Of a stretch of 64,000 nucleotides of DNA, positions 1 to 64,000 are shown piece after piece; position 1 is the first letter of the stretch; each line of letters opens with the position of its first letter. This stretch comes from Deltaproteobacteria bacterium. GTDB lineage: Bacteria; Myxococcota_A; UBA796; SXON01. Both the position numbers and the translations under genes were made by a program. The notes beneath the pieces are model-generated. The model was given only the letters and a program-made list of their open reading frames with translations. It searched no databases and was not told the DNA's origin. The stretch spans positions 64,598-128,597 of the forward strand of contig CANLGL010000002.1 of assembly GCA_947490345.1 (NCBI GenBank), read 5' to 3'.

Positions 1-1417
1 CCAGGCCATCCGCGGTGCCACCGCCACCGAGACCAGAACCGCGACCGCCGAGGCCGCCGGAGCCCATCTGGGTGCCCTTGGCACCGATCAGGCCGCCGAT
101 GCCGCTCTGCATGTCGGCGTTCATGCCCGTGGCGCCCAGCGCGGCGTCGAGCGTGTCGTCGCGGAGCGCACCGAGAACACCTGCGTTCTCCGCGATCTCC
201 TTGTCGAGTTGCTGCTTGTCCATCTGGACCTTTTCGCCCTTGGCTTTGTCCATCTTGGCGTCTTTCTTGCCGACCTTGCCCTCTTCCTTCTTGGCCTTGG
301 CCCCTTCGCCAGCTTCAGGGTTCTTGTCTTCCTTCTTCTTGTCCTCTTCCTTCTGCTTGTCGAGAAGCAGTTGGACCATGTGGTCATCGAGGCCCTGGTC
401 GGTGTGATCCGGCGGCGGGGTGACGAAGTAGAGGAAGGAGAAGGCCGCGGTCAAGAAGCCCATGAAGGCAACGATGCCGACGATGGGCCAATCGATTTGG
501 GACGCTGCCTTGGCCGCCAGTTTGCTGGTGTAGACCATGTGCGCGACGAAGATGGTGTTGCCGAGATCGACAACCAGCCGGGTGTCCTCACCGATTTCGA
601 CGAGGAACAGACCGTCACTCCCGCGCTTGGCGGCACCGTCCGCGAGCAGCTCGGCGAAGGTGCGCCGCGTCTCGCCGATGTCCACAAAGCCGGCCCACTT
701 GTCGCTGATGCGAGCCTGCCACTTGCCACCGGCGCCGGTGAAGAGCGAGAAGTTCGCGTTGGGGAGCATGTCGTTGGGCACGAAGAAGGCGGACTGCCAG
801 CTATCCCCGAAGAAGCTGGCGTTGACATTCGAGCCCAGGGTCACCGGGACGTTGCGGAAGTGGCGGACGTCGACGACGGAATCGCCAAACACCTGCGCCA
901 CTTCGAGGACGCGACCGCGCGACTTGTCAGCGGAGGCGTCGTTGGCCGCGGCGCTGGCGCGCATGACGAACGCCATGACATCTTCAACCGGGGCGTCCTC
1001 GTCCTCGGCAGGGTTGAACACGGACTCACCGGGGCTGGTGTGCGCGTCGTTGGTCTCTTCGCCTACCGCGGCAGACTCGGCGGCCTGGCCTGCGGCGGCG
1101 GCCTGCTCCGGAATCTGGAGCTGGATGCGAATCGAGCCGATGCTGATCGAGTCACCGCTCTTCAGCACGATCGAGCTGACGGCCTCGCCGTTGACCTGCG
1201 TGGTGTTGTCACCTGCGAGGTCGTGCAGTTCGACCCTGCCGTCCTCGTTCACATTGAGGACCGCTTGAAGGTCTTGGAGTCCGGGGTCCTCCACGCGGAG
1301 CATGGCGGCTGGGCCCTTGCCGATGGTCACGCTTTCGGCGCGCAGCTCCTCGCGCCGGAGGAGTTCGTCGCCGTTATAGATGTCGAAGCTGAGAGAAAGT
1401 GCGCTGCTGCCGGCCAT
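1..1417 (-). CDS. FHA-domain single-pass membrane protein, 3' end beyond the window (GltG/NfsG position)
   Basis: This gene is absent from the ORF track because there is no stop inside the window. My own translation from ATG 1417 (GAGG upstream) stays open to base 1. The N-terminus is FHA-like: MAGSSALSLSFDIYNGDELLRREELRAESVTIGKGPAAMLRVEDPGLQDLQAVLNVNEDGRVELHDLAGDNTTQVNGEAV..GDSISIGSIRIQL. A TM helix follows (WPIVGIVAFMGFLTAAFSFLYFV), then Lys/Glu-rich and Gly-rich low complexity. GC3 bias is strong. The + ORF 209..1444 is its antisense shadow. Confidence 0.75.
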   Translation of the reverse strand, partial: MAGSSALSLSFDIYNGDELLRREELRAESVTIGKGPAAMLRVEDPGLQDLQAVLNVNEDGRVELHDLAGDNTTQVNGEAVSSIVLKSGDSISIGSIRIQLQIPEQAAAAGQAAESAAVGEETNDAHTSPGESVFNPAEDEDAPVEDVMAFVMRASAAANDASADKSRGRVLEVAQVFGDSVVDVRHFRNVPVTLGSNVNASFFGDSWQSAFFVPNDMLPNANFSLFTGAGGKWQARISDKWAGFVDIGETRRTFAELLADGAAKRGSDGLFLVEIGEDTRLVVDLGNTIFVAHMVYTSKLAAKAASQIDWPIVGIVAFMGFLTAAFSFLYFVTPPPDHTDQGLDDHMVQLLLDKQKEEDKKKEDKNPEAGEGAKAKKEEGKVGKKDAKMDKAKGEKVQMDKQQLDKEIAENAGVLGALRDDTLDAALGATGMNADMQSGIGGLIGAKGTQMGSGGLGGRGSGLGGGGTADGL

Positions 1418-1474
1418 GATTCGTCCTCGGGTCCGGTCGGGTGAACGACGGATCCTGCGGGTTGGGTGTGGGGA

Positions 1475-1750
1475 CTACTTGACCTCGTCGACCGACTGTT
1501 CCATTTCCGCGTTGAAGTCGTTGCGGAGCTTGATCAGTGGGTTGAACTGGGCCTTCTTGCGATCGAGAACGAGAGCGCTGGACGGCTTGACCAGTTCACC
1601 GCTCACATCCAACCCTTCGAAGTCGATCTCGGTCTTCGTCTTGTAGGTGACCTTGCGATCTCCGTCGTCCCCGTCCTGGGCGAGTGCCGGGGCGGTGGTG
1701 GCAAGGACCGCGAGGCCCAAGAACAGCGAACGAGTGACGAGCTTCTTCAT
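1475..1750 (-). CDS. small secreted protein (GltF/NfsF position)
   Basis: Track ORF 1475..1825 trimmed to ATG 1750. This gives the signal peptide MKKLVTRSLFLGLAVLATTAPALA followed by QDGDD. The product is 91 aa and charged, with the tail FNPLIKLRNDFNAEMEQSVDEVK. The functional call rests on position only. Confidence 0.65.
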   Translation of the reverse strand: MKKLVTRSLFLGLAVLATTAPALAQDGDDGDRKVTYKTKTEIDFEGLDVSGELVKPSSALVLDRKKAQFNPLIKLRNDFNAEMEQSVDEVK

Positions 1751-1836
1751 GATCGACTCCGTGAGGCGGGATTGTTCCCGACGGCGGGCAGTTGGACAAT
1801 AGGGAAACGTAAGAGTTCCCGTCAAAGTTGAGTGTA

Positions 1837-3321
1837 CTAGCCCGGGGCGGGTGCCGGAGCCGGTGCTTCGGGTGCTGGGGCCGGGGCTTCGGGCGCAGGG
1901 GCCGGAGCCGCTGGCGCCTCAGGCGGCGGCACAACTGCCGAGCATGCGGTCGCAGCCTCGGTGAGCTGGGCGTAGGCGTCGTCGACGAACGTCATCATGT
2001 CGCCGACCATGGCAAGGTCCTTTTCGACGATGACGGGCTTGGCCTGCTCGATGACCATGGGCGCCAGTTCCATGACGTCGGGGCGGGTGGTCATGAGGCA
2101 CTGCTCGTGCTTCTTGATCAGCTCCTCCATTTCCTTGATCTTCTTGTCCATGCCCGAGAGCCGCTCGGAGTCGCGACGGTCGCGCTCTTCCTTCTCCTTG
2201 CGAAGGCGCTCGATCTCCTCTTTGCGCTTCTTCTCCGCCAACTCCAGGGCCTTCACCTCGTCCTTGAGCTTGAATATCTCGTGGCTCGGAGAGTAGGCGC
2301 CCGACATAGCCTGAATGTGGCTGTCCACGATCTGGGCGGCTTTTTCGAACTTCTTGGTGTAGTGCATGTGCAGCATCGCTGCGTTGATCGCCAACGTGCG
2401 GTGCTTGGGGTCGTTCTTCAAGAGCCCGTCGTAGATCTTTTCGGCCGCCTCGAACTCCTTGGTGCCGCGAAGGGAGATCGCGTAGCCCATCTGGATATCG
2501 ACGTTGGCCGGATGGTTCTTCGCAAGCGGCTCGAAGCAGAGCAGGGCCAGGGCGTAGTCGCCGGAGTTCAGCGCCACGTACCCCAGATTGAGATTGGCTT
2601 CGAAGTTGGTGGGGTCCACTTTGAGTGCGGTGCGGAACTGTGCGATTGCCGCGGGTTCGTTCTTCTGAGCGAGAAGCGTGACGCCCATGTTGTTGTAGAT
2701 GCCGGGATCCGCATCGTTGAGCGTCCGCGCCTTTTCGGCGGCGAGCGTGCTCATCGCGTAGTCGCCCTTGGCGTAGTAGGCTCGCGACAGATTTCGGTAG
2801 GCACCGACGTTCTTCGGTTCGCGCGCCAGGACTTCCTGAGCCTCGGCGATGGCCTCGTCATACAGCTTGGCCGCCGTGAGGGCGTCGACGAGGTTGTTGC
2901 GCGCCTCGTTGTCGTCCGGATGGGCGTCGGAGTAGGCCTTGTAGACCTGCGCCGCTTCTGCACCGCGGTCGACCGACTTCAGCACGCCGCCGAGGTTGTA
3001 GACCGCCGCCCGATAGTCGGGCTTGAGATCGACGGCCTTCCGGTAGCAGGATTCGGCCTTGCCGAGGTCACCGACGCGTTCCGCGGCGTAACCGCAGTTG
3101 AACCAGGCCTTGCCGTAGGTCGGGTCGGCCGCCGCTGCGGACTCGAACTTGGCGAGCGCTCCGGCATAGTCGACCTTGCCGCCGCCTTCGCCCAACAGTT
3201 TCAGGCCAGCGGCAAACTCGGTCTTCGGGTCGACCTGCACTTGTTCGGTGGGATCGCCCTTGAGGGGCTTCTTTTCGCCGCAGCCAACGAGGACCAGTGC
3301 GATGAGGAGAGTACGAAACAT
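1837..3321 (-). CDS. TPR lipoprotein (GltE/NfsE-like by size and position)
   Basis: 494 aa with the lipobox MFRTLLIALVLVGC. Repeated TPR-like units are present (AWFNCGYAAERVGDLGKAESCYRKAV, AYRNLSRAYYAKGDYAMS, ANLNLGYVALNSGDYALA). A Glu/Lys coiled-coil and an APAPAPEAP tail follow. Confidence 0.85.
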   Translation of the reverse strand: MFRTLLIALVLVGCGEKKPLKGDPTEQVQVDPKTEFAAGLKLLGEGGGKVDYAGALAKFESAAAADPTYGKAWFNCGYAAERVGDLGKAESCYRKAVDLKPDYRAAVYNLGGVLKSVDRGAEAAQVYKAYSDAHPDDNEARNNLVDALTAAKLYDEAIAEAQEVLAREPKNVGAYRNLSRAYYAKGDYAMSTLAAEKARTLNDADPGIYNNMGVTLLAQKNEPAAIAQFRTALKVDPTNFEANLNLGYVALNSGDYALALLCFEPLAKNHPANVDIQMGYAISLRGTKEFEAAEKIYDGLLKNDPKHRTLAINAAMLHMHYTKKFEKAAQIVDSHIQAMSGAYSPSHEIFKLKDEVKALELAEKKRKEEIERLRKEKEERDRRDSERLSGMDKKIKEMEELIKKHEQCLMTTRPDVMELAPMVIEQAKPVIVEKDLAMVGDMMTFVDDAYAQLTEAATACSAVVPPPEAPAAPAPAPEAPAPAPEAPAPAPAPG

Positions 3322-3324
3322 GGC

Positions 3325-6300
3325 TTAGGGCTCTTTTTCGTAGGAGGCAGTTGTTGCGGAGGGCGCCGCGAAACGCGGGCTCTGGATGGTCTCGAAAAGA
3401 CCAGGGTACTCATCCGGGGCCAGGACGCCCAGCCGTCGGGTCGCCTCGCCGGTGTCGTCGTTGTAGATCGACAGTTCGAACGCCTTTTCCAACGCGCGGC
3501 TGTAGTAGTCGGCCGCCTTCTGGCGCGCCGGGTACGCCTTGTCCTCGAGCGCCATCCGGTACAGTTCCTTCTGGTCCTCAGTGAGGTACTCAGGAATGTA
3601 GGACTTCAGGAGGGTCTCGCCGACGTCCTCCGACGCGTGGCCGAGGCGCACGAGGCTGGCAACGCCCCATTCGCCGGCACCGGTCTTGACGATGTTGAGG
3701 TAAGTCGTGTCCAAAAGCGGCACGGCCTTCACCTTGCCCACCAACTGCTCGCGTACGATTTTGTCCACCTGCTTCTGGGGCAGCTTCTTGTCGCCCGGGC
3801 CGCTGATCTTGAGCGCCATGAAGGCCTTGAACTCGGGCTCAGCGAGGGCGAACATCATCTGGGCGACGGCCTCGGTCGCGACATCGCCCGTGGCGCCGAG
3901 CTTCTTCTGGGCATCGTAGAACGCTACGCCGTCACGCCAGTGCTGGGTGACCTTGGCGGCCATGCCTACCTTATCCATCATCAAGCCGTACCGGAGCCGG
4001 GCAAACATCATTTCGTCGAAGGTGTAGACCACCGGCGGCGGCGCGTTCTTGGCCGGCTTTCCCGACGGGAGCGTGTACACGCCCAGGTAGATCTTGCTGG
4101 CGTCCGCCCACTTTTCATGGGCCTCGTAGGTCTTGGCGAGCTCAAGCTGGACACCGTTGAGGTTCGGCTCCGTCTTGTACGTCGTCATGTACTTCTGGTA
4201 GTTTCCGATTGCCGTTTCCCACTGGCCCATGGAGTTGCGGAAGATCGCTGCCGAGAAGATTGCGTCCTTCGACCCGGGGTGCGCGGTGTCGAGGCTGAAC
4301 AACTTTTCGTACCAGGACGCCGCGTTGCCGAAGTCGGCGACGGATTCGTAGTCGAAGCCGAGGGCGGCGACCTGGTCCTTGTAGTACTTGGACTTGGGGA
4401 ATTTCTCGACCAGCTCGTGACGCACCTTCATCGAATCGCGGGTGCGGCCGGTCTCGCGGTAGTAGACGCTCGCGTTGTTCAGGGCCAAGTCGGCGTTTGT
4501 GGACTTCGGGAACTCCTTGTAGAAGGCCCAGTAGTCCGCGGCACCCTTGGTCTTGTCCTGGGTCTTCTTGAAGCCTTCTTCGATGAGCTTCAACGACGCA
4601 TTCTCATAGACCGTGAACACTTCGCCCTTGAACGCATCCGAGCCGAGACCGCTCTGGTCGTAGAAGGCCTTGGACACTTCCTTGAGGTTGGTCCAGTCGG
4701 AGACGAGGGTAAAGCTGTCGAGGATCAGCTCGGCCGCCTGCTCGGCTTCGCGGGACTTGGGGTCCATGCCGATAACGACGCGGAAGCGGTCGGACGCCTC
4801 TTTGAACTGGTTCTTGTTGTACAGGAGGTACGCCGATTTGTAGATCATCGACCGCACCTTGGTGCCGTCGTCTGGGTACAGTTTGGTGTACTGATCAAGT
4901 GCCGTGAGGAGCTTCTTTTCCCACGCGCTCAGGTCGATCGCGTCCTTGCTCGCGCCCGGGTCGGGCCCAGCGCCGCTGGCCCTCGTCTCTTTCCTGACGA
5001 ACTCATCGGCGGCGAAGATGGCGGACTCGGCGCAGAACTTGCTGTGCTGGCCTTTGGGGTCCATCGCGACGACCTTCATGTACTGGTCGTAGGCGATGTC
5101 GAACTTCTTCAGCTTGTACAACAGCTCGCCGTAGGCGTAGCGCATGTCGTAGCTGTACTTGGAGTCCGGGAACTCATCGAGGTAGGTGGCGTAGGCGCCT
5201 TCTGCCAGTCCACGGACACGCTTCTGCCCTTCGCCAGTGAGCTTGTTGCCCTCGATCTGGTAGTTGGTGGCGACGGTGCGGAGGTTCTTCTCGATGAACT
5301 CACCGGCGCTCTTCACGGCCTCGGTGTTGCTGGCGTTCGCCCGCGCCCACGAGCTGCTCTTCCCGTATTGGGTGCGAAGACGGTCGATCTCCTGGATCGT
5401 GTCCTCCTTCTTGCCCATCTTGGTGAGGCACTGGATGATCTCGTTCTGATAGTCCGGCGCCTGCGCGGCGTCCGGCTTCTCCGTGATCAACCGGCGATAG
5501 GTCTGGATTGCCTGTTCGAATTTTCCCTGTTCGAAGTAGGTACTGGCCAGGCGCTTGAGCATGTCGCGCACAAGCTCGGGCTTGCCGATCTTGCTGAAGT
5601 ACTCGTAGGCTTCGTCGAGGTCGCCCGCGTCGGCGAAGAACCGAACCAGGTCCTTGAGGGCTTCGTCCTGGAGTTGGATGTTGGCACGGCTGGACGAGCC
5701 GGAATTCGACATCTTTGTCGAGTAGTCGACGACGGTCTTCATCGTCTCAATCGACTTGCCGTACTCGCCGACGTTGTACCAGCACCACGCGAGCTTGTAG
5801 TTCGCGAAGGCGTACTTCTCGAAGTCGCGGAAGGACGCCGCGCGCTGATAGGCCATCAGCGCCTTCATCGCTTCGTTCTTGTCGAAGTAGTACTCGCCGA
5901 TCAACAGATACGCGTCGGGGATGAAGCGGCTGTCGGGGTAGGTCTTGACGAGCCGGGTGAGCTCGACGTTGCTTTCGTCGCGGCGTTTGTTCTCGCCGGT
6001 GGCGTTGGCGACTTCGTTGAGCGCCTGGCCCAGGTAGAAGGTCGCCTCATCGGCCCGAACGAACTGGGGGTAGTTGGCGAGGATCTGTCGGTAGAGCTTG
6101 ATGCTCTTCTCCTGCCACCCGGCGGACGGGGCGTGATCCTGGGGAACCTTGTCGGGCTCGCACTTCGGCGTGTTGAAGCACTTGTCGAACTCGGCCTGGT
6201 AGACCTCCATCTCGCCCTGGTAGAGGAAGCGGCCTTCCTCGAAGTACAGATCGGCGAGGCGGAGGAGCATTTCCGCCTTGGTGTCCCCTTCCACCGGGGA

Positions 6301-6540
6301 GTCCTTCAGGAGCTGCTTGAGGCGTTCAATCGACTCTTTGCGAGCGTCGTGCGCGGCCTCTTCGAGCTCGCGCTGCTTGGCATCGCGACTGGCGGTGTCG
6401 GTCGCCTTGAGGACGCGGCGCTCACTCTTTTGGGTGCGGTCCTGCGCCCACGCTTGCGCGGGTACCAGCGCGGCTCCGGCGACAGGAGCCGCCATGCACA
6501 ACAGGACGAGGGCGGAACGAAAGGAAGGGATGCGGAACAT
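3325..6540 (-). CDS. large periplasmic TPR/helical-repeat protein (GltD/NfsD-like by size and position)
   Basis: 1071 aa with a signal peptide ending PAQAWA. TPR-like repeats run throughout. The gap to the downstream gene is 3 nt. The 1602-aa + ORF on the opposite strand is its antisense artefact. Confidence 0.9.
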   Translation of the reverse strand: MFRIPSFRSALVLLCMAAPVAGAALVPAQAWAQDRTQKSERRVLKATDTASRDAKQRELEEAAHDARKESIERLKQLLKDSPVEGDTKAEMLLRLADLYFEEGRFLYQGEMEVYQAEFDKCFNTPKCEPDKVPQDHAPSAGWQEKSIKLYRQILANYPQFVRADEATFYLGQALNEVANATGENKRRDESNVELTRLVKTYPDSRFIPDAYLLIGEYYFDKNEAMKALMAYQRAASFRDFEKYAFANYKLAWCWYNVGEYGKSIETMKTVVDYSTKMSNSGSSSRANIQLQDEALKDLVRFFADAGDLDEAYEYFSKIGKPELVRDMLKRLASTYFEQGKFEQAIQTYRRLITEKPDAAQAPDYQNEIIQCLTKMGKKEDTIQEIDRLRTQYGKSSSWARANASNTEAVKSAGEFIEKNLRTVATNYQIEGNKLTGEGQKRVRGLAEGAYATYLDEFPDSKYSYDMRYAYGELLYKLKKFDIAYDQYMKVVAMDPKGQHSKFCAESAIFAADEFVRKETRASGAGPDPGASKDAIDLSAWEKKLLTALDQYTKLYPDDGTKVRSMIYKSAYLLYNKNQFKEASDRFRVVIGMDPKSREAEQAAELILDSFTLVSDWTNLKEVSKAFYDQSGLGSDAFKGEVFTVYENASLKLIEEGFKKTQDKTKGAADYWAFYKEFPKSTNADLALNNASVYYRETGRTRDSMKVRHELVEKFPKSKYYKDQVAALGFDYESVADFGNAASWYEKLFSLDTAHPGSKDAIFSAAIFRNSMGQWETAIGNYQKYMTTYKTEPNLNGVQLELAKTYEAHEKWADASKIYLGVYTLPSGKPAKNAPPPVVYTFDEMMFARLRYGLMMDKVGMAAKVTQHWRDGVAFYDAQKKLGATGDVATEAVAQMMFALAEPEFKAFMALKISGPGDKKLPQKQVDKIVREQLVGKVKAVPLLDTTYLNIVKTGAGEWGVASLVRLGHASEDVGETLLKSYIPEYLTEDQKELYRMALEDKAYPARQKAADYYSRALEKAFELSIYNDDTGEATRRLGVLAPDEYPGLFETIQSPRFAAPSATTASYEKEP

Positions 6541-6608
6541 GATCGACGTCTCCGGAACGCGTCGGCGTCAGACAGGCGAGGAGGCGAAATGGGTCAGGAA
6601 AGCGGAGG

Positions 6609-8441
6609 CTACCGGCACTTGGACTGCTCGGTGTAGTGATACCACCCCAGCTCGTCCTTCCAGAACTCACCATTGAACGGCCAGTAAATGAACTTCGGCG
6701 AGGTCGCGAAGTCGGTGTCCTGGCCCTTGGACGTGTCTTGGAGGTCGATGCTCTGGATGCGGTACATCGCGTCGCCGCGTCGCGCGTCGACGACTTCGAA
6801 CTGAATGATGTCGGCCTGCCCGATGAGGTCGCCCAGCTGCTTCGCGAGGCCGACCATATTCTTGAGCAGGGCGCGACCGGCGCGCTTCTTCAGGGTCTCG
6901 CGGGCGTCCGCGATGACTTTCATCATCTGCTCACCGACGGCGCCCTTCCACTGCGACTTCTGCGACTGAATGATCTGCTCTTCGGTGTCGAGGAGCTCCA
7001 AGTGACGAACCAGACCCGAGAGCTCCTGGTCGCGGAGGAGCCGCGTGAACATCGGCTTCGGCAGGACCGTCTCGCCCTTGCCCTCGAAGTACCGCTCGTA
7101 GGCCTGGTCGGCCAGGGCGCGACCTTCTTCCGACGAATAGGTCTTGAGGGTGTCTTTGAGCTCGGTGTGGACGGGCATGTAGCGAGACTTGAAGTCGCCG
7201 AGCGTGCGGTCCACGTCGTCGTACTGGCACATGTTGAAGTAGGTGAGCGCCCGCAGGACGGTGGCCTCGGGCAGGTACTCGGAGTCCGAGTAGTACGGGC
7301 TTTCCACCGTCAGGATCTCGCCGAGGGTGTAGTTGAGGTCGCTGAGCAGGAACGCCGCCCACGCCATCTCGAACTGCGCCTGCGGCCAGTACACGCTGTC
7401 CCGGGGCACCTGGAGGTACATTTCCTTGGCCTGGGCGTGCTCGCCGATGCCATAGTAGATGCGGGCGATATTCAGCACCGAGAGCTCACGAAGGCGGCCG
7501 AGCGCCTCGATCTCCTGCAGGGTCGGCGCTTCGGGCTTGGCCTTGGCCACCTCGCCGAAGGACCGCACCGCGGACTTCAGCTTCAACGTCTTGTTGTCGA
7601 TGACGCCTAGCAGGTAGGTTGCGCGCAGGTACACGTCAGACTTTTCTCCGACCTGCTGCAGCATCTTCTTGGCGTCAGAGAGCTTGTCGGCGTCGTAGAG
7701 TTGGACCCCCTTGAGGTAGTACAACTGGCTCTTCGCGCCCTTGGGGTAGTCCTCGGGCTCAATCTTCGCCACGACCTTGTTCAGGTCGGTCGCATCACCG
7801 GTGAGATGGTAGATCTGGACGAGCTTCGGCAGCGCGTACTTGAAGAACGGACTCCCGGTGCCCCGCTTGAGCACCTCGATGAAGTAGTACTGCGCCGAGT
7901 GGTACATCTTGAGGTCGTACAGCGACATCCCCAGGTAGTAGAGGATCTTTTCCTCCTTGTCGGGGAAGGTGCCGTCCTTGAGCAAATCGTGTAGGGCCAG
8001 GGACGCCGACAGGGGCTTCTTGGCCTTGTACTGGCGGATCGCATCGTCGAGCTTCTGCGGGTCCTTGCCGTCTTCTTCGCTGTCTTTGTCGGTGAGCTCT
8101 TTGCGCTTGCCCTTGCCGGCGCCGACCTCTTCCTCTTCGTCAAAGCCCTTGCGCGCCGCTTCCTTCTTGGAGACAGGCCTTTCCTCTTCAGCCGGGGCGG
8201 CCTCTTCCTTCGGCGCCGAGTCGCGCGCGATCTGCTTCTTGACGGCCCCGATCACGGCATCCGGGGCGCCTTCGTTGGTCAGGCAGCGCACGAAGTCGGC
8301 CGTGAACGACTCGCCCGATTCCTCGACGGTCTGGACGACGATCGCTTCCGGTACGTTGACGTTGACCATGTTCATGACCTCGTCGCACGTGAGCGCGTGC
8401 GCTGGGGTCGCGAGAGCGAAGAGGAGCAAGCTGGTCATCAC
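6609..8441 (-). CDS. TPR protein (GltC/NfsC-like by size and position)
   Basis: 610 aa with the signal peptide MMTSLLLFALATPAHA. An acidic/Lys-rich linker is followed by TPR-like repeats and the C-terminal motif FIYWPFNGEFWKDELGWYHY. The start overlaps the upstream stop by 4 nt. Confidence 0.85.
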   Translation of the reverse strand: MMTSLLLFALATPAHALTCDEVMNMVNVNVPEAIVVQTVEESGESFTADFVRCLTNEGAPDAVIGAVKKQIARDSAPKEEAAPAEEERPVSKKEAARKGFDEEEEVGAGKGKRKELTDKDSEEDGKDPQKLDDAIRQYKAKKPLSASLALHDLLKDGTFPDKEEKILYYLGMSLYDLKMYHSAQYYFIEVLKRGTGSPFFKYALPKLVQIYHLTGDATDLNKVVAKIEPEDYPKGAKSQLYYLKGVQLYDADKLSDAKKMLQQVGEKSDVYLRATYLLGVIDNKTLKLKSAVRSFGEVAKAKPEAPTLQEIEALGRLRELSVLNIARIYYGIGEHAQAKEMYLQVPRDSVYWPQAQFEMAWAAFLLSDLNYTLGEILTVESPYYSDSEYLPEATVLRALTYFNMCQYDDVDRTLGDFKSRYMPVHTELKDTLKTYSSEEGRALADQAYERYFEGKGETVLPKPMFTRLLRDQELSGLVRHLELLDTEEQIIQSQKSQWKGAVGEQMMKVIADARETLKKRAGRALLKNMVGLAKQLGDLIGQADIIQFEVVDARRGDAMYRIQSIDLQDTSKGQDTDFATSPKFIYWPFNGEFWKDELGWYHYTEQSKCR

Positions 8442-9298
8442 TTCATCCCTGGGAAGAAGAAGGAAACGTTCGCCTGGACGATCAGGTTGTTCTTCATCTC
8501 GAGCGTCGTGGACTTGACGACCTCGATGTAGGTCATGGACTTGACCTCGAAGCGCACGCCTACCGATTCACTGAAGGCCACGCGGGCGCCGCCGCCCATG
8601 ATGGTGGTCGGATGGACCTGGTACTGGGTGCGATGCGCGGGGCCGTCCGGTGGCTCGTCATCGGCCTGCAGCGCGATCAAGTCGTCTTCGGTGGCGGTGA
8701 TGCCAAGGCCGACGGTGCCGTAGATGTCGAAGGCGATGATGTCACGGCCAGAAGCGACCTTCCCGTAGATCGGCGCGAACTGCAGGCCGACGTTTCCGTG
8801 CGCCGTGAGCCGCGAAATGTCCGGGGACACCGAGTTCTTGGTAAGTAGCTGGCAAGACAGGGGCTTCCAGTCCGGGTCGTCGCAACCGCCCTGGCCCAGG
8901 ATCGGGGCGTACGCGCCCTGGAGCTCGATCGCGAAGATCTCCGTGGCGTGGTAGTCGAAGACCGCGCCGAGAATGTACCGATTCAGGAAGGGGTCGTTCG
9001 CGACAAAACCCACGGAAGGTCCGATCTCATAGCGATGGAGCTTTACGAAGGTCTTGGGTTGAATCGTCTTGATGACCTTGCGGCGGCGTTTGGGTTCCGG
9101 CTTTTTTTCGGTCGTCTTGCCGGACTTCACCGCATCCTTCTGCGCCTTCACGGAGTCTTCGTCTTCGTCATCTTCGTCCTGGGCCACAGCGAGGACGTCG
9201 AACCCGGCCAGGGGGTCCGGAGCGTCCTCGGCGAGAGCCGGGGCGGCGAGCGCGAGGGCGGGGGCGGCCAGTGCGAGGAAGATAGCAATGCTCAGCAT
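8438..9298 (-). CDS. outer-membrane beta-barrel protein (GltB/NfsB-like)
   Basis: 286 aa with the signal peptide MLSIAIFLALAAPALALAAPALA. An acidic low-complexity linker is followed by an amphipathic beta-strand pattern ending NVSFFFPGMK. It is paralogous to the next gene. Confidence 0.8.
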   Translation of the reverse strand: MLSIAIFLALAAPALALAAPALAEDAPDPLAGFDVLAVAQDEDDEDEDSVKAQKDAVKSGKTTEKKPEPKRRRKVIKTIQPKTFVKLHRYEIGPSVGFVANDPFLNRYILGAVFDYHATEIFAIELQGAYAPILGQGGCDDPDWKPLSCQLLTKNSVSPDISRLTAHGNVGLQFAPIYGKVASGRDIIAFDIYGTVGLGITATEDDLIALQADDEPPDGPAHRTQYQVHPTTIMGGGARVAFSESVGVRFEVKSMTYIEVVKSTTLEMKNNLIVQANVSFFFPGMK

Positions 9299-9314
9299 CG
9301 GGGATCCTTGCCGC

Positions 9315-10202
9315 TCAGAAGTTGAAAAGGCGGGGCTTCATCTTCGGCACGAAGATGGAGATTCCCCCGGTGGTGATGAAGACGGACTGGATCTCGTCGT
9401 TGAGAACCTGCTTCTGTCCGGTCGTGGGGTCGATGTCGCCGACGATATAGTCGGCCTCCGGCCCAATGAAAACCAAGGTGCGTGCGTCAAGCTTCAGAGC
9501 GATCGTCGGACTGATGAAGAAGTTGACCCCCACGCCCAGGTTCAGCGCCGGGCTGAACTGCTGCTGCGGGTTCGGCTCGAGCGACACCGGATCCGTCGTC
9601 TCCCCATTCCGGTAGGCATCGCTGACCACGGCGATGTCCTTGGACACCGCCGCCAGACCCACGCCGGCCGTGCCGTACATGTCAAAGTTGACGACCCCTT
9701 CACCGAGCAGATTGATCTTCCCGTACACCGGCGACCACCGCGCCGAGAAGGCGGCGGCGATGCTGAGGCGGTCGATCGGCTGCTGAAAAGTAGTGCCCGG
9801 ATCGCTCTGATAGGCGATGTCGAGCAAGGTGCGGGTCAGGTTCTTGACGCCGGAGGTGCCCGTGTTCGGCGAGTAGAGAACCGCGGCCTCGACAGACAGC
9901 TTTTCGTCGAAGTGGTAGGCGAGGTACGCCCCGCCCACGTAGCTGTCCGCGAAGGAGTTGTTCGGCACGTAGCCGAGGGACGGCGCAATCTCGAAGCGAT
10001 TTCCCTTGAGGAAGAAGCGATTCCGGATCAGGTCGATCGGCTGCTTCTTTCCCTTGAATTCTTCGAGCGCGACCACGGCGCTGTTCTTGTCTTTGGCAAA
10101 CGCCGCGGTCGGGCTGGCAAGGCCCAGGGCGAGCACAGCCAGCATCGACAAGCGACACAGCGCACGTGTTGAGGTTTCGATAAATCGTCCGGCAGGCTTC
10201 AT
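9315..10202 (-). CDS. outer-membrane beta-barrel protein (GltA/NfsA-like)
   Basis: 295 aa with a signal peptide ending PTAAFA. It shares motifs with 8438..9298: NRFEIAPSLGYVPNNSF versus HRYEIGPSVGFVANDPF, and WSPVYGKI..FDMYGTAGVG versus FAPIYGKV..FDIYGTVGLG. Confidence 0.8.
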   Translation of the reverse strand: MKPAGRFIETSTRALCRLSMLAVLALGLASPTAAFAKDKNSAVVALEEFKGKKQPIDLIRNRFFLKGNRFEIAPSLGYVPNNSFADSYVGGAYLAYHFDEKLSVEAAVLYSPNTGTSGVKNLTRTLLDIAYQSDPGTTFQQPIDRLSIAAAFSARWSPVYGKINLLGEGVVNFDMYGTAGVGLAAVSKDIAVVSDAYRNGETTDPVSLEPNPQQQFSPALNLGVGVNFFISPTIALKLDARTLVFIGPEADYIVGDIDPTTGQKQVLNDEIQSVFITTGGISIFVPKMKPRLFNF

Positions 10203-10301
10203 TCCAGCTCTCCGCTAGCCACAATTCCCAGGGTGGGGTCCGAGGGCGGCGCACCATAGCACGGAACCCACGGTTAGGCTGTCCGGACAATCGGGTCCGC
10301 C

Positions 10302-10709
10302 ATGGGGTTCTGGCTTTCGATCGCAGTCGCCGCTGGCACGGGTGATGTCGTGCTGCTTGGCCCGTCCGCGCCGCTCGCGTCGACCGACGCGGTCAGCCTT
10401 ACGCTGACCACGCCAGGGGCGAGCTTCATCGACGGGTGCTCCCCGGTTGAGTTGGAGAAAAAGGATGGAGAGCGGTGGATATCTGTCCCCCGTCGGGCCT
10501 GCACTCAACGGCTGCCGGCCAGCCGGGTCGAGGGGAGCCTCGTGGTCTCGGTGCCGCCCCCCGGCCCCGGGGAGTACCGCGCTGTGGTGACCTGGGCGAC
10601 GGGCTGTGCCGAAGGCGTGGCCCTCGCTCACGCGGCGTGCAGCGTGGTGGCTGCCGTTCGCTCCGAGCCGTTTACTTGCCGGGCGGAGGCGGTCAAGCCG
10701 GCGCCTTGA
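10302..10709 (+). CDS. hypothetical small Cys-containing protein, opposite strand to the cluster
   Basis: 135-aa ORF with a high GC3 codon pattern (by eye more than 80 percent), a protein-like composition and 5 Cys. There is an in-frame stop 9 codons upstream of the ATG. The competing minus-strand ORFs in this gap are Arg/Gly/Pro junk. Its 3' end overlaps the 10693..11562 gene by 17 nt. Confidence 0.45.
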   Translation: MGFWLSIAVAAGTGDVVLLGPSAPLASTDAVSLTLTTPGASFIDGCSPVELEKKDGERWISVPRRACTQRLPASRVEGSLVVSVPPPGPGEYRAVVTWATGCAEGVALAHAACSVVAAVRSEPFTCRAEAVKPAP

Positions 10710-11562
10710 AGCGAACGCGCAGCTCGGACCAGCCCATCCCGCCTCGCCGATCGCGAACCACGACCCAGAGGCTCGCGGTGTCGTGGACTGGCTCTTCGGG
10801 GCTGAAGTAGACGGTGGTGTCCACCGGGAAGATCGAGTTGGACTGGCTGAACGAGCCTTCCTCCAGGTACCAGGACAGGTAGGGCTCCTCGGTCAGGGAT
10901 TTGGTGACGCCGGCGCTGGTGACAAAGGTGTAGGGCTCCACGGAGCCCGAGGTGAGCTCCGCGCGCAGGTCGTAGGCCTGCCCCCGGTCGAGAAGGACCT
11001 CGGCGCCGACTTCGATGGCGAGCCCATCCACGCGCCAAGCCAAGACGGCCGGATTGTGGTTCGGTGTCGCTGCGAGCGAGACGGGAACGCGTTTATAGGC
11101 GAGCTCCACGTCGTCTTCGTCGAGCGTCCCGCCCTCCGCCACTTCCGGGATCGCAGCCAGGTAGGTCATCGCGAATGAGCCCTCCAAGCGCTCCGCCTCG
11201 GTCAGGGAGTCGAGGTAGTCGGCCGGGACGACCCAGGCCGGGGGAAGCGCGGGTAGGAAACCGATGAAGCCGGCGGCTGCAAGGTCCTCCGGGTCCGCCT
11301 CCTCGAGCGATCCGCCTTCAAAAAGCGCAGGATCCACCGAGCAGCCGAAGTCGTCGGAGGCGCCCCCGTCGCAGACGAACCAAGCGCTCCCCGCGAGCGG
11401 ATCGACCGGGGACACGATCAGGGCGTTGAAGGTGACCAGATCTCCTGGCCGCGGCTCGGCTGGTTCGGTGGCGACGGCCAGGACGCGGAGGCGGTCAATC
11501 TGCCAAGACTGACTCAGATCTTCGGTGTCACACGCCACGAGTTGGAGAATCATCGAGATCAA
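10693..11562 (-). CDS. hypothetical protein, possible lipoprotein, partner of the TonB-dependent barrel
   Basis: 289 aa. The hydrophobic N-terminus is very short and has a lipobox-like LVAC (MISMILQLVACDTED). The protein is acidic and I recognise no family. Its start overlaps the stop of the barrel gene by 4 nt. Confidence 0.75.
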   Translation of the reverse strand: MISMILQLVACDTEDLSQSWQIDRLRVLAVATEPAEPRPGDLVTFNALIVSPVDPLAGSAWFVCDGGASDDFGCSVDPALFEGGSLEEADPEDLAAAGFIGFLPALPPAWVVPADYLDSLTEAERLEGSFAMTYLAAIPEVAEGGTLDEDDVELAYKRVPVSLAATPNHNPAVLAWRVDGLAIEVGAEVLLDRGQAYDLRAELTSGSVEPYTFVTSAGVTKSLTEEPYLSWYLEEGSFSQSNSIFPVDTTVYFSPEEPVHDTASLWVVVRDRRGGMGWSELRVRFKAPA

Positions 11563-14182
11563 AGCGGCACCTTCAGCTCGAAGCCGGGGCTGGGGATGAT
11601 CGGAAGCCCCTTGAAGTAGGTCTTCTCGGTGTAGTCGTAATTGTATTGCTCGAACTCTGGATTTTCTCCATGGAGTGCGTTGATCACGTCCAGATAGACC
11701 AGCAGCTGCCAGGATTTGAAGGTGAACAGCTTGTCAATTCTGGCCGACACCGCCCAATATGGCGGAAGGCGTTCGCTGTTGGTGTCCCCCGACGGGAATG
11801 CCACGTAAAAGTCCTGATCGACGTCGTAGACTCCGAGTGCGTACGGGGTGGTCGGGTTGCCGGTGGTGTACTGCACCTTGGCGCCGAGCGAGAGGTCGTA
11901 GGGCAGCCGATAGCCGGCCACGGCGGTGAGGATGTGCGTCTGGTCGAAGTCGAAGAGGTACCAGTCTTCGTCTGGGTAATCTTGACGTTCGCTGCGCGAA
12001 AGGGTGTAGCTGACCCATCCGAAGAGCCTTCCGATGGGCTCGTGGCGGGCAATGACCTCCACTCCGTACGCGCGGCCGTCGCCCGAGTTGACGAAGTAGC
12101 TGTCGTCGAGGCTGCCGAAGGACCGGTTGCTGACGATCAAGTCGTTGAGGTCCTTGTAGAAGCCCTCCACCTCGAGCTTGATGGCCGGTCCGATCGCCTG
12201 CTCAAAACCGAGTGAGCTTGCCCAGGCCTCCTCCGCGCCAACGAGGGCGGGATCGTCGTCCGGGCGGTATTGCTGGAAGGGCTGGGGCGGCTGATGGTAC
12301 AGGCCAGTCGAGCCCTTGATGACGCTGGTTTTCCCGACGGCCCAACGCGCGGAGAAGCGGGGGTCCAACGCGAGGACCTCGTTCTCATCAGGGATGATCA
12401 CGTACATCAATCGAACCCCCGCATTGAGGGTCAACTGGTCCGTGTCCTGAAGCGGTTTCCAGCGAACGTTGAGCCAGGGGTCCGGCCCGTACCCGGTGGC
12501 GGTCCCCTTGAGTTGGTACGGCTCGCGTTCGGCAAGCGGGTCGATCTCCGCGAAGCTCGCGGGATTGAACGGCAGTTCGATGATGAAGTCGGCCCAACCG
12601 GCGATCAAGTCGAGCCCCGCGGTCACCGAGAGGTGATCGGCGTGTTCGTAGGCGGCCTCGGCCCGCAGCTCGGCGGTGTACCGCGTCTGGATCAGGTGGA
12701 AGGTGTCGCCGACGTCGAGTGCGGCCTCGTCCATGCCGAAGCTCGGCGCGATGCGAGCCGACCAGTGTTGGCCCCAGGCCCGGTCCCAGGTGCCGCCGAA
12801 GCGATACGTGCTATATTGCGTGCCGATGTCGCCCTGGGTGTCAGGGTCGGTGCCCTGCGCGTAGCCGTCCGGTGTGTGGATGAAGAGCGTGTCGCGGAAG
12901 CCGAAGGCCAGGAGCGAGAACTTATCTGGGTTGTCCCCCTGGTATTGATACTTCGCCTGGAAGTCCCACCACTGGGGCGAAACCGTGAATCCATCGTCAG
13001 CGAGAAAGGCGGGGAGGATGAGGTCGATGTACGACGCGCGGGCGGCGACGCCGACGCCGTGTTGGTGGTCCGTTCCGAAGCTGCCCAGCCACACGCCGCC
13101 GCTGTCCAATGCGTCTGTGGACCAGCGCAGCTCGTGTCGTTCGGGAAACTGGGTGCGGGTCGTGGCGTCGACGGAGCCGCCGGTGCTGCGGCCGTATTGC
13201 GGCCCGTACCCCCCTGGCAGATAGTCCACGCTCTTGACGAGGTCGGGATTGATGATCGATTCGAAGCCGCCAAGGTGGTAGATGTACGGGATGTACATGC
13301 CGTCGATGTAGACGCGGCTGTCTTCCGGATTGGCCCCGCGGATGATGAGCACGCCGGTCCCGAGGGGCGCCCGCGCCGCTCCCGGAAGGTTCTGCACGAC
13401 GCGAATGGGGTCTCCGAACGTACCCGGAATACGACGAATCTCGTCCATTGAGATGGTGCGTCGGGTGACGTCGGCCGTTTCACGGCGATAGGTGCCGATG
13501 ATTCCCGGATCGGCGTAGGATTGGTTCCGGACCCACAGTCGGGCGCTGGTGACCTCGCCCGCCACGACGTCGACGGGCTTCTGCAGCGTGTCGTAACCGG
13601 GGTGCAATGCCCTGACCGTGTGGCTTCCAGGAGGGAGGCCCCTGAACTGCCACCGACCCTGCGCGTCGGTCTCACTTTCGAGGTTCAGGGCGTCGATGCG
13701 GACGAGGAAGTCGGGGAGCGGCCGCCGGGTCCCCATCTCGACCACGGTGCCTTGCAGGTTGACGGGGAGCTCGGCAGGGTCGCCGACCGGCTGCGCCTGT
13801 TCGTGGGCACCGGCCTTAGCTGCCGCGTCGAGCACGAAACCATACGCGAACTCGATCGCGACGGGCACGGGGCCGGTGGCGTCCTCTGCCGGGCTGAAAC
13901 GGAACTGCCGGGCCGCAGCTACCGCAGCTTCGTCAAAGCCGTTGCCCGCCGGCACCAACACCTCGACCAGGGTGACCGTCCCGGCCGCGTCGATCTCGAT
14001 GAGCAGGTTGACCGTGCCTTCAAGCTTCAGGGCGGCCGCATCCGGTGGGTATGGCGCCTGTACGAAATCGAGGAGGGCGGGGTCCTTGGTCAGCGGCGGG
14101 AGCTCCTCGGCCGGGACCACGGGCGCTTCTTCGGCGCGTGCCAGCGGGCTTCCGACGAGCAGCGCGGTCAGAAGCGCAGAGA

Positions 14183-14186
<4 letters not shown>
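11559..14186 (-). CDS. TonB-dependent receptor-like OM barrel with N-terminal TonB_C and CarboxypepD_reg-like domains (Oar-like)
   Basis: Track ORF 11559..14768 trimmed to ATG 14186, which forms an ATGA overlap with the tonB stop. This gives the signal peptide MISALLTALLVGSPLARA. The TonB_C signature is APYPPDAAALKLEGTVNLLIEIDAAGTVTLVEVLVPAGNGFDEAAVAAARQFRFSP. A carboxypeptidase-regulatory-like segment follows (LQGTVVEMGTRRPL..GRWQFRGLPPGSHTVRALHPGY). The plug region reads ISMDEIRRIPGTFGDPIRVVQNLPGA..IRGANPEDSRVYIDG. A long beta-barrel ends GFELKVPL. Confidence 0.85.
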
Positions 14187-14916
<730 letters not shown>

Positions 14917-14920
<4 letters not shown>

Positions 14921-15339
14921 GGCGCGGCGAACTCGACAGGCTCGATATTGATGGCGAAGCGGGCGACGCCTTCCTGCTTCACAAGGTCGATGAGGTGAGT
15001 CACGTCGCCATGCCGGGCGTCCCGATCGCCGGCCACCAGGCAGACGACCTGGTCATTGGCGATGCGGGCGGCACGTACGGCCGCGCGCAGTTCCGGCTCG
15101 GTGACCGGGTTGCCGTCGAGGAGCAGTTGGCCGGCGGCCGTCACGGTGATCGCCAACGAAGACGGGGCGGTCGCGTCACCCGTCGCCGCGTCGGGCAGGT
15201 TGACCTTGATCGATGGGGAGACGATGTACGAGGTCGTCACCATGAAGATGATGAGCACGACCAGGATGATGTCGACCAACGGCAAGATGTTGATCTCGGT
15301 CATCCCCTCATCGTCGCCGCTGAGTCGCGCGCCGGCCAT
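14917..15339 (-). CDS. ExbD/TolR family protein
   Basis: 140 aa with the family motif EINILPLVDIILVVLIIFMVTT. Confidence 0.9.
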
Positions 15340-15340
15340 C

Positions 15341-16012
15341 CTACGTCCCCTCGGCGCGCATCCGTGCCACCACGAGGTCAGCCAGGCTCTCGATGCGCGA
15401 GAGCTGTGAGCGGACCATGCGGGTCAGGAAGTTGTACAGCACGACCGCGGGGATGGCGACCATCAGCGCGACGGCGGTCGACACCAGCGCCTCCGAGATC
15501 GCGCTCATGACCATCTTTCCGGAGTCTGTCGACTCGAGCGACAGCTCGTGGAAGGCCTGGATGATGCCCAGAACGGTGCCGAAAAGCCCGATGAAGGCCG
15601 CGGTGGAGGCGACCGTGCCGACGACCAGCAGGCCCCGCTCAAGGCGGAGGCGCTCGAACAGAATGGTCCCCTGCATGGCGTGTTGCGATGCCGCGGACAC
15701 CCGTGCGCGAAGTCCGGCCAGAAGGACGCGGGACTCGACCCCCTGCTGCTGGTTCAAGGACGCCTCCAGCTCATCGCGAGGGCCGCCGGAGAGGTAGCGG
15801 CCCACCGCCGCCTCGAAGGGGCCGGCGGGGGTGCGGTTCACCACAAAGTACACCACGCGCTCGATCCCGATCGCCACGCAGAGGAACGACAAGATCACGA
15901 GCAACCAGAGCACCCACCACGCACCCAGGAGCGCGAAGTTCAGCATCGCCTTTGCCAGCATCACGACCCCGTCGGCGGCGCCCGCTAATTCGTTGCCTCG
16001 CTCCCGGGACAC
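15341..16012 (-). CDS. MotA/TolQ/ExbB proton-channel protein
   Basis: 223 aa with three TM segments and the family motif [17 protein letters not shown]. The true start may be ATG 15961 (MLAKAML), which would remove the overlap with the upstream ORF. Confidence 0.9.
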   Translation of the reverse strand: MSRERGNELAGAADGVVMLAKAMLNFALLGAWWVLWLLVILSFLCVAIGIERVVYFVVNRTPAGPFEAAVGRYLSGGPRDELEASLNQQQGVESRVLLAGLRARVSAASQHAMQGTILFERLRLERGLLVVGTVASTAAFIGLFGTVLGIIQAFHELSLESTDSGKMVMSAISEALVSTAVALMVAIPAVVLYNFLTRMVRSQLSRIESLADLVVARMRAEGT

Positions 16013-16323
16013 GCTCGCACAAAGCTTGACGCGCTACGGCCCGTCGCCTCGGGCAGCGTCGCCACGAGGTTCGCCGCGGCGATGATCTCCTGGGGAGAGT
16101 GTGGGGTGATGGCGGGCCCGATCGCACAGCCATCAGCAGTGTAGAAGCGCAGGGTGCCCGGTGGCTGGACCGCGTCGGATTCGAGCAGAATCGGGTGGAA
16201 GCGGTCGTTGAAAAAGGTGGTCACGTCGGGGTGTGCGACCAGCCGGTCCACGGCCCCCCATGGGGCATCCACAACCAAAACAACTGGGCGCTCGACCGGC
16301 TGGGTGAGCGTTCGCCAGTCCAT
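15985..16323 (-). CDS. hypothetical thioredoxin-fold-like protein (no CxxC)
   Basis: This is the part of track ORF 15985..16710 downstream of the tRNA. From ATG 16323 it reads MDWRTLTQPVERPVVLVVDAPWGAVDRLVAHPDVTTFFNDRFHPILLESD, which is protein-like. The start is uncertain (see findings). Confidence 0.35.
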   Translation of the reverse strand: MDWRTLTQPVERPVVLVVDAPWGAVDRLVAHPDVTTFFNDRFHPILLESDAVQPPGTLRFYTADGCAIGPAITPHSPQEIIAAANLVATLPEATGRSASSFVRACPGSEATN

Positions 16324-16405
16324 CCACTGCGCGGCCGACGGGGTGGTGGTGGCTGGCGGCGGGTCCGGGGGATCGCTGCACGCCACTAGCGCGGCGAAGG
16401 GGAGG

Positions 16406-16480
16406 TGGAGGTGACGGGCGGGGTTGAACCGCCGTATGATGGTTTTGCAAACCATTGCCTTACCACTTGGCGACGTCACC
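16406..16480 (-). tRNA. tRNA-Cys (anticodon GCA), CCA encoded
   Basis: Hand-folded cloverleaf of 75 nt: GGTGACG TC GCCA AGTGGTA AGGC A ATGGT TTGCAAA ACCAT CATAC GGCGG TTCAACC CCGCC CGTCACC T CCA. The acceptor stem has 7 bp, the anticodon stem 5 bp and the T stem 5 bp. The discriminator is U73 and there is an A13:A22 mismatch, both typical of tRNA-Cys. Confidence 0.93.
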
Positions 16481-16534
16481 AGGCGCCTCGTCCTAAGACC
16501 CGCTCCACGGTTCCGCAAGGGGGGCGAAGGCTGG

Positions 16535-17572
16535 CTACGATGCCAAAAGCCGCAGGCAGCCGGCGTGGAGCTCCCGGGCGTGGACCAGCACCTGGGCCTG
16601 CCAAGCGGAGTCGATCGGGGCGAAGGCCTCGCGCATTCCGAGCTTTGCGGGGTGATCGGCGGTGGGGGCGCCCCAATGGTGGAGGCGATTCTCAGCCCGG
16701 AGCCGGGCAAGGACCGCGAGGTTCGAGAGGGTACCGAACTCGCAGGTGAGGCCGTCGTAGCGGACGCCAGGGAGCCGGGTCATCACCGCGGCGGTCATGC
16801 CGCCCAAAATGAGGTATCCCTGGGGGTCGCTCGGGTCCCAGGTACGCACGTCCTCGCCCAGGGCCGACTTGATCCGGGCAAGCTCGGCTGGTGGCACCTT
16901 TCCTTCCAGCAGAAGGGTGCGTCCGCCGTACCGGCCGAGGGCGCTGTGCCAGTCGACGTGGACCACCCGTTCGCGGCCGCTCAGGCGCTCAACGAGGAGC
17001 GCAAGCACAGCGGCGGGGCCGACCTCGATCGCGGTCCCCCCGTAAAAAAGCCCTTTAGGAAATGTATATTGACCGCTTACGACGGCGTTTTTCAGGGCGC
17101 CGTAGCCTTGGGCGAGCACCGCCCACCCGGCCTGAAGCCAGAAGGTGTCCAGGCCCCCCGGCGGCGTCGGCGGGTTGAGCATCGGGTCGAGCGCCGCATA
17201 CGCCGGTGCGGCGCCGACATACCCGCCGTCCGGCTCGAAATTGCGGTTCAGATCGACGTTGTTTTCGTTGACCCGCCGTAGGTTCGCCCAACCGTAGGGG
17301 TTGACCGCGTGTACGTACAGCGTCGCGACGTCGGTTGCAGGCAACGAGAGCGTCTCAAGCTGCGCAGCGCCGCCGCCGAATCCCTCCACCCCATGCACCC
17401 CGCTGGTGTAGACCAGCACGCGCGGCGCGTCGGCGCGCCCGATCCACGCCCAGTCGATGGTGAGGTCTCCGACGACAGGAATGCTGCCGTGCTCGACGTC
17501 GGCGGTGGCGGCGCGAAAGCGGCGACGCGCCTCACCGTAGTCCGGGCTGAATCTTTCGTTGATCGCGTCCAT
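16535..17572 (-). CDS. DUF2817 / M14 zinc-carboxypeptidase-like protein
   Basis: Track ORF 16535..17782 trimmed to ATG 17572 (MDAINERFSPDYGEARRRF). The longer N-terminus overlaps the divergent GT2 gene and is Ser/Thr/Ala junk. The motif VLVYTSGVHGVEGFGG is typical of the succinylglutamate desuccinylase/M14-like fold. Confidence 0.75.
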   Translation of the reverse strand: MDAINERFSPDYGEARRRFRAATADVEHGSIPVVGDLTIDWAWIGRADAPRVLVYTSGVHGVEGFGGGAAQLETLSLPATDVATLYVHAVNPYGWANLRRVNENNVDLNRNFEPDGGYVGAAPAYAALDPMLNPPTPPGGLDTFWLQAGWAVLAQGYGALKNAVVSGQYTFPKGLFYGGTAIEVGPAAVLALLVERLSGRERVVHVDWHSALGRYGGRTLLLEGKVPPAELARIKSALGEDVRTWDPSDPQGYLILGGMTAAVMTRLPGVRYDGLTCEFGTLSNLAVLARLRAENRLHHWGAPTADHPAKLGMREAFAPIDSAWQAQVLVHARELHAGCLRLLAS

Positions 17573-18338
17573 GCCACGAATCGTAGCGCGCGCGGTGGAG
17601 TGGCGGGGCGGGATAGGCCCCGGCGTGCTTTCCGCGGTGATCATCGCCAAGAACGAGGCCGATCGTATCGAGGCGGCGATTCGTTCGGTAGCCTTCGCCG
17701 ACGAGGTCGTGGTCCTCGATTCGGGGAGCGAGGACGACACGGTGGCACGGGCGGTCGCACTTGGCGCCCGCGTCGTCTGCACCGACTGGCCCGGGTTTGT
17801 CGCCCAGAAGAATCGGGCGCTTCAGGCGGCCGCTGGGGAGTGGGTGCTGTCGCTGGACGCCGACGAACGTGTCGATGAGGCCCTTGCCACCGCCATCATC
17901 GCGGTGGTCGGCTCCTCCGACGCGGACGGCTTTGTCGTCAACCGGCGCACGTTCTGGCTGGGACACCGGCTTGCCCACGGGCACGCCTGGCCCGACCCAC
18001 GGGTCCGTCTCGTTCGCGCGGCGCGGGCGCGGTGGGTCGGCCACGATCCTCATGATCTACTCGCTGTGGACGGGCGCGTGGGTACGCTCACCGGCGAACT
18101 GCTGCACGATCCATACCGCTCCCTCGCCGAGCACCTCGCCACCATCGATCGGTACACGCGGCTGGACGCGCGCCGCGGATCGGTGGTGGATGTACTTGTC
18201 CGGCCGGTCTGGCATCTTTTCCGTGCGCTCGTGCTGCGACGCGGGCTCCTGGACGGCTGGCCGGGGGTGGCCTTCGCGGGGCTCGGTGCGTTCTACACCT
18301 TCTTGAAGTGGACCCGCGGCCACCTGGATTTGCGGTGA
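17571..18338 (+). CDS. family 2 glycosyltransferase (WaaE/KdtX-like LPS core type)
   Basis: Contains LSAVIIAKNEADRIEAAIRSVAFADEVVVLDSGSEDDT and WVLSLDADERV. The start is uncertain: ATG 17571, the track start 17559, or GTG 17625 giving (M)LSAVIIAKNE. Confidence 0.85.
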   Translation: MPRIVARAVEWRGGIGPGVLSAVIIAKNEADRIEAAIRSVAFADEVVVLDSGSEDDTVARAVALGARVVCTDWPGFVAQKNRALQAAAGEWVLSLDADERVDEALATAIIAVVGSSDADGFVVNRRTFWLGHRLAHGHAWPDPRVRLVRAARARWVGHDPHDLLAVDGRVGTLTGELLHDPYRSLAEHLATIDRYTRLDARRGSVVDVLVRPVWHLFRALVLRRGLLDGWPGVAFAGLGAFYTFLKWTRGHLDLR

Positions 18339-19351
18339 AGATCGCCCTGGTTCATCGCCGGTATTCCACCAATGGCGGCACCGAGCGCTACCTCGTCGGC
18401 TTCTCCCGATTCCTGGTGCGTGCCGGCCACGACGTGAGCGTGCTGTGCAACGAGGTCGCCGCAGATCTGCGGGGCGAGCCGGAAATCCGCTTCGTGCACC
18501 TGCCGATGTGGCGACCGGCCAAGGCGCTGAGCCTCGCGTGGTCGGTTCGACAGGCGCTCGCTCGGGAACCATTTGACGCCGTTTTGGGTCTCGGGCGGCA
18601 CACCGGACATAGCGTCTACCGGGCGGGGGGCGGCTCGCACCGGGACTATCTGCGCCGGCGCGCCTACTCCTGGCGTCGGGGGCTATCTTTGGGAGACTGG
18701 CTGGACGTGGCGCTGGATTGGGCTGCAGTGCGTGGCGCGCGGGTCTGCATCGCGAACAGCGAGCTCGGCGCGCGCGGTCTGCGGGAGGACTACGGCGCCA
18801 CGAGGGTTGAGGTCGTGTACAACGGGGTTGACCTGGAACGGTTCCGACCGGACGCTGACGTGCGCGCCAAGGTGCGTCAGGAGACAGGCGTCGTCGGGCC
18901 AGTCGCGGTCTTCGTCGGCAACGACTTCGTGCGCAAGGGGCTGGATGTCGCCTTGGCGGCGTTGCCGCCGGCCTGGACGCTGTGGGTTGTGGGCTCCGGT
19001 CGGCCCCCGCCCGCGCCGGCCCGGGTTCGCTTCTTCGGCGCCCAAGCCAATCCGGAACGCTTCTTGCAAGCAGCGGACGTGCTGGTGCTGCCCACTCACT
19101 ACGATCCCTTCGCGAATGTGTGCCTCGAGGCATTGGCCTGCGGCGTGCCCGTGTTGACCACGCGCGCCAACGGCGCCAGCGAGGTGCTTCCGGAACCGTG
19201 GATGATCGCTGACGACGTCGTTTCCTTCCGCGCTGGCTTTGCCCACGTCAACTCGTCGGTGGGCGCCGCTTGTCGGGCGACTGCGGAGTCCTTTCCACAA
19301 TCCCGCAGCTTTCAGCGCGCGCTGGAGCTGCTCGTCGAGGCCTCACGATGA
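18335..19351 (+). CDS. family 4 (GT-B) glycosyltransferase, WaaG/RfaG-like
   Basis: Starts VKIALVHRRYSTNGGTERYL, with the C-terminal motif VLVLPTHYDPFANVCLEALACGVPVLTT. GTG 18335 overlaps the GT2 stop (GTGA). The track start 18308 is less likely. Confidence 0.85.
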   Translation: MKIALVHRRYSTNGGTERYLVGFSRFLVRAGHDVSVLCNEVAADLRGEPEIRFVHLPMWRPAKALSLAWSVRQALAREPFDAVLGLGRHTGHSVYRAGGGSHRDYLRRRAYSWRRGLSLGDWLDVALDWAAVRGARVCIANSELGARGLREDYGATRVEVVYNGVDLERFRPDADVRAKVRQETGVVGPVAVFVGNDFVRKGLDVALAALPPAWTLWVVGSGRPPPAPARVRFFGAQANPERFLQAADVLVLPTHYDPFANVCLEALACGVPVLTTRANGASEVLPEPWMIADDVVSFRAGFAHVNSSVGAACRATAESFPQSRSFQRALELLVEASR

Positions 19352-22300
19352 AGAAGTTGTTGCTCCGACTCCTCCAGCTCACGGCGCTGCTTACCGTGGT
19401 GGGCGGCGTCGTCGGAACGTGGGCCTATCGAAAGTATGTGCTCAATGATCCGGGCCCCGCCTTTGAACGCGCGGCAATCCTCGAGATCATCGCGCAAGAG
19501 TCGCCCGTCTACTACCGGGACGGGGTCACGCCGATGGGGGTGTTCTTCGACCAGGAGCACCGGACCTACGTTCCCTTCGAGCGCCTGCCCGAGGACTGGG
19601 TGCACGCCATCGTCGCCTCGGAGGACGGGAGCTTCTGGGAGCACCCCGGCATCGATCCCAAACACATCCTTCGGGCGGTGCTCCAGAACATGAAGGCCGG
19701 CTCAGTGGTGGCCGGCGGCTCGACACTCACTCAGCAGACGGCGAAGAACCTGTTCTATCGTCCGGATCGCTCCTTTCGCGCCAAGGCCGTTGAGCTTGGA
19801 GACACCCTGCGGTTGGAGGCGCATTTCTCCAAGAAGGACATCCTTGAGTTTTACGCAAACCAGTTCCACGTCAGCGCCAACGGCCGTGGGATCGGGATCG
19901 CCGCGCGCTACTTCTTCGACAAGACGCCGGAAGAGCTGGAGACCAAGGAGTGCGCCTTCATCGCCGGGATGGTGAAGGCGCCCAGCCGTTACAACCCCTT
20001 CATCGGGCAGACCGAGGCGCGCCGGGAGGAGGCGCGGACGGCGGCGGAGAAGCGGACCGCCTACGTTTTGCGCCGGATGGCCGAGACCGGCGAGATCAGC
20101 GAGGCCCGCCGTGCCGAGCTGGAGGCGACGCCGCTGGCGTTCCGTCGAGGCAGCTTTCGCTACGACCGCAGCGTGGTCCTGGACGAGGTCCAACGTCGTC
20201 TGGAGGAGCCCAAGTTCATCGAACTGTTTGAGCGCGCGGGGATCGACAACCCGTCCACGGCGGGGCTCCGCATCGTCACCACCATCGACAAACACGCCGA
20301 GGCCGCCGCGACCTATGGGCTGTGGCACCATCTGTCGGAGCTCGGCCCCCAGCTGGAGCGCCCGGCGCTGGACGCGCTGCTCCTGCCGCCGGCGACCACG
20401 GCCGAGGCGTCGCCTGGGCAGGCGCTGGCGCCCCTGAGCTTCCACGCCGCGCGAGTTGAAGCCGCCGCGGCGGATGCCCTCACACTGGATCTAGGCGGCC
20501 GGCCGTGCACCGTGGATGCGGACGGCATTCGGCGTGTGGCCAAGGCGTTTGGTGCCAAGGCGGAGGCATTGGCTGCCGCGCTCGTCACGGGGCGCTTCGT
20601 GCTCGCGAGCGTGCGGGAGGACGGCGCCTCCTGCGATCTTGAGTACCGCCCGGGCCTGCAGGGCGCGGTGCTGGTCTTGGAGGATGGCCAGGTCCGGGCA
20701 ATGGTCGGGGGCAACGACAACCGACACCTGAATCGGGCCACGAGCGCGCGCCGCCAGTTCGGCAGCACCTGGAAGCCGCTCCTGTTCCTGGCGGCAAGCC
20801 AACTCGGTTGGCTTCCGACGGACGCCCTCGATAACCGTCGTAACGTATTTCCGTTCAGAGACGTATGGTATTTCCCGCGCGCCGACCACAGCGCCGACGC
20901 CTTTTTGTCGATGACCGCCACCGGGGCCCGCTCCGAGAACCTGGCGAGCGTCTGGCTGCTCTTCCACCTTGTCGACCGGCTCGACGACGCCCAGTTGGGA
21001 CGGCTCGCCGCGCAGGTCGACCTGTTGCCGCGAGAGGGCGAGGCCCCCGAGGCGTTTGCGGTGCGGATGCGCGACGAGGCGGTGATCCGGTCGAGCCCTG
21101 AGCGGTTTGCGGAGCTGGCGTTCACCCGAGCCCGCACCGATGTGTTGGCAACCCTGGGGTCAAGCCGCCATCCTGAGGATGCCCTGGCGGTCCGTTCGCT
21201 TTTGTACGGCCAGGGGGTCGCCGCGGAGCGCGCCCGCGTCCAGCGGACGGCGACATCTGCGGAGCGCGCGTCGCGACTAGTTGCGCTTGAGAACAACCTG
21301 GTCGGCCTGGAGGAGACCGCCGCTGCCTGCCTCGCGGGGCCGTTGGCCGCGCTCTCGTGGGACCCCGTTTCGCAGGCGCTTGCGTGTGGCAGGGCGCCAG
21401 CCGGCTTCGTCCCGTTGCCGCCAGAGGCTCTTGCCCTGGCCACGGCCAGCCGCGTGGAGCAGGCGCTGGCCTTCGAGGCGCAGGACGACCTGCTTGTCGA
21501 TGGGCGCGTCCACCTCGGCACCCTTCGTGCGCTCCGCGTGGCCGAGGACCTCCGCACGGCTGAGCTCGTTGGTCGCGACGCCTACGATGCTGATGTTCTG
21601 GTCCTCCACCCCGATTGGCGCGTGCTCGTCGGGGTCCGGAGCTTCATCCGCTTGTGCCATGACATCGGCGTGGAGGCCGAGCTTCCCGAGAACCTCACCC
21701 TCACGCTCGGCGCGGCGGACACCTCGCTCCAGGAAATGGCGAGCGCCTACCAGGCGCTGCTCGTAGGCGCCCGGTACCGCTTTTCCGGTGAGGGCTTCGT
21801 GGAGGGATCGGTGACGGGGATGCGCAGCACCTTCGCCCTTCCGGAGAGCGAAGAGGCGACCGCCCTGGTACAGGAAATCCGCGATGCCGGCGGCAATGTG
21901 CTGTTCCGCATGCAGAGCCGGACCGAACCCGTCGCTGATCCGCGCGCCGGGGCGATGGTGGGCGACATCCTCCGGAATGTCGTCCTGCACGGCACGGGGC
22001 GTCGGGCGTCGGGTGCCGCCGGCACCGAGGGCCGCCCGCTGACAGGAAAGACAGGAACGACGAACAACTATCGGAACGCAGCCTTCATTGGATTTGCGCC
22101 GATTCAAAACGGAGGGCTGCCGGTCTGGGGCGCTGCGTTCACGGTCGCCGCCTACGTGGGCAACGACGACAACACCCCGATGCGACGTGGCTCGTTGCGG
22201 GTGCAGGGAGCGAACGGGGCCCTTCCGGTCTGGTTGGAAACCGTGCGCCTCATGGGTGCTCGCGGGCTCCTCGGCACGGGAACGGCGGGTGAATACACGA

Positions 22301-22605
22301 TTCCGGACGGGCTCGTGCGCGTGCCGAGTCCCGACGGGCTGGGCTTTGATGGCGAGCCGCTCACCGCGCTTCGTCCGCCCGGAGACCCGCCCGAGCGGCT
22401 GATGGTGGTCCCCGGTGGGGAGGCGCCGGTGTCGCGTCAGCCCGCTGAGGCGCCGCCATCCGGCGCCCTGGCCCTGCCCAACGACACCGAGTTCGGCCCG
22501 CCCGAACCGGACGAAGGCGTCGATCCGGAAGAGGCACCTCCGCCGGCTGAGGAGCCCCCTTCAGCGCCCACCGACGACGACGCCAGCCTTGTTCTGCCGG
22601 AATAG
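19348..22605 (+). CDS. class A penicillin-binding protein (transglycosylase/transpeptidase)
   Basis: ATG 19348 forms an ATGA overlap with the upstream stop. The TM anchor is MKKLLLRLLQLTALLTVVGGVVG. GT51 motifs are ASEDGSFWEHPGID and GGSTLTQQTAKN. Transpeptidase motifs are STWKP (SxxK), SEN (SxN) and KTGTT. The C-terminal tail is Pro-rich. Confidence 0.92.
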   Translation: MKKLLLRLLQLTALLTVVGGVVGTWAYRKYVLNDPGPAFERAAILEIIAQESPVYYRDGVTPMGVFFDQEHRTYVPFERLPEDWVHAIVASEDGSFWEHPGIDPKHILRAVLQNMKAGSVVAGGSTLTQQTAKNLFYRPDRSFRAKAVELGDTLRLEAHFSKKDILEFYANQFHVSANGRGIGIAARYFFDKTPEELETKECAFIAGMVKAPSRYNPFIGQTEARREEARTAAEKRTAYVLRRMAETGEISEARRAELEATPLAFRRGSFRYDRSVVLDEVQRRLEEPKFIELFERAGIDNPSTAGLRIVTTIDKHAEAAATYGLWHHLSELGPQLERPALDALLLPPATTAEASPGQALAPLSFHAARVEAAAADALTLDLGGRPCTVDADGIRRVAKAFGAKAEALAAALVTGRFVLASVREDGASCDLEYRPGLQGAVLVLEDGQVRAMVGGNDNRHLNRATSARRQFGSTWKPLLFLAASQLGWLPTDALDNRRNVFPFRDVWYFPRADHSADAFLSMTATGARSENLASVWLLFHLVDRLDDAQLGRLAAQVDLLPREGEAPEAFAVRMRDEAVIRSSPERFAELAFTRARTDVLATLGSSRHPEDALAVRSLLYGQGVAAERARVQRTATSAERASRLVALENNLVGLEETAAACLAGPLAALSWDPVSQALACGRAPAGFVPLPPEALALATASRVEQALAFEAQDDLLVDGRVHLGTLRALRVAEDLRTAELVGRDAYDADVLVLHPDWRVLVGVRSFIRLCHDIGVEAELPENLTLTLGAADTSLQEMASAYQALLVGARYRFSGEGFVEGSVTGMRSTFALPESEEATALVQEIRDAGGNVLFRMQSRTEPVADPRAGAMVGDILRNVVLHGTGRRASGAAGTEGRPLTGKTGTTNNYRNAAFIGFAPIQNGGLPVWGAAFTVAAYVGNDDNTPMRRGSLRVQGANGALPVWLETVRLMGARGLLGTGTAGEYTIPDGLVRVPSPDGLGFDGEPLTALRPPGDPPERLMVVPGGEAPVSRQPAEAPPSGALALPNDTEFGPPEPDEGVDPEEAPPPAEEPPSAPTDDDASLVLPE

Positions 22606-22607
22606 GC

Positions 22608-22748
22608 GCGAGAGAGGGGGAGAGCGCCACGCGCAGCGCGTTATCCAACGCGCCGCGCGCCGGAGGCCGGAAAGCGCAGCTTGGAGGCTGGAGGGTATGG
22701 CGCGGTAGGGGAGAGGCCGTTGCGGCCTTTCCCCCGTTTCCATGATAG
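22608..22748 (-). repeat. intergenic repeat family, copy A (truncated, about 140 bp)
   Basis: Aligns by eye with copies B-F. Shared blocks are GGGGGAGAGCGCCACGCG..GCGCGTTATCCAACGCG..GGCCGGAAAGCGCAGCTTGGAGGC.GGAGGGTATGGCGCGGTAGGGGAGAGGCC-loop-GGCCTTTCCCCCGTTTCCATGATAG. Confidence 0.85.
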
Positions 22749-22757
22749 GCGCAGAGC

Positions 22758-23135
22758 GTGCTGGTATTGCTCGCCCTCGCCTGCGTGATCAAGCCCTACG
22801 GTCCGCCGGTGGGCGCGCTGCCGCCGACGCTGCCGGTAGTGGAGCCGGCCCCGCTCCCGATCGAGCCCCTTCTGTCGCGACTCGACAAGCTGCTGTCTGC
22901 GACGGATGAGGTGGACCGTCGAGATCGGTTGGTGGAGCTCCGTGACCTCCTCGTGGGCCTCGGGAGTGTGGACGGCAAGGCCCAGGTCCGGGTGTTGCGC
23001 TACGCGGAGCGGGTCCTGGTGGTCGAGGAGCGCATGCGGCCGTTCGACATGGCCGAGAGCCCGATGGAGCTGGCGATTGACCTGGAACCGGTCATCGAAG
23101 TCGAGATCGGGGAGACCCCGCCGGCGGTGCCATGA
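22758..23135 (+). CDS. hypothetical small protein, possible lipoprotein
   Basis: 125 aa starting at GTG, with an in-frame TAG just upstream. The N-terminus (M)LVLLALAC is very short. The stop overlaps the ispA start (ATGA). Confidence 0.6.
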   Translation: MLVLLALACVIKPYGPPVGALPPTLPVVEPAPLPIEPLLSRLDKLLSATDEVDRRDRLVELRDLLVGLGSVDGKAQVRVLRYAERVLVVEERMRPFDMAESPMELAIDLEPVIEVEIGETPPAVP

Positions 23136-23947
23136 ACGACGCGCTGGCGGCCTGGTCCCGGGGTCGGTTGATCGAGGTCGAGGCCGCGCTTGCCGAGGTG
23201 TGCGCCGACGCGGAACCGGGCCTCCGCGAAGCGCTGCGGTACCCGATACAAACCGGAGGGAAGCGCATTCGCCCGCTATTGTGCCTGGCCGCGGCGGAGT
23301 CGGTCGCCGCCGACGGGGCCGCCGCTCTGCAACCGGCGCTGGCGCTGGAATTGGTCCATACCTACTCCCTGGTGCACGACGATCTTCCGGCGATGGACGA
23401 CGACAACGAGCGACGCGGCCGCCCGACGGTCCATGTCGTTTTCGGGGAGGCGACGGCCATCCTCGTCGGGGACGCCTTGCTCACCGCGGCGTTCGAGCAC
23501 GTCGCCGACTCGCCGACCCTGGTCCGGGAGTTGGCGCGCGCCGCGGGCGGGGCAGGGATGGTCGGCGGCCAGTACCTGGACATCCGCGGCAACGTAGATG
23601 GCATCGATGCGCTCAAGCACTTGCACCGTCTCAAGACGGGGGCGCTGCTCAGGGCGTCGGTCCGCATGGGCGGCATCGTCGGGGGCGCGTCGGCGGCCGA
23701 GCTCCAGGCGCTGACCCTCTACGGCGAGGCGGTCGGGCTCGCGTTCCAGATCGCCGATGACGTGCTGGACGCCGATGAGGTCGCCGACGAGGCCGGGCCC
23801 CCCAGCTACGTACGCCTGCTCGGGGTGCAAGGCGCTCGGACCGAAGCCAGGCGATTGGTGGAGGAGGCTGCGGCTGCCGTCGGCCAGCTCCCTCGGCCCC
23901 AGGTTCTGGTCGCGCTGGCGGAGTTTGTGGCGGCGCGGGCCTTTTGA
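23132..23947 (+). CDS. ispA: (E)-polyprenyl (farnesyl/geranylgeranyl) diphosphate synthase
   Basis: First Asp-rich motif LVHDDLPAMDDDNERRGRPT. Second motif FQIADDVLD. Also GGKRIRP. Confidence 0.9.
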   Translation: MNDALAAWSRGRLIEVEAALAEVCADAEPGLREALRYPIQTGGKRIRPLLCLAAAESVAADGAAALQPALALELVHTYSLVHDDLPAMDDDNERRGRPTVHVVFGEATAILVGDALLTAAFEHVADSPTLVRELARAAGGAGMVGGQYLDIRGNVDGIDALKHLHRLKTGALLRASVRMGGIVGGASAAELQALTLYGEAVGLAFQIADDVLDADEVADEAGPPSYVRLLGVQGARTEARRLVEEAAAAVGQLPRPQVLVALAEFVAARAF

Positions 23948-23961
23948 GCGGGCGCCGCCGA

Positions 23962-24753
23962 ATGTCGGAACGCCTGGACGCCGCGCTGGTCCGCCGCGCC
24001 CTGGTCGCGACATTAGAGCGTGCGATCGAGGAGATCCGCGCCGGCAATGTCCTGGTGGACGACACGGTCACCGACAAGCCGGGCGTGCGGGTTTCCGAGG
24101 AGGCCAGTCTTCGACTCCGAACGGCGCCGCGGCGCTACGTGTCGAGGGGTGGACTGAAGCTGGAGGCCGCGCTCGATGCCTTCGCCGTGGACCCCGGGGG
24201 CCGCGCTTGCGTGGACCTGGGCGCTTCGACGGGCGGCTTCACCGACTGCCTGCTGCAGCGCGGTGCCGCCCGGGTCTTCGCGGTTGACGTGGGCTACGGG
24301 CAACTGGCCTGGACCCTCCGTCAGGACGCCCGCGTCGTGGTCATGGAGCGTACGAATGCGCGGCAGCTCACGACGCTCTCGGAGCCCGTGGATTTTGTCG
24401 TCGGGGACCTCTCTTTCGTGTCCATACGCAGGATGCTCCCGGCCATTCGCAGTTTGCTCGCCGGCGGCGGAGACGCGGTCATCCTGGTGAAGCCACAGTT
24501 CGAAGTTCCGAAGTCTCAGATCGCCGTTGGGGGGGTCGTGGTGGATGAGCACGCCCGCGCCGAAGCGCTGTCCTGCGTGGAAGATGCCTCCCGTGAAGCG
24601 GGGTTTTCCGTAGTCGCCCACCTCGAGAGTCCTGTTCTGGGGGCGAGGGCCGGCAACCGGGAGTGGCTGTTGCATTTGGTAGTTCCCCATGCCGCCGCGC
24701 CCGTCGGCTCGCCGAGCCATGAAACGCCTGGGCGGCATGGGGGACTGCGGTGA
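23962..24753 (+). CDS. tlyA: TlyA family rRNA (cytidine-2'-O)-methyltransferase
   Basis: S4-like N-terminus RLDAALVRRALVATLERAIEEIRAGNVLVDD, a SAM-binding segment CVDLGASTGGFTDCLL, and GNREWLLHL near the C-terminus. ATG 23962 is preferred over the track TTG 23944. The last roughly 24 codons lie inside repeat copy B. Confidence 0.88.
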   Translation: MSERLDAALVRRALVATLERAIEEIRAGNVLVDDTVTDKPGVRVSEEASLRLRTAPRRYVSRGGLKLEAALDAFAVDPGGRACVDLGASTGGFTDCLLQRGAARVFAVDVGYGQLAWTLRQDARVVVMERTNARQLTTLSEPVDFVVGDLSFVSIRRMLPAIRSLLAGGGDAVILVKPQFEVPKSQIAVGGVVVDEHARAEALSCVEDASREAGFSVVAHLESPVLGARAGNREWLLHLVVPHAAAPVGSPSHETPGRHGGLR

Positions 24754-24901
24754 GGGGGAGAGCGCCACGCGCGGCGCGTTAGCCAACGCGTCGGGCGCCG
24801 GGAAGTCCGGGTCCGGAGGTCGGAAAGCGAAGCTTGAAGGCCGGAGGGTATGGCGCGGTAGGGGGAGAGGGCGACGAGCCCTTTCCCCCGTTTCTTGATA
24901 G
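24680..24901 (-). repeat. intergenic repeat family, copy B (full length, about 220 bp)
   Basis: Runs from TAGTTCCCCATGCCGC..CCATGAAACGCC..GGCATGGGGGACTGCGG..GGGGGAGAGCGCC..GCGCGTTAGCCAACGCG..GGAGGGTATGGCGCGGTAGGGGG to the hairpin GAGGGC-GACGA-GCCCTTTCCCCCGTTTCTTGATAG. It matches the reverse complement of copy D along its whole length. Confidence 0.88.
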
Positions 24902-24941
24902 TGGAGCGTCGGAGCGTGCTAAGTTGAGCGAGGGAGCTTCC

Positions 24942-26891
24942 ATGTCGCCCTTGCTCTTGGTTTTGATGGTTGCCGGCTGCACCTGGATCGACGACGCGGA
25001 GCGCGACGGCCGCCTCGGTCAGGTGGACGACGACGGGGACGGCGTCCCGGCCTCGCTCGACTGCGACGAGGAAAACCCCAACATCTCCACGGCCCAACCG
25101 GAGATCTGGTACGACGGCACCGACGGCGACTGCGGGGGCGACGACGACTACGACCAGGATGCTGACGGCTATGTTCCCGTCGAGTTCGTGGCCCTGACGA
25201 CCCTCGGCGTCAAGGGCTCGGGCACGCTCACCGGTGGGGACTGCGACGATCAGGAGGCGACCGTGTCGCCGCAAGAGAAGGATGCCTGGTACGACGGCGT
25301 GGATCGGGCTTGCGATGGGGGCGACGACTACGATCAGGATGGCGACGGCTTCGTTCCCGACGAGTATGTTGGGCTCACGACGACCTACCTCGGCACCAGC
25401 GGGCTTTTGCCTGGGGGCGATTGCGATGACGAGAACAGCGCGATCCGGCCCGATTCGGTGGAGTCCTGGTACGACGGCCTCGACAGCGACTGCTCGGGAG
25501 AGAACGACTACGATCAGGACGGCGACGGCTACGTCCCCGACGAGTGGTTTGCCGTTGCGGGTGGACTGCCGAGCGGCGATTGCCACGATGGCGAGCCCGA
25601 GATCCACCCGGGCGCGACGGAGGTCTGGTACGACGGCATTGACCAGGCCTGCGACGGCGGGGATGACTTCGACCAGGACGCCGACGGCTACGTGCCGACC
25701 GTGCATCAGGGCAAGCAGACAGAGGATGTGGAGGGCACCGGGGATCTCCCCGGCGGGGACTGTGACGACGAGGATCTTTTGGCCCACCCCTACGCCAACG
25801 AGCTGTACGGGGACACCAACGATCGTGACTGCGACGGGGGGCGCGACAGCCTTGAACTGCGCGGAGTGACGGGGTTCACCTGGCTCAACCCCAACACACC
25901 GGTCTTCGTCGAGGCCCACGACCGGGTGTACCTGTCCGTCGCGGTCGAGCAGGTGCGAACCCCGACCAAGAGCTACTTCGACAGCGGCGTCGCGATGACA
26001 TGGGACCGGGGCTCCATCGAGAACGATCCCGCCGTGGTGGGTGAGTACTCCTGGGCGTCCAGCACCTCGGATACGAGCTTCGACGTCGGCACGGCCCATT
26101 CGCTGCGCCTGTACGACGACACGCTCGTCGGCGTCATCGGCCGGGCCACCGCCAGCAGCCGCGCCCTCGCGTTCGAAGCCTTCCCGTTGAGCTCTGGAAC
26201 CGGCGGGCAGTCAACCGCGCAGTCCGGACTCCCACCGGACGCCTTTTCGGCAGCCGATGTCTACATGGACAGTGCCGGTCGGATCTTCGGGGTCGGCTGC
26301 GACCCGGGCAGTAACGGCGTGCTCACCTACGCGCGCGTCGACGACATCACCAGTCCGAGCGCCACGGTTCACGCCAATGAGGCGCAGGGCGTCGGCGCGG
26401 CTTCGGACTGCGAGTTCGTCGATGGCGCCGAGCTCTCCTTGCTTCTGGCAGGCGCCACCACCCTCACCGAGGTGACCTTCGACGCCGACAGCGCCGCGCC
26501 GACCTTTGTATACGAGGACAGCACGGCCGACTGGGTTGCCAGTGACGTCGACACGAGCCGTCCCGAGAATCCCGTCTACGTGGTCGCGCTCCCCGAGCAG
26601 AGCGTGGTTTTCGTCGAGGCCTCAGGCGTCTCGGCGTTCGTGGGTCAAACGAGCGACGTGCCGGCCTCCGCGGCGGCCATCGAGCTCGCCGACGGGGACT
26701 ACCTCATCGGCTGGGTCAACGACGATGGCACGGCGCGGCTGGCCAAGGGGAGCGACGCGAGCGGAATCGCTTACATCGCGCTCAACTTCGATGGTGTTGC
26801 CACCGGAATCGCCCTGTGGAGCGATGAAGACAACGCCATGGTCGCGATCACCACCGACGATCAGGTCGCCGTCGGCATCTACGACTGGTAG
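24942..26891 (+). CDS. lipoprotein with Cys/Asp-rich tandem modules and a C-terminal domain of unknown function
   Basis: Track ORF trimmed to ATG 24942, because the upstream part lies in the repeat. The lipobox is MSPLLLVLMVAGC. There are 4-5 modules of about 55-60 aa of the form DCDD..P...E.WYDG.D..CDGG.DYDQD.DGYVP. A region of about 430 aa without recognisable motifs follows. Confidence 0.85.
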   Translation: MSPLLLVLMVAGCTWIDDAERDGRLGQVDDDGDGVPASLDCDEENPNISTAQPEIWYDGTDGDCGGDDDYDQDADGYVPVEFVALTTLGVKGSGTLTGGDCDDQEATVSPQEKDAWYDGVDRACDGGDDYDQDGDGFVPDEYVGLTTTYLGTSGLLPGGDCDDENSAIRPDSVESWYDGLDSDCSGENDYDQDGDGYVPDEWFAVAGGLPSGDCHDGEPEIHPGATEVWYDGIDQACDGGDDFDQDADGYVPTVHQGKQTEDVEGTGDLPGGDCDDEDLLAHPYANELYGDTNDRDCDGGRDSLELRGVTGFTWLNPNTPVFVEAHDRVYLSVAVEQVRTPTKSYFDSGVAMTWDRGSIENDPAVVGEYSWASSTSDTSFDVGTAHSLRLYDDTLVGVIGRATASSRALAFEAFPLSSGTGGQSTAQSGLPPDAFSAADVYMDSAGRIFGVGCDPGSNGVLTYARVDDITSPSATVHANEAQGVGAASDCEFVDGAELSLLLAGATTLTEVTFDADSAAPTFVYEDSTADWVASDVDTSRPENPVYVVALPEQSVVFVEASGVSAFVGQTSDVPASAAAIELADGDYLIGWVNDDGTARLAKGSDASGIAYIALNFDGVATGIALWSDEDNAMVAITTDDQVAVGIYDW

Positions 26892-26894
26892 TCG

Positions 26895-29396
26895 CTAGTG
26901 CGTCAGCGCCACGCCGTCGTCGTTGAGCTCGCCTTCGCCGTAGACGTACAGCGTGCGCCGGGTGCGCACGCCGTGGCTGTCTTCGGCCACGACCACGATT
27001 CGGTTGGTGCCGGCAGCGATCGGGACGGTCACCGCCAGGTGGGCGCGGCGTCCGAAGTCTCCTCGCCAGGCGACCTTTTCTTCCTCCCAGTCCACACTTG
27101 CGTCCCATCGCACCCGGTCGACGCGCTCCGGACCCGTCCAGACGGTGACGTGGTCGATTCCGTCCGCGTCCGCAGCGTGTACCTGGAGGTTGAGGGGGCC
27201 GGGCGCCTGACGGGCGCGTGGGGTGCTGATGGTGACCGTCGGCGCGTCCCGCGTCGTGACCGCGCCGTTGTGGCCGATCGGCAGCGACCAGTCCGCGAGC
27301 TCGGACCACCCCTCGGCACGCACTTCCAGCCGCAGGGCGATCGGCGTGTCGGCGGTGATGGTGATGCGCTGGCGGACCACGACCTCGGAACCCGGAGCCA
27401 GAGTGTGCTCCACGCCGTCGGCGGCGCCGAGTTGCACGCCCGGCAGGTCCGGGAAGGGGATGTTGACCCGAACCCCGGCCAGCGTGACGGTGCCGCGGTT
27501 CTGGATCGTCACTTCGACGGAGCCATCAACCAGGCGCGCGGCGGCGTGCAGCGCGGGAGGGGCGCCGCCCTCGATGGCGACGGTGTCGTCGAGCACCGCC
27601 ACCGGGGAGCAGCCGTCGCACTCCAGGACACCGACGAGGCGGTCGATGCGGGAGGGCGAGTCGACCGAGGGCGTGACCGTCGTCGTGACGGTTCTGGACT
27701 CGCCGGCCGCGAGGCGCCCGATCGGAACAACGAGGTCATCAAAGTCCACGTTGGCGGATCGCAGGCGAATCGCGGCGCGGAAGAGCTCGGCTCCCTTGTT
27801 GGCCACCTCGAACCGTAGCTCACCCCGCTCGCCCGCCCTGGCCACGGGCCCAGCCAACTGAGCGATTCGCACCACCGGCGGGCCGGAGCCGCCCGGAGCG
27901 GGCGACCAGTCCAGGCTTTCACCACCCAGCGCGTCCACGAGTCGTGACGCTTGAATGGCCGAAAGCGACGGGAGCAGGCTCTGCTGAGCCGCGAGTACGC
28001 TGGCGCGGTCGGGCCCGGTGCCGGACGCCAGAATGGCCGCGGCCAGCTCAAGGACGTCGTCCTGTTCGTCGATGCGGCCAAGGTCCGGGTAGTGGAGGAC
28101 CGGTGCGCCGATGGGGTCGCGTGCACGCAGTCGGGTCGCATCGGGATACCAGAAGCGTTGGGTCCCGAGACGTACGGGGTAGAGGGCCAGGTCTGGCGCG
28201 AGTCCCACCTCGTTGACGCGGATGTCCTGGCCGACACGGTACTCGGCTACGGTCAGCTTCAGCTTCAGCCCGTCCGCGATCTCGTACAACGTTTGCACGG
28301 TGCCCTTGCCGAAGGTGGTCTCCCCCAACATGGACGCGCGGCCGAGGCGCGCCAGTGCGCCCGCGAGGATCTCGGCGCCAGACGCAGTCTCGTGATCGAC
28401 GAGGAGGATCGTGGCGGGAAGGGGCAGCTTCGTGTCGGCCCGCGCGTCGAACCCCCGGGTGAGCCCCGGCACCTTACCGCCGTCCCGACCGGCCGTGGTC
28501 ACGATGCGACCGTCGTCGAGGAAGACGTCGGCGGCTCGCGCGGACTGGCTGAGCGATCCCCCAGAGTTGCCCCGCAAGTCGAGGATCACCCCGACGTCCA
28601 GCAGGCCCTGCTGCCGGAGGTCGGTGAGCACACGCTCGAGGTTCGTGAGCGTCTGTTCGGAGAAGTGGTCGATCTTGATCACGCCCACCCCCCGCGGACC
28701 TGCGGCGCCGGTGACGTTGGGGATCGCGATCTCCACGCGTTCCAACTCCACCTCGAGCTCCGCCTCACCGCGGACAAACGCGAGGCGCACCCGGGTGCCG
28801 ACACGGCCGCGAATGTGGGTGGTGGCGTCGGCCGGCAACATGCCTTCCGTCGAGATGCCATCGATGCGGAGGAGACGATCGCCGACTGCGAGTCCACCCC
28901 GCGCCGCCGGCCCGTTCGGGTAGACGTCGATGATGCGGAGCGTGCGGTCCACCAACTTCAGGGTGACGCCGATTCCACTGAGCGTGCCGGTCAGCCGCTC
29001 GTCGAAGCGCTCGAGCCCTTCACCGGCGAGGATGACCGTGTGCCGGTCCAGGGTTGAGAGTGCGCCTTTGAGCAGCTCGGCCCGGACGTCCACGCCCTCG
29101 TCCACCTCGGCGCCCGATGCGGCGACCGTGTCTTCGAGTTGGGCGAGGGCGCTGGGCAGGTCGCCGCGAAAGGGGACGGTCCAACTGCGCGGGCCCACAC
29201 GGAGGCGCGCTGCGGCCTCGTTGGCATCCACCTGTAGGGGCTCCACTCGCTTCTCGAGGCGGTTGGCGGCGGCGCGAAACATACGCGCATGGTCGATCCG
29301 CTCGGGCCACAAGTAGTGGTCGTCCACCAAGCGAAGCGCGCCCCGGTAGGCGGCGAGATCGCCGGCCACGGCAAGGCTGAGCAGCCACAACCACAT
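26895..29396 (-). CDS. S41 family C-terminal processing peptidase with long Ig-like C-terminal extension
   Basis: 833 aa. The PDZ domain reads GIGVTLKLVDRTLRIIDVYPNGPAARGGLAVGDRLLRIDG. The S41 core contains ILDLRGNSGGSL and VDHETASGAEILAGAL..GETTFGKGTVQ. About 450 extra residues are beta-rich. Confidence 0.88.
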   Translation of the reverse strand: MWLWLLSLAVAGDLAAYRGALRLVDDHYLWPERIDHARMFRAAANRLEKRVEPLQVDANEAAARLRVGPRSWTVPFRGDLPSALAQLEDTVAASGAEVDEGVDVRAELLKGALSTLDRHTVILAGEGLERFDERLTGTLSGIGVTLKLVDRTLRIIDVYPNGPAARGGLAVGDRLLRIDGISTEGMLPADATTHIRGRVGTRVRLAFVRGEAELEVELERVEIAIPNVTGAAGPRGVGVIKIDHFSEQTLTNLERVLTDLRQQGLLDVGVILDLRGNSGGSLSQSARAADVFLDDGRIVTTAGRDGGKVPGLTRGFDARADTKLPLPATILLVDHETASGAEILAGALARLGRASMLGETTFGKGTVQTLYEIADGLKLKLTVAEYRVGQDIRVNEVGLAPDLALYPVRLGTQRFWYPDATRLRARDPIGAPVLHYPDLGRIDEQDDVLELAAAILASGTGPDRASVLAAQQSLLPSLSAIQASRLVDALGGESLDWSPAPGGSGPPVVRIAQLAGPVARAGERGELRFEVANKGAELFRAAIRLRSANVDFDDLVVPIGRLAAGESRTVTTTVTPSVDSPSRIDRLVGVLECDGCSPVAVLDDTVAIEGGAPPALHAAARLVDGSVEVTIQNRGTVTLAGVRVNIPFPDLPGVQLGAADGVEHTLAPGSEVVVRQRITITADTPIALRLEVRAEGWSELADWSLPIGHNGAVTTRDAPTVTISTPRARQAPGPLNLQVHAADADGIDHVTVWTGPERVDRVRWDASVDWEEEKVAWRGDFGRRAHLAVTVPIAAGTNRIVVVAEDSHGVRTRRTLYVYGEGELNDDGVALTH

Positions 29397-29404
29397 CGCT
29401 GGAA

Positions 29405-29420
29405 CCTATCTCAGGATAGG
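29405..29420. promoter_or_regulatory. perfect 6-4-6 palindrome in the 32-bp divergent ctp-like/larB spacer
   Basis: CCTATC TCAG GATAGG read directly. It sits between the minus-strand start at 29396 and the plus-strand start at 29429. Confidence 0.2.
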
Positions 29421-29428
29421 CCCGCCGT

Positions 29429-30187
29429 ATGCATCGCGCGCGGCTGGAGCAGCTCCTTGGGGCCGTGGCCCGGGGGGACGCGCTGGTCAGCGAGGTGGCG
29501 GACGTCCTGGAGGGGCTGGCTCACCTCCCCCACAGCACCGTCGATCTCGGCCGGGGCGCGCGGCTGGGACACGCCGAGGTCGTGTACGGCGAGGGAAAGA
29601 GCGCGGCCGAGATCACCGACGTTCTCCAGCGTCTCGTGGCCGACGCGGGCTTTGCGTTTGCCACGCGGGTCGATGCCGAAAAGGCCGCGGCGGTGGGTGC
29701 CGCGCTGGCCGGCAGCGTTGCGTACCACCCCGTCGCACGCGTGCTCCAAGTGGGGGAGCCTCCCCCCTGCGTGGGTCTCATTGTCGTGGTCAGCGCGGGT
29801 ACAAGTGATCGCGCAGTCGCGATGGAAGCGGCGACGGTGGCGCGGTTGCTTGGGAATGAGGTGGTGCTGGTGCAAGATGTAGGTGTCGCGGGAGTGCACC
29901 GACTTTTCGCGCGGCTCGACGAGCTGGCCGAGGCTCATGCGGTGATCGTGGTCGCCGGTATGGATGGGGCGCTCCCGTCGGTGGTGGGCGGACTGATCGC
30001 CCCGCCGGTGATCGCGGTGCCGACCAGCGTCGGGTACGGCAGCTCGTTTGAGGGGCTCGCCGCGCTTTTGGCGATGCTCAACAGCTGTGCCCCGGGCGTC
30101 ACGGTGGTGAACATCGACAATGGTTTTGGAGCGGCGTTTGCGGCGTCTCGCATCAACCAGGCGCGATGCCGAAGGGAGGCGTCGTGA
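29429..30187 (+). CDS. larB: LarB (nickel-pincer cofactor biosynthesis, PurE-like carboxylase/hydrolase)
   Basis: 252 aa. Contains GHAEVVYGEGKS and the PurE-like core VVVSAGTSDRAVAMEAA..VGVAGVHRL..VIVVAGMDGALPSVVGGL..PVIAVPTSVGYG. Confidence 0.85.
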   Translation: MHRARLEQLLGAVARGDALVSEVADVLEGLAHLPHSTVDLGRGARLGHAEVVYGEGKSAAEITDVLQRLVADAGFAFATRVDAEKAAAVGAALAGSVAYHPVARVLQVGEPPPCVGLIVVVSAGTSDRAVAMEAATVARLLGNEVVLVQDVGVAGVHRLFARLDELAEAHAVIVVAGMDGALPSVVGGLIAPPVIAVPTSVGYGSSFEGLAALLAMLNSCAPGVTVVNIDNGFGAAFAASRINQARCRREAS

Positions 30188-31410
30188 GGGTGGCGTGGGT
30201 CGATCCGGTGGGCGGCCTCGCCGGGGACATGTTGGTGGCCGCGTTCATCGATGCGGGCGCATCAGAGGAGGGAATCCTGGGCGCGCTGCGGGCGCTGGCG
30301 CTGCCGGGGTGGAGCGCGCGCACCGAGCGCGTGTGGCGCGGACCCTTCCACGCGGCGCGCTTCGTGGTCGACGTCGAGCCGGGGCCTACACAGGACCACG
30401 ACCAGGGCCACGACCACGACCACGGCCACGGTCACGGCCACGGCCACGCGCCCAGCCAGCGCTGGGCGGAGATCCGGGGCCTGCTCGAAGCGTCGTCGCT
30501 CTCGCCTCGCGCCCGGCGGAGCGCGATTGCCATCTTTCGGGCCCTGGCCGTGGCGGAAGGGCGGGTGCACGGCACCGATCCTGAGGCGGTCACCTTCCAC
30601 GAGGTGGGTGCGCTGGATTCGATCGTCGACATCGTCGCGGTGGGCGTGGCCCTCGATCTGCTCGACGTGGACGAGCTCGTGGTCGGTCCGATCCCCTTGG
30701 GCCAGGGCCACACCATCGGCGCGCACGGCTGCATTCCGCTGCCGGCACCCGCCACCCTCGAGTTGCTTCGTGGCTTTGAGGTTGAAGGGCGCGAACTGCG
30801 CGGGGAGACGGTGACGCCGACCGGCGCGGCGGTGGTGGCGGCGCTCGGTCGGGCGGGTCCGCTTCCGCGCATGCGCATCCTCGCGACCGGCGTCGGGGCG
30901 GGCTCCTGGGATCCGGCCAGTCACCCCAACGTGGTGCGCGTGGTGATTGGCGAGGCCGATGGCAGCGCCGCGGCGGAGGTGGCCGAGCTGCGGGCCGAGG
31001 TGGACAGCCTGCATCCGGAGCTGGTGCCGCCCTTATTGGAGGCGCTCCTGGGCGCGGGGGCGCTTGACGCCTACGTCACACCCATCGTCATGAAGAAGGG
31101 GCGCCCGGGGGTGCTCGTCACCTGCCTGGCTCCAGTGGCGATGCGTGCCGCGATCGGGGATGTGCTGCTACGACATGGCGGGACGCTCGGCTACCGCTGG
31201 TCGTTGGCCGCTCGTGACGAGTTGGCGCGCCGCTTCGTCAGCGTCGAGACGCGCTTCGGGGTGGTGCCGATGAAGATTGGCGAGCGAGATGGCGCCGTGA
31301 TTCACGCTGCCCCTGAATACGAGGTGTGTGCGGCGTTGGCGCGAGCGGCCGGGGTTCCGGTGGCGGAAGTCTCGGCGGCGGCCTGGGCAGCCTGGGGATC
31401 GCGGGGCTGA
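30184..31410 (+). CDS. larC: LarC (nickel insertion protein, DUF111 family)
   Basis: Contains VAWVDPVGGLAGDMLVAAFIDAG and FHEVGALDSIVDIVAVGVAL, plus the His/Asp/Gly tract HDQGHDHDHGHGHGHGH. GTG 30184 (a GTGA overlap with the larB stop) is preferred over the track start 30166. Confidence 0.85.
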   Translation: MRVAWVDPVGGLAGDMLVAAFIDAGASEEGILGALRALALPGWSARTERVWRGPFHAARFVVDVEPGPTQDHDQGHDHDHGHGHGHGHAPSQRWAEIRGLLEASSLSPRARRSAIAIFRALAVAEGRVHGTDPEAVTFHEVGALDSIVDIVAVGVALDLLDVDELVVGPIPLGQGHTIGAHGCIPLPAPATLELLRGFEVEGRELRGETVTPTGAAVVAALGRAGPLPRMRILATGVGAGSWDPASHPNVVRVVIGEADGSAAAEVAELRAEVDSLHPELVPPLLEALLGAGALDAYVTPIVMKKGRPGVLVTCLAPVAMRAAIGDVLLRHGGTLGYRWSLAARDELARRFVSVETRFGVVPMKIGERDGAVIHAAPEYEVCAALARAAGVPVAEVSAAAWAAWGSRG

Positions 31411-31454
31411 GCGGTCGGCACCGACGCACGCCGGATTCCCCAAGGACAACCCCC

Positions 31455-32153
31455 ATGTGCGACAAATTACCGCACCGAGGGAGCGCCGGGTTGGAGAACT
31501 TGCGGATAATCGATGTCGTGCTTGAGAACGCCGCACAGAACCTGACCTCGCTCCTGGACATGCTTCCGTCGGCAGTCTTGTTCGCCGATACCCGAGGGCG
31601 CCTGACCTTCGGAAATCCCGCTGCGTGTGCGCTTCTCGGCTTTTCGACGATCGAAGTACAGACACTGCTCCACGTCAGTGACATTTACCACCGCACCGAC
31701 GACGCACGCAGGGTGCTCAAGGCTGCCCAGGACGGCGGCGGCCTCAGCGCCGCTCCGATCGAGGTGGTCCTGCGTTCACGTTCTGGGGAGTTGATCCCAG
31801 CGAAGATCCATGTCCGAGTGCTTCGGGATGCCGCGGGCGCCGTGACCGGAACCATGGGCGTGCTCATCGATCAGCGCGAGCTTGGAGAGTTGAGCCGCCG
31901 CCTGGAAGATGCGTCGGCACAGGTGATCAGTTCTGAGCGTCGCGCGGCGGTCGTGGCCCTCGCGGGGAAGGCGGCCCACGATCTCAGCCAGCCGCTCATG
32001 GCCGCGATGGGCAACATCGAGCTGATCCTGATGCAGAAGAACCTCGACGCGAAGGTCAGTACCCGGCTGGAGCGCGCGTACGAGCAGCTTGAGCGCTTGC
32101 GCGGAATCATGACCGATTTCGTGAAGGTGACCGGGACGCGATCAGGTCCGTGA
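31455..32153 (+). CDS. PAS domain plus HisKA (DHp) protein lacking a kinase ATPase domain
   Basis: Trimmed to ATG 31455 (MCDKLPHRG). The PAS-like region reads LLDMLPSAVLFADTRGRLTFGNPAACALLGFS. The H-box is GKAAHDLSQPLMAAMGNIELIL. The ORF stops about 40 aa later and no N/G1/G2 boxes follow. Confidence 0.75.
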   Translation: MCDKLPHRGSAGLENLRIIDVVLENAAQNLTSLLDMLPSAVLFADTRGRLTFGNPAACALLGFSTIEVQTLLHVSDIYHRTDDARRVLKAAQDGGGLSAAPIEVVLRSRSGELIPAKIHVRVLRDAAGAVTGTMGVLIDQRELGELSRRLEDASAQVISSERRAAVVALAGKAAHDLSQPLMAAMGNIELILMQKNLDAKVSTRLERAYEQLERLRGIMTDFVKVTGTRSGP

Positions 32154-32329
32154 CCGGGCGCGACGTTGCGGAGTGCGGCGAACCGGGCTAACCGCCGCGC
32201 GCTTCCGCGGGGATCCGCCCGCGGGGACATCCACGTCGGAGTTAGCTCCCGCCCCGTGGTGCCGCCCAGTCCAGGGCGGCCGGGTGGCGAGACCGGCGGT
32301 CGCTCAACCACGAATCTGGAAGGCTCCTC

Positions 32330-33124
32330 ATGTCCGTTTCTCTCCGCGATCTCCTCGACGCCGGCGTCCACTTCGGTCACCAGACCCGCCGCTGGCATCC
32401 CCGCATGAAGCCGTACATCTACGGCCAGAAGAACGGGGTTCACATCATCGACATTCAGCAGACGGCGACCAAGCTTCTTGAGGCTACCCGCTTCGTGCAG
32501 TCGCTTACCGCCCGCGGCCAGACCGTGCTCTTTGTCGGCACCAAGCGCGCCGCGCGCGAAATCATCTCCGAAGAGGCGCGTCGCGCCAACATGTTCTTCG
32601 TCAACGAGCGCTGGCTCGGCGGCACCCTGACCAACTGGGAAACCGTCAAGAAGAGCATCGATCGTCTCAACTTCCTGATCAAGTCCCGCACCGAAGGGCG
32701 CCTGGACCAGCTCACCAAGAAAGAGGCGCTCACGGTCACCCGGCAGATTGAGAAGATGGAGAAGTCGCTCGGCGGGATCAAGGACCTCAAGGGCCTTCCG
32801 GGTGCGGTCTTCGTCATCGACCCTCGCAAGGAGCACATCGCCGTCAGCGAGGCCAACAAGCTCGGCATTCCGGTCGTGGCGCTTTGCGACACCAACTGCG
32901 ATCCGGACGGGATCGCCTACGTTGTGCCCGGCAACGACGACGCCATCAAGTCGATCCGCTTGTTCACCGGCGCGATCGCAGACGCGGCCGCCTCCGGCGC
33001 CAACGAAGGCCGCGTCGACTCCGTGGCGACCGCTCGCTACGACGACGACAGCAGCGTCGAGATCGTTCGTCGTAATACCGCCACCGCCGCGGCTGTCGCC
33101 GCGCCGACGGAAGACGCGGTCTAA
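32330..33124 (+). CDS. rpsB: 30S ribosomal protein S2
   Basis: MSVSLRDLLDAGVHFGHQTRRWHPRMKPYIYGQKNGVHIIDI, with the RBS GGAAGG upstream. Confidence 0.97.
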   Translation: MSVSLRDLLDAGVHFGHQTRRWHPRMKPYIYGQKNGVHIIDIQQTATKLLEATRFVQSLTARGQTVLFVGTKRAAREIISEEARRANMFFVNERWLGGTLTNWETVKKSIDRLNFLIKSRTEGRLDQLTKKEALTVTRQIEKMEKSLGGIKDLKGLPGAVFVIDPRKEHIAVSEANKLGIPVVALCDTNCDPDGIAYVVPGNDDAIKSIRLFTGAIADAAASGANEGRVDSVATARYDDDSSVEIVRRNTATAAAVAAPTEDAV

Positions 33125-33147
33125 ACCTACCGACTCGGAGACATCCC

Positions 33148-33795
33148 ATGGCAACGATGGAACAGATCAAAGAACTGCGTGAGCGCACCGGCGCCGGCAT
33201 CCTCGACTGCAAGAAAGCGCTCGGCGAGGTCGGTGACGACGTGCAAGCGGCGATCGACTGGCTGCGCGCCAAGGGCATTGCCTCGGCGGCCAAGAAGGCT
33301 GGCCGTGCGGCCGCTGAGGGTCTCGTCGAAAGCTACATCCACGCCGGAGGCAAGATCGGCGTGATGGTGGAGATCAACTGCGAAACCGACTTCGTGGCGC
33401 TAAACGAGGGCTTCCGCTCGCTGGCTCGTGACCTCGCGATGCACATCGCCGCCGCAGCGCCAGAGTATGTGCGTCGTGATGAGGTGCCCGCGGAGGCGTT
33501 CGAGCACGAGAAGAAGGTGCAGGTCGAAAAGACGATGGCCGAGGGAAAACCCCAGGCGATTGCCGAGAAGATCGTGATTGGCCGCATGAGCAAGTGGTAC
33601 GAGGATGTCTGCCTTCTGGACCAGAAGTGGTTCAAGGACGACAGCAAGACGGTCGATCAGGTCGTCAAGGAAGCCTCGTCCACGATCGGCGAAAACGTTC
33701 AGGTTCGCCGCTTCTCGCGCTTCGTCATGGGCGAGGGCTTGGTGCGTCGCTCGGACGACTTCGCGGCTGAGGTCGCCCGGGCGGTCGGCGGTTAG
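33148..33795 (+). CDS. tsf: elongation factor Ts (short form)
   Basis: [19 protein letters not shown] and [13 protein letters not shown]. Confidence 0.95.
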
Positions 33796-33841
33796 CCACG
33801 CGGCCCATGCGCCGCCCTCCGGGGCGCGATACTTCGGCGCC

Positions 33842-34582
33842 GTGCCTGCTCCTGTCTACTCTCGTGTGTTGTTGAAGCTCTCCGGGGAAATGCTCGCTGG
33901 AGAAAAAGAGTTCGGCCTGGACCCAGGGGTCATGGGCCGGCTCGCGGATGAGCTCATTGAGGTCAAGGCCCTCGGTGTGCAGTTGGGCCTCGTCATCGGC
34001 GGCGGCAACATCTTCCGGGGCATCTCTGGTAGCGAAAAAGGCATGGATCGCGCGCAGTCCGACTACATGGGCATGCTCGCGACGGTCATCAACGCGCTCG
34101 CCATGCAGGACGCGATGGAGCAGCGCGGGTGCTACACCCGGGTGATGAGCGCGATGCGGATCGAACAGGTCTGCGAGCCGTACATCCGCCGCCGAGCGAT
34201 GGCCCACCTCGCGAAGGGGCGCGTGGTCATCTTCGCGGCCGGAACCGGAAATCCGTATTTCTCGACCGACTCGGCGGCAGCCCTTCGGGCGGCCGAAATC
34301 CGGGCCGACGTGATCCTCAAGGCAACCAAAGTCGACGGGGTCTACGACAAAGACCCGAAGAAGTTCGCCGATGCGGTGCGATTCGAGCGGATCGCGCCGA
34401 TGGACGCGTTCAAGCGCGGGCTCAAGGTCGCAGACGCGACGGCCATCGCCCTCGCCATGGAGAACAACACGCCGATGATCGTGTTTGATCTCAGCGTTCC
34501 CGGAAACATCAAGCGGGTAATCCTCGGCGAAGCCGTGGGTACCCTGATCACGGCACCCACCCCTGTTGGAGCCCCCACATGA
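33842..34582 (+). CDS. pyrH: UMP kinase
   Basis: GTG 33842, in frame with track ORF 33605..34582; the upstream part overlaps tsf. Contains [19 protein letters not shown] and [20 protein letters not shown]. Confidence 0.93.
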
Positions 34583-35142
34583 GCGAAGACTACGTCAAAA
34601 GTGCCAATCTCGACATGGTCAAGAGCATGGACCAGCTCAAGCGGGAGTTGATCTCCGTGCGCACCGGCCGGGCGTCTCCGACGTTGATCGAGCACCTTCA
34701 AGTCGAAGTTGCCTCCTACGGCAGCACGATGCCGCTGAAGGAACTCGGTGGAATCTCGGCCCCTGACGCCCGGATGTTGGTGGTGAACCCGTGGGACAAG
34801 GGCACCATCAAGGACATCGAACGTGCGATCGCGGTCAGCGGGATGGGATTCAATCCGCAGAGCGATGGCGTGGTGGTCCGCATCCCGATTCCGCCGCTCA
34901 CCGGTGAGCGCCGGCAGCAGCTGGTCAAAGTGGTCAAGGTCCACGCCGAAGAGGGCAAGGTCCGGGTGCGCGGGGTCCGGCGCGACTACAAGGAAATGTT
35001 GGAAGAAGCAGAGAAGGACGGTGAGCTCACCGAGGATCAGCTCAAGCGCGCCCTGGAGAAGTTGCAGGAGGCCACCGACGCCAACGTGAAGTTGGTGGAC
35101 GACATGTGTGCGAAGAAAGAGAAGGAGATCCTCGACATCTAA
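34579..35142 (+). CDS. frr: ribosome recycling factor
   Basis: 187 aa. Contains [25 protein letters not shown] and [17 protein letters not shown]. There is a 4-nt overlap with pyrH. Confidence 0.96.
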
Positions 35143-35339
35143 TCCGAAACAGGGGGAAGGGGCACACGCCCCTTCCCCTACCGGGGCGTCCCCTCCGGCC
35201 GCCGGCAAGCCGTCGGCCTGCGGCGCCCGACGCGTAAATAACGCGCCGGGACGCGCCCCTCTCCCCATCCTCGCAGCCGCAGAGCCGGCCGGCGTTTCAT
35301 GGCCCAGGGAGCCGGCGTCGCGACGGCATGAGTGACTAA
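35143..35339 (+). repeat. intergenic repeat family, copy C
   Basis: Starts at the frr stop codon (TAATCCGAAACAGGGGGAAGGGGC-ACAC-GCCCCTTCCCCTACCGGGG). It has the subfamily variant middle CCGGCCGCCGGCAAGCCGTCGGCCTGCGG and ends GGCGTTTCATGGCCCAGGGAGCC..GGCATGAGTGACTAA. Confidence 0.88.
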
Positions 35340-35545
35340 CAAGAAACGGGGAAAGGGCCTCGCCGGCCCCTTCCCCTACCGGGCCATACCCTCCGGCCTC
35401 CAAGCTGCGCTTTCCGGCCTGCGGCGCCCGGCGCGTAGATAACGCGCCCGCTTCGCGCGAGGCCCTCTCCCCATCCCCGCAGTCCCCCATGCCGCCCCTG
35501 TGTTTCATGGCCCTGGGAGCCGCGGAACGCGGCATGGGGAACTAA
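35340..35545 (+). repeat. intergenic repeat family, copy D (full length, about 205 bp)
   Basis: Reads CAAGAAACGGGGAAAGGGCC-TCGCC-GGCCCCTTCCCCTACCGGGCCATACCCTCCGGCCTCCAAGCTGCGCTTTCCGGCCTGCGG..GCGCGTAGATAACGCGC..CCGCAGTCCCCCATGCCGCCCCTGTGTTTCATGGCCCTGGGAGCCGCGGAACGCGGCATGGGGAACTAA. Confidence 0.9.
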
Positions 35546-35729
35546 CCTGAAAGCGGCTCCCGGAGCCATGAAACGCCCGGGAGCATCGGGGCCGTCCGGA
35601 GGGGGGAGAGGGGCGCCCGAAGCGCGTTATCTACGCGATTCGGGCCGCAGGCCGACGGCTTGCCGGCGGCCGGAGGGAACGCCCCGGTAGGGGGGAACCG
35701 CGAAGCGGTGCCCCCCCTTTTCATGATAG
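35546..35729 (-). repeat. intergenic repeat family, copy E (inverted, tail-to-tail with D)
   Basis: Reads ..GCGGCTCCCGGAGCCATGAAACGCCCGGGAGCATCGGGG..GGGGGGAGAGGGGCGCC..GCGCGTTATCTACGCG..CCGGAGGGAACGCCCCGGTAGGGGGGAACC-GCGAAGC-GGTGCCCCCCCTTTTCATGATAG. It ends 11 nt before the uppS ATG. Confidence 0.88.
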
Positions 35730-35740
35730 TCGAGCCTCCC

Positions 35741-36463
35741 ATGGCCATCCCTGCCCACGTCGCGATCATCATGGACGGAAATGGCCGCTGGGCCGAGTCC
35801 CGCGGCCTGCCGCGCGTCAAAGGCCATGAGGTCGGCGCGGAGAGCGTCTCGGCGGTCACGACGGCCTGCCGCGAGTTGGGCGTCTCGGCGTTGACGCTCT
35901 ACAGCTTCTCTACCGAGAACTGGAAGCGTCCCGAGGACGAAGTTGGTGCTCTGATGGGGCTTTTGGCGCGCTATCTTGTGCAGGAGCGCCGCGAGATTCT
36001 TGACAACGGCATCCGCCTGGGCGCGGTCGGTCAACTGGATCGACTGCCGCTGGCGGTGCGGGCCGCGCTTCGAGAGTTGATGCACGCGAGTCGCGACAAC
36101 ACCAAAATGACCTTGACGCTGGCGCTGTCGTACGGGTCGCGCCAGGAGATGGTCGAGGCGGCGCGCGCCCTGGCCAAGAAGGCGGCGTCGGGGCGGCTGC
36201 GGCCCGAGCACATCGATGAGAAGAGCTTCGCAGCGGAGCTGCAGACGGCCGGCCTCCCGGACCCAGACCTGCTCATCCGAACGAGCGGTGAGCTGCGTTT
36301 GAGCAACTTCATGCTGTGGCAGCTCGCCTACGCCGAGATCTACGTGACGGATACGCTGTGGCCGGACTTCCGGCGACCCGAGCTCGAGGCCGCCTTCGCT
36401 GCCTTTGGGGCCCGCGAGCGGCGCTTCGGAGCCACGGGTGTTCAGGTCCGGTCGGGGGCCTGA
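35741..36463 (+). CDS. uppS: undecaprenyl diphosphate synthase
   Basis: ATG 35741; the track start 35660 lies inside repeat E. Contains HVAIIMDGNGRWA and LLIRTSGELRLSNFMLWQLAYAEIY. Confidence 0.93.
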   Translation: MAIPAHVAIIMDGNGRWAESRGLPRVKGHEVGAESVSAVTTACRELGVSALTLYSFSTENWKRPEDEVGALMGLLARYLVQERREILDNGIRLGAVGQLDRLPLAVRAALRELMHASRDNTKMTLTLALSYGSRQEMVEAARALAKKAASGRLRPEHIDEKSFAAELQTAGLPDPDLLIRTSGELRLSNFMLWQLAYAEIYVTDTLWPDFRRPELEAAFAAFGARERRFGATGVQVRSGA

Positions 36464-37269
36464 TGGGTCTGCGCCTGGCTTCGGGGCTCATCGGGCTCGC
36501 CGTCGTCCTGCCGATTCTATTTTACGGCGGCGTCGGGGTGTCGCTTCTGGTAGCGTTCGTGGTTGTCGTGGCGATGGACGAGTGGGCCTCGATGACGACG
36601 AGGGACCTGCCGGGGGCGCGCTCGCGGGCCAGGGCGTTGCTCATCCCGGCGGGGCTGGCCGTGCACGTCGCGGTCACCCACGGCCCCGAATCGGCGCGGG
36701 TGGCCGCGGTTGCGGCGGCGGTGATGCTCGGCATGCTGGTTCCGATGTTCGGGGAGTCCAACGTAGGCAAAGCGGGCACCGAGGCGGTGCGCAACGTCAC
36801 CGGTCTGGTCTATGCACCGTTGTGTCTGGCGCCGCTTGTCGCGCTCCGTGGCCGCGAGGACGGGATCTGGATGCTGCTTTACCTTTTTGCCGCGACCTGG
36901 CTGGGGGACACCGGGGCTTACTTCGCGGGGCGCGCGTTCGGAAGGACGCCGCTCTTCGCGCGCGTGTCCCCCAAGAAGACGCTGGAGGGCGCGGTGGGCG
37001 GGCTCGTGCTGTCGGGCGTCGGCGGGTTCGTTTTCGCCAAGGTGGGCCACCTGCCCTTCGGCGTTTGGGAGTGCATTCTCCTCACGATGGTGCTCGACGT
37101 GATGGGCGTGCTCGGCGACCTCGCCGAGTCACTTCTGAAGCGCGCGTGGAACGTGAAGGACTCGGGCTGGATCATGCCCGGTCACGGGGGAATCCTCGAT
37201 CGGGTTGATTCGTTGTGTTTCACCGCCCCGGTGCTGTGGCTGTGGTTGGCGTACCGAGGAGGGGGCTGA
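36463..37269 (+). CDS. cdsA: phosphatidate cytidylyltransferase
   Basis: ATG 36463 forms a TGATG overlap with the uppS stop. Multiple TM segments. Signature SLLKRAWNVKDSGWIMPGHGGILDRVDS. Confidence 0.9.
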   Translation: MGLRLASGLIGLAVVLPILFYGGVGVSLLVAFVVVVAMDEWASMTTRDLPGARSRARALLIPAGLAVHVAVTHGPESARVAAVAAAVMLGMLVPMFGESNVGKAGTEAVRNVTGLVYAPLCLAPLVALRGREDGIWMLLYLFAATWLGDTGAYFAGRAFGRTPLFARVSPKKTLEGAVGGLVLSGVGGFVFAKVGHLPFGVWECILLTMVLDVMGVLGDLAESLLKRAWNVKDSGWIMPGHGGILDRVDSLCFTAPVLWLWLAYRGGG

Positions 37270-39017
37270 TGGCGTTTTCCGGCGTGGCCCAGTCGATTCT
37301 GGCCGTTGTCGTCATGGTCGGAACCCTGGTGCTGATTCACGAGAGCGGCCACTTCCTCGTCGCCCGGTTCTTCGGGGTGACGGTGAAGGTGTTCTCCATC
37401 GGGGTCGGCGCACGCGCGTTCGGCGTCCGGGTGGGGCACACCGACTACCGGGTGTCCTGGCTCCCGATCGGCGGGTACGTCCGCTGGGTCGGCGCGGACG
37501 CGTTCTCCGACGGCGGGGACGAGGACGGTGAGTCGGTCGATGAGCGAGGCTCGTTCATGGCCAAGCCGGCCTGGCAGCGCCTGCTCATCGTCGCTGCCGG
37601 TCCCGTCACCAATCTCATCCTGCCGCTCTTCGTATTCAGTGCCCTTTTCCTGTGGGGCGAGCCACAGTGGCGTGCGGACGTCGGCTATGTCGTGCCCGGC
37701 AGCGCGGCGGAGGCGGCTGGGGTCGAGCCGGGTGACCGGATCGTCGCCGTCGGGACCGTCGCGACCACGACGTGGGTCGATGTGGCCGAAGCAATGGAGG
37801 CGCAGTCGCCCGACGTGAGCGTGCCGCTGGGCGTCGAGCGCGCGGGAGCCGCCCTGACCCTCGACGTCCCCATCGCGGATGTAGACGACGTCCACCACTT
37901 CGGGGACTACGGCCTGGATCCGCGCGCCATGGACACCAGCCTCTTGGTTGACGACCCGGCATCTCCCGTCGGGCGGGCCGGCTTGCGCACCGGTGACCGC
38001 GTCCGCAGTGTCGACGGTCGCGACGTGGCGGTCTGGTCTGAGCTGGTGACCGCGCTAAAAGGCAAGACCAGGGCTCACCTCGTGGTGGAGCGCACTCGCG
38101 CCGAAGGGGGTGGCCTCCAGCGGGAGGAGCGGGCGGTCCAGGTGGACGACGCCTGGGCGCCGACGCGGTTTCCCGCCGATGACGCGCTTTGGGCCCGATG
38201 GGGCCTCGCCAACGGGATGCTGGGTGTCGCGACCATAGGTCCGCTTCCCGATGACACGGCCTCGCCGGCGCAGTGCCAGGGCCTCCAGATCGGGGACCGC
38301 GTTTTGCGCATCGGCGAGCGGGATGTCCGGAGGTGGGCCGACGTGACCTCCGCGGTGGCGCTTTCCTTGCCCGACGGCGGGGCACTCCAGGACAAAGCGG
38401 CGGTGGTCCCGTTCAAGATCCGCCGCGCCGGAGTGATCCTCGACCTGCAAATCACCCCCGCAGTCGTGCAGGACGTCGACGCCAACCGCCGGTACCATGT
38501 CCGGCCGATGGTCGGTTTCGGCCCGGGCGGCGCCTTCGTGTACCCGGTCGACGTGATTCGTCCGTACGGGCCAGTGGCGGCGGTTTCGCGCGCCTTCGAG
38601 GCCACGGTCGGCAGCGCGGGCCGCATGATCGAGCAGCTCGGCCTCATGGTCACGGGCGGCGCCCCGGCCAGCCAGAATCTTGGCGGCCCCATCGAGATCT
38701 TCGCCACGGCCGGTCGTGCCTGGGAAAAGGGACTGTTCGAGGCCGCTGCCACCGTGGCCCTCTTGAGCATCTCGCTCGGGGTGCTGAACCTGTTGCCGGT
38801 CCCCGTGCTCGATGGGGGGCAGATCGTGATGTATTTGGCGGAGTGGGTTCGAGGTCGCCCGCTGCCGTATCGCCTGAGGGAACGCCTGCAGCAGGTGGGC
38901 GTGCTGATGTTGGTGACCCTGTTCCTCGTCGTGAGCGTCTGGGACGTTCGTCGTCGCTTTGAGCCCGATGAGGACGCGCCGCCGGGCGAGCCCGCGGCTG
39001 CCCCCAAGTGCGCCTAG
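37269..39017 (+). CDS. rseP: RIP metalloprotease RseP (M50 site-2 protease), three PDZ-like segments
   Basis: ATG 37269 forms a TGATG overlap with the cdsA stop. HExxH motif LIHESGHFLVARFF. PDZ-like GLGF surrogates are GSAAEAAGVEPGDRIVAVG, ASPVGRAGLRTGDRVRSVDG and ASPAQCQGLQIGDRVLRIGE. The C-terminal motif is LNLLPVPVLDGGQIV. Confidence 0.9.
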   Translation: MAFSGVAQSILAVVVMVGTLVLIHESGHFLVARFFGVTVKVFSIGVGARAFGVRVGHTDYRVSWLPIGGYVRWVGADAFSDGGDEDGESVDERGSFMAKPAWQRLLIVAAGPVTNLILPLFVFSALFLWGEPQWRADVGYVVPGSAAEAAGVEPGDRIVAVGTVATTTWVDVAEAMEAQSPDVSVPLGVERAGAALTLDVPIADVDDVHHFGDYGLDPRAMDTSLLVDDPASPVGRAGLRTGDRVRSVDGRDVAVWSELVTALKGKTRAHLVVERTRAEGGGLQREERAVQVDDAWAPTRFPADDALWARWGLANGMLGVATIGPLPDDTASPAQCQGLQIGDRVLRIGERDVRRWADVTSAVALSLPDGGALQDKAAVVPFKIRRAGVILDLQITPAVVQDVDANRRYHVRPMVGFGPGGAFVYPVDVIRPYGPVAAVSRAFEATVGSAGRMIEQLGLMVTGGAPASQNLGGPIEIFATAGRAWEKGLFEAAATVALLSISLGVLNLLPVPVLDGGQIVMYLAEWVRGRPLPYRLRERLQQVGVLMLVTLFLVVSVWDVRRRFEPDEDAPPGEPAAAPKCA

Positions 39018-39646
39018 TCCTCCTCGATACCGCCGGCCCCGTCGTTGGGGTTGCCGCCTTCGCCGACGGACAATGCGTCGGGGTCGAGACGGCCGCCATC
39101 GTCTCCGGCGCCGACGGCTGGCTCACGCCGGCGCTCTCCCGGGCCATTGCCGCGCTGAATCGGCTTGACGGCGTTGGCGTCGTCATCGGCCCGGGCGCGT
39201 TCACCGGGCTGCGCGTCGGCCTGGCTCATGCCCTGGGTCTTGCCCTTGCGAGGGGGCTGCCGGTCTTTCCGTTGCCAACCTTGGCGGTGCGGGCCGCGGC
39301 CGCCCCCGGGCACGCGTCGGTGCTCGCGGTGTTGGACGCCCGAAAAGCTCGCTTTTACGCGCAGCGCTTCGACACTCGCGGGCTCGTGCCTTTGCCGCTC
39401 GACTCACCCCGGGACGTCGGCATCGCCTCGCTGATGGAGGGACTGCCCGCGGGGACGGTGGCGGTGGGCGAGGGGCTTGCCGTGCTGCACGACGTGCTTG
39501 TGGCGGGCGGCGTGGGGCCGGTGTCGGGCCCCGATGACCGCTACCTCCGGGCGGCTGGCCCTTCGCTGGCGATGGCCCCCCCGCAGGACCCTGCGTTGGT
39601 CGCCCCGTTCTACCTCAGGGAGCCTGACGCCGTCATCCCGACTTGA
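39008..39646 (+). CDS. tsaB: tRNA t6A37 biosynthesis protein TsaB (YeaZ)
   Basis: (V)RLVLLDTAGPVVGVAAF and VVIGPGAFTGLRVGLAHALGLA. GTG start with a 10-nt overlap with rseP. Confidence 0.85.
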   Translation: MRLVLLDTAGPVVGVAAFADGQCVGVETAAIVSGADGWLTPALSRAIAALNRLDGVGVVIGPGAFTGLRVGLAHALGLALARGLPVFPLPTLAVRAAAAPGHASVLAVLDARKARFYAQRFDTRGLVPLPLDSPRDVGIASLMEGLPAGTVAVGEGLAVLHDVLVAGGVGPVSGPDDRYLRAAGPSLAMAPPQDPALVAPFYLREPDAVIPT

Positions 39647-39672
39647 TCGGTCGCGTACGCCTCTGGTACACT
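39643..39672 (+). promoter_or_regulatory. candidate sigma70-type promoter with extended -10
   Basis: TTGATC (39643-39648), an 18-nt spacer, then TGG-TACACT (-10 at 39667-39672). AAGGAG at 39681 and ATG at 39692 follow. This is an unusually AT-rich patch for this DNA. Confidence 0.3.
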
Positions 39673-39691
39673 ACAGACTCAAGGAGTGTGA

Positions 39692-39916
39692 ATGGAACGG
39701 CACGAACTCGATCTGATCTCTCGCCTTGCCGGCAACCATGACGAACTACGGCACTTGTGGGGCCGGCATCAAGGCTTCGAAGCTCACCTGAGTCGGCTGG
39801 ACGGCGTGCATCACCCGTCCGAGGCGGAGCGCCGGGAAATCGGGAAGCTCAAGCGGATGAAGCTGCGCGGAAAGTTCCGCATGCAGGCGATTCTCGACGC
39901 GCATCGGGACGCGTAG
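39692..39916 (+). CDS. DUF465 (YdcH-like) small protein
   Basis: 74 aa: HDELRHLWGRHQGFEAHLSRLDG..SEAERREIGKLKRMKLRGKFRM. Strong RBS. Confidence 0.8.
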   Translation: MERHELDLISRLAGNHDELRHLWGRHQGFEAHLSRLDGVHHPSEAERREIGKLKRMKLRGKFRMQAILDAHRDA

Positions 39917-39975
39917 CAACAACTCTCGACTGCCAGAGCCGCGCGCGCCGGTGCCGAGGGCGATAGTCGCCCCCG

Positions 39976-40983
39976 ATGATGGGTCCGACAATTGCGGTGC
40001 TGGGTGCGACCGGGAGCGTCGGCGAGGCGCTGCTCGCGCGTCTGGCCACGAGCGCGCTGGCCAGCAGTGAGATTTTTGCCTACGCCTCACGCGCCATGCG
40101 TCGCGACACCGTGGATTTCGGCGGCCGCTCGATCGCGGTCCACGTATTGGCGGAGGCCGCAGATTCAGCGCCCAACGTGGTTTTCTCGGCGTTGCCAGTG
40201 AGTGTGGCCCAACGCATCGTTCCGACGCTGGCTGCGCGCGGCTCCCTGGTCATCGACGTCGGGAATGCCGCTGCAGGCTTCTTCGCGGGTCCACTGCTCA
40301 TGCCCGGCCTGCGCGCGATCCCTGAAGCCGACGTGGCTCGGGCGGGAGGTGCGCGCACGCCCGGCGCCGTCGGTTGGCTGCTCACCAGCGTCCTGGCGCC
40401 GCTTTTGCCGCTTGGCGCCCACACCGTCACTGGGCTGGTGAGCCTGCCCGCCAGCGCCTACGGGCGCGCCGCGATCGAAGAGCTCTCGCAGCAGGTGGTG
40501 GCGTCGTTCAACCTCCAGGATCCGCCTCGGCGCCACTTCGCGGAGGGGCTGGCCTTCGACACCCTGCCGGAAGATAGCGATGGTGGTGAATGGAGCGCCC
40601 GGGAGCTCGGTGCTTCCCAGGAAGTCTCGGAGATTTTGGGCGTGAATCCCTCGCGAATCGCGGTTCAGGTCGCGACGCAGTCTGTCTTTAGTGGCATGAC
40701 GGCGGCGCTCCACATCCGGGGGCTCGACAACGCGGAGGCCGCGGAGGCGGCGCTGGCGTCGGCGCCCGGCTTGGCGACCGCTGCGCGCCTCCGAACCCTG
40801 CGCCCGCGCAAGGTGATGGGCCGCGCCCCTGTCTATTTCGGCGGCCTGCGCGCGGATCCTGCTGGCGACGGGGTACACTTGTGGGTCGCTGCTGACAACA
40901 TCGCGGGGGCGGGTGCCGCGGTCCCCGTGGCGCTGGCGGAGTTGTTGATTGCGGCGGGGCTGACGTCTCGTCTGGAGGCCTGA
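39976..40983 (+). CDS. aspartate-semialdehyde dehydrogenase-like protein lacking catalytic Cys/His (USG-1-like position)
   Basis: 335 aa. The Rossmann motif IAVLGATGSVGEALL is present. Where Asd has PNCST, this protein has TPGAVGWLL. Where Asd has VPV..GHS, this protein has SVFSGMTAAL. Confidence 0.8.
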   Translation: MMGPTIAVLGATGSVGEALLARLATSALASSEIFAYASRAMRRDTVDFGGRSIAVHVLAEAADSAPNVVFSALPVSVAQRIVPTLAARGSLVIDVGNAAAGFFAGPLLMPGLRAIPEADVARAGGARTPGAVGWLLTSVLAPLLPLGAHTVTGLVSLPASAYGRAAIEELSQQVVASFNLQDPPRRHFAEGLAFDTLPEDSDGGEWSARELGASQEVSEILGVNPSRIAVQVATQSVFSGMTAALHIRGLDNAEAAEAALASAPGLATAARLRTLRPRKVMGRAPVYFGGLRADPAGDGVHLWVAADNIAGAGAAVPVALAELLIAAGLTSRLEA

Positions 40984-43409
40984 TGCTGCTTCTTTTGGCC
41001 CTCGCGAATGCCGCGCCGGATCACGTCGCAACCACCTTCGCGTCTGGCGCGGTCGCCGACGTGGCGGTCAGCGGGGACGAGGCCTCCGTCGCCTGGGTGA
41101 CGACGGAAGGCGAGCTGATCGTGGTGGACACCGCCACGTGGACGGCGTGGAACGTAGCAGTGGAGGGTGGGGCTACCGTCACCAGCGTCGGCTTCGCGGG
41201 AAGCACGGCCGCGCCGTCGATGTGGGCGGGGCTCAGCGATGACAGCGTGGGGGAGTGGTCGCTGCCCTCGGGTCTCGCGCCGCTGTGGGTCGCCGCGTAT
41301 CCGTTGGCAGGCGCCGCGCTCGCCGTCGAGGCGGACGGCACCTCGGTGTACGTGCTGGTCAACAGTGACACGCTCGGCCCCGCGATTCAGACCTACGACC
41401 TTGTCGCCCGAAGCACCGATGCCGAGGCTCTCGCCGAGTTCTACGACGATGGATTCGTCGACATGGGCGCCCGCTACACCGTCGACGAAACGACCGGGGC
41501 GCGCACCATCACCTACCTGTACGTCAGCCACGGCGGCGCGAAGTTGGGCCGGGTGGCGGTCTCGGCCGGTTCGTTGACCACCAGCCAGCTCAACGAGAAC
41601 GAGGGGTCGCGGGACTTCGGGGACGTCTGGGTCGACGGGGGCAGTACTACCTGGATCGCGAACGGGGACGCGCTTTATTCGTACGGCATCGTGAGCGGGG
41701 ACAGCGCCGATTTGGACGTCCTCTTCACCCTGCTCGATGGCGTGGGGGCTACCACTGCCGTGGGCGGACTCTCCACCGACAGTTGGATTGGCTTCGGCGC
41801 TGACGATGGGCTGCACCTCTACAACTACGACGGGACTGCGGTCGGCGACGCGGTCGTGACCATCGCCGACCTCGGCGGCATCAGCGAGATCGGCGCCGTC
41901 ACCGGCTACGGGTTTGTGGGCACCGCGGCGGGCCTGGCGACGATAACGGACCGCCCGTGGGTGGAGATCACCTCGGTCTCCGCCGAAACGGTCACCACCT
42001 CTGACACCGTCGAGCTCACCTTCACCAGCGATGTTGCGGGGTCGTGGACTGCGTGGCGCCAGGAACTGGGGCTTGCGAGTGCCCCCGAGGAGATCGACGG
42101 TGCGTCAGGGACGGTCGAGGCCGCGGTCCCTGGGACGGCCTCGTTCAGCCTCCCGGCGACTGATGAGGGCGCAGACGTCACCTGGCTGGTGGAGATTCGC
42201 GTGACCGAAGATGGCGGCGAAGTCGATGGCCGCGACGGCACATTCTTGACGGTGGACGACGTCCCCTCGCAGGTGGTGCTAGCTGCCGGAAACGTCACCT
42301 TCGGGGACCAGCGGGTTCTGATCGAATTCGAGGCCTTCGATACGGAGGTGGCCAGTTCCTATCAGGTCTGGATCACCACCGAGCCTTGGGAGGCGGCCGA
42401 CTACGCCACCGGCGGTCCGCTGTACGTGGGGCCGGACAAGGACCCGGGCGAGCTCACGGACGAGCCGGATGCCCTGGGCATGGTTTCGAAGGCCATCGGC
42501 GGGCTGACCAACGGCCAGATCTACTATGTGGGCGTTCGCGCCATCGACGGCGCCGACGACGCCAAGCAGGAGGGAGCCATGTCCAAGGTCATCGCAGTCA
42601 CCCCGGAAGAGACGTACTCGGTCAGCGAACGCCTGGGCATCGCCAGTTGGTGCGGGCTTCCGCTCGGCGCAGCGGGCTGGCTCGGGGCTTCCGCCGCTGT
42701 GGCGGCGGTCGTCGCGCGTCGACCCAGACGGCTCCGCAAGGCAGGCGGTGCCTCGCTGCTCGCGCTCCTCGGGGCGGTCGCGCTGGCTCCTATGCCTGCC
42801 CAGGCTCGCCCGCACGAAGACGACCTCACCTCGCGTCACTGGAACCTGGAACTGCGCTACGGCCCCTTCCTGTCCCAGGACAACGAGGTTCTGACGGACG
42901 CATTCGGGACGTCCGACAACCGCCTTTTCCGCGCCGAGCTCGGGTGGACGACCAATCTTCTCGAGGTGGATTTCAGCGCCGGCCTGTGGAGCGACGAAGG
43001 GGGTCAGGCCTCGGCCAGCGGCGCCACTTCGAGCGACAGCGAAACGATCACGGCCGTGCCCTTCGGCCTGGACGCCACCCTTCGCCTGGACTTCGCCAAG
43101 GAACAACCGGTCGTCCCCTTCGTCCGCGCCGGGTTCGACCTTTGGCTGTGGAACGACACCTGGGTCTCGAAGTACGACGACGACGGCGGCGGCGAGACCA
43201 CCTCGGGATCGCCCGGATGGCACTGGGGCGCGGGTCTTTGCCTCTTGCTCGACAGCCTCGACCAGGGCGCCGCCAGCCGCCTCGAGACCGTCGTGGGTGT
43301 CAACGACAGCTACCTCGTGGCCGAGTATCGGCAGAGCTACGACCTCGGCTCGGAGAGCCTGGACTTCACCTCGACCGAAGTGACCTTCGGGCTCAAGTTC
43401 GACTATTGA
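40983..43409 (+). CDS. large secreted repeat/FN3 protein with internal MYXO-CTERM-like anchor fused in frame to a signal peptide plus OM beta-barrel domain
   Basis: 808 aa; the ATG forms a TGATG overlap with the upstream stop. The N-terminal region is beta-rich. An FN3-like segment reads SYQVWITTEPW..GLTNGQIYYVGVRAIDG. Next comes SWCGLPLGAAGWLGASAAVAAVVARRPRRLRK, then GGASLLALLGAVALAPMPAQA/RP. The last roughly 200 aa are an amphipathic beta pattern ending EVTFGLKFDY. Confidence 0.8.
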   Translation: MLLLLALANAAPDHVATTFASGAVADVAVSGDEASVAWVTTEGELIVVDTATWTAWNVAVEGGATVTSVGFAGSTAAPSMWAGLSDDSVGEWSLPSGLAPLWVAAYPLAGAALAVEADGTSVYVLVNSDTLGPAIQTYDLVARSTDAEALAEFYDDGFVDMGARYTVDETTGARTITYLYVSHGGAKLGRVAVSAGSLTTSQLNENEGSRDFGDVWVDGGSTTWIANGDALYSYGIVSGDSADLDVLFTLLDGVGATTAVGGLSTDSWIGFGADDGLHLYNYDGTAVGDAVVTIADLGGISEIGAVTGYGFVGTAAGLATITDRPWVEITSVSAETVTTSDTVELTFTSDVAGSWTAWRQELGLASAPEEIDGASGTVEAAVPGTASFSLPATDEGADVTWLVEIRVTEDGGEVDGRDGTFLTVDDVPSQVVLAAGNVTFGDQRVLIEFEAFDTEVASSYQVWITTEPWEAADYATGGPLYVGPDKDPGELTDEPDALGMVSKAIGGLTNGQIYYVGVRAIDGADDAKQEGAMSKVIAVTPEETYSVSERLGIASWCGLPLGAAGWLGASAAVAAVVARRPRRLRKAGGASLLALLGAVALAPMPAQARPHEDDLTSRHWNLELRYGPFLSQDNEVLTDAFGTSDNRLFRAELGWTTNLLEVDFSAGLWSDEGGQASASGATSSDSETITAVPFGLDATLRLDFAKEQPVVPFVRAGFDLWLWNDTWVSKYDDDGGGETTSGSPGWHWGAGLCLLLDSLDQGAASRLETVVGVNDSYLVAEYRQSYDLGSESLDFTSTEVTFGLKFDY

Positions 43410-43492
43410 TCTGAAAGGGGGAAGGAGCCTGCGGCCCCTTCCCCTACCGCGCCATTCCCTCCGGCCTCCAACCTGCGCGGTCCCCAATGCCG
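43410..43492 (+). repeat. intergenic repeat family, copy F (internally deleted, about 80 bp)
   Basis: Reads TCTGAAAGGGGGAAGGAGCC-TGC-GGCCCCTTCCCCTACCGCGCCATTCCCTCCGGCCTCCAACCTGCGC and then GGTCCCCAATGCCG. The latter matches the AGTCCCCCATGCCG block of copies B and D, and its ATG is the truA start. Confidence 0.8.
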
Positions 43493-44239
43493 ATCTACCG
43501 TCTGGTCATCGAGTACGACGGTCGCGCGTTCTCGGGTTTTCAGATGCAGGCTGGTCACCCGACGGTTCAGTCGACGCTGGAGACAGCTCTGGCGACCCAT
43601 TTCGGCGTGGAGCGAGTGATCGTACATGGGAGCGGACGTACGGACGCTGGCGTGCATGCGTTGGGCCAGGTCGTGACGTTCCGAGCAGACGTCGAACGGG
43701 ATCCCAATCGGGTGCGCATGGGCCTCAACAGCGCGTTGCCGAACGAGTTGTCGGTGGTGGCGGCCGATATCGTCCCCGATGGTTTCCACGCGCGGATCTC
43801 AGCGATCGGCAAGACCTACCGGTACCGAATCTTGGAACGCCGGGATCGCAGTCCGTTTTCCATCGGCTTCGCCCTGCAGGTCAAGCGTCCGCTGGATTGG
43901 GCCGCGATTGACGCCGCGCTGCCGGCCCTCGTCGGCACCCATGACTACACGTCCTTCCGGGGAGCAGGCTGTAGCGCCAAAACAGCGGTGCGCACCATTG
44001 ATCGGGCCGAGCATCGGGACCTGGGCGGCGGCGAGCACCACCTGCTCTTTCACGGCAACGGCTTCCTCCGTTACCAGGTTCGCCGCATGGTGGGCACGCT
44101 GGTGGAGATCGGTGAAGGACGCCGGGCTTCTGGCGATCTCGCGCTGATTCTCGCGGCGAAGGATCCGCGCCGGGCGGGTCGGACCGCCCGTGCTGACGGC
44201 CTGTACCTGGTGTCGGTGGATTATCCAGAAACGCGGTGA
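43487..44239 (+). CDS. truA: tRNA pseudouridine(38-40) synthase
   Basis: MPIYRLVIEYDGRAFSGFQMQ, GSGRTDAGVHALGQV and FLRYQVRRMVG. Confidence 0.95.
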   Translation: MPIYRLVIEYDGRAFSGFQMQAGHPTVQSTLETALATHFGVERVIVHGSGRTDAGVHALGQVVTFRADVERDPNRVRMGLNSALPNELSVVAADIVPDGFHARISAIGKTYRYRILERRDRSPFSIGFALQVKRPLDWAAIDAALPALVGTHDYTSFRGAGCSAKTAVRTIDRAEHRDLGGGEHHLLFHGNGFLRYQVRRMVGTLVEIGEGRRASGDLALILAAKDPRRAGRTARADGLYLVSVDYPETR

Positions 44240-44275
44240 ACGGGCGGCAGCGCGGAGCTCGATGCCGGGCGCCGG

Positions 44276-44998
44276 TCAGGTCAGCGCCGTGTCCTCCTCC
44301 CTCGGGCTGGCTCCCGAAAGCCAGCTAATTCCCCGTTCGAGGGCGCGGAAAAAGCCGATGCGGTCCAGCGGTCGGTTGAGCCAGCCGGTGGTGATGCAGT
44401 AGTGCCGATCGTAGGGCGCCGCGTGGTGCAACGCGTGGTGCTCGGCCCCCAGGGCCAGATGGGCCGCCTGAAGCCAGCGGACAGCCCGGGGCGGATCCGA
44501 GAGGTGCGCCCACTTGTGGAACTGGTTGGTGGCGAAGACACCGAGGCAGAGCGCGAGCAGGAAGGCCATCAGCAACCGCCCGCCTGGGGACCCAGGATCG
44601 AGCAGCAGCGCCGCCACGAGCACCGGGCAGGTCGCCAAGCAGTTGCTGCCGTTGACCTCGACGAACCCATGGCGAGTGATCGCGGTGCGATCGACGTGGT
44701 GTTCACGAAACGGGCGCACGAACATCGTGCCGAGCACCGGCGTGCGCACCGACAGCCAGGTGTCGAAGAACCAGTGCACGGTGCCCGAGAAGAAATCGGC
44801 GCCGATGTAGCCAGCAAGCAAAGCCCCCCACATCAAGGGCTCGGCAAAGACGCCCTCGACGCTGCCCAGGCGCGCCAAGACCGCGCCGGCGGCGGCGAAG
44901 AAGCCCACGATTCCCAGGGTGTCGAGCGCTCGAGCCCCGGTCGTGTACTGGGCCAACGCATCTCGACTGGGCGGGTCCGACATCGCGAGGGTGAGCAT
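44276..44998 (-). CDS. carF: CarF/TMEM189 (PEDS1)-type membrane fatty-acid desaturase
   Basis: The His boxes HWFFD, REHHVD, HKWAH and EHHALHH sit in a multi-TM protein. The start is taken at MLTLAM (44998). The track start 45022 or the ATG at 44983 are also possible. Confidence 0.8.
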   Translation of the reverse strand: MLTLAMSDPPSRDALAQYTTGARALDTLGIVGFFAAAGAVLARLGSVEGVFAEPLMWGALLAGYIGADFFSGTVHWFFDTWLSVRTPVLGTMFVRPFREHHVDRTAITRHGFVEVNGSNCLATCPVLVAALLLDPGSPGGRLLMAFLLALCLGVFATNQFHKWAHLSDPPRAVRWLQAAHLALGAEHHALHHAAPYDRHYCITTGWLNRPLDRIGFFRALERGISWLSGASPREEDTALT

Positions 44999-45038
44999 AG
45001 CACCTGCGGATCGTCGCCACACGTGCTAGTCGCGCGGC

Positions 45039-47549
45039 ATGGCCGCGTATGCCCGCCTCTCCTTGGTCATGGTCCTTTGCTTGACCGTTTTCGGTGCGCT
45101 TCGCGCCCGCGCCCAGGCCCCGGAGAGTCCGGTCGCGCCCGTGTCGGGGTCGGCGGTGACCGAGGGCCCGCCAGGGGGACTCCGCACGGAGGCGGACGCG
45201 CTGGCGCACGAGGATGCGGAGCTGATCCGCCTTTCGGCGCGCTGGCACCTCGCTCATGGGGACAGCGTGCTCGCGCGTGCGCTCTTCGGTGTCGCGTACG
45301 ACAAGGATGAGCTCGCGCTGTACTTCGGCAAGCAGAAGGAACTGCGCGCCGCCGTCGTCTTGGAGGGGCTCGGGGACTTCGCCGGGGCCGCGGTAGAGTT
45401 CAGGAGCCTCGCGAAGAAGGACCCGCTTCACGCCGCCCTGGCCCTGCGGATCATGAGTCGGTCTCCCGAGCGCGATGCGATGTTCGCCGAAATCGTGGCC
45501 GACGTGCGGAGCCGGGTCGAACGCGCTCGCGCCGGGGAGTCCGTGCCGATCTACGTGACCAGCAAGGGTGAACAGCGCACGATCGAGGTGATCCCAGCGG
45601 ACCGCGTGCTCGCGGCCCTGTCGCGACCAGACACCGATGGAGAGGCCCGATTCCGCTACTGTTACATCGACAAGCTCGATCTCACGGGGGTGGACACCTC
45701 GACCCTCGCGGCGCGCATCGTCTTCGACCGGTGCATCCTCGGAAGCGTGCGCATCCCGAATCGCGACATTGGCACCTTGTCCATGAAGGGTTTTGTGCTC
45801 GGCGACTTCGATGTCGGCAAAACCTGGGAGGGCGAGGTCAACAAGAGCAAAGCCGTGCCGGGGAGTCGGTTCTCGGAGTTGGGGACGCGCGAGACGGTCT
45901 TTTTGGGGCGGGCCAACTTCCAGGACGTCGCCGTTACCGGGCGGGTGGCCCGGTTTCCCTTCACCGTTTTCGAGGGTGCGGCCGATTTCCGCGGTGCCCG
46001 GGTGGCGGGCGATGCCGACTTCCGATTTTCGACCTTTGGCGCGGGCGCCAACTTCAAGCGTACCCGACTCGAGAAGTCCGCGTTCTTCGGTCACACGCGC
46101 TTCCGCACGGCCACGCGCTTTTCGGAGCTTGCGTCGGTGCAGACCGTGTACTTCGACTCCGCCCGCTTCGAGGCGCCGGTGAGTTTTGACGGGTGCGAGT
46201 TCGCTCGGGGAGCGACGTTCGAAAATGCGAGCTTCGATCAGGGAGTGTCCTTTGATGCCTCCCGCGTCGTGGGCCGACTGAACCTCAGTCGGTCGGTGGT
46301 GACCGGCACGTTGGCGATGAAGGAAGTGAGCCTGGGCGGCCTGGACGCCTTGGGGGCTCATCTCAAGGGAGACGCGGACTTCGTGGACGCCGAAGTGCTG
46401 GGGAAGGTGAGGTTCTCGCTCGATGGCGCCGCTCGGGCTCGCAACCGGCTCGATCCCTCGCCGCTCCTTGCGGTGTACCGCGACTACCAGGGCGACGACG
46501 ACGCTGCTGAGCCTCTGGCCACGCGCTCCAGCTACGGCGTCGCCTCCGTCGACGACCTCACGGCGCGGATCGACGGCAATCTCCGCTTCACCAACGCCAA
46601 GATGACTGGTTTTGTGATCTTCGAGGGCGTCACCTTCGGAAAGGCAGGCGCCGACACGCTCGCAGAGTTCTACAACACCCAGTTCGGCGGGGAAACGCAC
46701 TTCGAGCGGACCCGGTGGCACAGTCAGGCCGACTTCACCACCGTGTACGCTCAGGAATTGGCGTTCAACGAAGCGACCTTCGAGCGGACCCTGGTGCTGG
46801 ACGATGCAAACGTCCCTGGACGGGTCACGCTGACCGACGCACGATTTTCGCCGGGCGCCACGCTCTCGTTCTACGGCGCCGAGGTCGGCACGCTGCAGAT
46901 CGACCGGGACCAGGTCGAGGATGTCGCCTCGGGCGAACATCGTCTTTGGTACGCCCGTTGCGCGCGGGCGGCCCTCGCTCCGGTAGGTGACTTGCGCCAC
47001 GCCCGGCAGGCGCCCGGGCGCGAGTTGGACGAGGCAGGGTTCCGCGCCCTCTGCTTCGACCGGGCCATCGACGAGTACACGACGCTGAAGCAGAGCTTCG
47101 GCGACCGCGCGATGACGGCTGACGAAGACTGGGCTTATTGGTGGATCAAACACAGCCAGACCCACGACGCCCTGGTGCGCGGGGGCGTGCTGGGTACACC
47201 CCTTTGGCTCTTGCGAACCGTGGTTTTCGAGCTTGCGTTCGGATGGGGGGTGCGCCTCGGCAATCTCGCGGTCACGGCCGCGCTTCTCTGCGCGTTCTTC
47301 GCCTTGTTGTACCGTCGTTACTGCCCGGACACGGTGATGAGCTATGGTGGTGCGGACGTGCGCATCCGCGACATCCCCTGGCTGGGGCTCTTCTACATCT
47401 CGATCCAGACCCTCGGCGGCTTCAACACCGGGTGGGACTTTGGCGAGTCCGACAGCCGCTTTCGCTACCTGAACACTGCGCAAACCTTCGTCGGGTTGAT
47501 CATCCTCACCTTCTTCGTCGGCGCGTATACTCGGATGATCCTGGCCTAG
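45039..47549 (+). CDS. secreted pentapeptide-repeat protein with C-terminal 2-TM pore-loop (ion-channel-like) module
   Basis: 836 aa with a signal peptide ending LRARAQA. There are several hundred residues of pentapeptide-type repeats (ANFQDVAVTG..ADFRGARVAGDADFRFSTFGAGANFKRTRLEKSAFFGHTRF..). The C-terminus has two TM helices flanking ISIQTLGGFNTGWDFGE. Confidence 0.85.
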   Translation: MAAYARLSLVMVLCLTVFGALRARAQAPESPVAPVSGSAVTEGPPGGLRTEADALAHEDAELIRLSARWHLAHGDSVLARALFGVAYDKDELALYFGKQKELRAAVVLEGLGDFAGAAVEFRSLAKKDPLHAALALRIMSRSPERDAMFAEIVADVRSRVERARAGESVPIYVTSKGEQRTIEVIPADRVLAALSRPDTDGEARFRYCYIDKLDLTGVDTSTLAARIVFDRCILGSVRIPNRDIGTLSMKGFVLGDFDVGKTWEGEVNKSKAVPGSRFSELGTRETVFLGRANFQDVAVTGRVARFPFTVFEGAADFRGARVAGDADFRFSTFGAGANFKRTRLEKSAFFGHTRFRTATRFSELASVQTVYFDSARFEAPVSFDGCEFARGATFENASFDQGVSFDASRVVGRLNLSRSVVTGTLAMKEVSLGGLDALGAHLKGDADFVDAEVLGKVRFSLDGAARARNRLDPSPLLAVYRDYQGDDDAAEPLATRSSYGVASVDDLTARIDGNLRFTNAKMTGFVIFEGVTFGKAGADTLAEFYNTQFGGETHFERTRWHSQADFTTVYAQELAFNEATFERTLVLDDANVPGRVTLTDARFSPGATLSFYGAEVGTLQIDRDQVEDVASGEHRLWYARCARAALAPVGDLRHARQAPGRELDEAGFRALCFDRAIDEYTTLKQSFGDRAMTADEDWAYWWIKHSQTHDALVRGGVLGTPLWLLRTVVFELAFGWGVRLGNLAVTAALLCAFFALLYRRYCPDTVMSYGGADVRIRDIPWLGLFYISIQTLGGFNTGWDFGESDSRFRYLNTAQTFVGLIILTFFVGAYTRMILA

Positions 47550-48467
47550 TCAGCGGCGAGTGAGCTTTACATACGGATGTCGCGACACCACATCGCCCAC
47601 CTCCGCCAGCGCGGCCTCGACGTCTGGGCGGTCGAACCAGGTGCTCCCGACGCTGCCGTCCACCCACCGTTCCGTGCCGTCGTACTCCCAGTTCAGGAAC
47701 ATGCCACAGGTCGGCACCCCGGCCATGACCTTGCCGTAGGTGCGAATTTCCTCCGCTGACATCGCCCAGCGCCCCTTGGCCCAGCCCGGCTGGCGGCTGG
47801 AGCCGTCGCCACCGTTGGCGATGTTGAGCCCATTGATCACGCCCAGATCGAGCCGCGCGGCGGCGTTGGCCTCAACCATCGCGAAGGTTGCCACGTCCCC
47901 GTCCAGGGCTTTGTACTGGTTGACGATGGCGTCCACGTGTTCGTATTTGCCGCTGTCGGGCACCGGCATCGCGGTCGCGCGCTCGCGCACAAAGGCCATC
48001 ACCTCCGGAAATAGCTCATGGCTGTACCGGGCCATCTCGTCGAGCTCGGCTGCGGTCGGGTCGCGGCCAGTGTAGTTCTTGATGTCGTCGAGCAGCATGT
48101 GTCCGACCACGGTGCCGTCGCTGATATAGGCTTCGATCCCGGTGTTGTGCCACTTTTCGAGGTGGAACTTCCAGGCCGGTAGGCTGAAGTCCCCGTTGGG
48201 GAGCGTGTAGTTCTTGGGGCCGCCGGTGAGGCGCAGGCTGACCTTGACCCCGGCGGCCTTCATCGCCGGAAAGATGTCCAACAGGGCGGAGCGGGGGTCG
48301 GTGGTGGCCATTTGGACCAGGCCCATGCGGATGCGGGTACGCAGGGAGGTCAAGTCGCGGACGTTCCAGAAGCCGTCGAGGCCCCAGAATCCGTAGAGCG
48401 GCGCCGGTGCTGGCGCCGGGCCGATGGGTGCAGCCGCGGCCAGTGCGAAAAGAAGAAGGGTGGTCAT
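47550..48467 (-). CDS. hypothetical secreted protein (possible glycoside-hydrolase-like fold, unverified)
   Basis: 305 aa with the signal peptide MTTLLLFALAAAAP. I recognise no motif. It is co-oriented with galE and overlaps it by 4 nt. Confidence 0.72.
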   Translation of the reverse strand: MTTLLLFALAAAAPIGPAPAPAPLYGFWGLDGFWNVRDLTSLRTRIRMGLVQMATTDPRSALLDIFPAMKAAGVKVSLRLTGGPKNYTLPNGDFSLPAWKFHLEKWHNTGIEAYISDGTVVGHMLLDDIKNYTGRDPTAAELDEMARYSHELFPEVMAFVRERATAMPVPDSGKYEHVDAIVNQYKALDGDVATFAMVEANAAARLDLGVINGLNIANGGDGSSRQPGWAKGRWAMSAEEIRTYGKVMAGVPTCGMFLNWEYDGTERWVDGSVGSTWFDRPDVEAALAEVGDVVSRHPYVKLTRR

Positions 48468-49465
48468 GTCGCGTACCCCGCGGGATTGTGAGCCGCCCAG
48501 GTCCAGGCCGAGGCGAGCATGTCATCGAGGGTGCCAGTGGCGATGAAGCCGGTGGCAGCATGAAAGCGGGAGGCGTCTGCCGTGGAGCGAGCCATATCGC
48601 CGTCGCGACGAGGACCGTCGGTGGTGGGGACCTCCCGGCCGGTGACCCGCCGGCACGACGCCAGGACCTCTCGGACGCTATGCGGCCGGCCGCTCCCCAC
48701 GTTGAAGATGCCGTGCTGCCCCGGTAGGAGCACCTGCAGCGCCAGCAGGTGGGCGCGGTTGAGGTCGGCGATGTGGATGTAGTCGCGCAGGCAGGTGCCG
48801 TCCGGCGTTGGCCAATCGGTGCCATAGACCGTGAGCGGTTGGTCGGCGTGCTGAAGCGCGTTGAGCACGCGCGGCGCGAGGGCGGCGGCGTCGCGCTGGG
48901 GTTGTCCGATCCGACCTGAGTGATGGGTACCGACCGGGTTGAAGTACCGGAGCGATGTGGCGGCCCAGCCCCGGCGTGCGCACATCCACGACAACATCGT
49001 CTCGCCCTGTGCCTTGCTGACGCCGTACGGGCTCTCCGGGTTGAGCTGCGCATCCTCCGAGATCGGGGCGTCGGGCTGCGGCCCATACACCGCCGCGCTC
49101 GACGAGTAGACCAGGCGCGTGACGCCCGCCCGCACCATGGCCTCCAAAAGCGCGGCGGTGCCCGCTACGTTGTTGCGAAAATAGCGCTCCGGCGCGACCA
49201 TCGACTCGGTGACCAGCTTGAACGCCGCGAGGTGAAAGACGGCATCCACGCCGTCGAGCGCGGAGGCCACGGTCGCGACATCGGCGATATCGGCGTGGAC
49301 AAACCGACATCCCCGCCCAGCCAGCTCGGCTACCCGCGTCAGCGCGAGGTGGTGCCCGGTGCTCAGGTCGTCCACCACCACCACATCGTGACCCGCAAGG
49401 AGCAGGTCAAGGACCAGGTGCGAGCCGATGTACCCGGCACCGCCGGTGACCAGGAGCTGGGCCAT
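48464..49465 (-). CDS. galE: UDP-glucose 4-epimerase
   Basis: LVTGGAGYIGSH, plus SSSAAVYG and SPYGVSKAQGE (YxxxK). Confidence 0.92.
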   Translation of the reverse strand: MAQLLVTGGAGYIGSHLVLDLLLAGHDVVVVDDLSTGHHLALTRVAELAGRGCRFVHADIADVATVASALDGVDAVFHLAAFKLVTESMVAPERYFRNNVAGTAALLEAMVRAGVTRLVYSSSAAVYGPQPDAPISEDAQLNPESPYGVSKAQGETMLSWMCARRGWAATSLRYFNPVGTHHSGRIGQPQRDAAALAPRVLNALQHADQPLTVYGTDWPTPDGTCLRDYIHIADLNRAHLLALQVLLPGQHGIFNVGSGRPHSVREVLASCRRVTGREVPTTDGPRRDGDMARSTADASRFHAATGFIATGTLDDMLASAWTWAAHNPAGYAT

Positions 49466-50295
49466 CAGATCGCGGACTCAGGCACGTACAGTTTGTCCCC
49501 GGCCTCCAAGAGAACGTCCGCCGCCTGACCGCTGAACACCCGGCGCAGGTTCACGCGGATCCGTTTGTCTCCGCGGAGGACGTAGACCTGGCCGAGCGCG
49601 GCGGTGGCCAGGGCGCCACCGGTGTTCGCGATACACTGGGTGACTGTGAGCCCGTTTCGATAGGCGACCTCGCCCGGCTTCGCCACCGATCCGATGACGG
49701 TGACCAGGCTCTGGGGGACGAAGACGATGTCGCCGCCGCGGACGCTCAGCTCGTCGGCGCTTCGACTCAACAGCTCGTTGTAGGGCAATACGACCGGCGC
49801 CTGCTCTTCGCCCTGGTGCGTGATCCGCACCTCGTTGACGCCAGACTGGGCCACGCCGCCGGCTTCGGAGAGAATCGCCATGACGGTCGTCGGGCCGTGC
49901 AGGTAGTAGAGCCCCGGCTTGGCGACCGCGCCGAGCACCTGCACCGGCTGACTCCGAAAGCCCGAAACGGAAACGGTCACGCTCGGATTCACAAGGTATC
50001 CAGCCATCAACTGCGTGCGAAGCATGATCATCACCTCGGGCGGTGCCAACCCTCCCACCAGCACCCGGCCCAAAAGCGGAAAGTCGAGCCCGCCGCTGGC
50101 ATCGACCGGGAACTGGCCGCTGAGGCTGGGCTCGCCGTACACCTGCACGCTTACGGTGTCTCCGGCGCCGATCTTGTAGTCGCCGCCAACCTCAACCGGC
50201 GGGCCGGGGGGTTCCGCGCGGGCAGGGAGGGTGAGGACCAAGCAGAGCAGGCAGAGGAGGAGGGCTCGCAGCATCGTTGCACCAAACGTTATCAT
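49465..50295 (-). CDS. polysaccharide export protein (Wza/Poly_export plus SLBB type)
   Basis: Signal peptide, then YKIGAGDTVSVQVYGEPSLSGQFPVDASG and VQVLGAVAKPGLYYL. A second SLBB-like segment reads VTVIGSVAKPGEVAY. Confidence 0.88.
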   Translation of the reverse strand: MITFGATMLRALLLCLLCLVLTLPARAEPPGPPVEVGGDYKIGAGDTVSVQVYGEPSLSGQFPVDASGGLDFPLLGRVLVGGLAPPEVMIMLRTQLMAGYLVNPSVTVSVSGFRSQPVQVLGAVAKPGLYYLHGPTTVMAILSEAGGVAQSGVNEVRITHQGEEQAPVVLPYNELLSRSADELSVRGGDIVFVPQSLVTVIGSVAKPGEVAYRNGLTVTQCIANTGGALATAALGQVYVLRGDKRIRVNLRRVFSGQAADVLLEAGDKLYVPESAI

Positions 50296-50952
50296 GAGGT
50301 CGCTTGTTCCTTCCGCCGGCTCCGGTACAGCGCTTCGTAGGCGCGGGCCATTGCCTCGGAGCTGAAGCGCTCGTTGGCTATCAACGTGGCCGCGCGGCCG
50401 AGCCTTCGCGCGCGGACGAGATCGCCCGCCATCGCCGTCATCGCCATCGCGAGTCCATCGCGGTCGCCCGGCTCTGTCAATTTGCCAGTATCGGGTGAAA
50501 CGAGCTCAGGGACACACCCGACCCTCGTCGCGACAACTGGGAGACCGGCGGCCATGGCCTCCATGACAACCAACGGATTGCCCTCCCACGACGACGGCAT
50601 GACCAAGGCGTCTGCGGCGCCGAAGAGTCGCGGAACGTCGGCGCGCACGCCCAGGAAGTGGACCGTCGTGGCGATGCCCAGGGCGGCTGAGCGGGCTTCC
50701 AACTCCGGTCGGAGGTCGCCCTCGCCGGCGATGAGCAGGTGCGCACCGGGGATCGCGGCGGCTGCGAAGGCGTCGAGCAGCAGTCGGTGATTCTTCTGGG
50801 GGTTGAGGCGGCCCACGGCCAAGAATACGGGCGCTCTTTCGCTGATGCCCCTCAGCAGAACCTCTCCTGGCTCCGCGCGCCACTGAACCGCCCGGAGTCG
50901 CTTCCTTCCCGCGTGACCGCCTACGACCTGCCCGGCAATCGCGAGTTGGCGT
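50292..50952 (-). pseudogene. GT4 glycosyltransferase fragment: C-terminal Rossmann half only
   Basis: The frame is open from 50952, just below an in-frame TGA at 50953-50955. It contains ..EVLLRGISERAPVFLAVGRLNPQKN..LLIAGEGDLR..VMPSSWEGNPLVVMEAMAAGLPVVAT. The only start candidate is TTG 50822. The roughly 170-aa N-terminal GT-B domain is absent. The stop overlaps the wza-like start. Confidence 0.6.
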
Positions 50953-51017
50953 CATGGAACCTCGAAGAGGCTGGCATGAACGCAGTGTTCAGCATTCTGC
51001 CGGTCGCCTGAGCTCGG

Positions 51018-53648
51018 CTACCAGGAACCTGCAGGCCCGCCATACGCGCCCATGTCGTTGTCCGTTCCATCGACGTCGCTGTAGGCCGACGCCGGATTCC
51101 CGGCGTCCAGGCCGCCCGACGTTGCATCCAGCATCCAGTCGTCGTTGCGGGCGTTGCCATCGCACACCGAGCGGACGAAGTTGCCGCCCATGCTGATGCT
51201 GCCGGAGCCGGCCGAGAACGACCCGCCGTAGGTGCTGCCGGAGTAGTTGTCGTTGTAGATGTTGTTGTACTGCAAGGTGGCTGAGCCGGCGCCGTACACC
51301 ATCGATGTCGCGATGTCGTTCTCCACAATCGAGTTGATCAATTGGAAGCCCGTCGCCGAAGCCAGCCACAGGTCGGCGCCGCGGGCGCTCCCGGTGATCG
51401 CCGACTCGTTCCCGTAGACGGCGATGTTCTCCCCGTCGATATTGGCGCTGGACTCGGTGAACAAGCCGCCGCCGTCGGTGGTCGCCGCGTTGCAGGCGAG
51501 GACAGAATTCGTCATGTTGATCGCCGCTTCGGTCACGAAAAGGCCGCCGCCGTCACTGGCGTCGTTCTCAGCGATCTGGGTGTGGGTGGCGGTCAGGATC
51601 GCGCTCCCCGAGACGTAGATTCCGCCGCCAGCGTCCGCGTAGTTGTTGATGACCCACACCGTGTCGAGGCTGACGTTCCCGTCCAGCACGCAGATGCCAC
51701 CGCCGTAGCTGCTCAGCCACACCTGGCTGTAGTCGCCGGTGGAGGCCTGATCCGCGATCGGCAGCTCGTTGTTGTAGACGATGACGTCCTCGAGGATCGG
51801 GTCGTCGCCGTCAATGGCGATGCCCCCCCCACAGTAGGTGTACGTGGTGACCGAACACGTGTTTGAGCCGCCGTGCGACGACGACGAGTCCGCGCAGGTC
51901 TCGGTGGTCACCGCGGACGAGACCGAGCCCGTTCCGCCCTCGATGGTGAAGCCGTGCAGCGTCGGCGCCGCCCCCGACCCCGACGAAATCTCAACGGCGG
52001 CCGCGCACGCCGTCGGGTTGGCCGTCGAACACACGCTGAGGGACGGGTCGATCGTCGTGTACTCGGCGCCCATCACCCCCCACACGTCGATGCTCTTCCC
52101 GCTCAGGTCGATGGACTCCGAGTAGGTCCCCTCGAGCGCGACGACGCACTCGCTCGCGTCGTCGATGGCGTCCTGGAGCGAGCTGTAGGGGGCGGCGAGG
52201 GTCCCGCTACCCGCGCTCGAGCCGTAGATCGCGTCGGCGACCACGGGCTCGGAGACGTTGGCGTCGTTGCAGTCGTACGCATTTTCCACGTACCCCGCGG
52301 GCAGGGCGCACTCGCTGACCCAGTCGAGGGGGTCGCCGAAGCCGTCCGTATCGTCGTCCGCATAGAATGTGGTGCCGTCAGTGGGCGCGTCGTCGACCAC
52401 GCCGTTGCAGTCGTTGTCGGCTCCGTCACAGACCTCGATGCCTCCGGGGAAGCTGGTGGCGTCGAGGTCGTCGCAATCGGTGCTGTCGGCGACGTAGCCC
52501 GTCGGCTGGTAGCACTCGACGTCGAGCGTCGCGACGTCGCCGAAGGTGTCCGCGTCGGCGTCCGCGTACCAAGCCAGGGCGTCGGCCGCGGTGTCCTCGT
52601 CCACGGCGGCGTCGCAGTTGTCGTCGAAGCCGTTGCAGAACTCAGTCGCGCCAGGATTGGATTCGAAGCGCGCGTCATCACAGTCGGTCGCGTCGAGCAC
52701 GTAGCCGGCGGGCTGGTAGCATTGGACCACGCTGGTCGAGGCGCTGCCGTAGGTGTCGGCGTCGGCATCGACGTACCAGGTCAGCGCGTCGGCTGCGGAC
52801 GCTTCGTCGACGTCGCCGTCGCAGTCGTCGTCGACCGCGTTGCAGAGCTCGGTAGCCGCCGGGTTGACGGCCGGGTCCGTGTCGTCGCAGTCCAGCGCGT
52901 TCTCGGAGTACCCGGTGGGCAGCGAGCACGCGTCCTCAGGGACGAGGATGTCGCCATAGCCATCTCCGTCAACATCGGCGTAGTAGAGGGTGGTGACGCC
53001 CTCGTCCACGCGGCCATCGCAGTCGTTGTCGATCGTGTCGCAGACCTCAGCGTTGCCCGGGTACGCCCGGGACGTGCTGTCGTCGCAATCGGTGTTGTCG
53101 GTCACATGGCCGACCGGAGCTTCGCACGCCGCGACGAGGCTGGCAGCATCGCCGTAGTTGTCCGCGTCGGAATCGGCGTAGAAGTTTGTGGTGACGCCTT
53201 CGTCGATGCTGTCGTCGCAATTGTTGTCGATCTTGTCGCAGACCTCCTCGTTCCCGGGGAACGAGAGGGGCTGCGCGTCGTCACAGTCCCCGTCGGTCGC
53301 GACGTACCCATCGGGCTGTTCGCACGCGATCTGTGTGGCCGCGGTGTTGCCGTACCCGTCCTGGTCGAAATCCTGGTACCAGGCCGAGCCGACACCTTCG
53401 TCCACCGCACCGTCGCAGTTGTCATCCCGGCCGTTGCACGTCTCGACCTCGCCCGGGTTGACGCTGGAGTCGCTGTCGTCGCAGTCGTTCTCAGACGGCT
53501 TGTAGCCGTCCCCGTCTTCATCACAAGCCGTGGGCGAAATGTCGCACGCCGTGCCGGCGTCCAACCCACCGGCCGTGTCGTTGGATTTGCCACCGGGTTC
53601 GCACCCAGCGACAAGGAGCGCGGCTCCGAAGAGGGCAAGTGTACGCAT
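51018..53648 (-). CDS. lipoprotein: 6 MopE-type Cys-rich metal-binding-motif modules plus right-handed beta-helix domain
   Basis: ATG 53648 gives the lipobox MRTLALFGAALLVAGC. The modules have the form DCDD....NPGA.E.CN..D.NCDG.VDE....WY.D.D.D.YG. The C-terminal half has beta-helix-type repeats (GGGIAIDG.., GGGICVLDGN.., AGGGIYVSG.., DGGGLFVTE.., DGGGLFTES..) and ends MGAYGGPAGSW. Confidence 0.88.
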   Translation of the reverse strand: MRTLALFGAALLVAGCEPGGKSNDTAGGLDAGTACDISPTACDEDGDGYKPSENDCDDSDSSVNPGEVETCNGRDDNCDGAVDEGVGSAWYQDFDQDGYGNTAATQIACEQPDGYVATDGDCDDAQPLSFPGNEEVCDKIDNNCDDSIDEGVTTNFYADSDADNYGDAASLVAACEAPVGHVTDNTDCDDSTSRAYPGNAEVCDTIDNDCDGRVDEGVTTLYYADVDGDGYGDILVPEDACSLPTGYSENALDCDDTDPAVNPAATELCNAVDDDCDGDVDEASAADALTWYVDADADTYGSASTSVVQCYQPAGYVLDATDCDDARFESNPGATEFCNGFDDNCDAAVDEDTAADALAWYADADADTFGDVATLDVECYQPTGYVADSTDCDDLDATSFPGGIEVCDGADNDCNGVVDDAPTDGTTFYADDDTDGFGDPLDWVSECALPAGYVENAYDCNDANVSEPVVADAIYGSSAGSGTLAAPYSSLQDAIDDASECVVALEGTYSESIDLSGKSIDVWGVMGAEYTTIDPSLSVCSTANPTACAAAVEISSGSGAAPTLHGFTIEGGTGSVSSAVTTETCADSSSSHGGSNTCSVTTYTYCGGGIAIDGDDPILEDVIVYNNELPIADQASTGDYSQVWLSSYGGGICVLDGNVSLDTVWVINNYADAGGGIYVSGSAILTATHTQIAENDASDGGGLFVTEAAINMTNSVLACNAATTDGGGLFTESSANIDGENIAVYGNESAITGSARGADLWLASATGFQLINSIVENDIATSMVYGAGSATLQYNNIYNDNYSGSTYGGSFSAGSGSISMGGNFVRSVCDGNARNDDWMLDATSGGLDAGNPASAYSDVDGTDNDMGAYGGPAGSW

Positions 53649-53700
53649 CGGGGACGTCTCCGCAGTCAAAGCAATAGCACAGGATCGCCGAAGGGCCCAC

Positions 53701-53735
53701 CGGCAAAAACGACAGGGCCCGCCGAAGCGGGCCCC
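53701..53735 (-). terminator. Rho-independent terminator after the 1080-aa lipoprotein gene
   Basis: On the minus strand: GGGCCCGC-TTCG-GCGGGCCC, a perfect 8-bp GC stem, followed by TGTCGTTTTTG. It lies 24 nt downstream of the stop at 53759. Confidence 0.55.
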
Positions 53736-53758
53736 GAACCTTCAGCGCGGTAGCGCGC

Positions 53759-56700
53759 TTACCAGGTGCCGCCAGGGCCGCCGTAGGCGCCCAGGTCGTT
53801 CGTCGTGGTGTCGACGTCGTTGTACGCCGGGTCCGGGTCGCCAGCGTCGATCGACGCGGCGCCAGAAACGAGCATCGCGTCGTCACCGACGAGGTCACCG
53901 TTGCACGTGATTCCGCCGAACTGGCTGCCGATGCTGGTGGCGGTGCCGGTGCTGGACCAGGTGCCGCCGGTGCTGCCACCGGAGCCGAGGTTGTACAGGT
54001 CGCCGTACCCGCTGGTCCCGGTGCCGCCGTTCTGGAACAGCGGCGAGGTCGTGTTGCCCTCGGCCACGATGTTCCAGATCACGCCGGTGGTGCCGCTGCC
54101 GACGTACCCCTGCGAGCCGTTGGCGGTGCTGGTACCCGAGGTGTTGTAGGCGAACAGCACGTTCACGAAGCTCGCGGAGCCACTGGAGGAGGTGAAGAAG
54201 CCGCCGCCGTCGACGGTGGCGTTGTTGCACGCGAGCACCGAGTTGGTGACGGTGAGCGTGGCATCTTCGGAGGCGACACCGGCGCCGTCAGACGCCGAGT
54301 TGTCGTCCCACCACCCGTGGGTGACGTCCACCACCGAGCTCTGGCTCGCGAACAGACCGCCGCCGACGTCGGCAAAGTTGTCCGAGAAGACCACGTCATC
54401 CAGGGTGACGGTGGCATTGACGGTGCAGATCGCGCCGCCCGCGGACGCCATCCAGATCTGCGTCCAGTCGCCGGTGGAGACCTGGTCCAGTTCAGGGAGG
54501 TCGTTGTTGTCGAACACCATGTCGGAGAACTGGGGGTCGTCACCGCTGACGAACACCGCGCCGCCGCAGTAGTCGTAGTTGGTGACGCTGCAGAGCTCGT
54601 CGCCCGCATGGGACGAACTGGAGTCGGCACACGTCTCGGTCGTGGAGCTGGTCGCCATGGCGCCGGTGCCGCCGGTGACGGTGAAGCCGTGGATGACCGG
54701 AGCCGCACCGCCCCCGGAAGCGATGCTGAACACCGACTCGCAGGTGGTCGGGTTGCTGTAGTCGCAGGTGGTGAGGCTCGCGTCGATCGTGGTGGTCTCC
54801 GCGCCCTCTACGCCCCAGATGTCGATGTTCTTGCCGTCGGTGCTGATGGAGGACTCGTTGTAGGTACCGGCGAGGACGATCACGCACTCATCCGCGAGGT
54901 CGATACCGCCCTGGACATTGTCCACGGGGTCCGCGTTGTTGCCCGTGCCGCCCGCGGTACCCGCGGTCGAGACCACGATCGGCTCCGTGGTGTCGCCATC
55001 GTTGCAGTCGTAGTAGTTCTCGACGTACCCGGCGGGGAGGTCGCAAGCCAGGATGGTCATGCTCTCGTCGCCGTAGGAGTCGCCGTCCGCGTCGGCATAG
55101 TAGGTGTTGCCGTCGGAGACGCCGCCGTCCTCGTCGATGAGGCCGTCACAGTCGTTGTCGATGAGATCGCAGATCTCGTCGCGGCCAGGGTAGGCCATCG
55201 CGGTGGTGTCGTTGCAGTCGGTGAAGTCGGCCACGTAGCCGGCGGGGACTTCACAGCTGTTGGTGGGCACGCCAGGGTCGCCGTAGGTGTCCCCGTCGGT
55301 GTCCACGTACCAGGTGGGCGCGTCGACTGCGTAGGTGTCGTCGATGATGCTGTTGCAGTCGTCGTCGATGAAGTTGCAGTACTCGTCGGCGCCAGGGTTG
55401 GTGTCGGAGCGGCCGTCGTCGCAATCGGTGTTGTCGGCGACGTACCCGGTGGGGACGTAGCATTCGATGTCGCTGACGGCGGGGTTGCCGTAGAGGTCGG
55501 TGTCGGCGTCCTGGTACCAGGTCAGCGCGTCCAAGGCGGTGTCCTCGTCGACGTTGCCATCGCAGTTGTCGTCGAAGCCGTTGCAGAACTCGTCGGCGCC
55601 CGGGTTGGACTCAAAGCGGGTGTCATCGCAGTCGGTGTTGTCAGCGACGTAGCCGGTGGGCTGGTAGCACTCGACGTCGAGGACGGTGGGGTCGCCGTAG
55701 GTGTCGGAGTCGGCGTCGGCGTACCAGTTGAGGGCGTCGGCCGCGGTGTCCTCGTCGACGTTGCCGTCGCAGTTGTCGTCGAAGGTGTTGCAGTATTCGG
55801 TGGCGCCCGGGTTGGTCTCGAAGCGGCCGTCGTCGCAGTCGGTGTTGTCGGCGACGTAGCCGACAGGCTGGTAGCACTCGATGTCGACGACCGCGAGGGC
55901 GCCGTAATTGTCGGAGTCGGCGTCCGCGTACCAGGTCAGCGCGTCCGCGGCGGTGTCCTCGTCGACGAAGCCGTCGCAGTTATCGTCGAAGGTATTGCAG
56001 AACTCGGTGGCGCCCGGGTTGGTGTCGAAGCGGCCGTCGTCGCAATCGGTGTTGTCGGAGACGTAGCCCGGGGGCTGGTAGCACTCGACGTCCAGGACGG
56101 CGGGATCGCCGTACCCATCGACGTCGGTGTCGGCGTACCAGTTGAGCGCGTCGGCCGCCGTGTCCTCGTCGATCCTGCCGTCGCAGTTGTCGTCGATGGC
56201 GTTGCACAGCTCGGTGGCCGCGGGGTTGACGGCGGCGTTGTTGTCGTCGCAGTCGGTCATGTCGGCGGAGTACCCGGCGGGCACGTCGCACGCGAGGGTG
56301 GTCACCGTGGCGTTGCCATAGGTGTCGCTGTCGACGTCCTGGTAGTAGGTGTTCTGGACGTCCTCGTCGACGATGGTGTCACAGTCGTTGTCGAGCTCGT
56401 CGCAGACTTCGGTCGCGGCTGGGTTGGCCTTGTTGGTGGTGTCGTCGCAGTCGGTGTTGTCGAGGACCCAGTCAACCTCGGGGGCGCAGAGGAGCGTGCC
56501 GGGGTTTTTCTCGTCGCCGTAGCCGTCTTGGTCGGCGTCGGGGTAGTACAGCGTGCCCACGCCTTCATCGACCTGCCCGTCGCAGTTGTTGTCGATCTCG
56601 TCGCAGACTTCGGGGGCGACCGGGTTGATGTCGGCGTCGGTGTCGACGCAATCGCCCGAGACCGCGGAGTAGCCGTCGGGCGCTTCGCAGGCGAGCTCGG

Positions 56701-57001
56701 CGGTGGCGGTATCGCCGTAGCCATCGCCGTCGGCGTCGACGTAGTAGGTCTCCATCAGGCCTTCGTCGATCAGGTCGTCGCAGTTGTTGTCGACGTTGTC
56801 GCAGATCTCTTCCGCGCCGGGGTTGATGGCTGCGTCGTTGTCGTTGCAGTCGTCGTCCGAGATCTTGTACCCGTCTCCGTCCTCGTCGCCGCCGACCTCG
56901 TCGCTGTCGAGGCTGTTGATCGCACTCGTGTCTTTTCCACCGTCTTCCCCGTCACATGCAAGGAGCAGGAGAAGGGGCAGTGCGAACGTATAGCGGATCA
57001 T
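53759..57001 (-). CDS. lipoprotein: about 9 MopE-type Cys-rich modules plus beta-helix domain (paralog of 51018..53648)
   Basis: 1080 aa with the lipobox MIRYTFALPLLLLLAC. It has the same architecture as its neighbour and ends LGAYGGPGGTW. The 939-aa + ORF opposite is an antisense artefact. Confidence 0.88.
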   Translation of the reverse strand: MIRYTFALPLLLLLACDGEDGGKDTSAINSLDSDEVGGDEDGDGYKISDDDCNDNDAAINPGAEEICDNVDNNCDDLIDEGLMETYYVDADGDGYGDTATAELACEAPDGYSAVSGDCVDTDADINPVAPEVCDEIDNNCDGQVDEGVGTLYYPDADQDGYGDEKNPGTLLCAPEVDWVLDNTDCDDTTNKANPAATEVCDELDNDCDTIVDEDVQNTYYQDVDSDTYGNATVTTLACDVPAGYSADMTDCDDNNAAVNPAATELCNAIDDNCDGRIDEDTAADALNWYADTDVDGYGDPAVLDVECYQPPGYVSDNTDCDDGRFDTNPGATEFCNTFDDNCDGFVDEDTAADALTWYADADSDNYGALAVVDIECYQPVGYVADNTDCDDGRFETNPGATEYCNTFDDNCDGNVDEDTAADALNWYADADSDTYGDPTVLDVECYQPTGYVADNTDCDDTRFESNPGADEFCNGFDDNCDGNVDEDTALDALTWYQDADTDLYGNPAVSDIECYVPTGYVADNTDCDDGRSDTNPGADEYCNFIDDDCNSIIDDTYAVDAPTWYVDTDGDTYGDPGVPTNSCEVPAGYVADFTDCNDTTAMAYPGRDEICDLIDNDCDGLIDEDGGVSDGNTYYADADGDSYGDESMTILACDLPAGYVENYYDCNDGDTTEPIVVSTAGTAGGTGNNADPVDNVQGGIDLADECVIVLAGTYNESSISTDGKNIDIWGVEGAETTTIDASLTTCDYSNPTTCESVFSIASGGGAAPVIHGFTVTGGTGAMATSSTTETCADSSSSHAGDELCSVTNYDYCGGAVFVSGDDPQFSDMVFDNNDLPELDQVSTGDWTQIWMASAGGAICTVNATVTLDDVVFSDNFADVGGGLFASQSSVVDVTHGWWDDNSASDGAGVASEDATLTVTNSVLACNNATVDGGGFFTSSSGSASFVNVLFAYNTSGTSTANGSQGYVGSGTTGVIWNIVAEGNTTSPLFQNGGTGTSGYGDLYNLGSGGSTGGTWSSTGTATSIGSQFGGITCNGDLVGDDAMLVSGAASIDAGDPDPAYNDVDTTTNDLGAYGGPGGTW

Positions 57002-57097
57002 GGGTGCCTCGAAGATTGGCTTGGGAGGTGCGTGTCTGAGCGATCGGCGCGGGGAGGAGCGTCAACGGGCCAAGGGCCCTCCAGCGGGTCGTGGCGA

Positions 57098-57126
57098 ACT
57101 GTAGCCGGGTACACGTTCAGTGTAAA
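57098..57126 (-). promoter_or_regulatory. candidate sigma70-type promoter for the lipoprotein gene pair
   Basis: On the minus strand: TTTACA (57126-57121), a 17-nt spacer, then TACAGT (57103-57098). This is about 95 nt upstream of ATG 57001 and is AT-rich relative to its surroundings. Confidence 0.3.
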
Positions 57127-57153
57127 GGACTTGTAGCGGTTTGTCGCGGTCGG

Positions 57154-58044
57154 TCACTCCGCGACGAGACCGAACCTCAACCCCCGGTCCGAGACCCGCC
57201 AGGCCTGCCGTCGGGTAAGCTCGAGGGCTCGGAGCAGGATACATGCTCCTGCGAGCAGCGTATCCGCACGTTCAGGGCTCACGGGTACCAGGGCCCGCCG
57301 CTCGTCGGGGCTGGCCACGAGCAGGCGGTCGATCCACGTCCTGAGCTGCGCGGACGACAACGCACTGTTGTGGACCGCGTCGGCGGCGTAGGTCTGCAGT
57401 CCGGCGCCGGTCGCGCTCAGCGTGGTCGCGGTTCCGGCCACGGCGACGGCGGTGCGGGGCGGCACGGGCAGGTGGATGCTGGCGAAGGCGTCGTCAATCT
57501 CCCGGCGCGCGCGCGCGAGGCTGGCGGGCTCCACCTGCCCGTAGCCGAGGAAGGCGTCGGTCAGTCGCACGGTGCCAAGCTCGAGCGACTCCCGGTAGTG
57601 GATGTGGCCCGCCTCGCCCAGGATGACCTCGGTGGAGCCGCCGCCAGGGTCCAAGAGCAGCACCGGACCGGGGGCCACCTCGATGCCGGACACGCCTCCC
57701 AGCCAGGTCAGACGAGCCTCCTCGTCCCCGGAGATGACATCTACCCGGAGTCCGGTGGCCCTGGCCACCGCGGCGAAGAAGGTGGTCGCGTTGAGCGCCC
57801 GGCGCGATGCGGAGGTGGCCACGGCGCGCACTGCAGCGGGCGCTACCCCGAGCTCTTTCGCGCGGTTGGCGTAGTCCCGCAAGACGCTGATGGCGCCCTC
57901 CATCCGCTCAGGCCGAAACACCCCCACCTCGCCGAGCCCCCGACCGAGGCCCACCACGCGGGCCTCGTCGTGAACCACCCGGCCGTCATCCACGACGACC
58001 AGCAGGATCGAGTTGCTCCCGATGTCGATCGCCGCTCTCACCAC
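57154..58044 (-). CDS. Ppx/GppA family phosphatase (short, N-terminal domains only)
   Basis: 296 aa. Contains AAIDIGSNSILLVV, ATSASRRALN and LLLDPGGGSTEV. The start overlaps the tolB stop by 7 nt. Confidence 0.85.
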   Translation of the reverse strand: MVRAAIDIGSNSILLVVVDDGRVVHDEARVVGLGRGLGEVGVFRPERMEGAISVLRDYANRAKELGVAPAAVRAVATSASRRALNATTFFAAVARATGLRVDVISGDEEARLTWLGGVSGIEVAPGPVLLLDPGGGSTEVILGEAGHIHYRESLELGTVRLTDAFLGYGQVEPASLARARREIDDAFASIHLPVPPRTAVAVAGTATTLSATGAGLQTYAADAVHNSALSSAQLRTWIDRLLVASPDERRALVPVSPERADTLLAGACILLRALELTRRQAWRVSDRGLRFGLVAE

Positions 58045-59360
58045 GACAAGTGGCCTGACCAGTGGGGGTTGGTGTAGCCGCCGGCTCCTTGCGAGAGTTG
58101 GACCTGGTGCTTCCCCTCGGCGCTGGCCAGCCAGATCTGCGACGCGCCCGTTCGCGTCGAGGAGAAGACGAGGTACTCGCCGTCTGGCGACCAGCTGGGG
58201 TCCTCGTTGTCACCGCCTCCTTGCGTGATGCGCTGCATGCCGCTGCCATCGACGTTGACGGTGAAGACGTCGAAGTTGCCGTCGCGCCCCACGAAGGCGA
58301 TCTTGTCGCCTTTGGGTGACCACGCCGGGGAGGTGCTCTGACTTCCGGAGAAGCTGACGCGCTTGGCGTCGCCCCCTTCGGCGCTCATGGCGTAGATCTG
58401 TGCGCCGCCACCGCGCTCAGAGACGAAGGCGATCCGTGAACCGTCGGGCGACCAGGTCGGGGAAACGTCGATGCCTGGGCTCTTGGTCAGCTGCGCAATC
58501 TGGGTGCCGGCCAGCGGGTCGATGGTGAAGATGTCGCTGTCGCTACCCGGCGACAGGGTCAGGGCGATTCGATCGCCGGATGGGGCCCAACTGCAGCCGG
58601 TGTTGATGCCCGTGCGCGCCGAGATTCGCCGGATGGCCGATTTCGCGAGATCGGCGACGTAGAGGTCGGGGTTGCCGTTGAAGTAGCTGGTGAAGCAGAG
58701 CGCCGTCCCGGCGTGGTTCCAGCGGGGCGCAAGATTTATGGCCTTGTTCTTGGTGATCTGCCGGCGGCCCCCACCGTCGACGTCCATGACGAAGACCTCC
58801 TTGTTGCCGGAGACCTTTTGTACGAAGGCAACGCGGGTGTCGAAGAAGGAGCGCTGGTTGGTCACCAGCAGGATGATCGCGTCCGCGGTCCGGTGCGCCA
58901 ACATCCTTGCCGAGGTCTTCGGGCCAGAAAAGGCTTTGGCCCCGAGCTTGGTTCCGCCGGCGACCTCGTATACCCAGACCTCGGCGCGGGTCCCGTCGGC
59001 TGTCGTGGTCAGCTCGGTCTTGGCGAGCGCGGCAGCACCCGGGGTGCGCCAGGCCGCGAAGTCGAAGTCACCAAGCCGGATGCCGGTTCCGGTAGGCTCG
59101 ACGTACGCGGCCGGGTCGATGATCCGGAACCATCCGCTGAGCTCGAGGTCCCGCCGGAGCGTGGCGTAGAACTCGTCGGTGGCGGTGCCGCCCCGCGGTG
59201 TCGGGAGCGCCAGGGGGATGTCCTGATGGCCGGCCCCCTTGGTGGTGAGCGACACGTTGGCCAGCCCCTCACCCGCGCTTGACGTGCCCCGGCCAAGCCC
59301 GAAAAACAGCGCGATGGCCGCCACAGCTGCGATGGCAACCCGCCGTAGGTTCAGTTGCAC
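58038..59360 (-). CDS. tolB: Tol-Pal system beta-propeller protein TolB
   Basis: 440 aa with a signal peptide and an N-terminal TolB domain. Repeated propeller blades are present (SPAWSPKGDKIAFV, DPSWSPDGEYLVFSS, SPTWSPDGSRIAFVS). Confidence 0.93.
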   Translation of the reverse strand: MQLNLRRVAIAAVAAIALFFGLGRGTSSAGEGLANVSLTTKGAGHQDIPLALPTPRGGTATDEFYATLRRDLELSGWFRIIDPAAYVEPTGTGIRLGDFDFAAWRTPGAAALAKTELTTTADGTRAEVWVYEVAGGTKLGAKAFSGPKTSARMLAHRTADAIILLVTNQRSFFDTRVAFVQKVSGNKEVFVMDVDGGGRRQITKNKAINLAPRWNHAGTALCFTSYFNGNPDLYVADLAKSAIRRISARTGINTGCSWAPSGDRIALTLSPGSDSDIFTIDPLAGTQIAQLTKSPGIDVSPTWSPDGSRIAFVSERGGGAQIYAMSAEGGDAKRVSFSGSQSTSPAWSPKGDKIAFVGRDGNFDVFTVNVDGSGMQRITQGGGDNEDPSWSPDGEYLVFSSTRTGASQIWLASAEGKHQVQLSQGAGGYTNPHWSGHLSW

Positions 59361-60079
59361 TCACACCTCAGGTTGGCCCGGAGGCCGGCTGCGTACTTTG
59401 GGGGGAGGGGCGGGAGCTGACCGGTCGTCGCGAACGCGAGCACACAGGAGGCATCGTAGGACTGGGACTTGCTGGTCTCGACGATGGCCGCCTCTTCGGT
59501 AATGCGCCCCGAGGCGTCGACCGCGGCGGCGCCGACCGCGAGAATAGCGGGATTCGCTGAGCACCACGCCGGCAGCGGATGGAAGTTCTTGGCGAGCGCG
59601 CTCTGGGCTGCCTTGACCCACTTCGCGAGCTCAGGGTCGCGGACCCCCGCCTGCGCGCTGTACCCGTCACCCGCGTTGGCGTCGGCGCTGGTGGCGATGC
59701 GGTCGGTTCGGCCCTCGGGCGCGTCGAGGTCGCGGAGCAGGTCTTCCCGGCGCATTTCGTCCAAAAGCGCCTGGCGGGCGTCCGCGCGCTCATCGCCAGC
59801 CTGCGCCTGGGCGTCGGGAAGCGCCATGTCGCTCGGATTCGGCGGCGTCGGCTCTGGGCTCGCGGTGCCGCGCTGCACGTCGGGGGCGCGCTCTGCCTTC
59901 TGGGGCATGCGCGAGGGCTCGCTCGGCGGGCCGGACATCTCTACGATGATGGCGTCTTCGGGTCGGAAGAGGGGGGTCGTCGCGCTGCCGCACTGGGCGA
60001 AGATGACGACGGTGAAGACCACGAGATGCGCGACGCCCATCACCGGCCACTCCCAGCTCGGCAGCGGGTGACGGGACAT
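59351..60079 (-). CDS. TolA-like protein (by position and architecture)
   Basis: 242 aa. It has an N-terminal TM helix (VMGVAHLVVFTVVIFAQ), a Pro/Ala/Asp-rich linker and a small C-terminal domain. It lies between tolR and tolB. Confidence 0.7.
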   Translation of the reverse strand: MSRHPLPSWEWPVMGVAHLVVFTVVIFAQCGSATTPLFRPEDAIIVEMSGPPSEPSRMPQKAERAPDVQRGTASPEPTPPNPSDMALPDAQAQAGDERADARQALLDEMRREDLLRDLDAPEGRTDRIATSADANAGDGYSAQAGVRDPELAKWVKAAQSALAKNFHPLPAWCSANPAILAVGAAAVDASGRITEEAAIVETSKSQSYDASCVLAFATTGQLPPLPPKYAAGLRANLRCECN

Positions 60080-60511
60080 CTACTTGGCCTTTCCCGGCTG
60101 GGTGACCAGGCCGACCTTGGGGACGCCGGCCAGCTTCGCCAGTTCCAGGAGCGTCATGACCTCCTGATAGGGGAGGGAGCCATCCGCCTGCACGAAAACG
60201 GGCTGCCCGGGATGGATCTTCCCCTCTTCCACGAGGTTCGCCTCGAGCTGCTCCCGCGTCAGCGGCAGGGGCTGCCCGGTACCCCGCGCCAGCGTCAGGC
60301 TACCGTCCTTCTGGAGGCCGATGACCAACTCCTGGCCGGTGAGCGTGGCCGGCGGGGTGTTCGCGCTCGGCAGGTCGATGTCGACTCCGGTCGTCATCAA
60401 GGGGGCGGTGATCATGAAGATCACCAGCAGGACCAGCATCACGTCCACGAAGGGGGTGACATTGATCTCCGACATCATCGCGCCGTCGCGGGATGGCCCG
60501 GTCATGCTCAT
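60080..60511 (-). CDS. tolR: TolR (ExbD/TolR family)
   Basis: This is the last 143 aa of track ORF 60080..61372. [30 protein letters not shown]. The ATG shares one base with the tolQ stop (TGATG). Confidence 0.9.
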
Positions 60512-61233
60512 CAACGACCCCGGTAGTGGCGTTTGACGATGTTGAGGAAGTCGGACGAGAACGCGTCCATTTCGCCGTGAATCGTCCGGATGCGGGTGTT
60601 GAAGTAGTTGTAAGCCATGACCGCGGGGATGGCGGCAAGCAGTCCAACGGCAGTCGCGACAAGTGCATGCGCGATGTCCGGTCCCACGACTTGGATGCTG
60701 GCGTTGCCGGTGGCGCCGATCTTCTGGAAGGCCCGCAGGATGCCCCAGACCGTCCCAAAGAGGCCGATGAACGGCGCCGTCGAGCCGGTTGTCGCCAAAA
60801 ACGGAATCAAGCGTTCGAGCTGGGCAAGTTCGGTGTTGGTGGTTCGACGCAGCGCGCGCTCGATGTTCTCGGTCAGGCCCAGGTCCATCGCGCCGGCGCC
60901 GGCGCCGCCGGTGAGGCGGCCGAGCTCGACGTAGCCGGCCTTGAACACCTCCGCGACCGGAGAATTCGGAAAGCGACTGGTTCGCTGGTACACGTCGTCG
61001 AGCTGCTGGGCCTTCCAGAAGCCGTCGAGAAACTGAGTGGACTGGGCGTGCGCGCGGCGCACCGTGTTCCACTTGTTCAAGATGATGCCCCAGCACACGA
61101 TCGACATGCCGATCAGGGCCAAAAGCACAAGTTGAACGACCAGGTCTGCCTCGAGAACCAGCGCCAGGATCGAGAAGCCTTGCTCGGGGGCTGCGGTCAC
61201 CGTGGTGACGAGGATGGCGTTCTGCAGGTCCAT
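60511..61233 (-). CDS. tolQ: TolQ (MotA/TolQ/ExbB family)
   Basis: 240 aa. Contains [19 protein letters not shown] and [14 protein letters not shown]. Confidence 0.93.
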
Positions 61234-61242
61234 GGGCGGCGC

Positions 61243-62244
61243 CTATCTCGTTCGCATGTACCCTTCGACGGCCTCGGCGCTTCCCGGGGCCAGCTCGGTC
61301 GCACGCTTGAACGCCTCGGCCGCCAGACCGCGCTGGCCAAAGCTCTCGTAGGCCCGTCCCAGCATCAACCACGCGCCAGGGTGCGTGGGAAGGAGCCTCG
61401 TGGCGTTGCGCAGGGCGCGGATGGTCAGATCAGTACGCGCCTGGTCGCCAGCGAGCTGCGCGATCGACATCCATGCGTAGCCGTTGCACTTGTCCAAGGT
61501 GAGCGCGGCCTTGTAGTCGCGGAGGGCCTCGGCCGAGTTCCCCGTGATGCGCAGATCGTCGCCGCTGCCGACGCGCTTTCGGCTCTCGCTGCGGATTGGC
61601 TCCCTTGCCGGGGAGCAGGCATCGGGCGGGTCCGCCGGAAGCTCGAGCACAGGGGGGGGCGCCGGCGCGCTCGGAGCCGCCGGCGCCTTGGGCGGAGCGG
61701 GCCAGGGCGCGCTTGGCGGGGGTGTGGTATCTGGCGGTGGCGCGCTTCCGGGCGTCGGAGCGGGCTGACTCTCCGGCTCGGCGACCAACGGCCGGCCGTC
61801 GATGACCACCACGATGGCGCCGGCGCCCGGCGCGCGCCCGGGGCCTACGGCGAGCGCCTTCTGGTCCACGGCGAGGGTGTCCTCACAGCCCACAAGGCCT
61901 ATGTCGCCGCTGGCCGTGGCTGGACCTACGCACACGTTGCGCGGGAGAGCGCACGCCTGCGCGAAGCAGTGGACTGCCAACGGATTCTTCCCGCTGCCCA
62001 CGACCTCACCGTACTCGGGTTCGTGATCGAGCTGGCGGACGATCGTCGGGTCGAACCTGCCGCTGCCGTCGCAGGCGACGACCCACGCACCCATCAACTC
62101 CCAGCGCGAGCCCAGCGGTTCCGTCGCCGATCGTTCCGTGCGCACCTCAAGCGTGGTGGGACAGCCGCCAATTCCGCCGGCGCGGCAGCAAGCGAGGCAG
62201 GTCGCGTCGTCGGCGAGCGCAAGCCGCGCCAGGAGCAGGAGCAC
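61243..62244 (-). CDS. secreted protein with Cys-rich N-domain, Pro-rich linker and C-terminal TPR repeats
   Basis: 333 aa with a signal-like N-terminus MLLLLARLALA. It has 12 Cys in the first roughly 130 aa and the linker PAPTPGSAPPPDTTPPPSAPWPAPPKAPAAPSAPAPPP. The TPR region reads AEALRDYKAALTLDK..AWLMLGRAYESFGQRGLAAEAFKRA. Confidence 0.72.
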   Translation of the reverse strand: MLLLLARLALADDATCLACCRAGGIGGCPTTLEVRTERSATEPLGSRWELMGAWVVACDGSGRFDPTIVRQLDHEPEYGEVVGSGKNPLAVHCFAQACALPRNVCVGPATASGDIGLVGCEDTLAVDQKALAVGPGRAPGAGAIVVVIDGRPLVAEPESQPAPTPGSAPPPDTTPPPSAPWPAPPKAPAAPSAPAPPPVLELPADPPDACSPAREPIRSESRKRVGSGDDLRITGNSAEALRDYKAALTLDKCNGYAWMSIAQLAGDQARTDLTIRALRNATRLLPTHPGAWLMLGRAYESFGQRGLAAEAFKRATELAPGSAEAVEGYMRTR

Positions 62245-62252
62245 GGTGCCTG

Positions 62253-63392
62253 CTAACCCGCGGCCAGGATCGACTCGTACAGATTGAAGATCGCCCAGGC
62301 GTGCGCTTCCATCGAGGGTCGGGCGACCGGCGGACAGCGTCCGCGCCCGCGGCGCACTTCGTTCGCGAGGGCGGCGGTAAGCGCCGCGACGTCGCCAGCC
62401 TCCACCAGTCGGGCTTCGGGCGCGACTTCGGACACGCCACCCACATCGCTCGCCAGCACCCGCAGCCCCGCGGCGAGGGCCTCGCCCACCACCAGCGGCG
62501 CGTTCTCCTCCCAGGTGCTGGGCAGCACGAGCACGTCATGTCCGACCAGCGTCTCCGCCACGGCGTCGCCTGCCAGATGGCCGAGCACGCGCACCCCAGG
62601 TGTCGCTCGCGCACGGCGCTTGAGCGCGTCGGCCCAGACCGTGCTGCCCCGCCAGGGCGGGCTCGGCCCCGCCAGCGTCAGCACCGCGGCCCCCGCCGGG
62701 AGCCGCGAAAATGCCTCCAAGAGCACCTGCGGCCCCTTGGTCGGCAACCAGGAACCCAAAAAGAGGAGTCTCAACACCCCTGAAGGCGCGACGGGTGCGG
62801 GAGAAACGTGTCGGAGAAGCGGCAGGCCCAGAAGGGTGGCGGGAACGCCGAGCCGGGTGGCGACATGGCGGCTTGGCGCGAGAAAGAGGCTGGTCTTTTC
62901 GCGAATCTCGCGCCATAGCTCAACGCGTTGGGCAATCGGACCTCTTCGCGGGGGTAGACGCGCTGCCAGCGCCGCGGGCACCGGCGCCCACAGGTCAGGC
63001 GCCAAGCAGGCCGCGCAGCGATCGGGCTTCGGTCCGGCACACCGCTCTCCGCCCAGGTTGATCAGCTGCCCGCGCGCGCACGCCAGCCAATAGTCGTGAA
63101 GGGTGATCACGACGGGGACGCCTTCCCGGGCTGCCACCACCGGGAGACTGAGCGACAGCCCGGAGAGATGGTGGATGTGCACGAGATCCACCCCGCCGAG
63201 CCGTGCCCGGAACGACGCCTCGGCCGCGGGATCGCGAAGCGTGCCGACGAACCCTCTGGCGCGCTTCCCGGTGACGTCCTCAGGACCGAAGCGATCGACC
63301 AGCGCTCGCGATGCCAACGCCCCAGCCAAGGCGTCGGCGTAGAGGGCGCTGCCGCCTTCCGTCCACCCGTGCGAGACCTGCAGAATCCGCAT
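62253..63392 (-). CDS. GT4 (GT-B) glycosyltransferase
   Basis: 379 aa. Starts MRILQVSHGWTEGGSALYA and contains VLVLPSTWEENAPLVVGEALAAGLRVLASDVGG. Confidence 0.85.
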   Translation of the reverse strand: MRILQVSHGWTEGGSALYADALAGALASRALVDRFGPEDVTGKRARGFVGTLRDPAAEASFRARLGGVDLVHIHHLSGLSLSLPVVAAREGVPVVITLHDYWLACARGQLINLGGERCAGPKPDRCAACLAPDLWAPVPAALAARLPPRRGPIAQRVELWREIREKTSLFLAPSRHVATRLGVPATLLGLPLLRHVSPAPVAPSGVLRLLFLGSWLPTKGPQVLLEAFSRLPAGAAVLTLAGPSPPWRGSTVWADALKRRARATPGVRVLGHLAGDAVAETLVGHDVLVLPSTWEENAPLVVGEALAAGLRVLASDVGGVSEVAPEARLVEAGDVAALTAALANEVRRGRGRCPPVARPSMEAHAWAIFNLYESILAAG

Positions 63393-63835
63393 CAGCGCGC
63401 CGGCAGTGGCTCGCCGATCACATCCTCCGCGCGCTCGCCGCCGACGAGGCTCTGCAGCTCTTCGTCGTGATCGTCACCTACACGAGCAACGTAGCGGAGG
63501 GCGCCCTCGAAAACCGGAAAGGACAGTTGTTCCCCACTGAAGGTGTGGGTGAACGCGATGGTCTGGTCGTCGAAGAGCTGAAAGGCGCCGAAGCGGGCCT
63601 CGCTGTTGAGGCGCAGCAGCCTCGACAGGAGGTCAAGCGTCGTCTGAGCGCCGACCAGAACGATGCTGGCGAGGCGGACGTAGGCGTGGCCCTCGTCCTC
63701 GAAAACCGAGATCAGCACCACGGTCGAGCCGAAGCGCGCGGACCAGAAACCATCCGCGGTGACGTCCGAATCCACGCCGAGCCGGAGCATGAACTCGTCC
63801 ACCGTTGCGGAAAGCTGGTCGAGGCGATCGCTCAT
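63392..63835 (-). CDS. YbjN-like (T3SS-chaperone-like fold) protein
   Basis: 147 aa. Contains ADGFWSARFGSTVVLISVFEDEGHAYVRLAS and FGAFQLFDDQTIAFTHTF. It is start/stop coupled to both neighbours. Confidence 0.7.
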   Translation of the reverse strand: MSDRLDQLSATVDEFMLRLGVDSDVTADGFWSARFGSTVVLISVFEDEGHAYVRLASIVLVGAQTTLDLLSRLLRLNSEARFGAFQLFDDQTIAFTHTFSGEQLSFPVFEGALRYVARVGDDHDEELQSLVGGERAEDVIGEPLPAR

Positions 63836-64000
63836 CGAAGTCCATCGTATACACGAATCAGGCCGTCGAGGTGGTCATCCAGGGTGGGTGGTAGGCGCAC
63901 GGGAGGGGTTGCTCCGAGCTCGGCCTCGACCAGGCAACGCGCGAGGTCGTCAACGTTTCCTGGTTGGTAGAGCCAACCGTCCTGTCCGGGCACGATGAGC
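63832..64000 (-). CDS. glycosyltransferase (GT4-like) C-terminal end, 5' part beyond the window
   Basis: My own translation is open to the window edge: LIVPGQDGWLYQPGNVDDLARCLVEAELGATPPVRLPPTLDDHLDGLIRVYDGLR*. The stop overlaps the next start (ATGA). Confidence 0.6.
   Translation of the reverse strand, partial: LIVPGQDGWLYQPGNVDDLARCLVEAELGATPPVRLPPTLDDHLDGLIRVYDGLR

Follow-up and report, generated by a model that had tools for sequence, protein, structure and literature searches.

At the left edge of the window, by which we mean the whole 64,000-nucleotide stretch of DNA analysed here, seven consecutive minus-strand ORFs (A to G) form a glt-like cluster, which an eighth gene (H) completes on the source contig. 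The gaps for A-B, B-C, C-D, D-E, E-F and F-G amount to 16, -4, 68, 3, 86 and 57 bp, in agreement with the tiny gaps and overlaps described in a first-pass annotation of this DNA. That annotation had recognized a Glt/Nfs-type cluster in nfsA-G order and had suggested looking leftward for an nfsH/gltH-like gene. H, which is CglE/GltH-like, and the 3' end of G indeed lie just left of the window edge, extending the order on the source contig to gltA-B-C-D-E-F-G-H, that is, nfsA-H. Judged from their sequences, ORFs A-G are genuine genes and not chance ORFs, because each has significant family matches and dozens of syntenic orthologues. The features of the locus are:

9315..10202, minus strand: gltA/nfsA-like outer-membrane beta-barrel, 295 aa (TIGR04565, paralogy with B, gene order)
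8438..9298, minus strand: gltB/nfsB-like outer-membrane beta-barrel, 286 aa (TIGR04565, paralogue of A, gene order)
6609..8441, minus strand: gltC/nfsC-like periplasmic TPR connector, 610 aa, with signal peptide (NF033756)
3325..6540, minus strand: gltD/nfsD-like large periplasmic TPR protein, 1071 aa, with signal peptide (reciprocal match to Archangium minus GltD)
1837..3321, minus strand: gltE/nfsE-like TPR lipoprotein, 494 aa (NF033758, lipobox)
1475..1750, minus strand: gltF/cglF/nfsF-like small secreted protein, 91 aa (NF033764)
1..1417, minus strand: gltG/nfsG-like inner-membrane protein with its start at 1417, N-terminal 472 of 609 aa in the window (FHA, NF033760)
10203..10301, no strand: divergent intergenic region 5' of gltA, 99 bp, putative promoter region of the glt-like operon (between the gltA start and the plus-strand ORF)
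10302..10709, plus strand: 135-aa ORF, context and not part of the machine (called as a gene in the source annotation)
10693..16012, minus strand: neighbouring separate operon exbB-exbD-tonB-receptor-lipoprotein, context and at most a possible motor candidate (domain matches)

The position of the 99-bp region (10203-10301) suggests that it carries the promoter of the glt-like operon; no match to the sigma-70 consensus was found in it. Sizes and predicted compartments of the cluster products agree with Table 1 of PMC3169522.

The first two products correspond to the pair of paralogous barrels of about 290 aa that had been proposed: A (295 aa) and B (286 aa) are 25% identical over 242 aa (E 2e-24), and both exceed the cut-off of 60 bits of TIGR04565 (OMP_myx_plus), with 92.7 and 80.8 bits, respectively. 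A carries a signal peptide and ends in ...LFNF, OMP-type C-termini being seen directly in A and H, and H scores above the cut-off of the CglE/GltH model (96.3 versus 70). A also matches the barrel gene adjoining gltC in two other Glt clusters (L090 and L089), whose barrels find their best match in the window in B (E 4e-14 to 2e-14). A and B are thus members of the myxobacterial barrel family and do not fall outside the GltA/B-NfsA/B family.

The three TPR proteins of 610, 1071 and 494 aa noted earlier all match TPR domains, and their relationships reach beyond generic TPR models. Residues 73-609 of C align with positions 62-619 of the 622-position model NF033756 (gliding_GltC; E 4.3e-71, 240 bits, below the equivalog cut-off of 450), and C is 27% identical to the C-like protein of locus L089 over 514-524 aa. 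E matches NF033758 (gliding_GltE; E 1.3e-38, 133 bits, below the cut-off of 225) and is 28% identical to Archangium GltE over 340 aa (E 7e-35); it has the lipobox LVGC, a coiled coil and a Pro/Ala-rich tail. The 91-aa F, in accord with its proposed secretion, has a signal peptide, matches NF033764 (gliding_CglF; E 1.5e-15, 57 bits, below the cut-off of 90) and is 40% identical to Archangium GltF over 93 aa. For D, the Pfam and NCBIfam matches are generic only (TPR, YbgF/CpoB, BamD), NCBIfam holding no dedicated GltD model. D is, however, the reciprocal best hit of Archangium minus GltD, with 27% identity over 1075 aa (E 3.8e-93). This reference gltD is the first gene of a gltD-E-F-G-H-x-gltI cluster, in which the E, F, G and H products exceed the equivalog cut-offs, and the published structural model gives GltD the role of "central pillar". 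A profile search with D retrieved 1,999 representatives at E<=1e-30; in source annotations, relatives of D are labelled "TolA-binding protein" or "cellulose synthase operon protein C".

The gene cut by the window edge had been described as encoding an FHA/TM/low-complexity protein, possibly with a TonB_C end. G contains an FHA domain (PF00498, E 5e-10), a single TM helix (aa 312-330) and a Gly/Lys-rich linker, and the full protein (609 aa, source contig L001:11905-13734) matches NF033760 (GltG) with 316.8 bits (E 3e-94), below the cut-off of 650. Beyond the window edge it carries an AgmX/PglI C-terminal domain (NF033768, 106.6 bits versus a cut-off of 40), a TonB_C-like tail. Some relatives have a second, FHA-less GltG paralogue in place of GltJ.

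About 78 related loci share the gene order, all of them from uncultured Myxococcota-like MAGs, mostly from lake water. Counted gene by gene (A-H), 47-73 of 52-74 related loci retain the order, the most distant of them having a GltD identity of 45%; A was present in order in 67/67 loci, B in 72/72, C in 73/74, E in 61/63, F in 60/60 and G in 52/55. We assign a probability of roughly 0.75 to the reading that this cluster encodes a Glt/Nfs-family trans-envelope machine, gltA-H, in an uncultured Myxococcota-like bacterium, with a motor that is most likely encoded elsewhere. Since the scores of C, E, F and G stay under the equivalog cut-offs, these four are no orthologues of the gliding proteins proper of M. 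xanthus, and their function cannot be transferred directly.

The compact single-cluster layout, which the first-pass annotation had contrasted with the two glt clusters of M. xanthus, has precedents, as it has been published for nfs, Anaeromyxobacter, Haliangium and Bdellovibrio. Like the NfsA-H genes of the M. xanthus Agl-Nfs spore-coat machine (MXAN_3371-3378), the cluster comprises eight genes in one block and in the same A-H order, with the same pattern of domains and compartments and no counterparts of GltI, GltJ or GltK; the motor genes of the nfs system, too, lie outside the nfs cluster (PMC3169522, PMC3858216). It differs from NfsA-H in that the sequences are distant (about 27% GltD-type identity to Cystobacterineae), in that NfsB and NfsD have 442 and 1219 aa compared with 286 aa for B and 1071 aa for D, in that there is no sign of sporulation or of an exo locus, and in that an extra choice-of-anchor-D lipoprotein gene comes after H. 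With the GltA-K proteins of M. xanthus, Archangium and Anaeromyxobacter (Agl-Glt gliding, bacterial focal adhesion) it shares homologues of all of GltA-H, with agreeing sizes and predicted locations, and the Anaeromyxobacter glt genes are contiguous as well (order K-B-A-C-D-E-F-G-H). Unlike GltA-K, no GltI (about 4,100 aa), GltJ, GltK or CglB is encoded in or beside the cluster, nor were AglZ or MglA seen near it. With A-H only, the set resembles simpler machines of the Nfs, Haliangium and Bdellovibrio type. The "expanded core" clusters of Haliangium ochraceum (Hoch_3957-3964) and Bdellovibrio bacteriovorus (Bd0828-0838) have a compact barrel(s)-C-D-E-(F)-G arrangement and D proteins of 1058 and 1066 aa, respectively, close to the 1071 aa of D; H, present here, is absent in Bdellovibrio according to Luciano et al. 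The functions of these two clusters are putative or inferred only.

A mechanism can be drawn by homology from the M. xanthus Agl-Glt/Agl-Nfs model, for which the architecture of the GltG linker, the TonB-like domain, GltD, GltC, GltF and GltABH (PMC11761067) serves as a template. G would be anchored in the inner membrane by its one TM helix, with the FHA domain on the cytoplasmic side and, in the periplasm, a long and flexible Gly/Lys-rich linker followed by the TonB_C-like tail; its TM region would dock on a proton-driven stator of the TolQR/ExbBD type. Force would pass from G across the peptidoglycan to D, which may bind the lipoprotein E and, via C and the small protein F, would join an outer-membrane platform made of the barrels A, B and H. 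The predicted output is directed movement at the cell surface, either of an adhesin (gliding) or of a surface polymer (compare Nfs and the spore coat). Of these, we tentatively favour gliding over surfaces or attachment to particles, by a small margin, over the handling of a polymer or coat.

The cluster could instead be a direct counterpart of Nfs, a machine for sporulation or for the assembly of a cyst coat, which moves secreted polysaccharide round the cell surface and does not serve motility. Having exactly A-H in one cluster without GltI, GltJ and GltK speaks for this reading, as do a Wza-like Poly_export gene and glycosyltransferase and epimerase genes in the window, about 40 kb off. No exo-like locus adjoins the cluster, however, spore formation is not known in the lineage, and Haliangium and the gliding Bdellovibrio likewise have sets limited to A-H. 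Moreover, nfs arose when glt was duplicated in a terminal branch of the myxobacteria (PMC3169522, PMC3858216), such that a distant lineage is co-orthologous to both glt and nfs and not to nfs specifically. We consider an Nfs counterpart unlikely.

The preferred reading, a Glt/Nfs-family machine energized from elsewhere, also bears on the earlier view of a self-contained system with its own motor in an ExbB/ExbD/TonB set only 0.5 kb upstream. The actual distance is 4.0 kb: the genes for TonB (14183-14920), ExbD (14917-15339) and ExbB (15341-16012) lie 3,980-5,810 bp upstream of the gltA start, behind a receptor gene. The interval 0.1-1.4 kb upstream of gltA is taken up by the 135-aa ORF and a 289-aa lipoprotein gene (10693-11562), neither of which has MotA/ExbB, ExbD or TonB signatures. 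The 135-aa ORF, on the opposite strand between the glt-like and TonB operons, has no family match and is kept in closer relatives only (32-80% identity).

The exbB-exbD-tonB-receptor-lipoprotein genes overlap or abut as one unit, with matches to PF01618, PF02472, PF03544 and PF07715. The operon resembles ExbB-ExbD-TonB systems with an Oar/MxcH-type receptor in having a MotA_ExbB protein, one ExbD, a proline-rich TonB (poly-Pro tract and SxxxH TM motif) and a TonB-dependent receptor (11559-14186) with an N-terminal TonB_C-like domain, CarboxypepD_reg and Plug. It is unlike them in that its ExbB and ExbD fall below both the Tol and the Exb equivalog cut-offs, and in its persistent place beside the glt-like cluster.

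Could the neighbouring ExbB-ExbD pair be a dedicated proton motor in place of AglRQS, perhaps with an additional outer-membrane module supplied by TonB, the Oar/MxcH-like receptor and the 289-aa lipoprotein? The block lies directly upstream of gltA in 42/50 (84%; ExbB) to 60/64 (lipoprotein) testable loci, and this holds between deeply diverged relatives, with identities as low as 45% for GltD and about 50% for L3. The pair would qualify as a divergent stator, since it scores below both the TolQ/TolR and the ExbB/ExbD equivalog cut-offs, and G, with its TonB_C-like tail, needs an ExbBD/TolQR-like partner. No AglRQS-type set was seen in the 84 kb of source contig examined, where the only other stator is a bona fide TolQ-TolR-TolA-TolB operon, and UBA796 and Vahlivitia MAGs were recorded as having no AglQ homologue in a survey based on BLAST. 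Against this stands the make-up of the set, which forms a canonical unit, complete with a TonB and a receptor of its own, is transcribed separately 4 kb off behind an opposite-strand ORF and contains one ExbD, whereas every Agl motor in Table S3 of Luciano et al. has one TolQ-like and two TolR-like (ExbD/TolR) genes and no TonB. Eight of 50 related loci retain the glt cluster without ExbB within 10 kb, and synteny with rplC, CoA-transferase and IMPDH genes is equally strong, so the neighbourhood is simply a stable one and the adjacency is functionally uninformative. Stator-transducer pairing is also specific, as MXAN_3003, a paralogue of AglR in M. xanthus, binds neither GltG nor NfsG. A dedicated neighbouring motor is thus quite improbable.

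Most likely, the ExbB-ExbD-TonB set energizes its own co-operonic receptor, and the genes for the motor of the Glt/Nfs-family machine most likely lie at another site in the genome, as they do in M. xanthus and in Haliangium, whose aglRQS genes are unlinked, whereas Bdellovibrio has aglR-aglQ-aglS attached to the cluster; the adjacency in 84% of testable loci nevertheless leaves room for functional coupling of the block with the glt cluster. Finally, a generic TPR/porin set tied to Tol-Pal or BAM-type envelope maintenance, with a superficial likeness to Glt, as the generic library matches of D and the source labels of its relatives might suggest, was rejected as extremely improbable, given that five of the eight proteins match Glt-specific models, that D aligns end to end and reciprocally with a validated GltD, that the full A-H order agrees with published clusters and that a genuine Tol-Pal operon lies elsewhere in the window.

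The first-pass annotation had described a compact Glt/Nfs-type cluster of seven consecutive minus-strand genes at 1-10202, and seven open reading frames (A to G, gltA-G-like) were indeed found there, spaced by -4 to 86 bp in a window of 60-70% G+C:

9315-10202, minus strand, A (gltA-like), 295 aa
8438-9298, minus strand, B (gltB-like), 286 aa
6609-8441, minus strand, C (gltC-like), 610 aa
3325-6540, minus strand, D (gltD-like), 1071 aa
1837-3321, minus strand, E (gltE-like), 494 aa
1475-1750, minus strand, F (gltF-like), 91 aa
start at 1417, minus strand, G (gltG-like), running off the window after 472 aa

Genes past the left edge were read on the source, a metagenome contig of 217 kb identified through exact protein matches (ENA ERZ27280196, of which the window is positions 89,787-153,786), giving a full-length G of 609 aa and, 26 bp after it, a 273-aa gltH-like gene (H). 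The leftward extension thus yielded both things the annotation had proposed to look for, namely an nfsH/gltH-like gene, since H passes the CglE cut-off, and a TonB_C-type end on the edge gene, since full-length G passes the cut-off for the AgmX/PglI C-terminal domain. Gene order past H continues with a choice-of-anchor-D lipoprotein-like gene and rplC. The former (L001:14634-15734, on a source-contig stretch that includes flanks outside the window) begins 52 bp after H and codes for a 366-aa protein that starts like a lipoprotein and has three Ig-like domains of the choice-of-anchor-D type; it is kept behind H in 35/51 loci. The machine might carry this protein as cargo or display it as a surface component, but nothing ties it to known Glt parts. 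The lone rplC (L001:15850-16503), downstream of the cluster, encodes a bona fide 50S L3 (TIGR03625, 242.8 versus a cut-off of 142.9) and has CoA-transferase and IMPDH genes as its neighbours rather than an S10 ribosomal operon, an arrangement shared by 43/48 related loci. Two tandem PilZ-domain proteins are also encoded downstream of the cluster region (L001:19481-21430, outside the window). A scan for consensus promoters and terminators returned the same counts as in shuffled sequence.

Pfam matches to the products are sparse (a generic barrel match for A, TPR for C, D and E, and FHA, PF00498, for G), and it is the NCBIfam models that specify the family. A and B, which are 25% identical to each other, reach 92.7 and 80.8 bits with TIGR04565, the domain model for outer-membrane barrels of myxobacteria (cut-off 60), and also match the barrel gene preceding gltC in two other Glt-type clusters. 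C matches the gliding_GltC model NF033756 over its full length (E 4.3e-71; 240 bits, cut-off 450), E the GltE model NF033758 (E 1.3e-38; 133 bits, cut-off 225), F the CglF (GltF) model NF033764 (E 1.5e-15; 57 bits, cut-off 90) and full-length G the GltG model NF033760 (E 3e-94; 316.8 bits, cut-off 650), with a further 106.6 bits against the AgmX/PglI C-terminal domain, a TonB_C-like tail (NF033768, cut-off 40). Only H, at 96.3 bits against the CglE (GltH) model NF033755 (cut-off 70), attains an equivalog-level score; as C, E, F and G fall below theirs, they are members of the family but not orthologues of the gliding proteins of M. xanthus.

The sequence features of the products fit the expected compartments: signal peptides in A, B, C, D, F and H, an LVGC lipobox in E, aromatic C-termini in A (...LFNF) and H (...KYTF), and one TM helix (aa 312-330) plus a Gly/Lys-rich linker in G. 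Product sizes likewise match the Glt sizes in Table 1 of Luciano et al. (PMC3169522). The transducer components by which the Glt/Nfs family is recognized were each found, that is, a GltD-like periplasmic TPR protein of ~1,000-1,200 aa (D), a protein with FHA in the cytoplasm, a single TM helix and, in the periplasm, an AgmX/PglI tail of TonB_C type (G), GltC- and GltE-like TPR proteins of which E is a lipoprotein, and paralogous GltA/GltB barrels with a GltH barrel and a small secreted GltF (A, B, H and F).

D itself has no dedicated model, its Pfam and NCBIfam matches being confined to YbgF, BamD and TPR. Searching 1.84 billion representatives with a profile built from D and related proteins recovered 1,999 proteins at E<=1e-30, one of which (P0212) is 61% identical to a protein of Archangium minus. 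The Archangium locus reads gltD-E-F-G-H-x-gltI and is validated as a reference by its GltE, GltF, GltG and GltH, which pass the equivalog cut-offs. D and Archangium GltD are reciprocal best matches (27% identity over 1,075 aa, E 3.8e-93), so that D is a full-length GltD homologue though generic TPR models alone match it. The other glt-like proteins of the window likewise align with their Archangium counterparts, and each Archangium protein, searched among all window ORFs, matches solely its positional counterpart. The Glt/Nfs-type identity assigned by the first-pass annotation is therefore upheld by specific NCBIfam matches for C, E, F, G and H, by the barrel family for A and B and by the reciprocal search for D.

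Hundreds of close relatives of D exist, all in uncultured Myxococcota or "Deltaproteobacteria" MAGs. Scanning a single genome for each species, we collected 80 loci, mostly from lakes and including the MAG UBA796, with GltD identities of 45-96%. Taking as denominator only those loci whose flank is long enough to test, the genes are kept in order as follows, which shows their clustering and order to be conserved in relatives:

Gene order kept among relatives
A, 67/67 loci
B, 72/72 loci
C, 73/74 loci
E, 61/63 loci
F, 60/60 loci
G, 52/55 loci
H, 47/52 loci

In all, ~78 related species-level genomes carry the A-H cluster, among them a contig titled UBA796 (L073). In three loci (L060, L063 and L081) gltH directly follows gltF with no gltG in the cluster, and L063 despite this absence keeps the upstream ExbB-ExbD-TonB-receptor block. 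A second GltG paralogue of ~485 aa, which is without FHA and keeps the AgmX/PglI tail, lies between G and H in L015 (17400-18857), and similar ones occur in L018, L019, L021, L022, L024, L031, L032 and L084; it recalls the M. xanthus GltG/GltJ pair and is absent in the organism of the window. Many of the high-GC contigs that bear the cluster are titled Klebsiella pneumoniae, Bifidobacterium breve, Enterobacterales, Cognaticolwellia or Alphaproteobacteria (L012, L014, L022, L023, L025, L059, L081 and others), evidently wrong or placeholder labels for MAGs.

A single-cluster layout, which had been presented as unusual, has several precedents: nfsA-H of M. xanthus, Adeh_3326-3318 of Anaeromyxobacter (order K-B-A-C-D-E-F-G-H), Hoch_3957-3964 of Haliangium and Bd0828-0838 of Bdellovibrio, the last with aglRQS attached. 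In its A-H-only content the window cluster resembles the Haliangium and Bdellovibrio clusters and M. xanthus Nfs, which has the same eight genes in one cluster without I, J and K, and is unlike the full gliding set. GltI, GltJ, GltK and CglB adjoin gltH in Archangium and in two further loci (L088 and L090), whereas none of the four was found within 10 kb on either side of the window cluster. The glt/nfs duplication has been placed within a terminal myxobacterial branch (PMC3169522, PMC3858216).

In M. xanthus, AglR binds both GltG and NfsG, and gliding and spore-coat assembly both need proton flow (PMC3858216). An AlphaFold-based model (PMC11761067) docks the GltG TM region on AglR5QS, lets the disordered GltG linker span the periplasm so that the TonB-like tail binds GltD, which carries GltE, and has GltC and GltF connect GltD to a GltA/B/H/K outer-membrane platform. 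Because all parts of this model but GltK are encoded here, we infer, by homology with the M. xanthus work, a proton-driven transducer that would move an adhesin or polymer at the cell surface, with gliding, attachment and coat handling as candidate roles. Some 40 kb from the cluster, at 47550-50295 (minus strand), a small polysaccharide-export group comprises genes for a Poly_export/SLBB protein resembling Wza (49465-50295) and an NAD-dependent epimerase (48464-49465), together with part of a glycosyltransferase gene; it would be relevant only for a surface-polymer role.

What might energize this putative transducer is a separate matter. The first-pass annotation had placed an ExbB/ExbD/TonB set only 0.5 kb upstream, yet the set actually lies 3,980-5,810 bp upstream of gltA, within an operon of genes that abut or overlap, listed here between the ORF and the tRNA gene on its two sides:

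10302-10709, plus strand, 135-aa ORF separating gltA from the operon
10693-11562, minus strand, predicted lipoprotein, 289 aa (LVAC close to its N-terminus)
11559-14186, minus strand, TonB-dependent receptor, 875 aa (N-terminal TonB_C-like, CarboxypepD_reg and Plug, PF07715)
14183-14920, minus strand, tonB (PF03544)
14917-15339, minus strand, exbD (PF02472)
15341-16012, minus strand, exbB (PF01618)
16406-16480, minus strand, tRNA-Cys (GCA), immediately upstream of exbB

The 1.4 kb ahead of gltA contain the plus-strand 135-aa ORF and the lipoprotein gene, neither with a Pfam or NCBIfam match, and an ExbB/ExbD/TonB set within this interval was discarded along with the 0.5 kb figure. ExbB, ExbD, a Plug receptor and a Pro-rich TonB with TonB_C are encoded in one operon, as in TonB-ExbB-ExbD transport systems, and the TonB is canonical (poly-Pro tract and SxxxH TM motif). 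The operon is a self-sufficient TonB-receptor unit, transcribed apart from the glt-like genes, and with its single ExbD and its own TonB it does not bear out the view of a self-contained machine. All 20-odd Agl motors in Table S3 of Luciano et al., which span M. xanthus, Anaeromyxobacter, Bdellovibrio, Geobacter and Haliangium, consist of one MotA/TolQ/ExbB gene and two ExbD/TolR genes; the window set, with ExbB, a single ExbD, TonB and a receptor, departs from this pattern of one TolQ-like and then two TolR-like proteins without TonB. A PDB search with the window ExbB gave equal similarity to TolQ and to ExbB.

Several minor features belong to this operon. The first ~100 residues of the receptor resemble the myxochelin receptor MxcH, and the standard barrel Pfam match is absent; the lipoprotein is always paired with the receptor, their order being rearranged in L046 and L058. 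A 241-aa ORF (15985-16710) overlying the tRNA-Cys is probably spurious. Rfam, scanned for a riboswitch hinting at the receptor substrate, gave no riboswitch, only the tRNA-Cys and, inside the receptor gene (13647-13682, plus strand), a weak CRISPR-DR20 match (E 0.11; 26 bits, gathering score 42), taken as chance given its single copy in coding sequence.

The reading that would set this locus apart is that the transducer of this deep uncultured Myxococcota-like lineage, to which the UBA796 MAG belongs, may use no AglRQS and be coupled instead to the persistently adjacent divergent ExbB-ExbD(-TonB), with the Oar/MxcH-like receptor and the lipoprotein. The 84 kb of source contig examined contained no AglRQS-type stator, and the genomic contexts of further GltD-family loci contained more Glt clusters with no linked motor among them. 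The block upstream of gltA is conserved in relatives, from 42/50 loci for ExbB (eight loci are without ExbB within 10 kb) to 60/64 for the lipoprotein, which is directly upstream of gltA. However, the downstream rplC, CoA-transferase and IMPDH genes, taken as a control, are conserved to a similar degree, so the neighbourhood is simply stable and its adjacency is no evidence of ExbBD-Glt coupling. We consider this coupling improbable, at roughly one chance in eight; the linked ExbBD-TonB motor, the sole potentially new element, is not supported by current evidence. If true, an ExbBD-coupled Glt would be a hitherto undescribed hybrid of TonB system and Glt machine, and it might be an ancestral link from TonB/Tol-type energy transduction to gliding-type surface transport.

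Two other candidates for a motor were rejected. Apart from this set the window encodes just one stator, whose TolQ and TolR (~60.1-61.2 kb) score above equivalog cut-offs; it was rejected as an Agl set, being part of a bona fide TolQ-TolR-TolA-TolB operon at 57154-61233 (minus strand: TolQ 60511-61233, TolR 60080-60511, a 229-aa TolA-like protein and TolB 58038-59360), with a Ppx-GppA phosphatase gene after TolB. The idea that lone GltD paralogues in L068 and L077 mark concealed core complexes with a motor was likewise dismissed. These paralogues share 46-48% identity with D and occur in MAGs where the full cluster is present as well; beside them lie genes for an alpha/beta hydrolase, a beta-propeller protein of the PD40 type and a MopE-motif protein, but no stator and no other glt gene.

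The cluster itself reveals no new kind of machine; it extends the Glt/Nfs family of proton-driven surface transport to a widespread, uncultured, mostly freshwater Myxococcota-like lineage. A modest new point is a mismatch with a 2026 BLAST survey, which scored UBA796 and Vahlivitia class MAGs as without GltD, GltB and AglQ, contrary to the full A-H cluster on the contig titled UBA796. Luciano et al. (PMC3169522) considered any bacterium with AglRQS and GltA-G a potential glider; since that contig holds the cluster though the survey scored absence, these organisms may glide or handle surface polymers unseen by trait tables.

The remaining genes of the window are housekeeping. Three large secreted proteins of 1080, ~876 and 649 aa have as sole Pfam match a MopE Cu-binding (putative metal-binding) motif (53759-57001, minus strand; 51018-53669, minus strand; 24942-26891, plus strand, respectively), and the MopE-motif protein adjoining the lone GltD paralogue in L077 is of similar kind. 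Past the right end of the window, on a second source-contig stretch (L003:1212-3983), lies a type IV minor-pilin group (PilW, GspH, N_methyl) with a sigma-54 activator.

Follow-up and report, generated by a model that had tools for sequence, protein, structure and literature searches.

A putative Ton-energised outer-membrane transport cassette of Myxococcota whose barrel carries a TonB C-terminal domain

Barrels of one large protein family carry zero, one or two TonB C-terminal domains (TonB_C) and are accompanied by a TonB of their own, which raises the question of what such a domain binds when the receptor itself carries it. The question is open to experiment, because Archangium and Melittangium, which have members of the family, can be cultured. 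Here, we follow it through one locus in a 64,000-nt stretch of a Myxococcota contig (hereafter the window), in which a sequence-only reading had described a TonB_C at the mature N-terminus of an Oar-like barrel and had suggested that the domain docks on another protein, possibly a Glt/Nfs-like one encoded next door, or on peptidoglycan. A survey of transporter N-terminal architectures distinguishes five types, with TonB_C in none of them (PMC6434023), and we found no description of a TonB_C-transporter fusion in the literature searched, with subscription journals outside its coverage. With moderate confidence, we read the locus as a self-contained Ton-energised outer-membrane transport cassette of the Oar subclass that is typical of Myxococcota.

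The cassette and the domains of its barrel

The cassette consists of five minus-strand genes, exbB, exbD, tonB and, after them, the genes of an 875-aa barrel and of a 289-aa lipoprotein (Table 1). Re-reading the coordinates and junctions gave the same close coupling that the sequence-only reading had reported, namely 1-nt spacing between exbB and exbD, ATGA overlaps at the exbD/tonB and tonB/barrel junctions, and a 4-nt overlap between barrel and lipoprotein genes if the latter starts at TTG (289 aa; public gene calls take an ATG three codons on, giving 286 aa). A promoter and terminator scan gave no signal above chance. ExbB is 37–40% identical over its full length to ExbB of cassettes that have no Glt genes, and only partially matches TolQ of the same window. 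The Tol cluster is present separately, elsewhere in the window, hence the ExbB-ExbD pair of the cassette is not the Tol motor. The 245-aa TonB has an N-terminal transmembrane helix with an SLVVH (S-x3-H) motif, followed by a run of 14 prolines and TonB_C.

Table 1 Features of the cassette and of the neighbouring Glt/Nfs-like genes (positions in the window)
Feature	Position	Strand	Basis
exbB, proton-channel motor subunit, 223 aa from GTG start	15341..16012	-	PF01618 MotA_ExbB, E 6.3e-29
exbD, 140 aa	14917..15339	-	PF02472 ExbD, E 1.7e-26
tonB, 245 aa	14183..14920	-	PF03544 TonB_C, residues 170-234, E 3.6e-11
Outer-membrane barrel, 875 aa	11559..14186	-	Pfam domains, AlphaFold2, Foldseek, 573 homologues
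Barrel: TonB_C, residues 44-117 (folded unit ~30-120)	13836..14057	-	PF03544, E 1.9e-12
Barrel: CarboxypepD_reg, Oar/SusC-type N-terminal extension, residues 144-215	13542..13757	-	PF13620, E 2.8e-12
Barrel: candidate TonB box, residues 227-236, IIGTYRRETA	13479..13508	-	Conserved, disordered, directly upstream of Plug
Barrel: Plug, residues 239-337	13176..13472	-	PF07715, E 9.8e-09
Partner lipoprotein, 289 aa	10693..11562	-	Lipobox Cys conserved in homologues; AlphaFold2; adjacency to barrel
Conserved ORF between cassette and Glt-like cluster, 135 aa	10302..10709	+	tblastn; called as gene on source contig
GltA/B-type outer-membrane beta-barrel, 295 aa	9315..10202	-	TIGR04565 OMP_myx_plus, 92.7 bits (cut-off 60)
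GltA/B-type outer-membrane beta-barrel, 286 aa, paralogue of the 295-aa one	8438..9298	-	TIGR04565, 80.8 bits
GltC-like TPR protein, 610 aa	6609..8441	-	NF033756 gliding_GltC, full length, 240 bits (below equivalog cut-off 450)
GltD-like large TPR protein, 1071 aa (putative)	3325..6540	-	TPR families; size; between GltC-like and GltE-like genes
GltE-like TPR lipoprotein, 494 aa	1837..3321	-	NF033758 gliding_GltE, 133 bits (below cut-off 225)
GltF/CglF-like small protein, 91 aa	1475..1750	-	NF033764 gliding_CglF, 56-57 bits (below cut-off 90)
GltG-like protein (FHA, TM helix, TonB-CTD-like tail), cut by window edge	2..1417	-	Models on full-length copy

The barrel gene encodes a signal peptide and then TonB_C, CarboxypepD_reg, a disordered strand resembling a TonB box, Plug and a barrel with about 22 strands; the Pfam domains and the AlphaFold2 model confirm the domain order that had been proposed from the letters alone. 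CarboxypepD_reg scores 47.2 bits (cut-off 32.3) and is modelled at a pLDDT of about 90, which bears out the proposed likeness to Oar and, judged by domain content, makes the protein an apparent member of the Oar-type subclass of TonB-dependent transporters. The Plug (36.1 bits in Pfam, cut-off 23.9) is short, is modelled by AlphaFold2 with only moderate confidence and is the best-conserved stretch of the family. The barrel model PF00593 gives no score on the 875-aa protein and does score in homologues. Overall, the AlphaFold2 model (pLDDT 79, pTM 0.70) has about 22 long strands, and Foldseek matches it to the solved TonB-dependent transporters FptA, YncD, PqqU, FhuA and BtuB with E of approximately 1e-23 to 1e-20 and a target TM of about 0.7. 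The same architecture recurs in 573 homologues of 850–900 aa, and the best 150 cluster representatives all score above 550 bits, most of them spanning the TonB_C region.

We infer that the barrel is TonB-dependent, with residues 227–236 as a candidate TonB box. This conserved, strand-prone segment is predicted to be disordered (pLDDT <50 in AlphaFold2) and has the clade consensus VGVYRK with an invariant Y233; the motif of the barrel's own clade differs from the canonical one, and distant members have the canonical-like ETVVRG in the aligned region. In the mechanism that we propose, ExbB-ExbD would be the proton-driven motor, the 245-aa TonB would be joined to it through the S-x3-H helix, and the TonB C-terminal domain would tug the TonB-box-like strand of the plugged barrel.

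The assignment of TonB_C at the N-terminus of the barrel stands. The domain scores 47.9 bits with PF03544 (cut-off 24.6) and 50.6 bits with TIGR01352 (E 1.8e-13, cut-off 27.1), matches PDB chains of the E. coli TonB C-terminal domain (E 6e-5) and is modelled by AlphaFold2 at a pLDDT of 86–94. Residues matching Q160 and the YP motif of E. coli TonB are kept, with VQAPYP opposite NQPQYP (QxxYP signature), so the strand-binding signature is conserved. TonB_C is not a small gene of its own, given that the reading frame is uninterrupted and that the 573 homologues are built alike. Members without the domain exist, which indicates that it is dispensable for the core function of barrel and lipoprotein.

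In the preferred reading, this extra domain would be a periplasmic docking module placed upstream of the candidate TonB box, where FecA-type receptors have their signalling domain, and a partner probably docks on it with a beta-strand, most likely one of another protein that is captured through strand addition. There are two alternatives. The domain could instead work on the transporter that carries it, as a form of cis-regulation, which we judge decidedly unlikely: its 35% identity to the C-terminal domain of the adjacent TonB is consistent with a duplicated 3' end of the upstream gene, its signature for strand binding is retained, its variable copy number resembles that of a tunable accessory, and TonB_C occurs on transporters of unrelated context, the model of the MxcH siderophore receptor included; however, the AlphaFold2 monomer leaves the TonB-box region disordered and not on the N-domain, and the literature searched offered no experimental precedent. 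A highly improbable alternative is that TonB_C captures no strand at all and serves only as an anchor that ties the barrel to peptidoglycan or to one site in the envelope. This would rest on analogy, in that AMIN and other N-terminal domains of transporters have been proposed as localisation modules (PMC2572700), but the motif linked to TonB-box contact is conserved here, there is no sign of peptidoglycan binding and the window lends the idea no support.

The partner lipoprotein

The last gene of the cassette encodes a product that we call a lipoprotein because its lipobox cysteine (Cys11) is conserved in homologues. It has two beta-sandwich domains, an invariant Cys64/Cys74 pair, an NHNP linker and a C-terminal RDRRGG motif. 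No family in Pfam or NCBIfam matches it, and none of its 376 homologues has a functional name. The AlphaFold2 model (pLDDT 91.7) consists of tandem Ig-like beta-sandwiches, for which generic Ig tandems are the best structural matches, Bacteroides SGBP-B matches only weakly and no match is specific.

Barrel and lipoprotein genes are adjacent in 76 of 79 loci, and the adjacency is also kept in distant members, in cultured ones and in those with no or two TonB_C domains. Judged by this gene order, the lipoprotein appears to be an invariant partner of the barrel, and in the proposed mechanism the tandem beta-sandwich protein would be obligate. The pairing had been likened to SusC/SusD; the pairing itself is deeply conserved, but the likeness to SusD fails on the fold, with two beta-sandwiches and no Pfam match where SusD is of a helical (TPR-like) type.

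Glt/Nfs-like neighbours and the distribution of the cassette

Beyond the lipoprotein gene lies a set of genes whose description as Glt/Nfs-like (of gliding or sporulation type) is upheld by TIGR04565 and by the gliding-protein models. Above their cut-offs are OMP_myx_plus (twice, in proteins that are 24% identical to each other), CglE/GltH (96, cut-off 70) and the AgmX/PglI C-terminal domain NF033768 (107 bits, cut-off 40), the last on the GltG-like protein, which in full length has 609 aa on the source contig and also matches NF033760 gliding_GltG (317 bits, below the equivalog cut-off) and FHA (E 7e-10). The GltC, GltE, GltF and GltG homologues match over their full length and all score below the equivalog cut-offs, hence the cluster is related to the M. 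xanthus systems without being orthologous to them. The 1071-aa TPR protein, which no GltD model matches, is probably GltD-like by its size and position. By gene content and order, we regard the neighbours as a true gltB/A-C-D-E-F-G-H (Nfs-like) cluster. With the GltG-like edge gene, the region has three TonB-type C-terminal domains, one in TonB, one as the N-domain of the barrel and one in this protein, which fits the three periplasmic connectors that the sequence-only reading had thought possible. Between cassette and cluster lies a plus-strand ORF of 135 aa that is present in the 20 closest loci (tblastn, 37–81% identity) and has no family match. A minus-strand ORF at 10215-10631 (138 aa), considered as a GltK-like gene, is spurious, with atypical composition and the conserved gene of that place on the plus strand.

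Of 64 informative related loci, 61 have the cassette and a Glt-like cluster side by side and in the same orientation. This holds down to 46% identity and also where, in 12 loci, the barrel and lipoprotein genes have traded places. In this clade the cassette is fixed next to the cluster, and one explanation is that it is an integral part of a Glt/Nfs-like envelope machine, with ExbB-ExbD as the motor in place of AglRQS, the barrel TonB_C docked either on the GltD-like TPR scaffold or on the GltA/B-like barrels at their N-termini, as is modelled for the TonB-CTD-like domains of GltG and GltJ, and the barrel itself possibly a port that may expose a surface protein. We consider this unlikely. The adjacency is better kept than that of the other flanking genes, PBP (32 of 45 loci) and DUF2817 (17 of 45), but the PBP gene is unrelated and nevertheless syntenic, so part of the signal is inherited gene order. 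A short gap of approximately 110–350 nt separates the cassette from the first Glt-like gene in 35 of the 50 loci that have no intervening ORF. In the window, the two units stand ~490 nt apart with a convergent ORF between them. Published work adds that GltD is bound by TonB-CTD-like domains in the Glt model (PMC11761067) and that GltB may have a TonB box (PMC9946355); here, however, a comparison of 62–70 loci for TonB-box-like strands at the N-termini of both GltA/B-like barrels showed only weak conservation. On the source contig, neither the Glt-like cluster nor the 10 kb past it encodes an AglRQS (TolQ/TolR-type) motor. This is little proof, given that M. xanthus encodes its Agl motor apart from glt and nfs.

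Outside the clade, ExbB, ExbD, TonB, barrel and lipoprotein occur together without Glt genes in more distant Myxococcota (L085, L087, L088 and partly L081; barrel identity 32–37%), and in cultured Melittangium and Archangium the barrel-lipoprotein pair persists with no Glt genes nearby. The fusion thus neighbours Glt/Nfs-like genes in nearly all informative loci of the clade, but not throughout the family. The neighbouring genes vary by lineage and offer no clue to the substrate. The sequence-only reading had itself named occurrence of the fusion in siderophore-type receptors as grounds against its proposal, and the siderophore receptor MxcH, whose NCBIfam model also begins with a TonB_C-like stretch, is such a case. 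Together with the Glt-less cassettes, it weakens the proposal that TonB_C is there to dock on a Glt protein.

The cassette as a self-contained transporter accommodates these lineages, and a coupling to Glt is possible. A stand-alone transporter does leave the near-invariant Glt adjacency of the clade unexplained. A more specific idea, which we hold to be quite improbable, is that the barrel TonB_C acts as an outer-membrane-anchored 'reverse TonB' that holds on to the Glt/Nfs-like periplasmic scaffold by one of its strands, so that in this clade the cassette would supply both the motor and the outer-membrane end of the machine; if true, this would be a new link between an outer-membrane barrel and a trans-envelope force transducer. 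For this one uncultured clade, the locking of the cassette to the cluster may be relevant to the power source of such machines and to their attachment to the outer membrane.

Comparison with known systems

SusC/SusD and TbpA/TbpB also place the gene of a TonB-dependent barrel beside that of an obligate lipoprotein, but the lipoprotein of the cassette is a 30-kDa tandem of Ig-like beta-sandwiches, in contrast to the helical SusD type. Transducers of the FecA/FpvA/FoxA type likewise have an additional periplasmic domain, N-terminal to their TonB box, with which they contact another protein; theirs is an STN fold that binds an anti-sigma factor, whereas genes for sigma or anti-sigma factors are absent here. 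MxcH, the receptor for the siderophore myxochelin (NCBIfam NF038079), is TonB_C-like over its first ~100 model positions, and residues 36-133 of the barrel match positions 2-99 (E 4.6e-25), as the cassette TonB matches positions 10-75. The barrel is not MxcH, given that it reaches 87.8 bits against a cut-off of 925 and only through those N-terminal positions, and there are no siderophore genes at the cassette. In the Glt/Nfs machines, TonB-type C-terminal domains serve as periplasmic connectors (GltG, GltJ), and the cassette directly adjoins such a cluster; however, Glt has the domain on inner-membrane proteins and the cassette has it on an outer-membrane barrel, whose family is not confined to Glt contexts.

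Oar of M. xanthus secretes the protease PopC. The Oar-type barrel model PF25183 gives only faint matches, in homologues of the cassette barrel. Oar shares with the cassette barrel a CarboxypepD_reg extension before the TonB box (a candidate one in the cassette barrel), plug and barrel, a myxobacterial host and dedicated exbB/exbD/tonB genes beside the barrel gene (PMC6434023, PMC11658791). Unlike Oar, the cassette barrel carries an additional TonB_C at its front and is paired with what appears to be an obligate lipoprotein.

The TonB_C-bearing barrel and its cassette

The sequence-only reading had placed a TonB_C domain at the N-terminus of the 875-aa barrel, and this is borne out by Pfam, by NCBIfam TIGR01352 and by matches to solved TonB C-terminal domains, obtained both with a 60-homologue profile and with the N-domain alone. 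The domain retains the motif linked to TonB-box contact, its VQAPYP aligning with E. coli NQPQYP, the site of Q160 and the YP-motif positions. A separate small ORF for the domain, a concern raised in that reading, is excluded because a single ORF encodes the full architecture, which 573 homologues share. In the AlphaFold2 model (pLDDT 79, pTM 0.70) the TonB_C and CarboxypepD_reg domains are confidently modelled, the plug is of moderate confidence and the barrel part consists of about 22 strands. In a Foldseek search of the PDB, all matches are TonB-dependent transporters (FptA, YncD, PqqU, FrpB, FhuA and BtuB; E about 1e-23 to 1e-20). Residues 227-236, disordered in the model, are conserved as VGVYRK in the window's clade, with Y233 invariant, and read ETVVRG, near the canonical TonB box, in distant members; we infer a candidate TonB box here, downstream of the TonB_C domain.

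All five cassette genes are on the minus strand, at precisely the positions first proposed, and GC content across the window is 0.60-0.71. The junctions, read directly from the sequence, are a gap of 1 base between exbB and exbD, ATGA overlaps at exbD/tonB and tonB/barrel, and a 4-nt overlap between the barrel stop and the TTG start of the lipoprotein, for which public gene calls use an ATG three codons downstream. The cassette TonB has a 14-proline run, and its TM helix carries SLVVH as an S-x3-H motif; these are features of TonB coupling to ExbBD (SHLS-motif knowledge cited in PMC12204202). The cassette ExbB and ExbD are closer to those of Glt-less cassettes than to the window's TolQ and TolR, which are encoded apart from the cassette, in a tolQ-tolR-tolA-like-tolB cluster at 58-61 kb. 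Elsewhere in the window, the PF11617 MopE-type putative metal-binding motif occurs in 2 copies in a 685-aa protein (24834-26891, plus strand), 6 in an 883-aa protein (51018-53669, minus) and 9 in a 1080-aa protein (53759-57001, minus).

Cassette genes, barrel domains and Tol cluster (window positions, or residues of the barrel where stated)
Feature	Position	Strand	Evidence
exbB	15341-16012	-	MotA_ExbB, E 6e-29
exbD	14917-15339	-	ExbD, E 2e-26
tonB	14183-14920	-	TonB_C, E 4e-11
barrel, 875 aa	11559-14186	-	Pfam domains
TonB_C of barrel	residues 44-117		Pfam, 47.9 bits vs cut-off 24.6
CarboxypepD_reg of barrel	residues 144-215		Pfam
Plug of barrel	residues 239-337		Pfam
partner lipoprotein, 289 aa	10693-11562	-	no match in Pfam or NCBIfam searches
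Tol cluster with upstream TPR gene	58038-62244	-	
TPR protein upstream of tolQ	61243-62244	-	
tolQ	60511-61233	-	
tolR	60080-60520	-	
TolA-position gene, 242 aa	59351-60079	-	no family match
tolB	58038-59360	-	

The lipoprotein partner and the distribution of the pair

The 376 lipoprotein homologues include none with a functional name. They keep the lipobox Cys, followed by a conserved LSxSWQIDRLRVLAV segment, and the invariant residues include two Cys, an NHNP motif where the domains meet and a C-terminal RDRRGG motif. The model (pLDDT 91.7) has two beta-sandwich domains, for which Foldseek gives just generic Ig-like tandems at low TM-scores and, weakly, Bacteroides SGBP-B. On its fold, the lipoprotein is not SusD-like.

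A one-genome-per-species scan found 189 relatives, and contexts were counted in the best 80 loci, all from uncultured Myxococcota MAGs, some with wrong taxon labels. Among these best 80 of 189, the lipoprotein adjoins the barrel in 76 of 79 loci (order swapped in 12, adjacency kept), ExbB and ExbD lie upstream in 51 of 54, and, of the 64 informative loci, 61 have Glt-like barrels downstream, down to 46% identity; flanking synteny includes a PBP gene (32/45) and DUF2817 (17/45). The window's PBP (19270-22605, plus strand, 1111 aa) is of class A; in it a very long insert separates the transglycosylase domain (residues 94-270) from a weak transpeptidase match (886-947). By an exhaustive profile search the family is much larger: the best 150 cluster representatives all exceed 550 bits, and in most of them the TonB_C region is covered.

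Distant members (32-37% identity) have the cassette without Glt genes in context: exbB-exbD-tonB-lipoprotein-barrel (locus L085), exbB-exbD-tonB-barrel-lipoprotein (L088, and L087, where a MacAB/TolC-type set follows), barrel-lipoprotein-exbB (L081) and barrel-lipoprotein alone (L086). Homology of the lipoprotein was confirmed in distant Glt-less contexts. The pair is also present in the cultured species Melittangium boletus, Archangium gephyra and A. violaceum, where exbBD and glt genes are both absent from the vicinity. Directly after the pair in M. boletus (locus L091, 13755-13958 and 14312-14515) are two 67-aa genes with weak lanthipeptide-leader-domain matches. The MAG of locus L032 has a second barrel-lipoprotein copy (L040) that neighbours neither exbBD nor Glt genes, so one genome can contain paralogues of the family.

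One family member (P0264) has a second CarboxypepD_reg domain. Two tandem TonB_C domains occur in members P0250, P0251 and P0262 and in locus L094 (123-3209), and none in P0293, P0310, P0336 and P0385. Since the lipoprotein is retained in both double-TonB_C and TonB_C-less members, the invariant core is barrel plus lipoprotein, to which ExbB-ExbD-TonB is often added. The TonB_C domain is an accessory that varies, and Glt adjacency is particular to the window's clade.

The Glt/Nfs-like neighbourhood

The cassette is followed on its own strand by two GltA/B-type barrels, each above the TIGR04565 cut-off, then by a GltC-like protein matched over its full length (240 bits), a large TPR protein occupying the GltD position, a GltE-like lipoprotein and a GltF/CglF-like protein. 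The GltG-like gene cut by the window edge encodes FHA plus a TM helix, and its full-length copy on the source contig has the AgmX/PglI C-terminal domain (NF033768, 107 bits). Next come genes for a CglE/GltH-like protein and an Ig-repeat protein, then rplC. The genes from GltA/B to CglE/GltH therefore form an eight-gene A/B-C-D-E-F-G-H cluster arranged like nfsA-H, and the earlier count of three TonB-type connectors in the region holds. The C-terminus of the GltE-like protein is a tail of proline-alanine repeats (1837-1910, minus strand). The Ig-repeat protein (366 aa; 14634-15734 of L089, the source contig past the window edge), of choice-of-anchor D, ASH/HYDIN type, is possibly a surface component of the cluster.

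Between cassette and cluster, a minus-strand ORF preceding the first Glt-like barrel proved spurious; the conserved gene there is a 135-aa plus-strand ORF (10302-10709) with five cysteines, also annotated as a gene on the source contig; among the loci only the 20 closest have it conserved, and it matches no family. In 35 of the 50 loci without this ORF, about 110-350 nt separate the cassette from the first Glt-like gene.

The strong adjacency favours a rival in which the cassette belongs to the Glt-like machine, as does the absence of an Agl motor nearby; on the source contig, no TolQ/TolR-type motor lies in the cluster or within 10 kb beyond it. In the published Glt model, moreover, GltG and GltJ bind GltD through their TonB-CTD-like domains (PMC11761067). 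The sequence-only suggestion that the N-domain may dock on these neighbours is weakened by a siderophore receptor: the NCBIfam model of MxcH, the myxochelin receptor, starts with about 100 TonB_C-like positions, which barrel residues 36-133 match (E 4.6e-25), as does the cassette TonB. The fusion is thus not unique to the barrel family or to Glt contexts, an outcome that the sequence-only reading had itself named as refuting its claim.

Proposed mechanism and comparison with known receptors

In the best-supported reading, the barrel would be an Oar-subclass transporter, driven by a dedicated Ton system and paired with an obligate lipoprotein. Alternatively, the target of the TonB_C domain may be the barrel's own candidate TonB box, or TonB; in favour of this are its varying copy number and the 35% identity that it shares with the corresponding domain of the neighbouring TonB. 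Nothing in the analysis supports anchoring of the barrel to peptidoglycan. Capture of a beta-strand of a partner protein is the most likely role of the domain.

Public records name such proteins 'TonB family protein' or 'TonB-dependent receptor', and the literature searched yielded no paper describing a TonB_C-transporter fusion. A survey of N-terminal architectures lists five types, none with TonB_C, and required both PF00593 and PF07715 (PMC6434023); PF00593 does not score on the 875-aa barrel in the Pfam search. The fusion is testable in cultured Archangiaceae. A TonB_C-like N-terminus is common to the MxcH model and the barrel. The barrel's TonB_C lies upstream of its candidate TonB box, at the place where FecA-type receptors carry a signalling domain.
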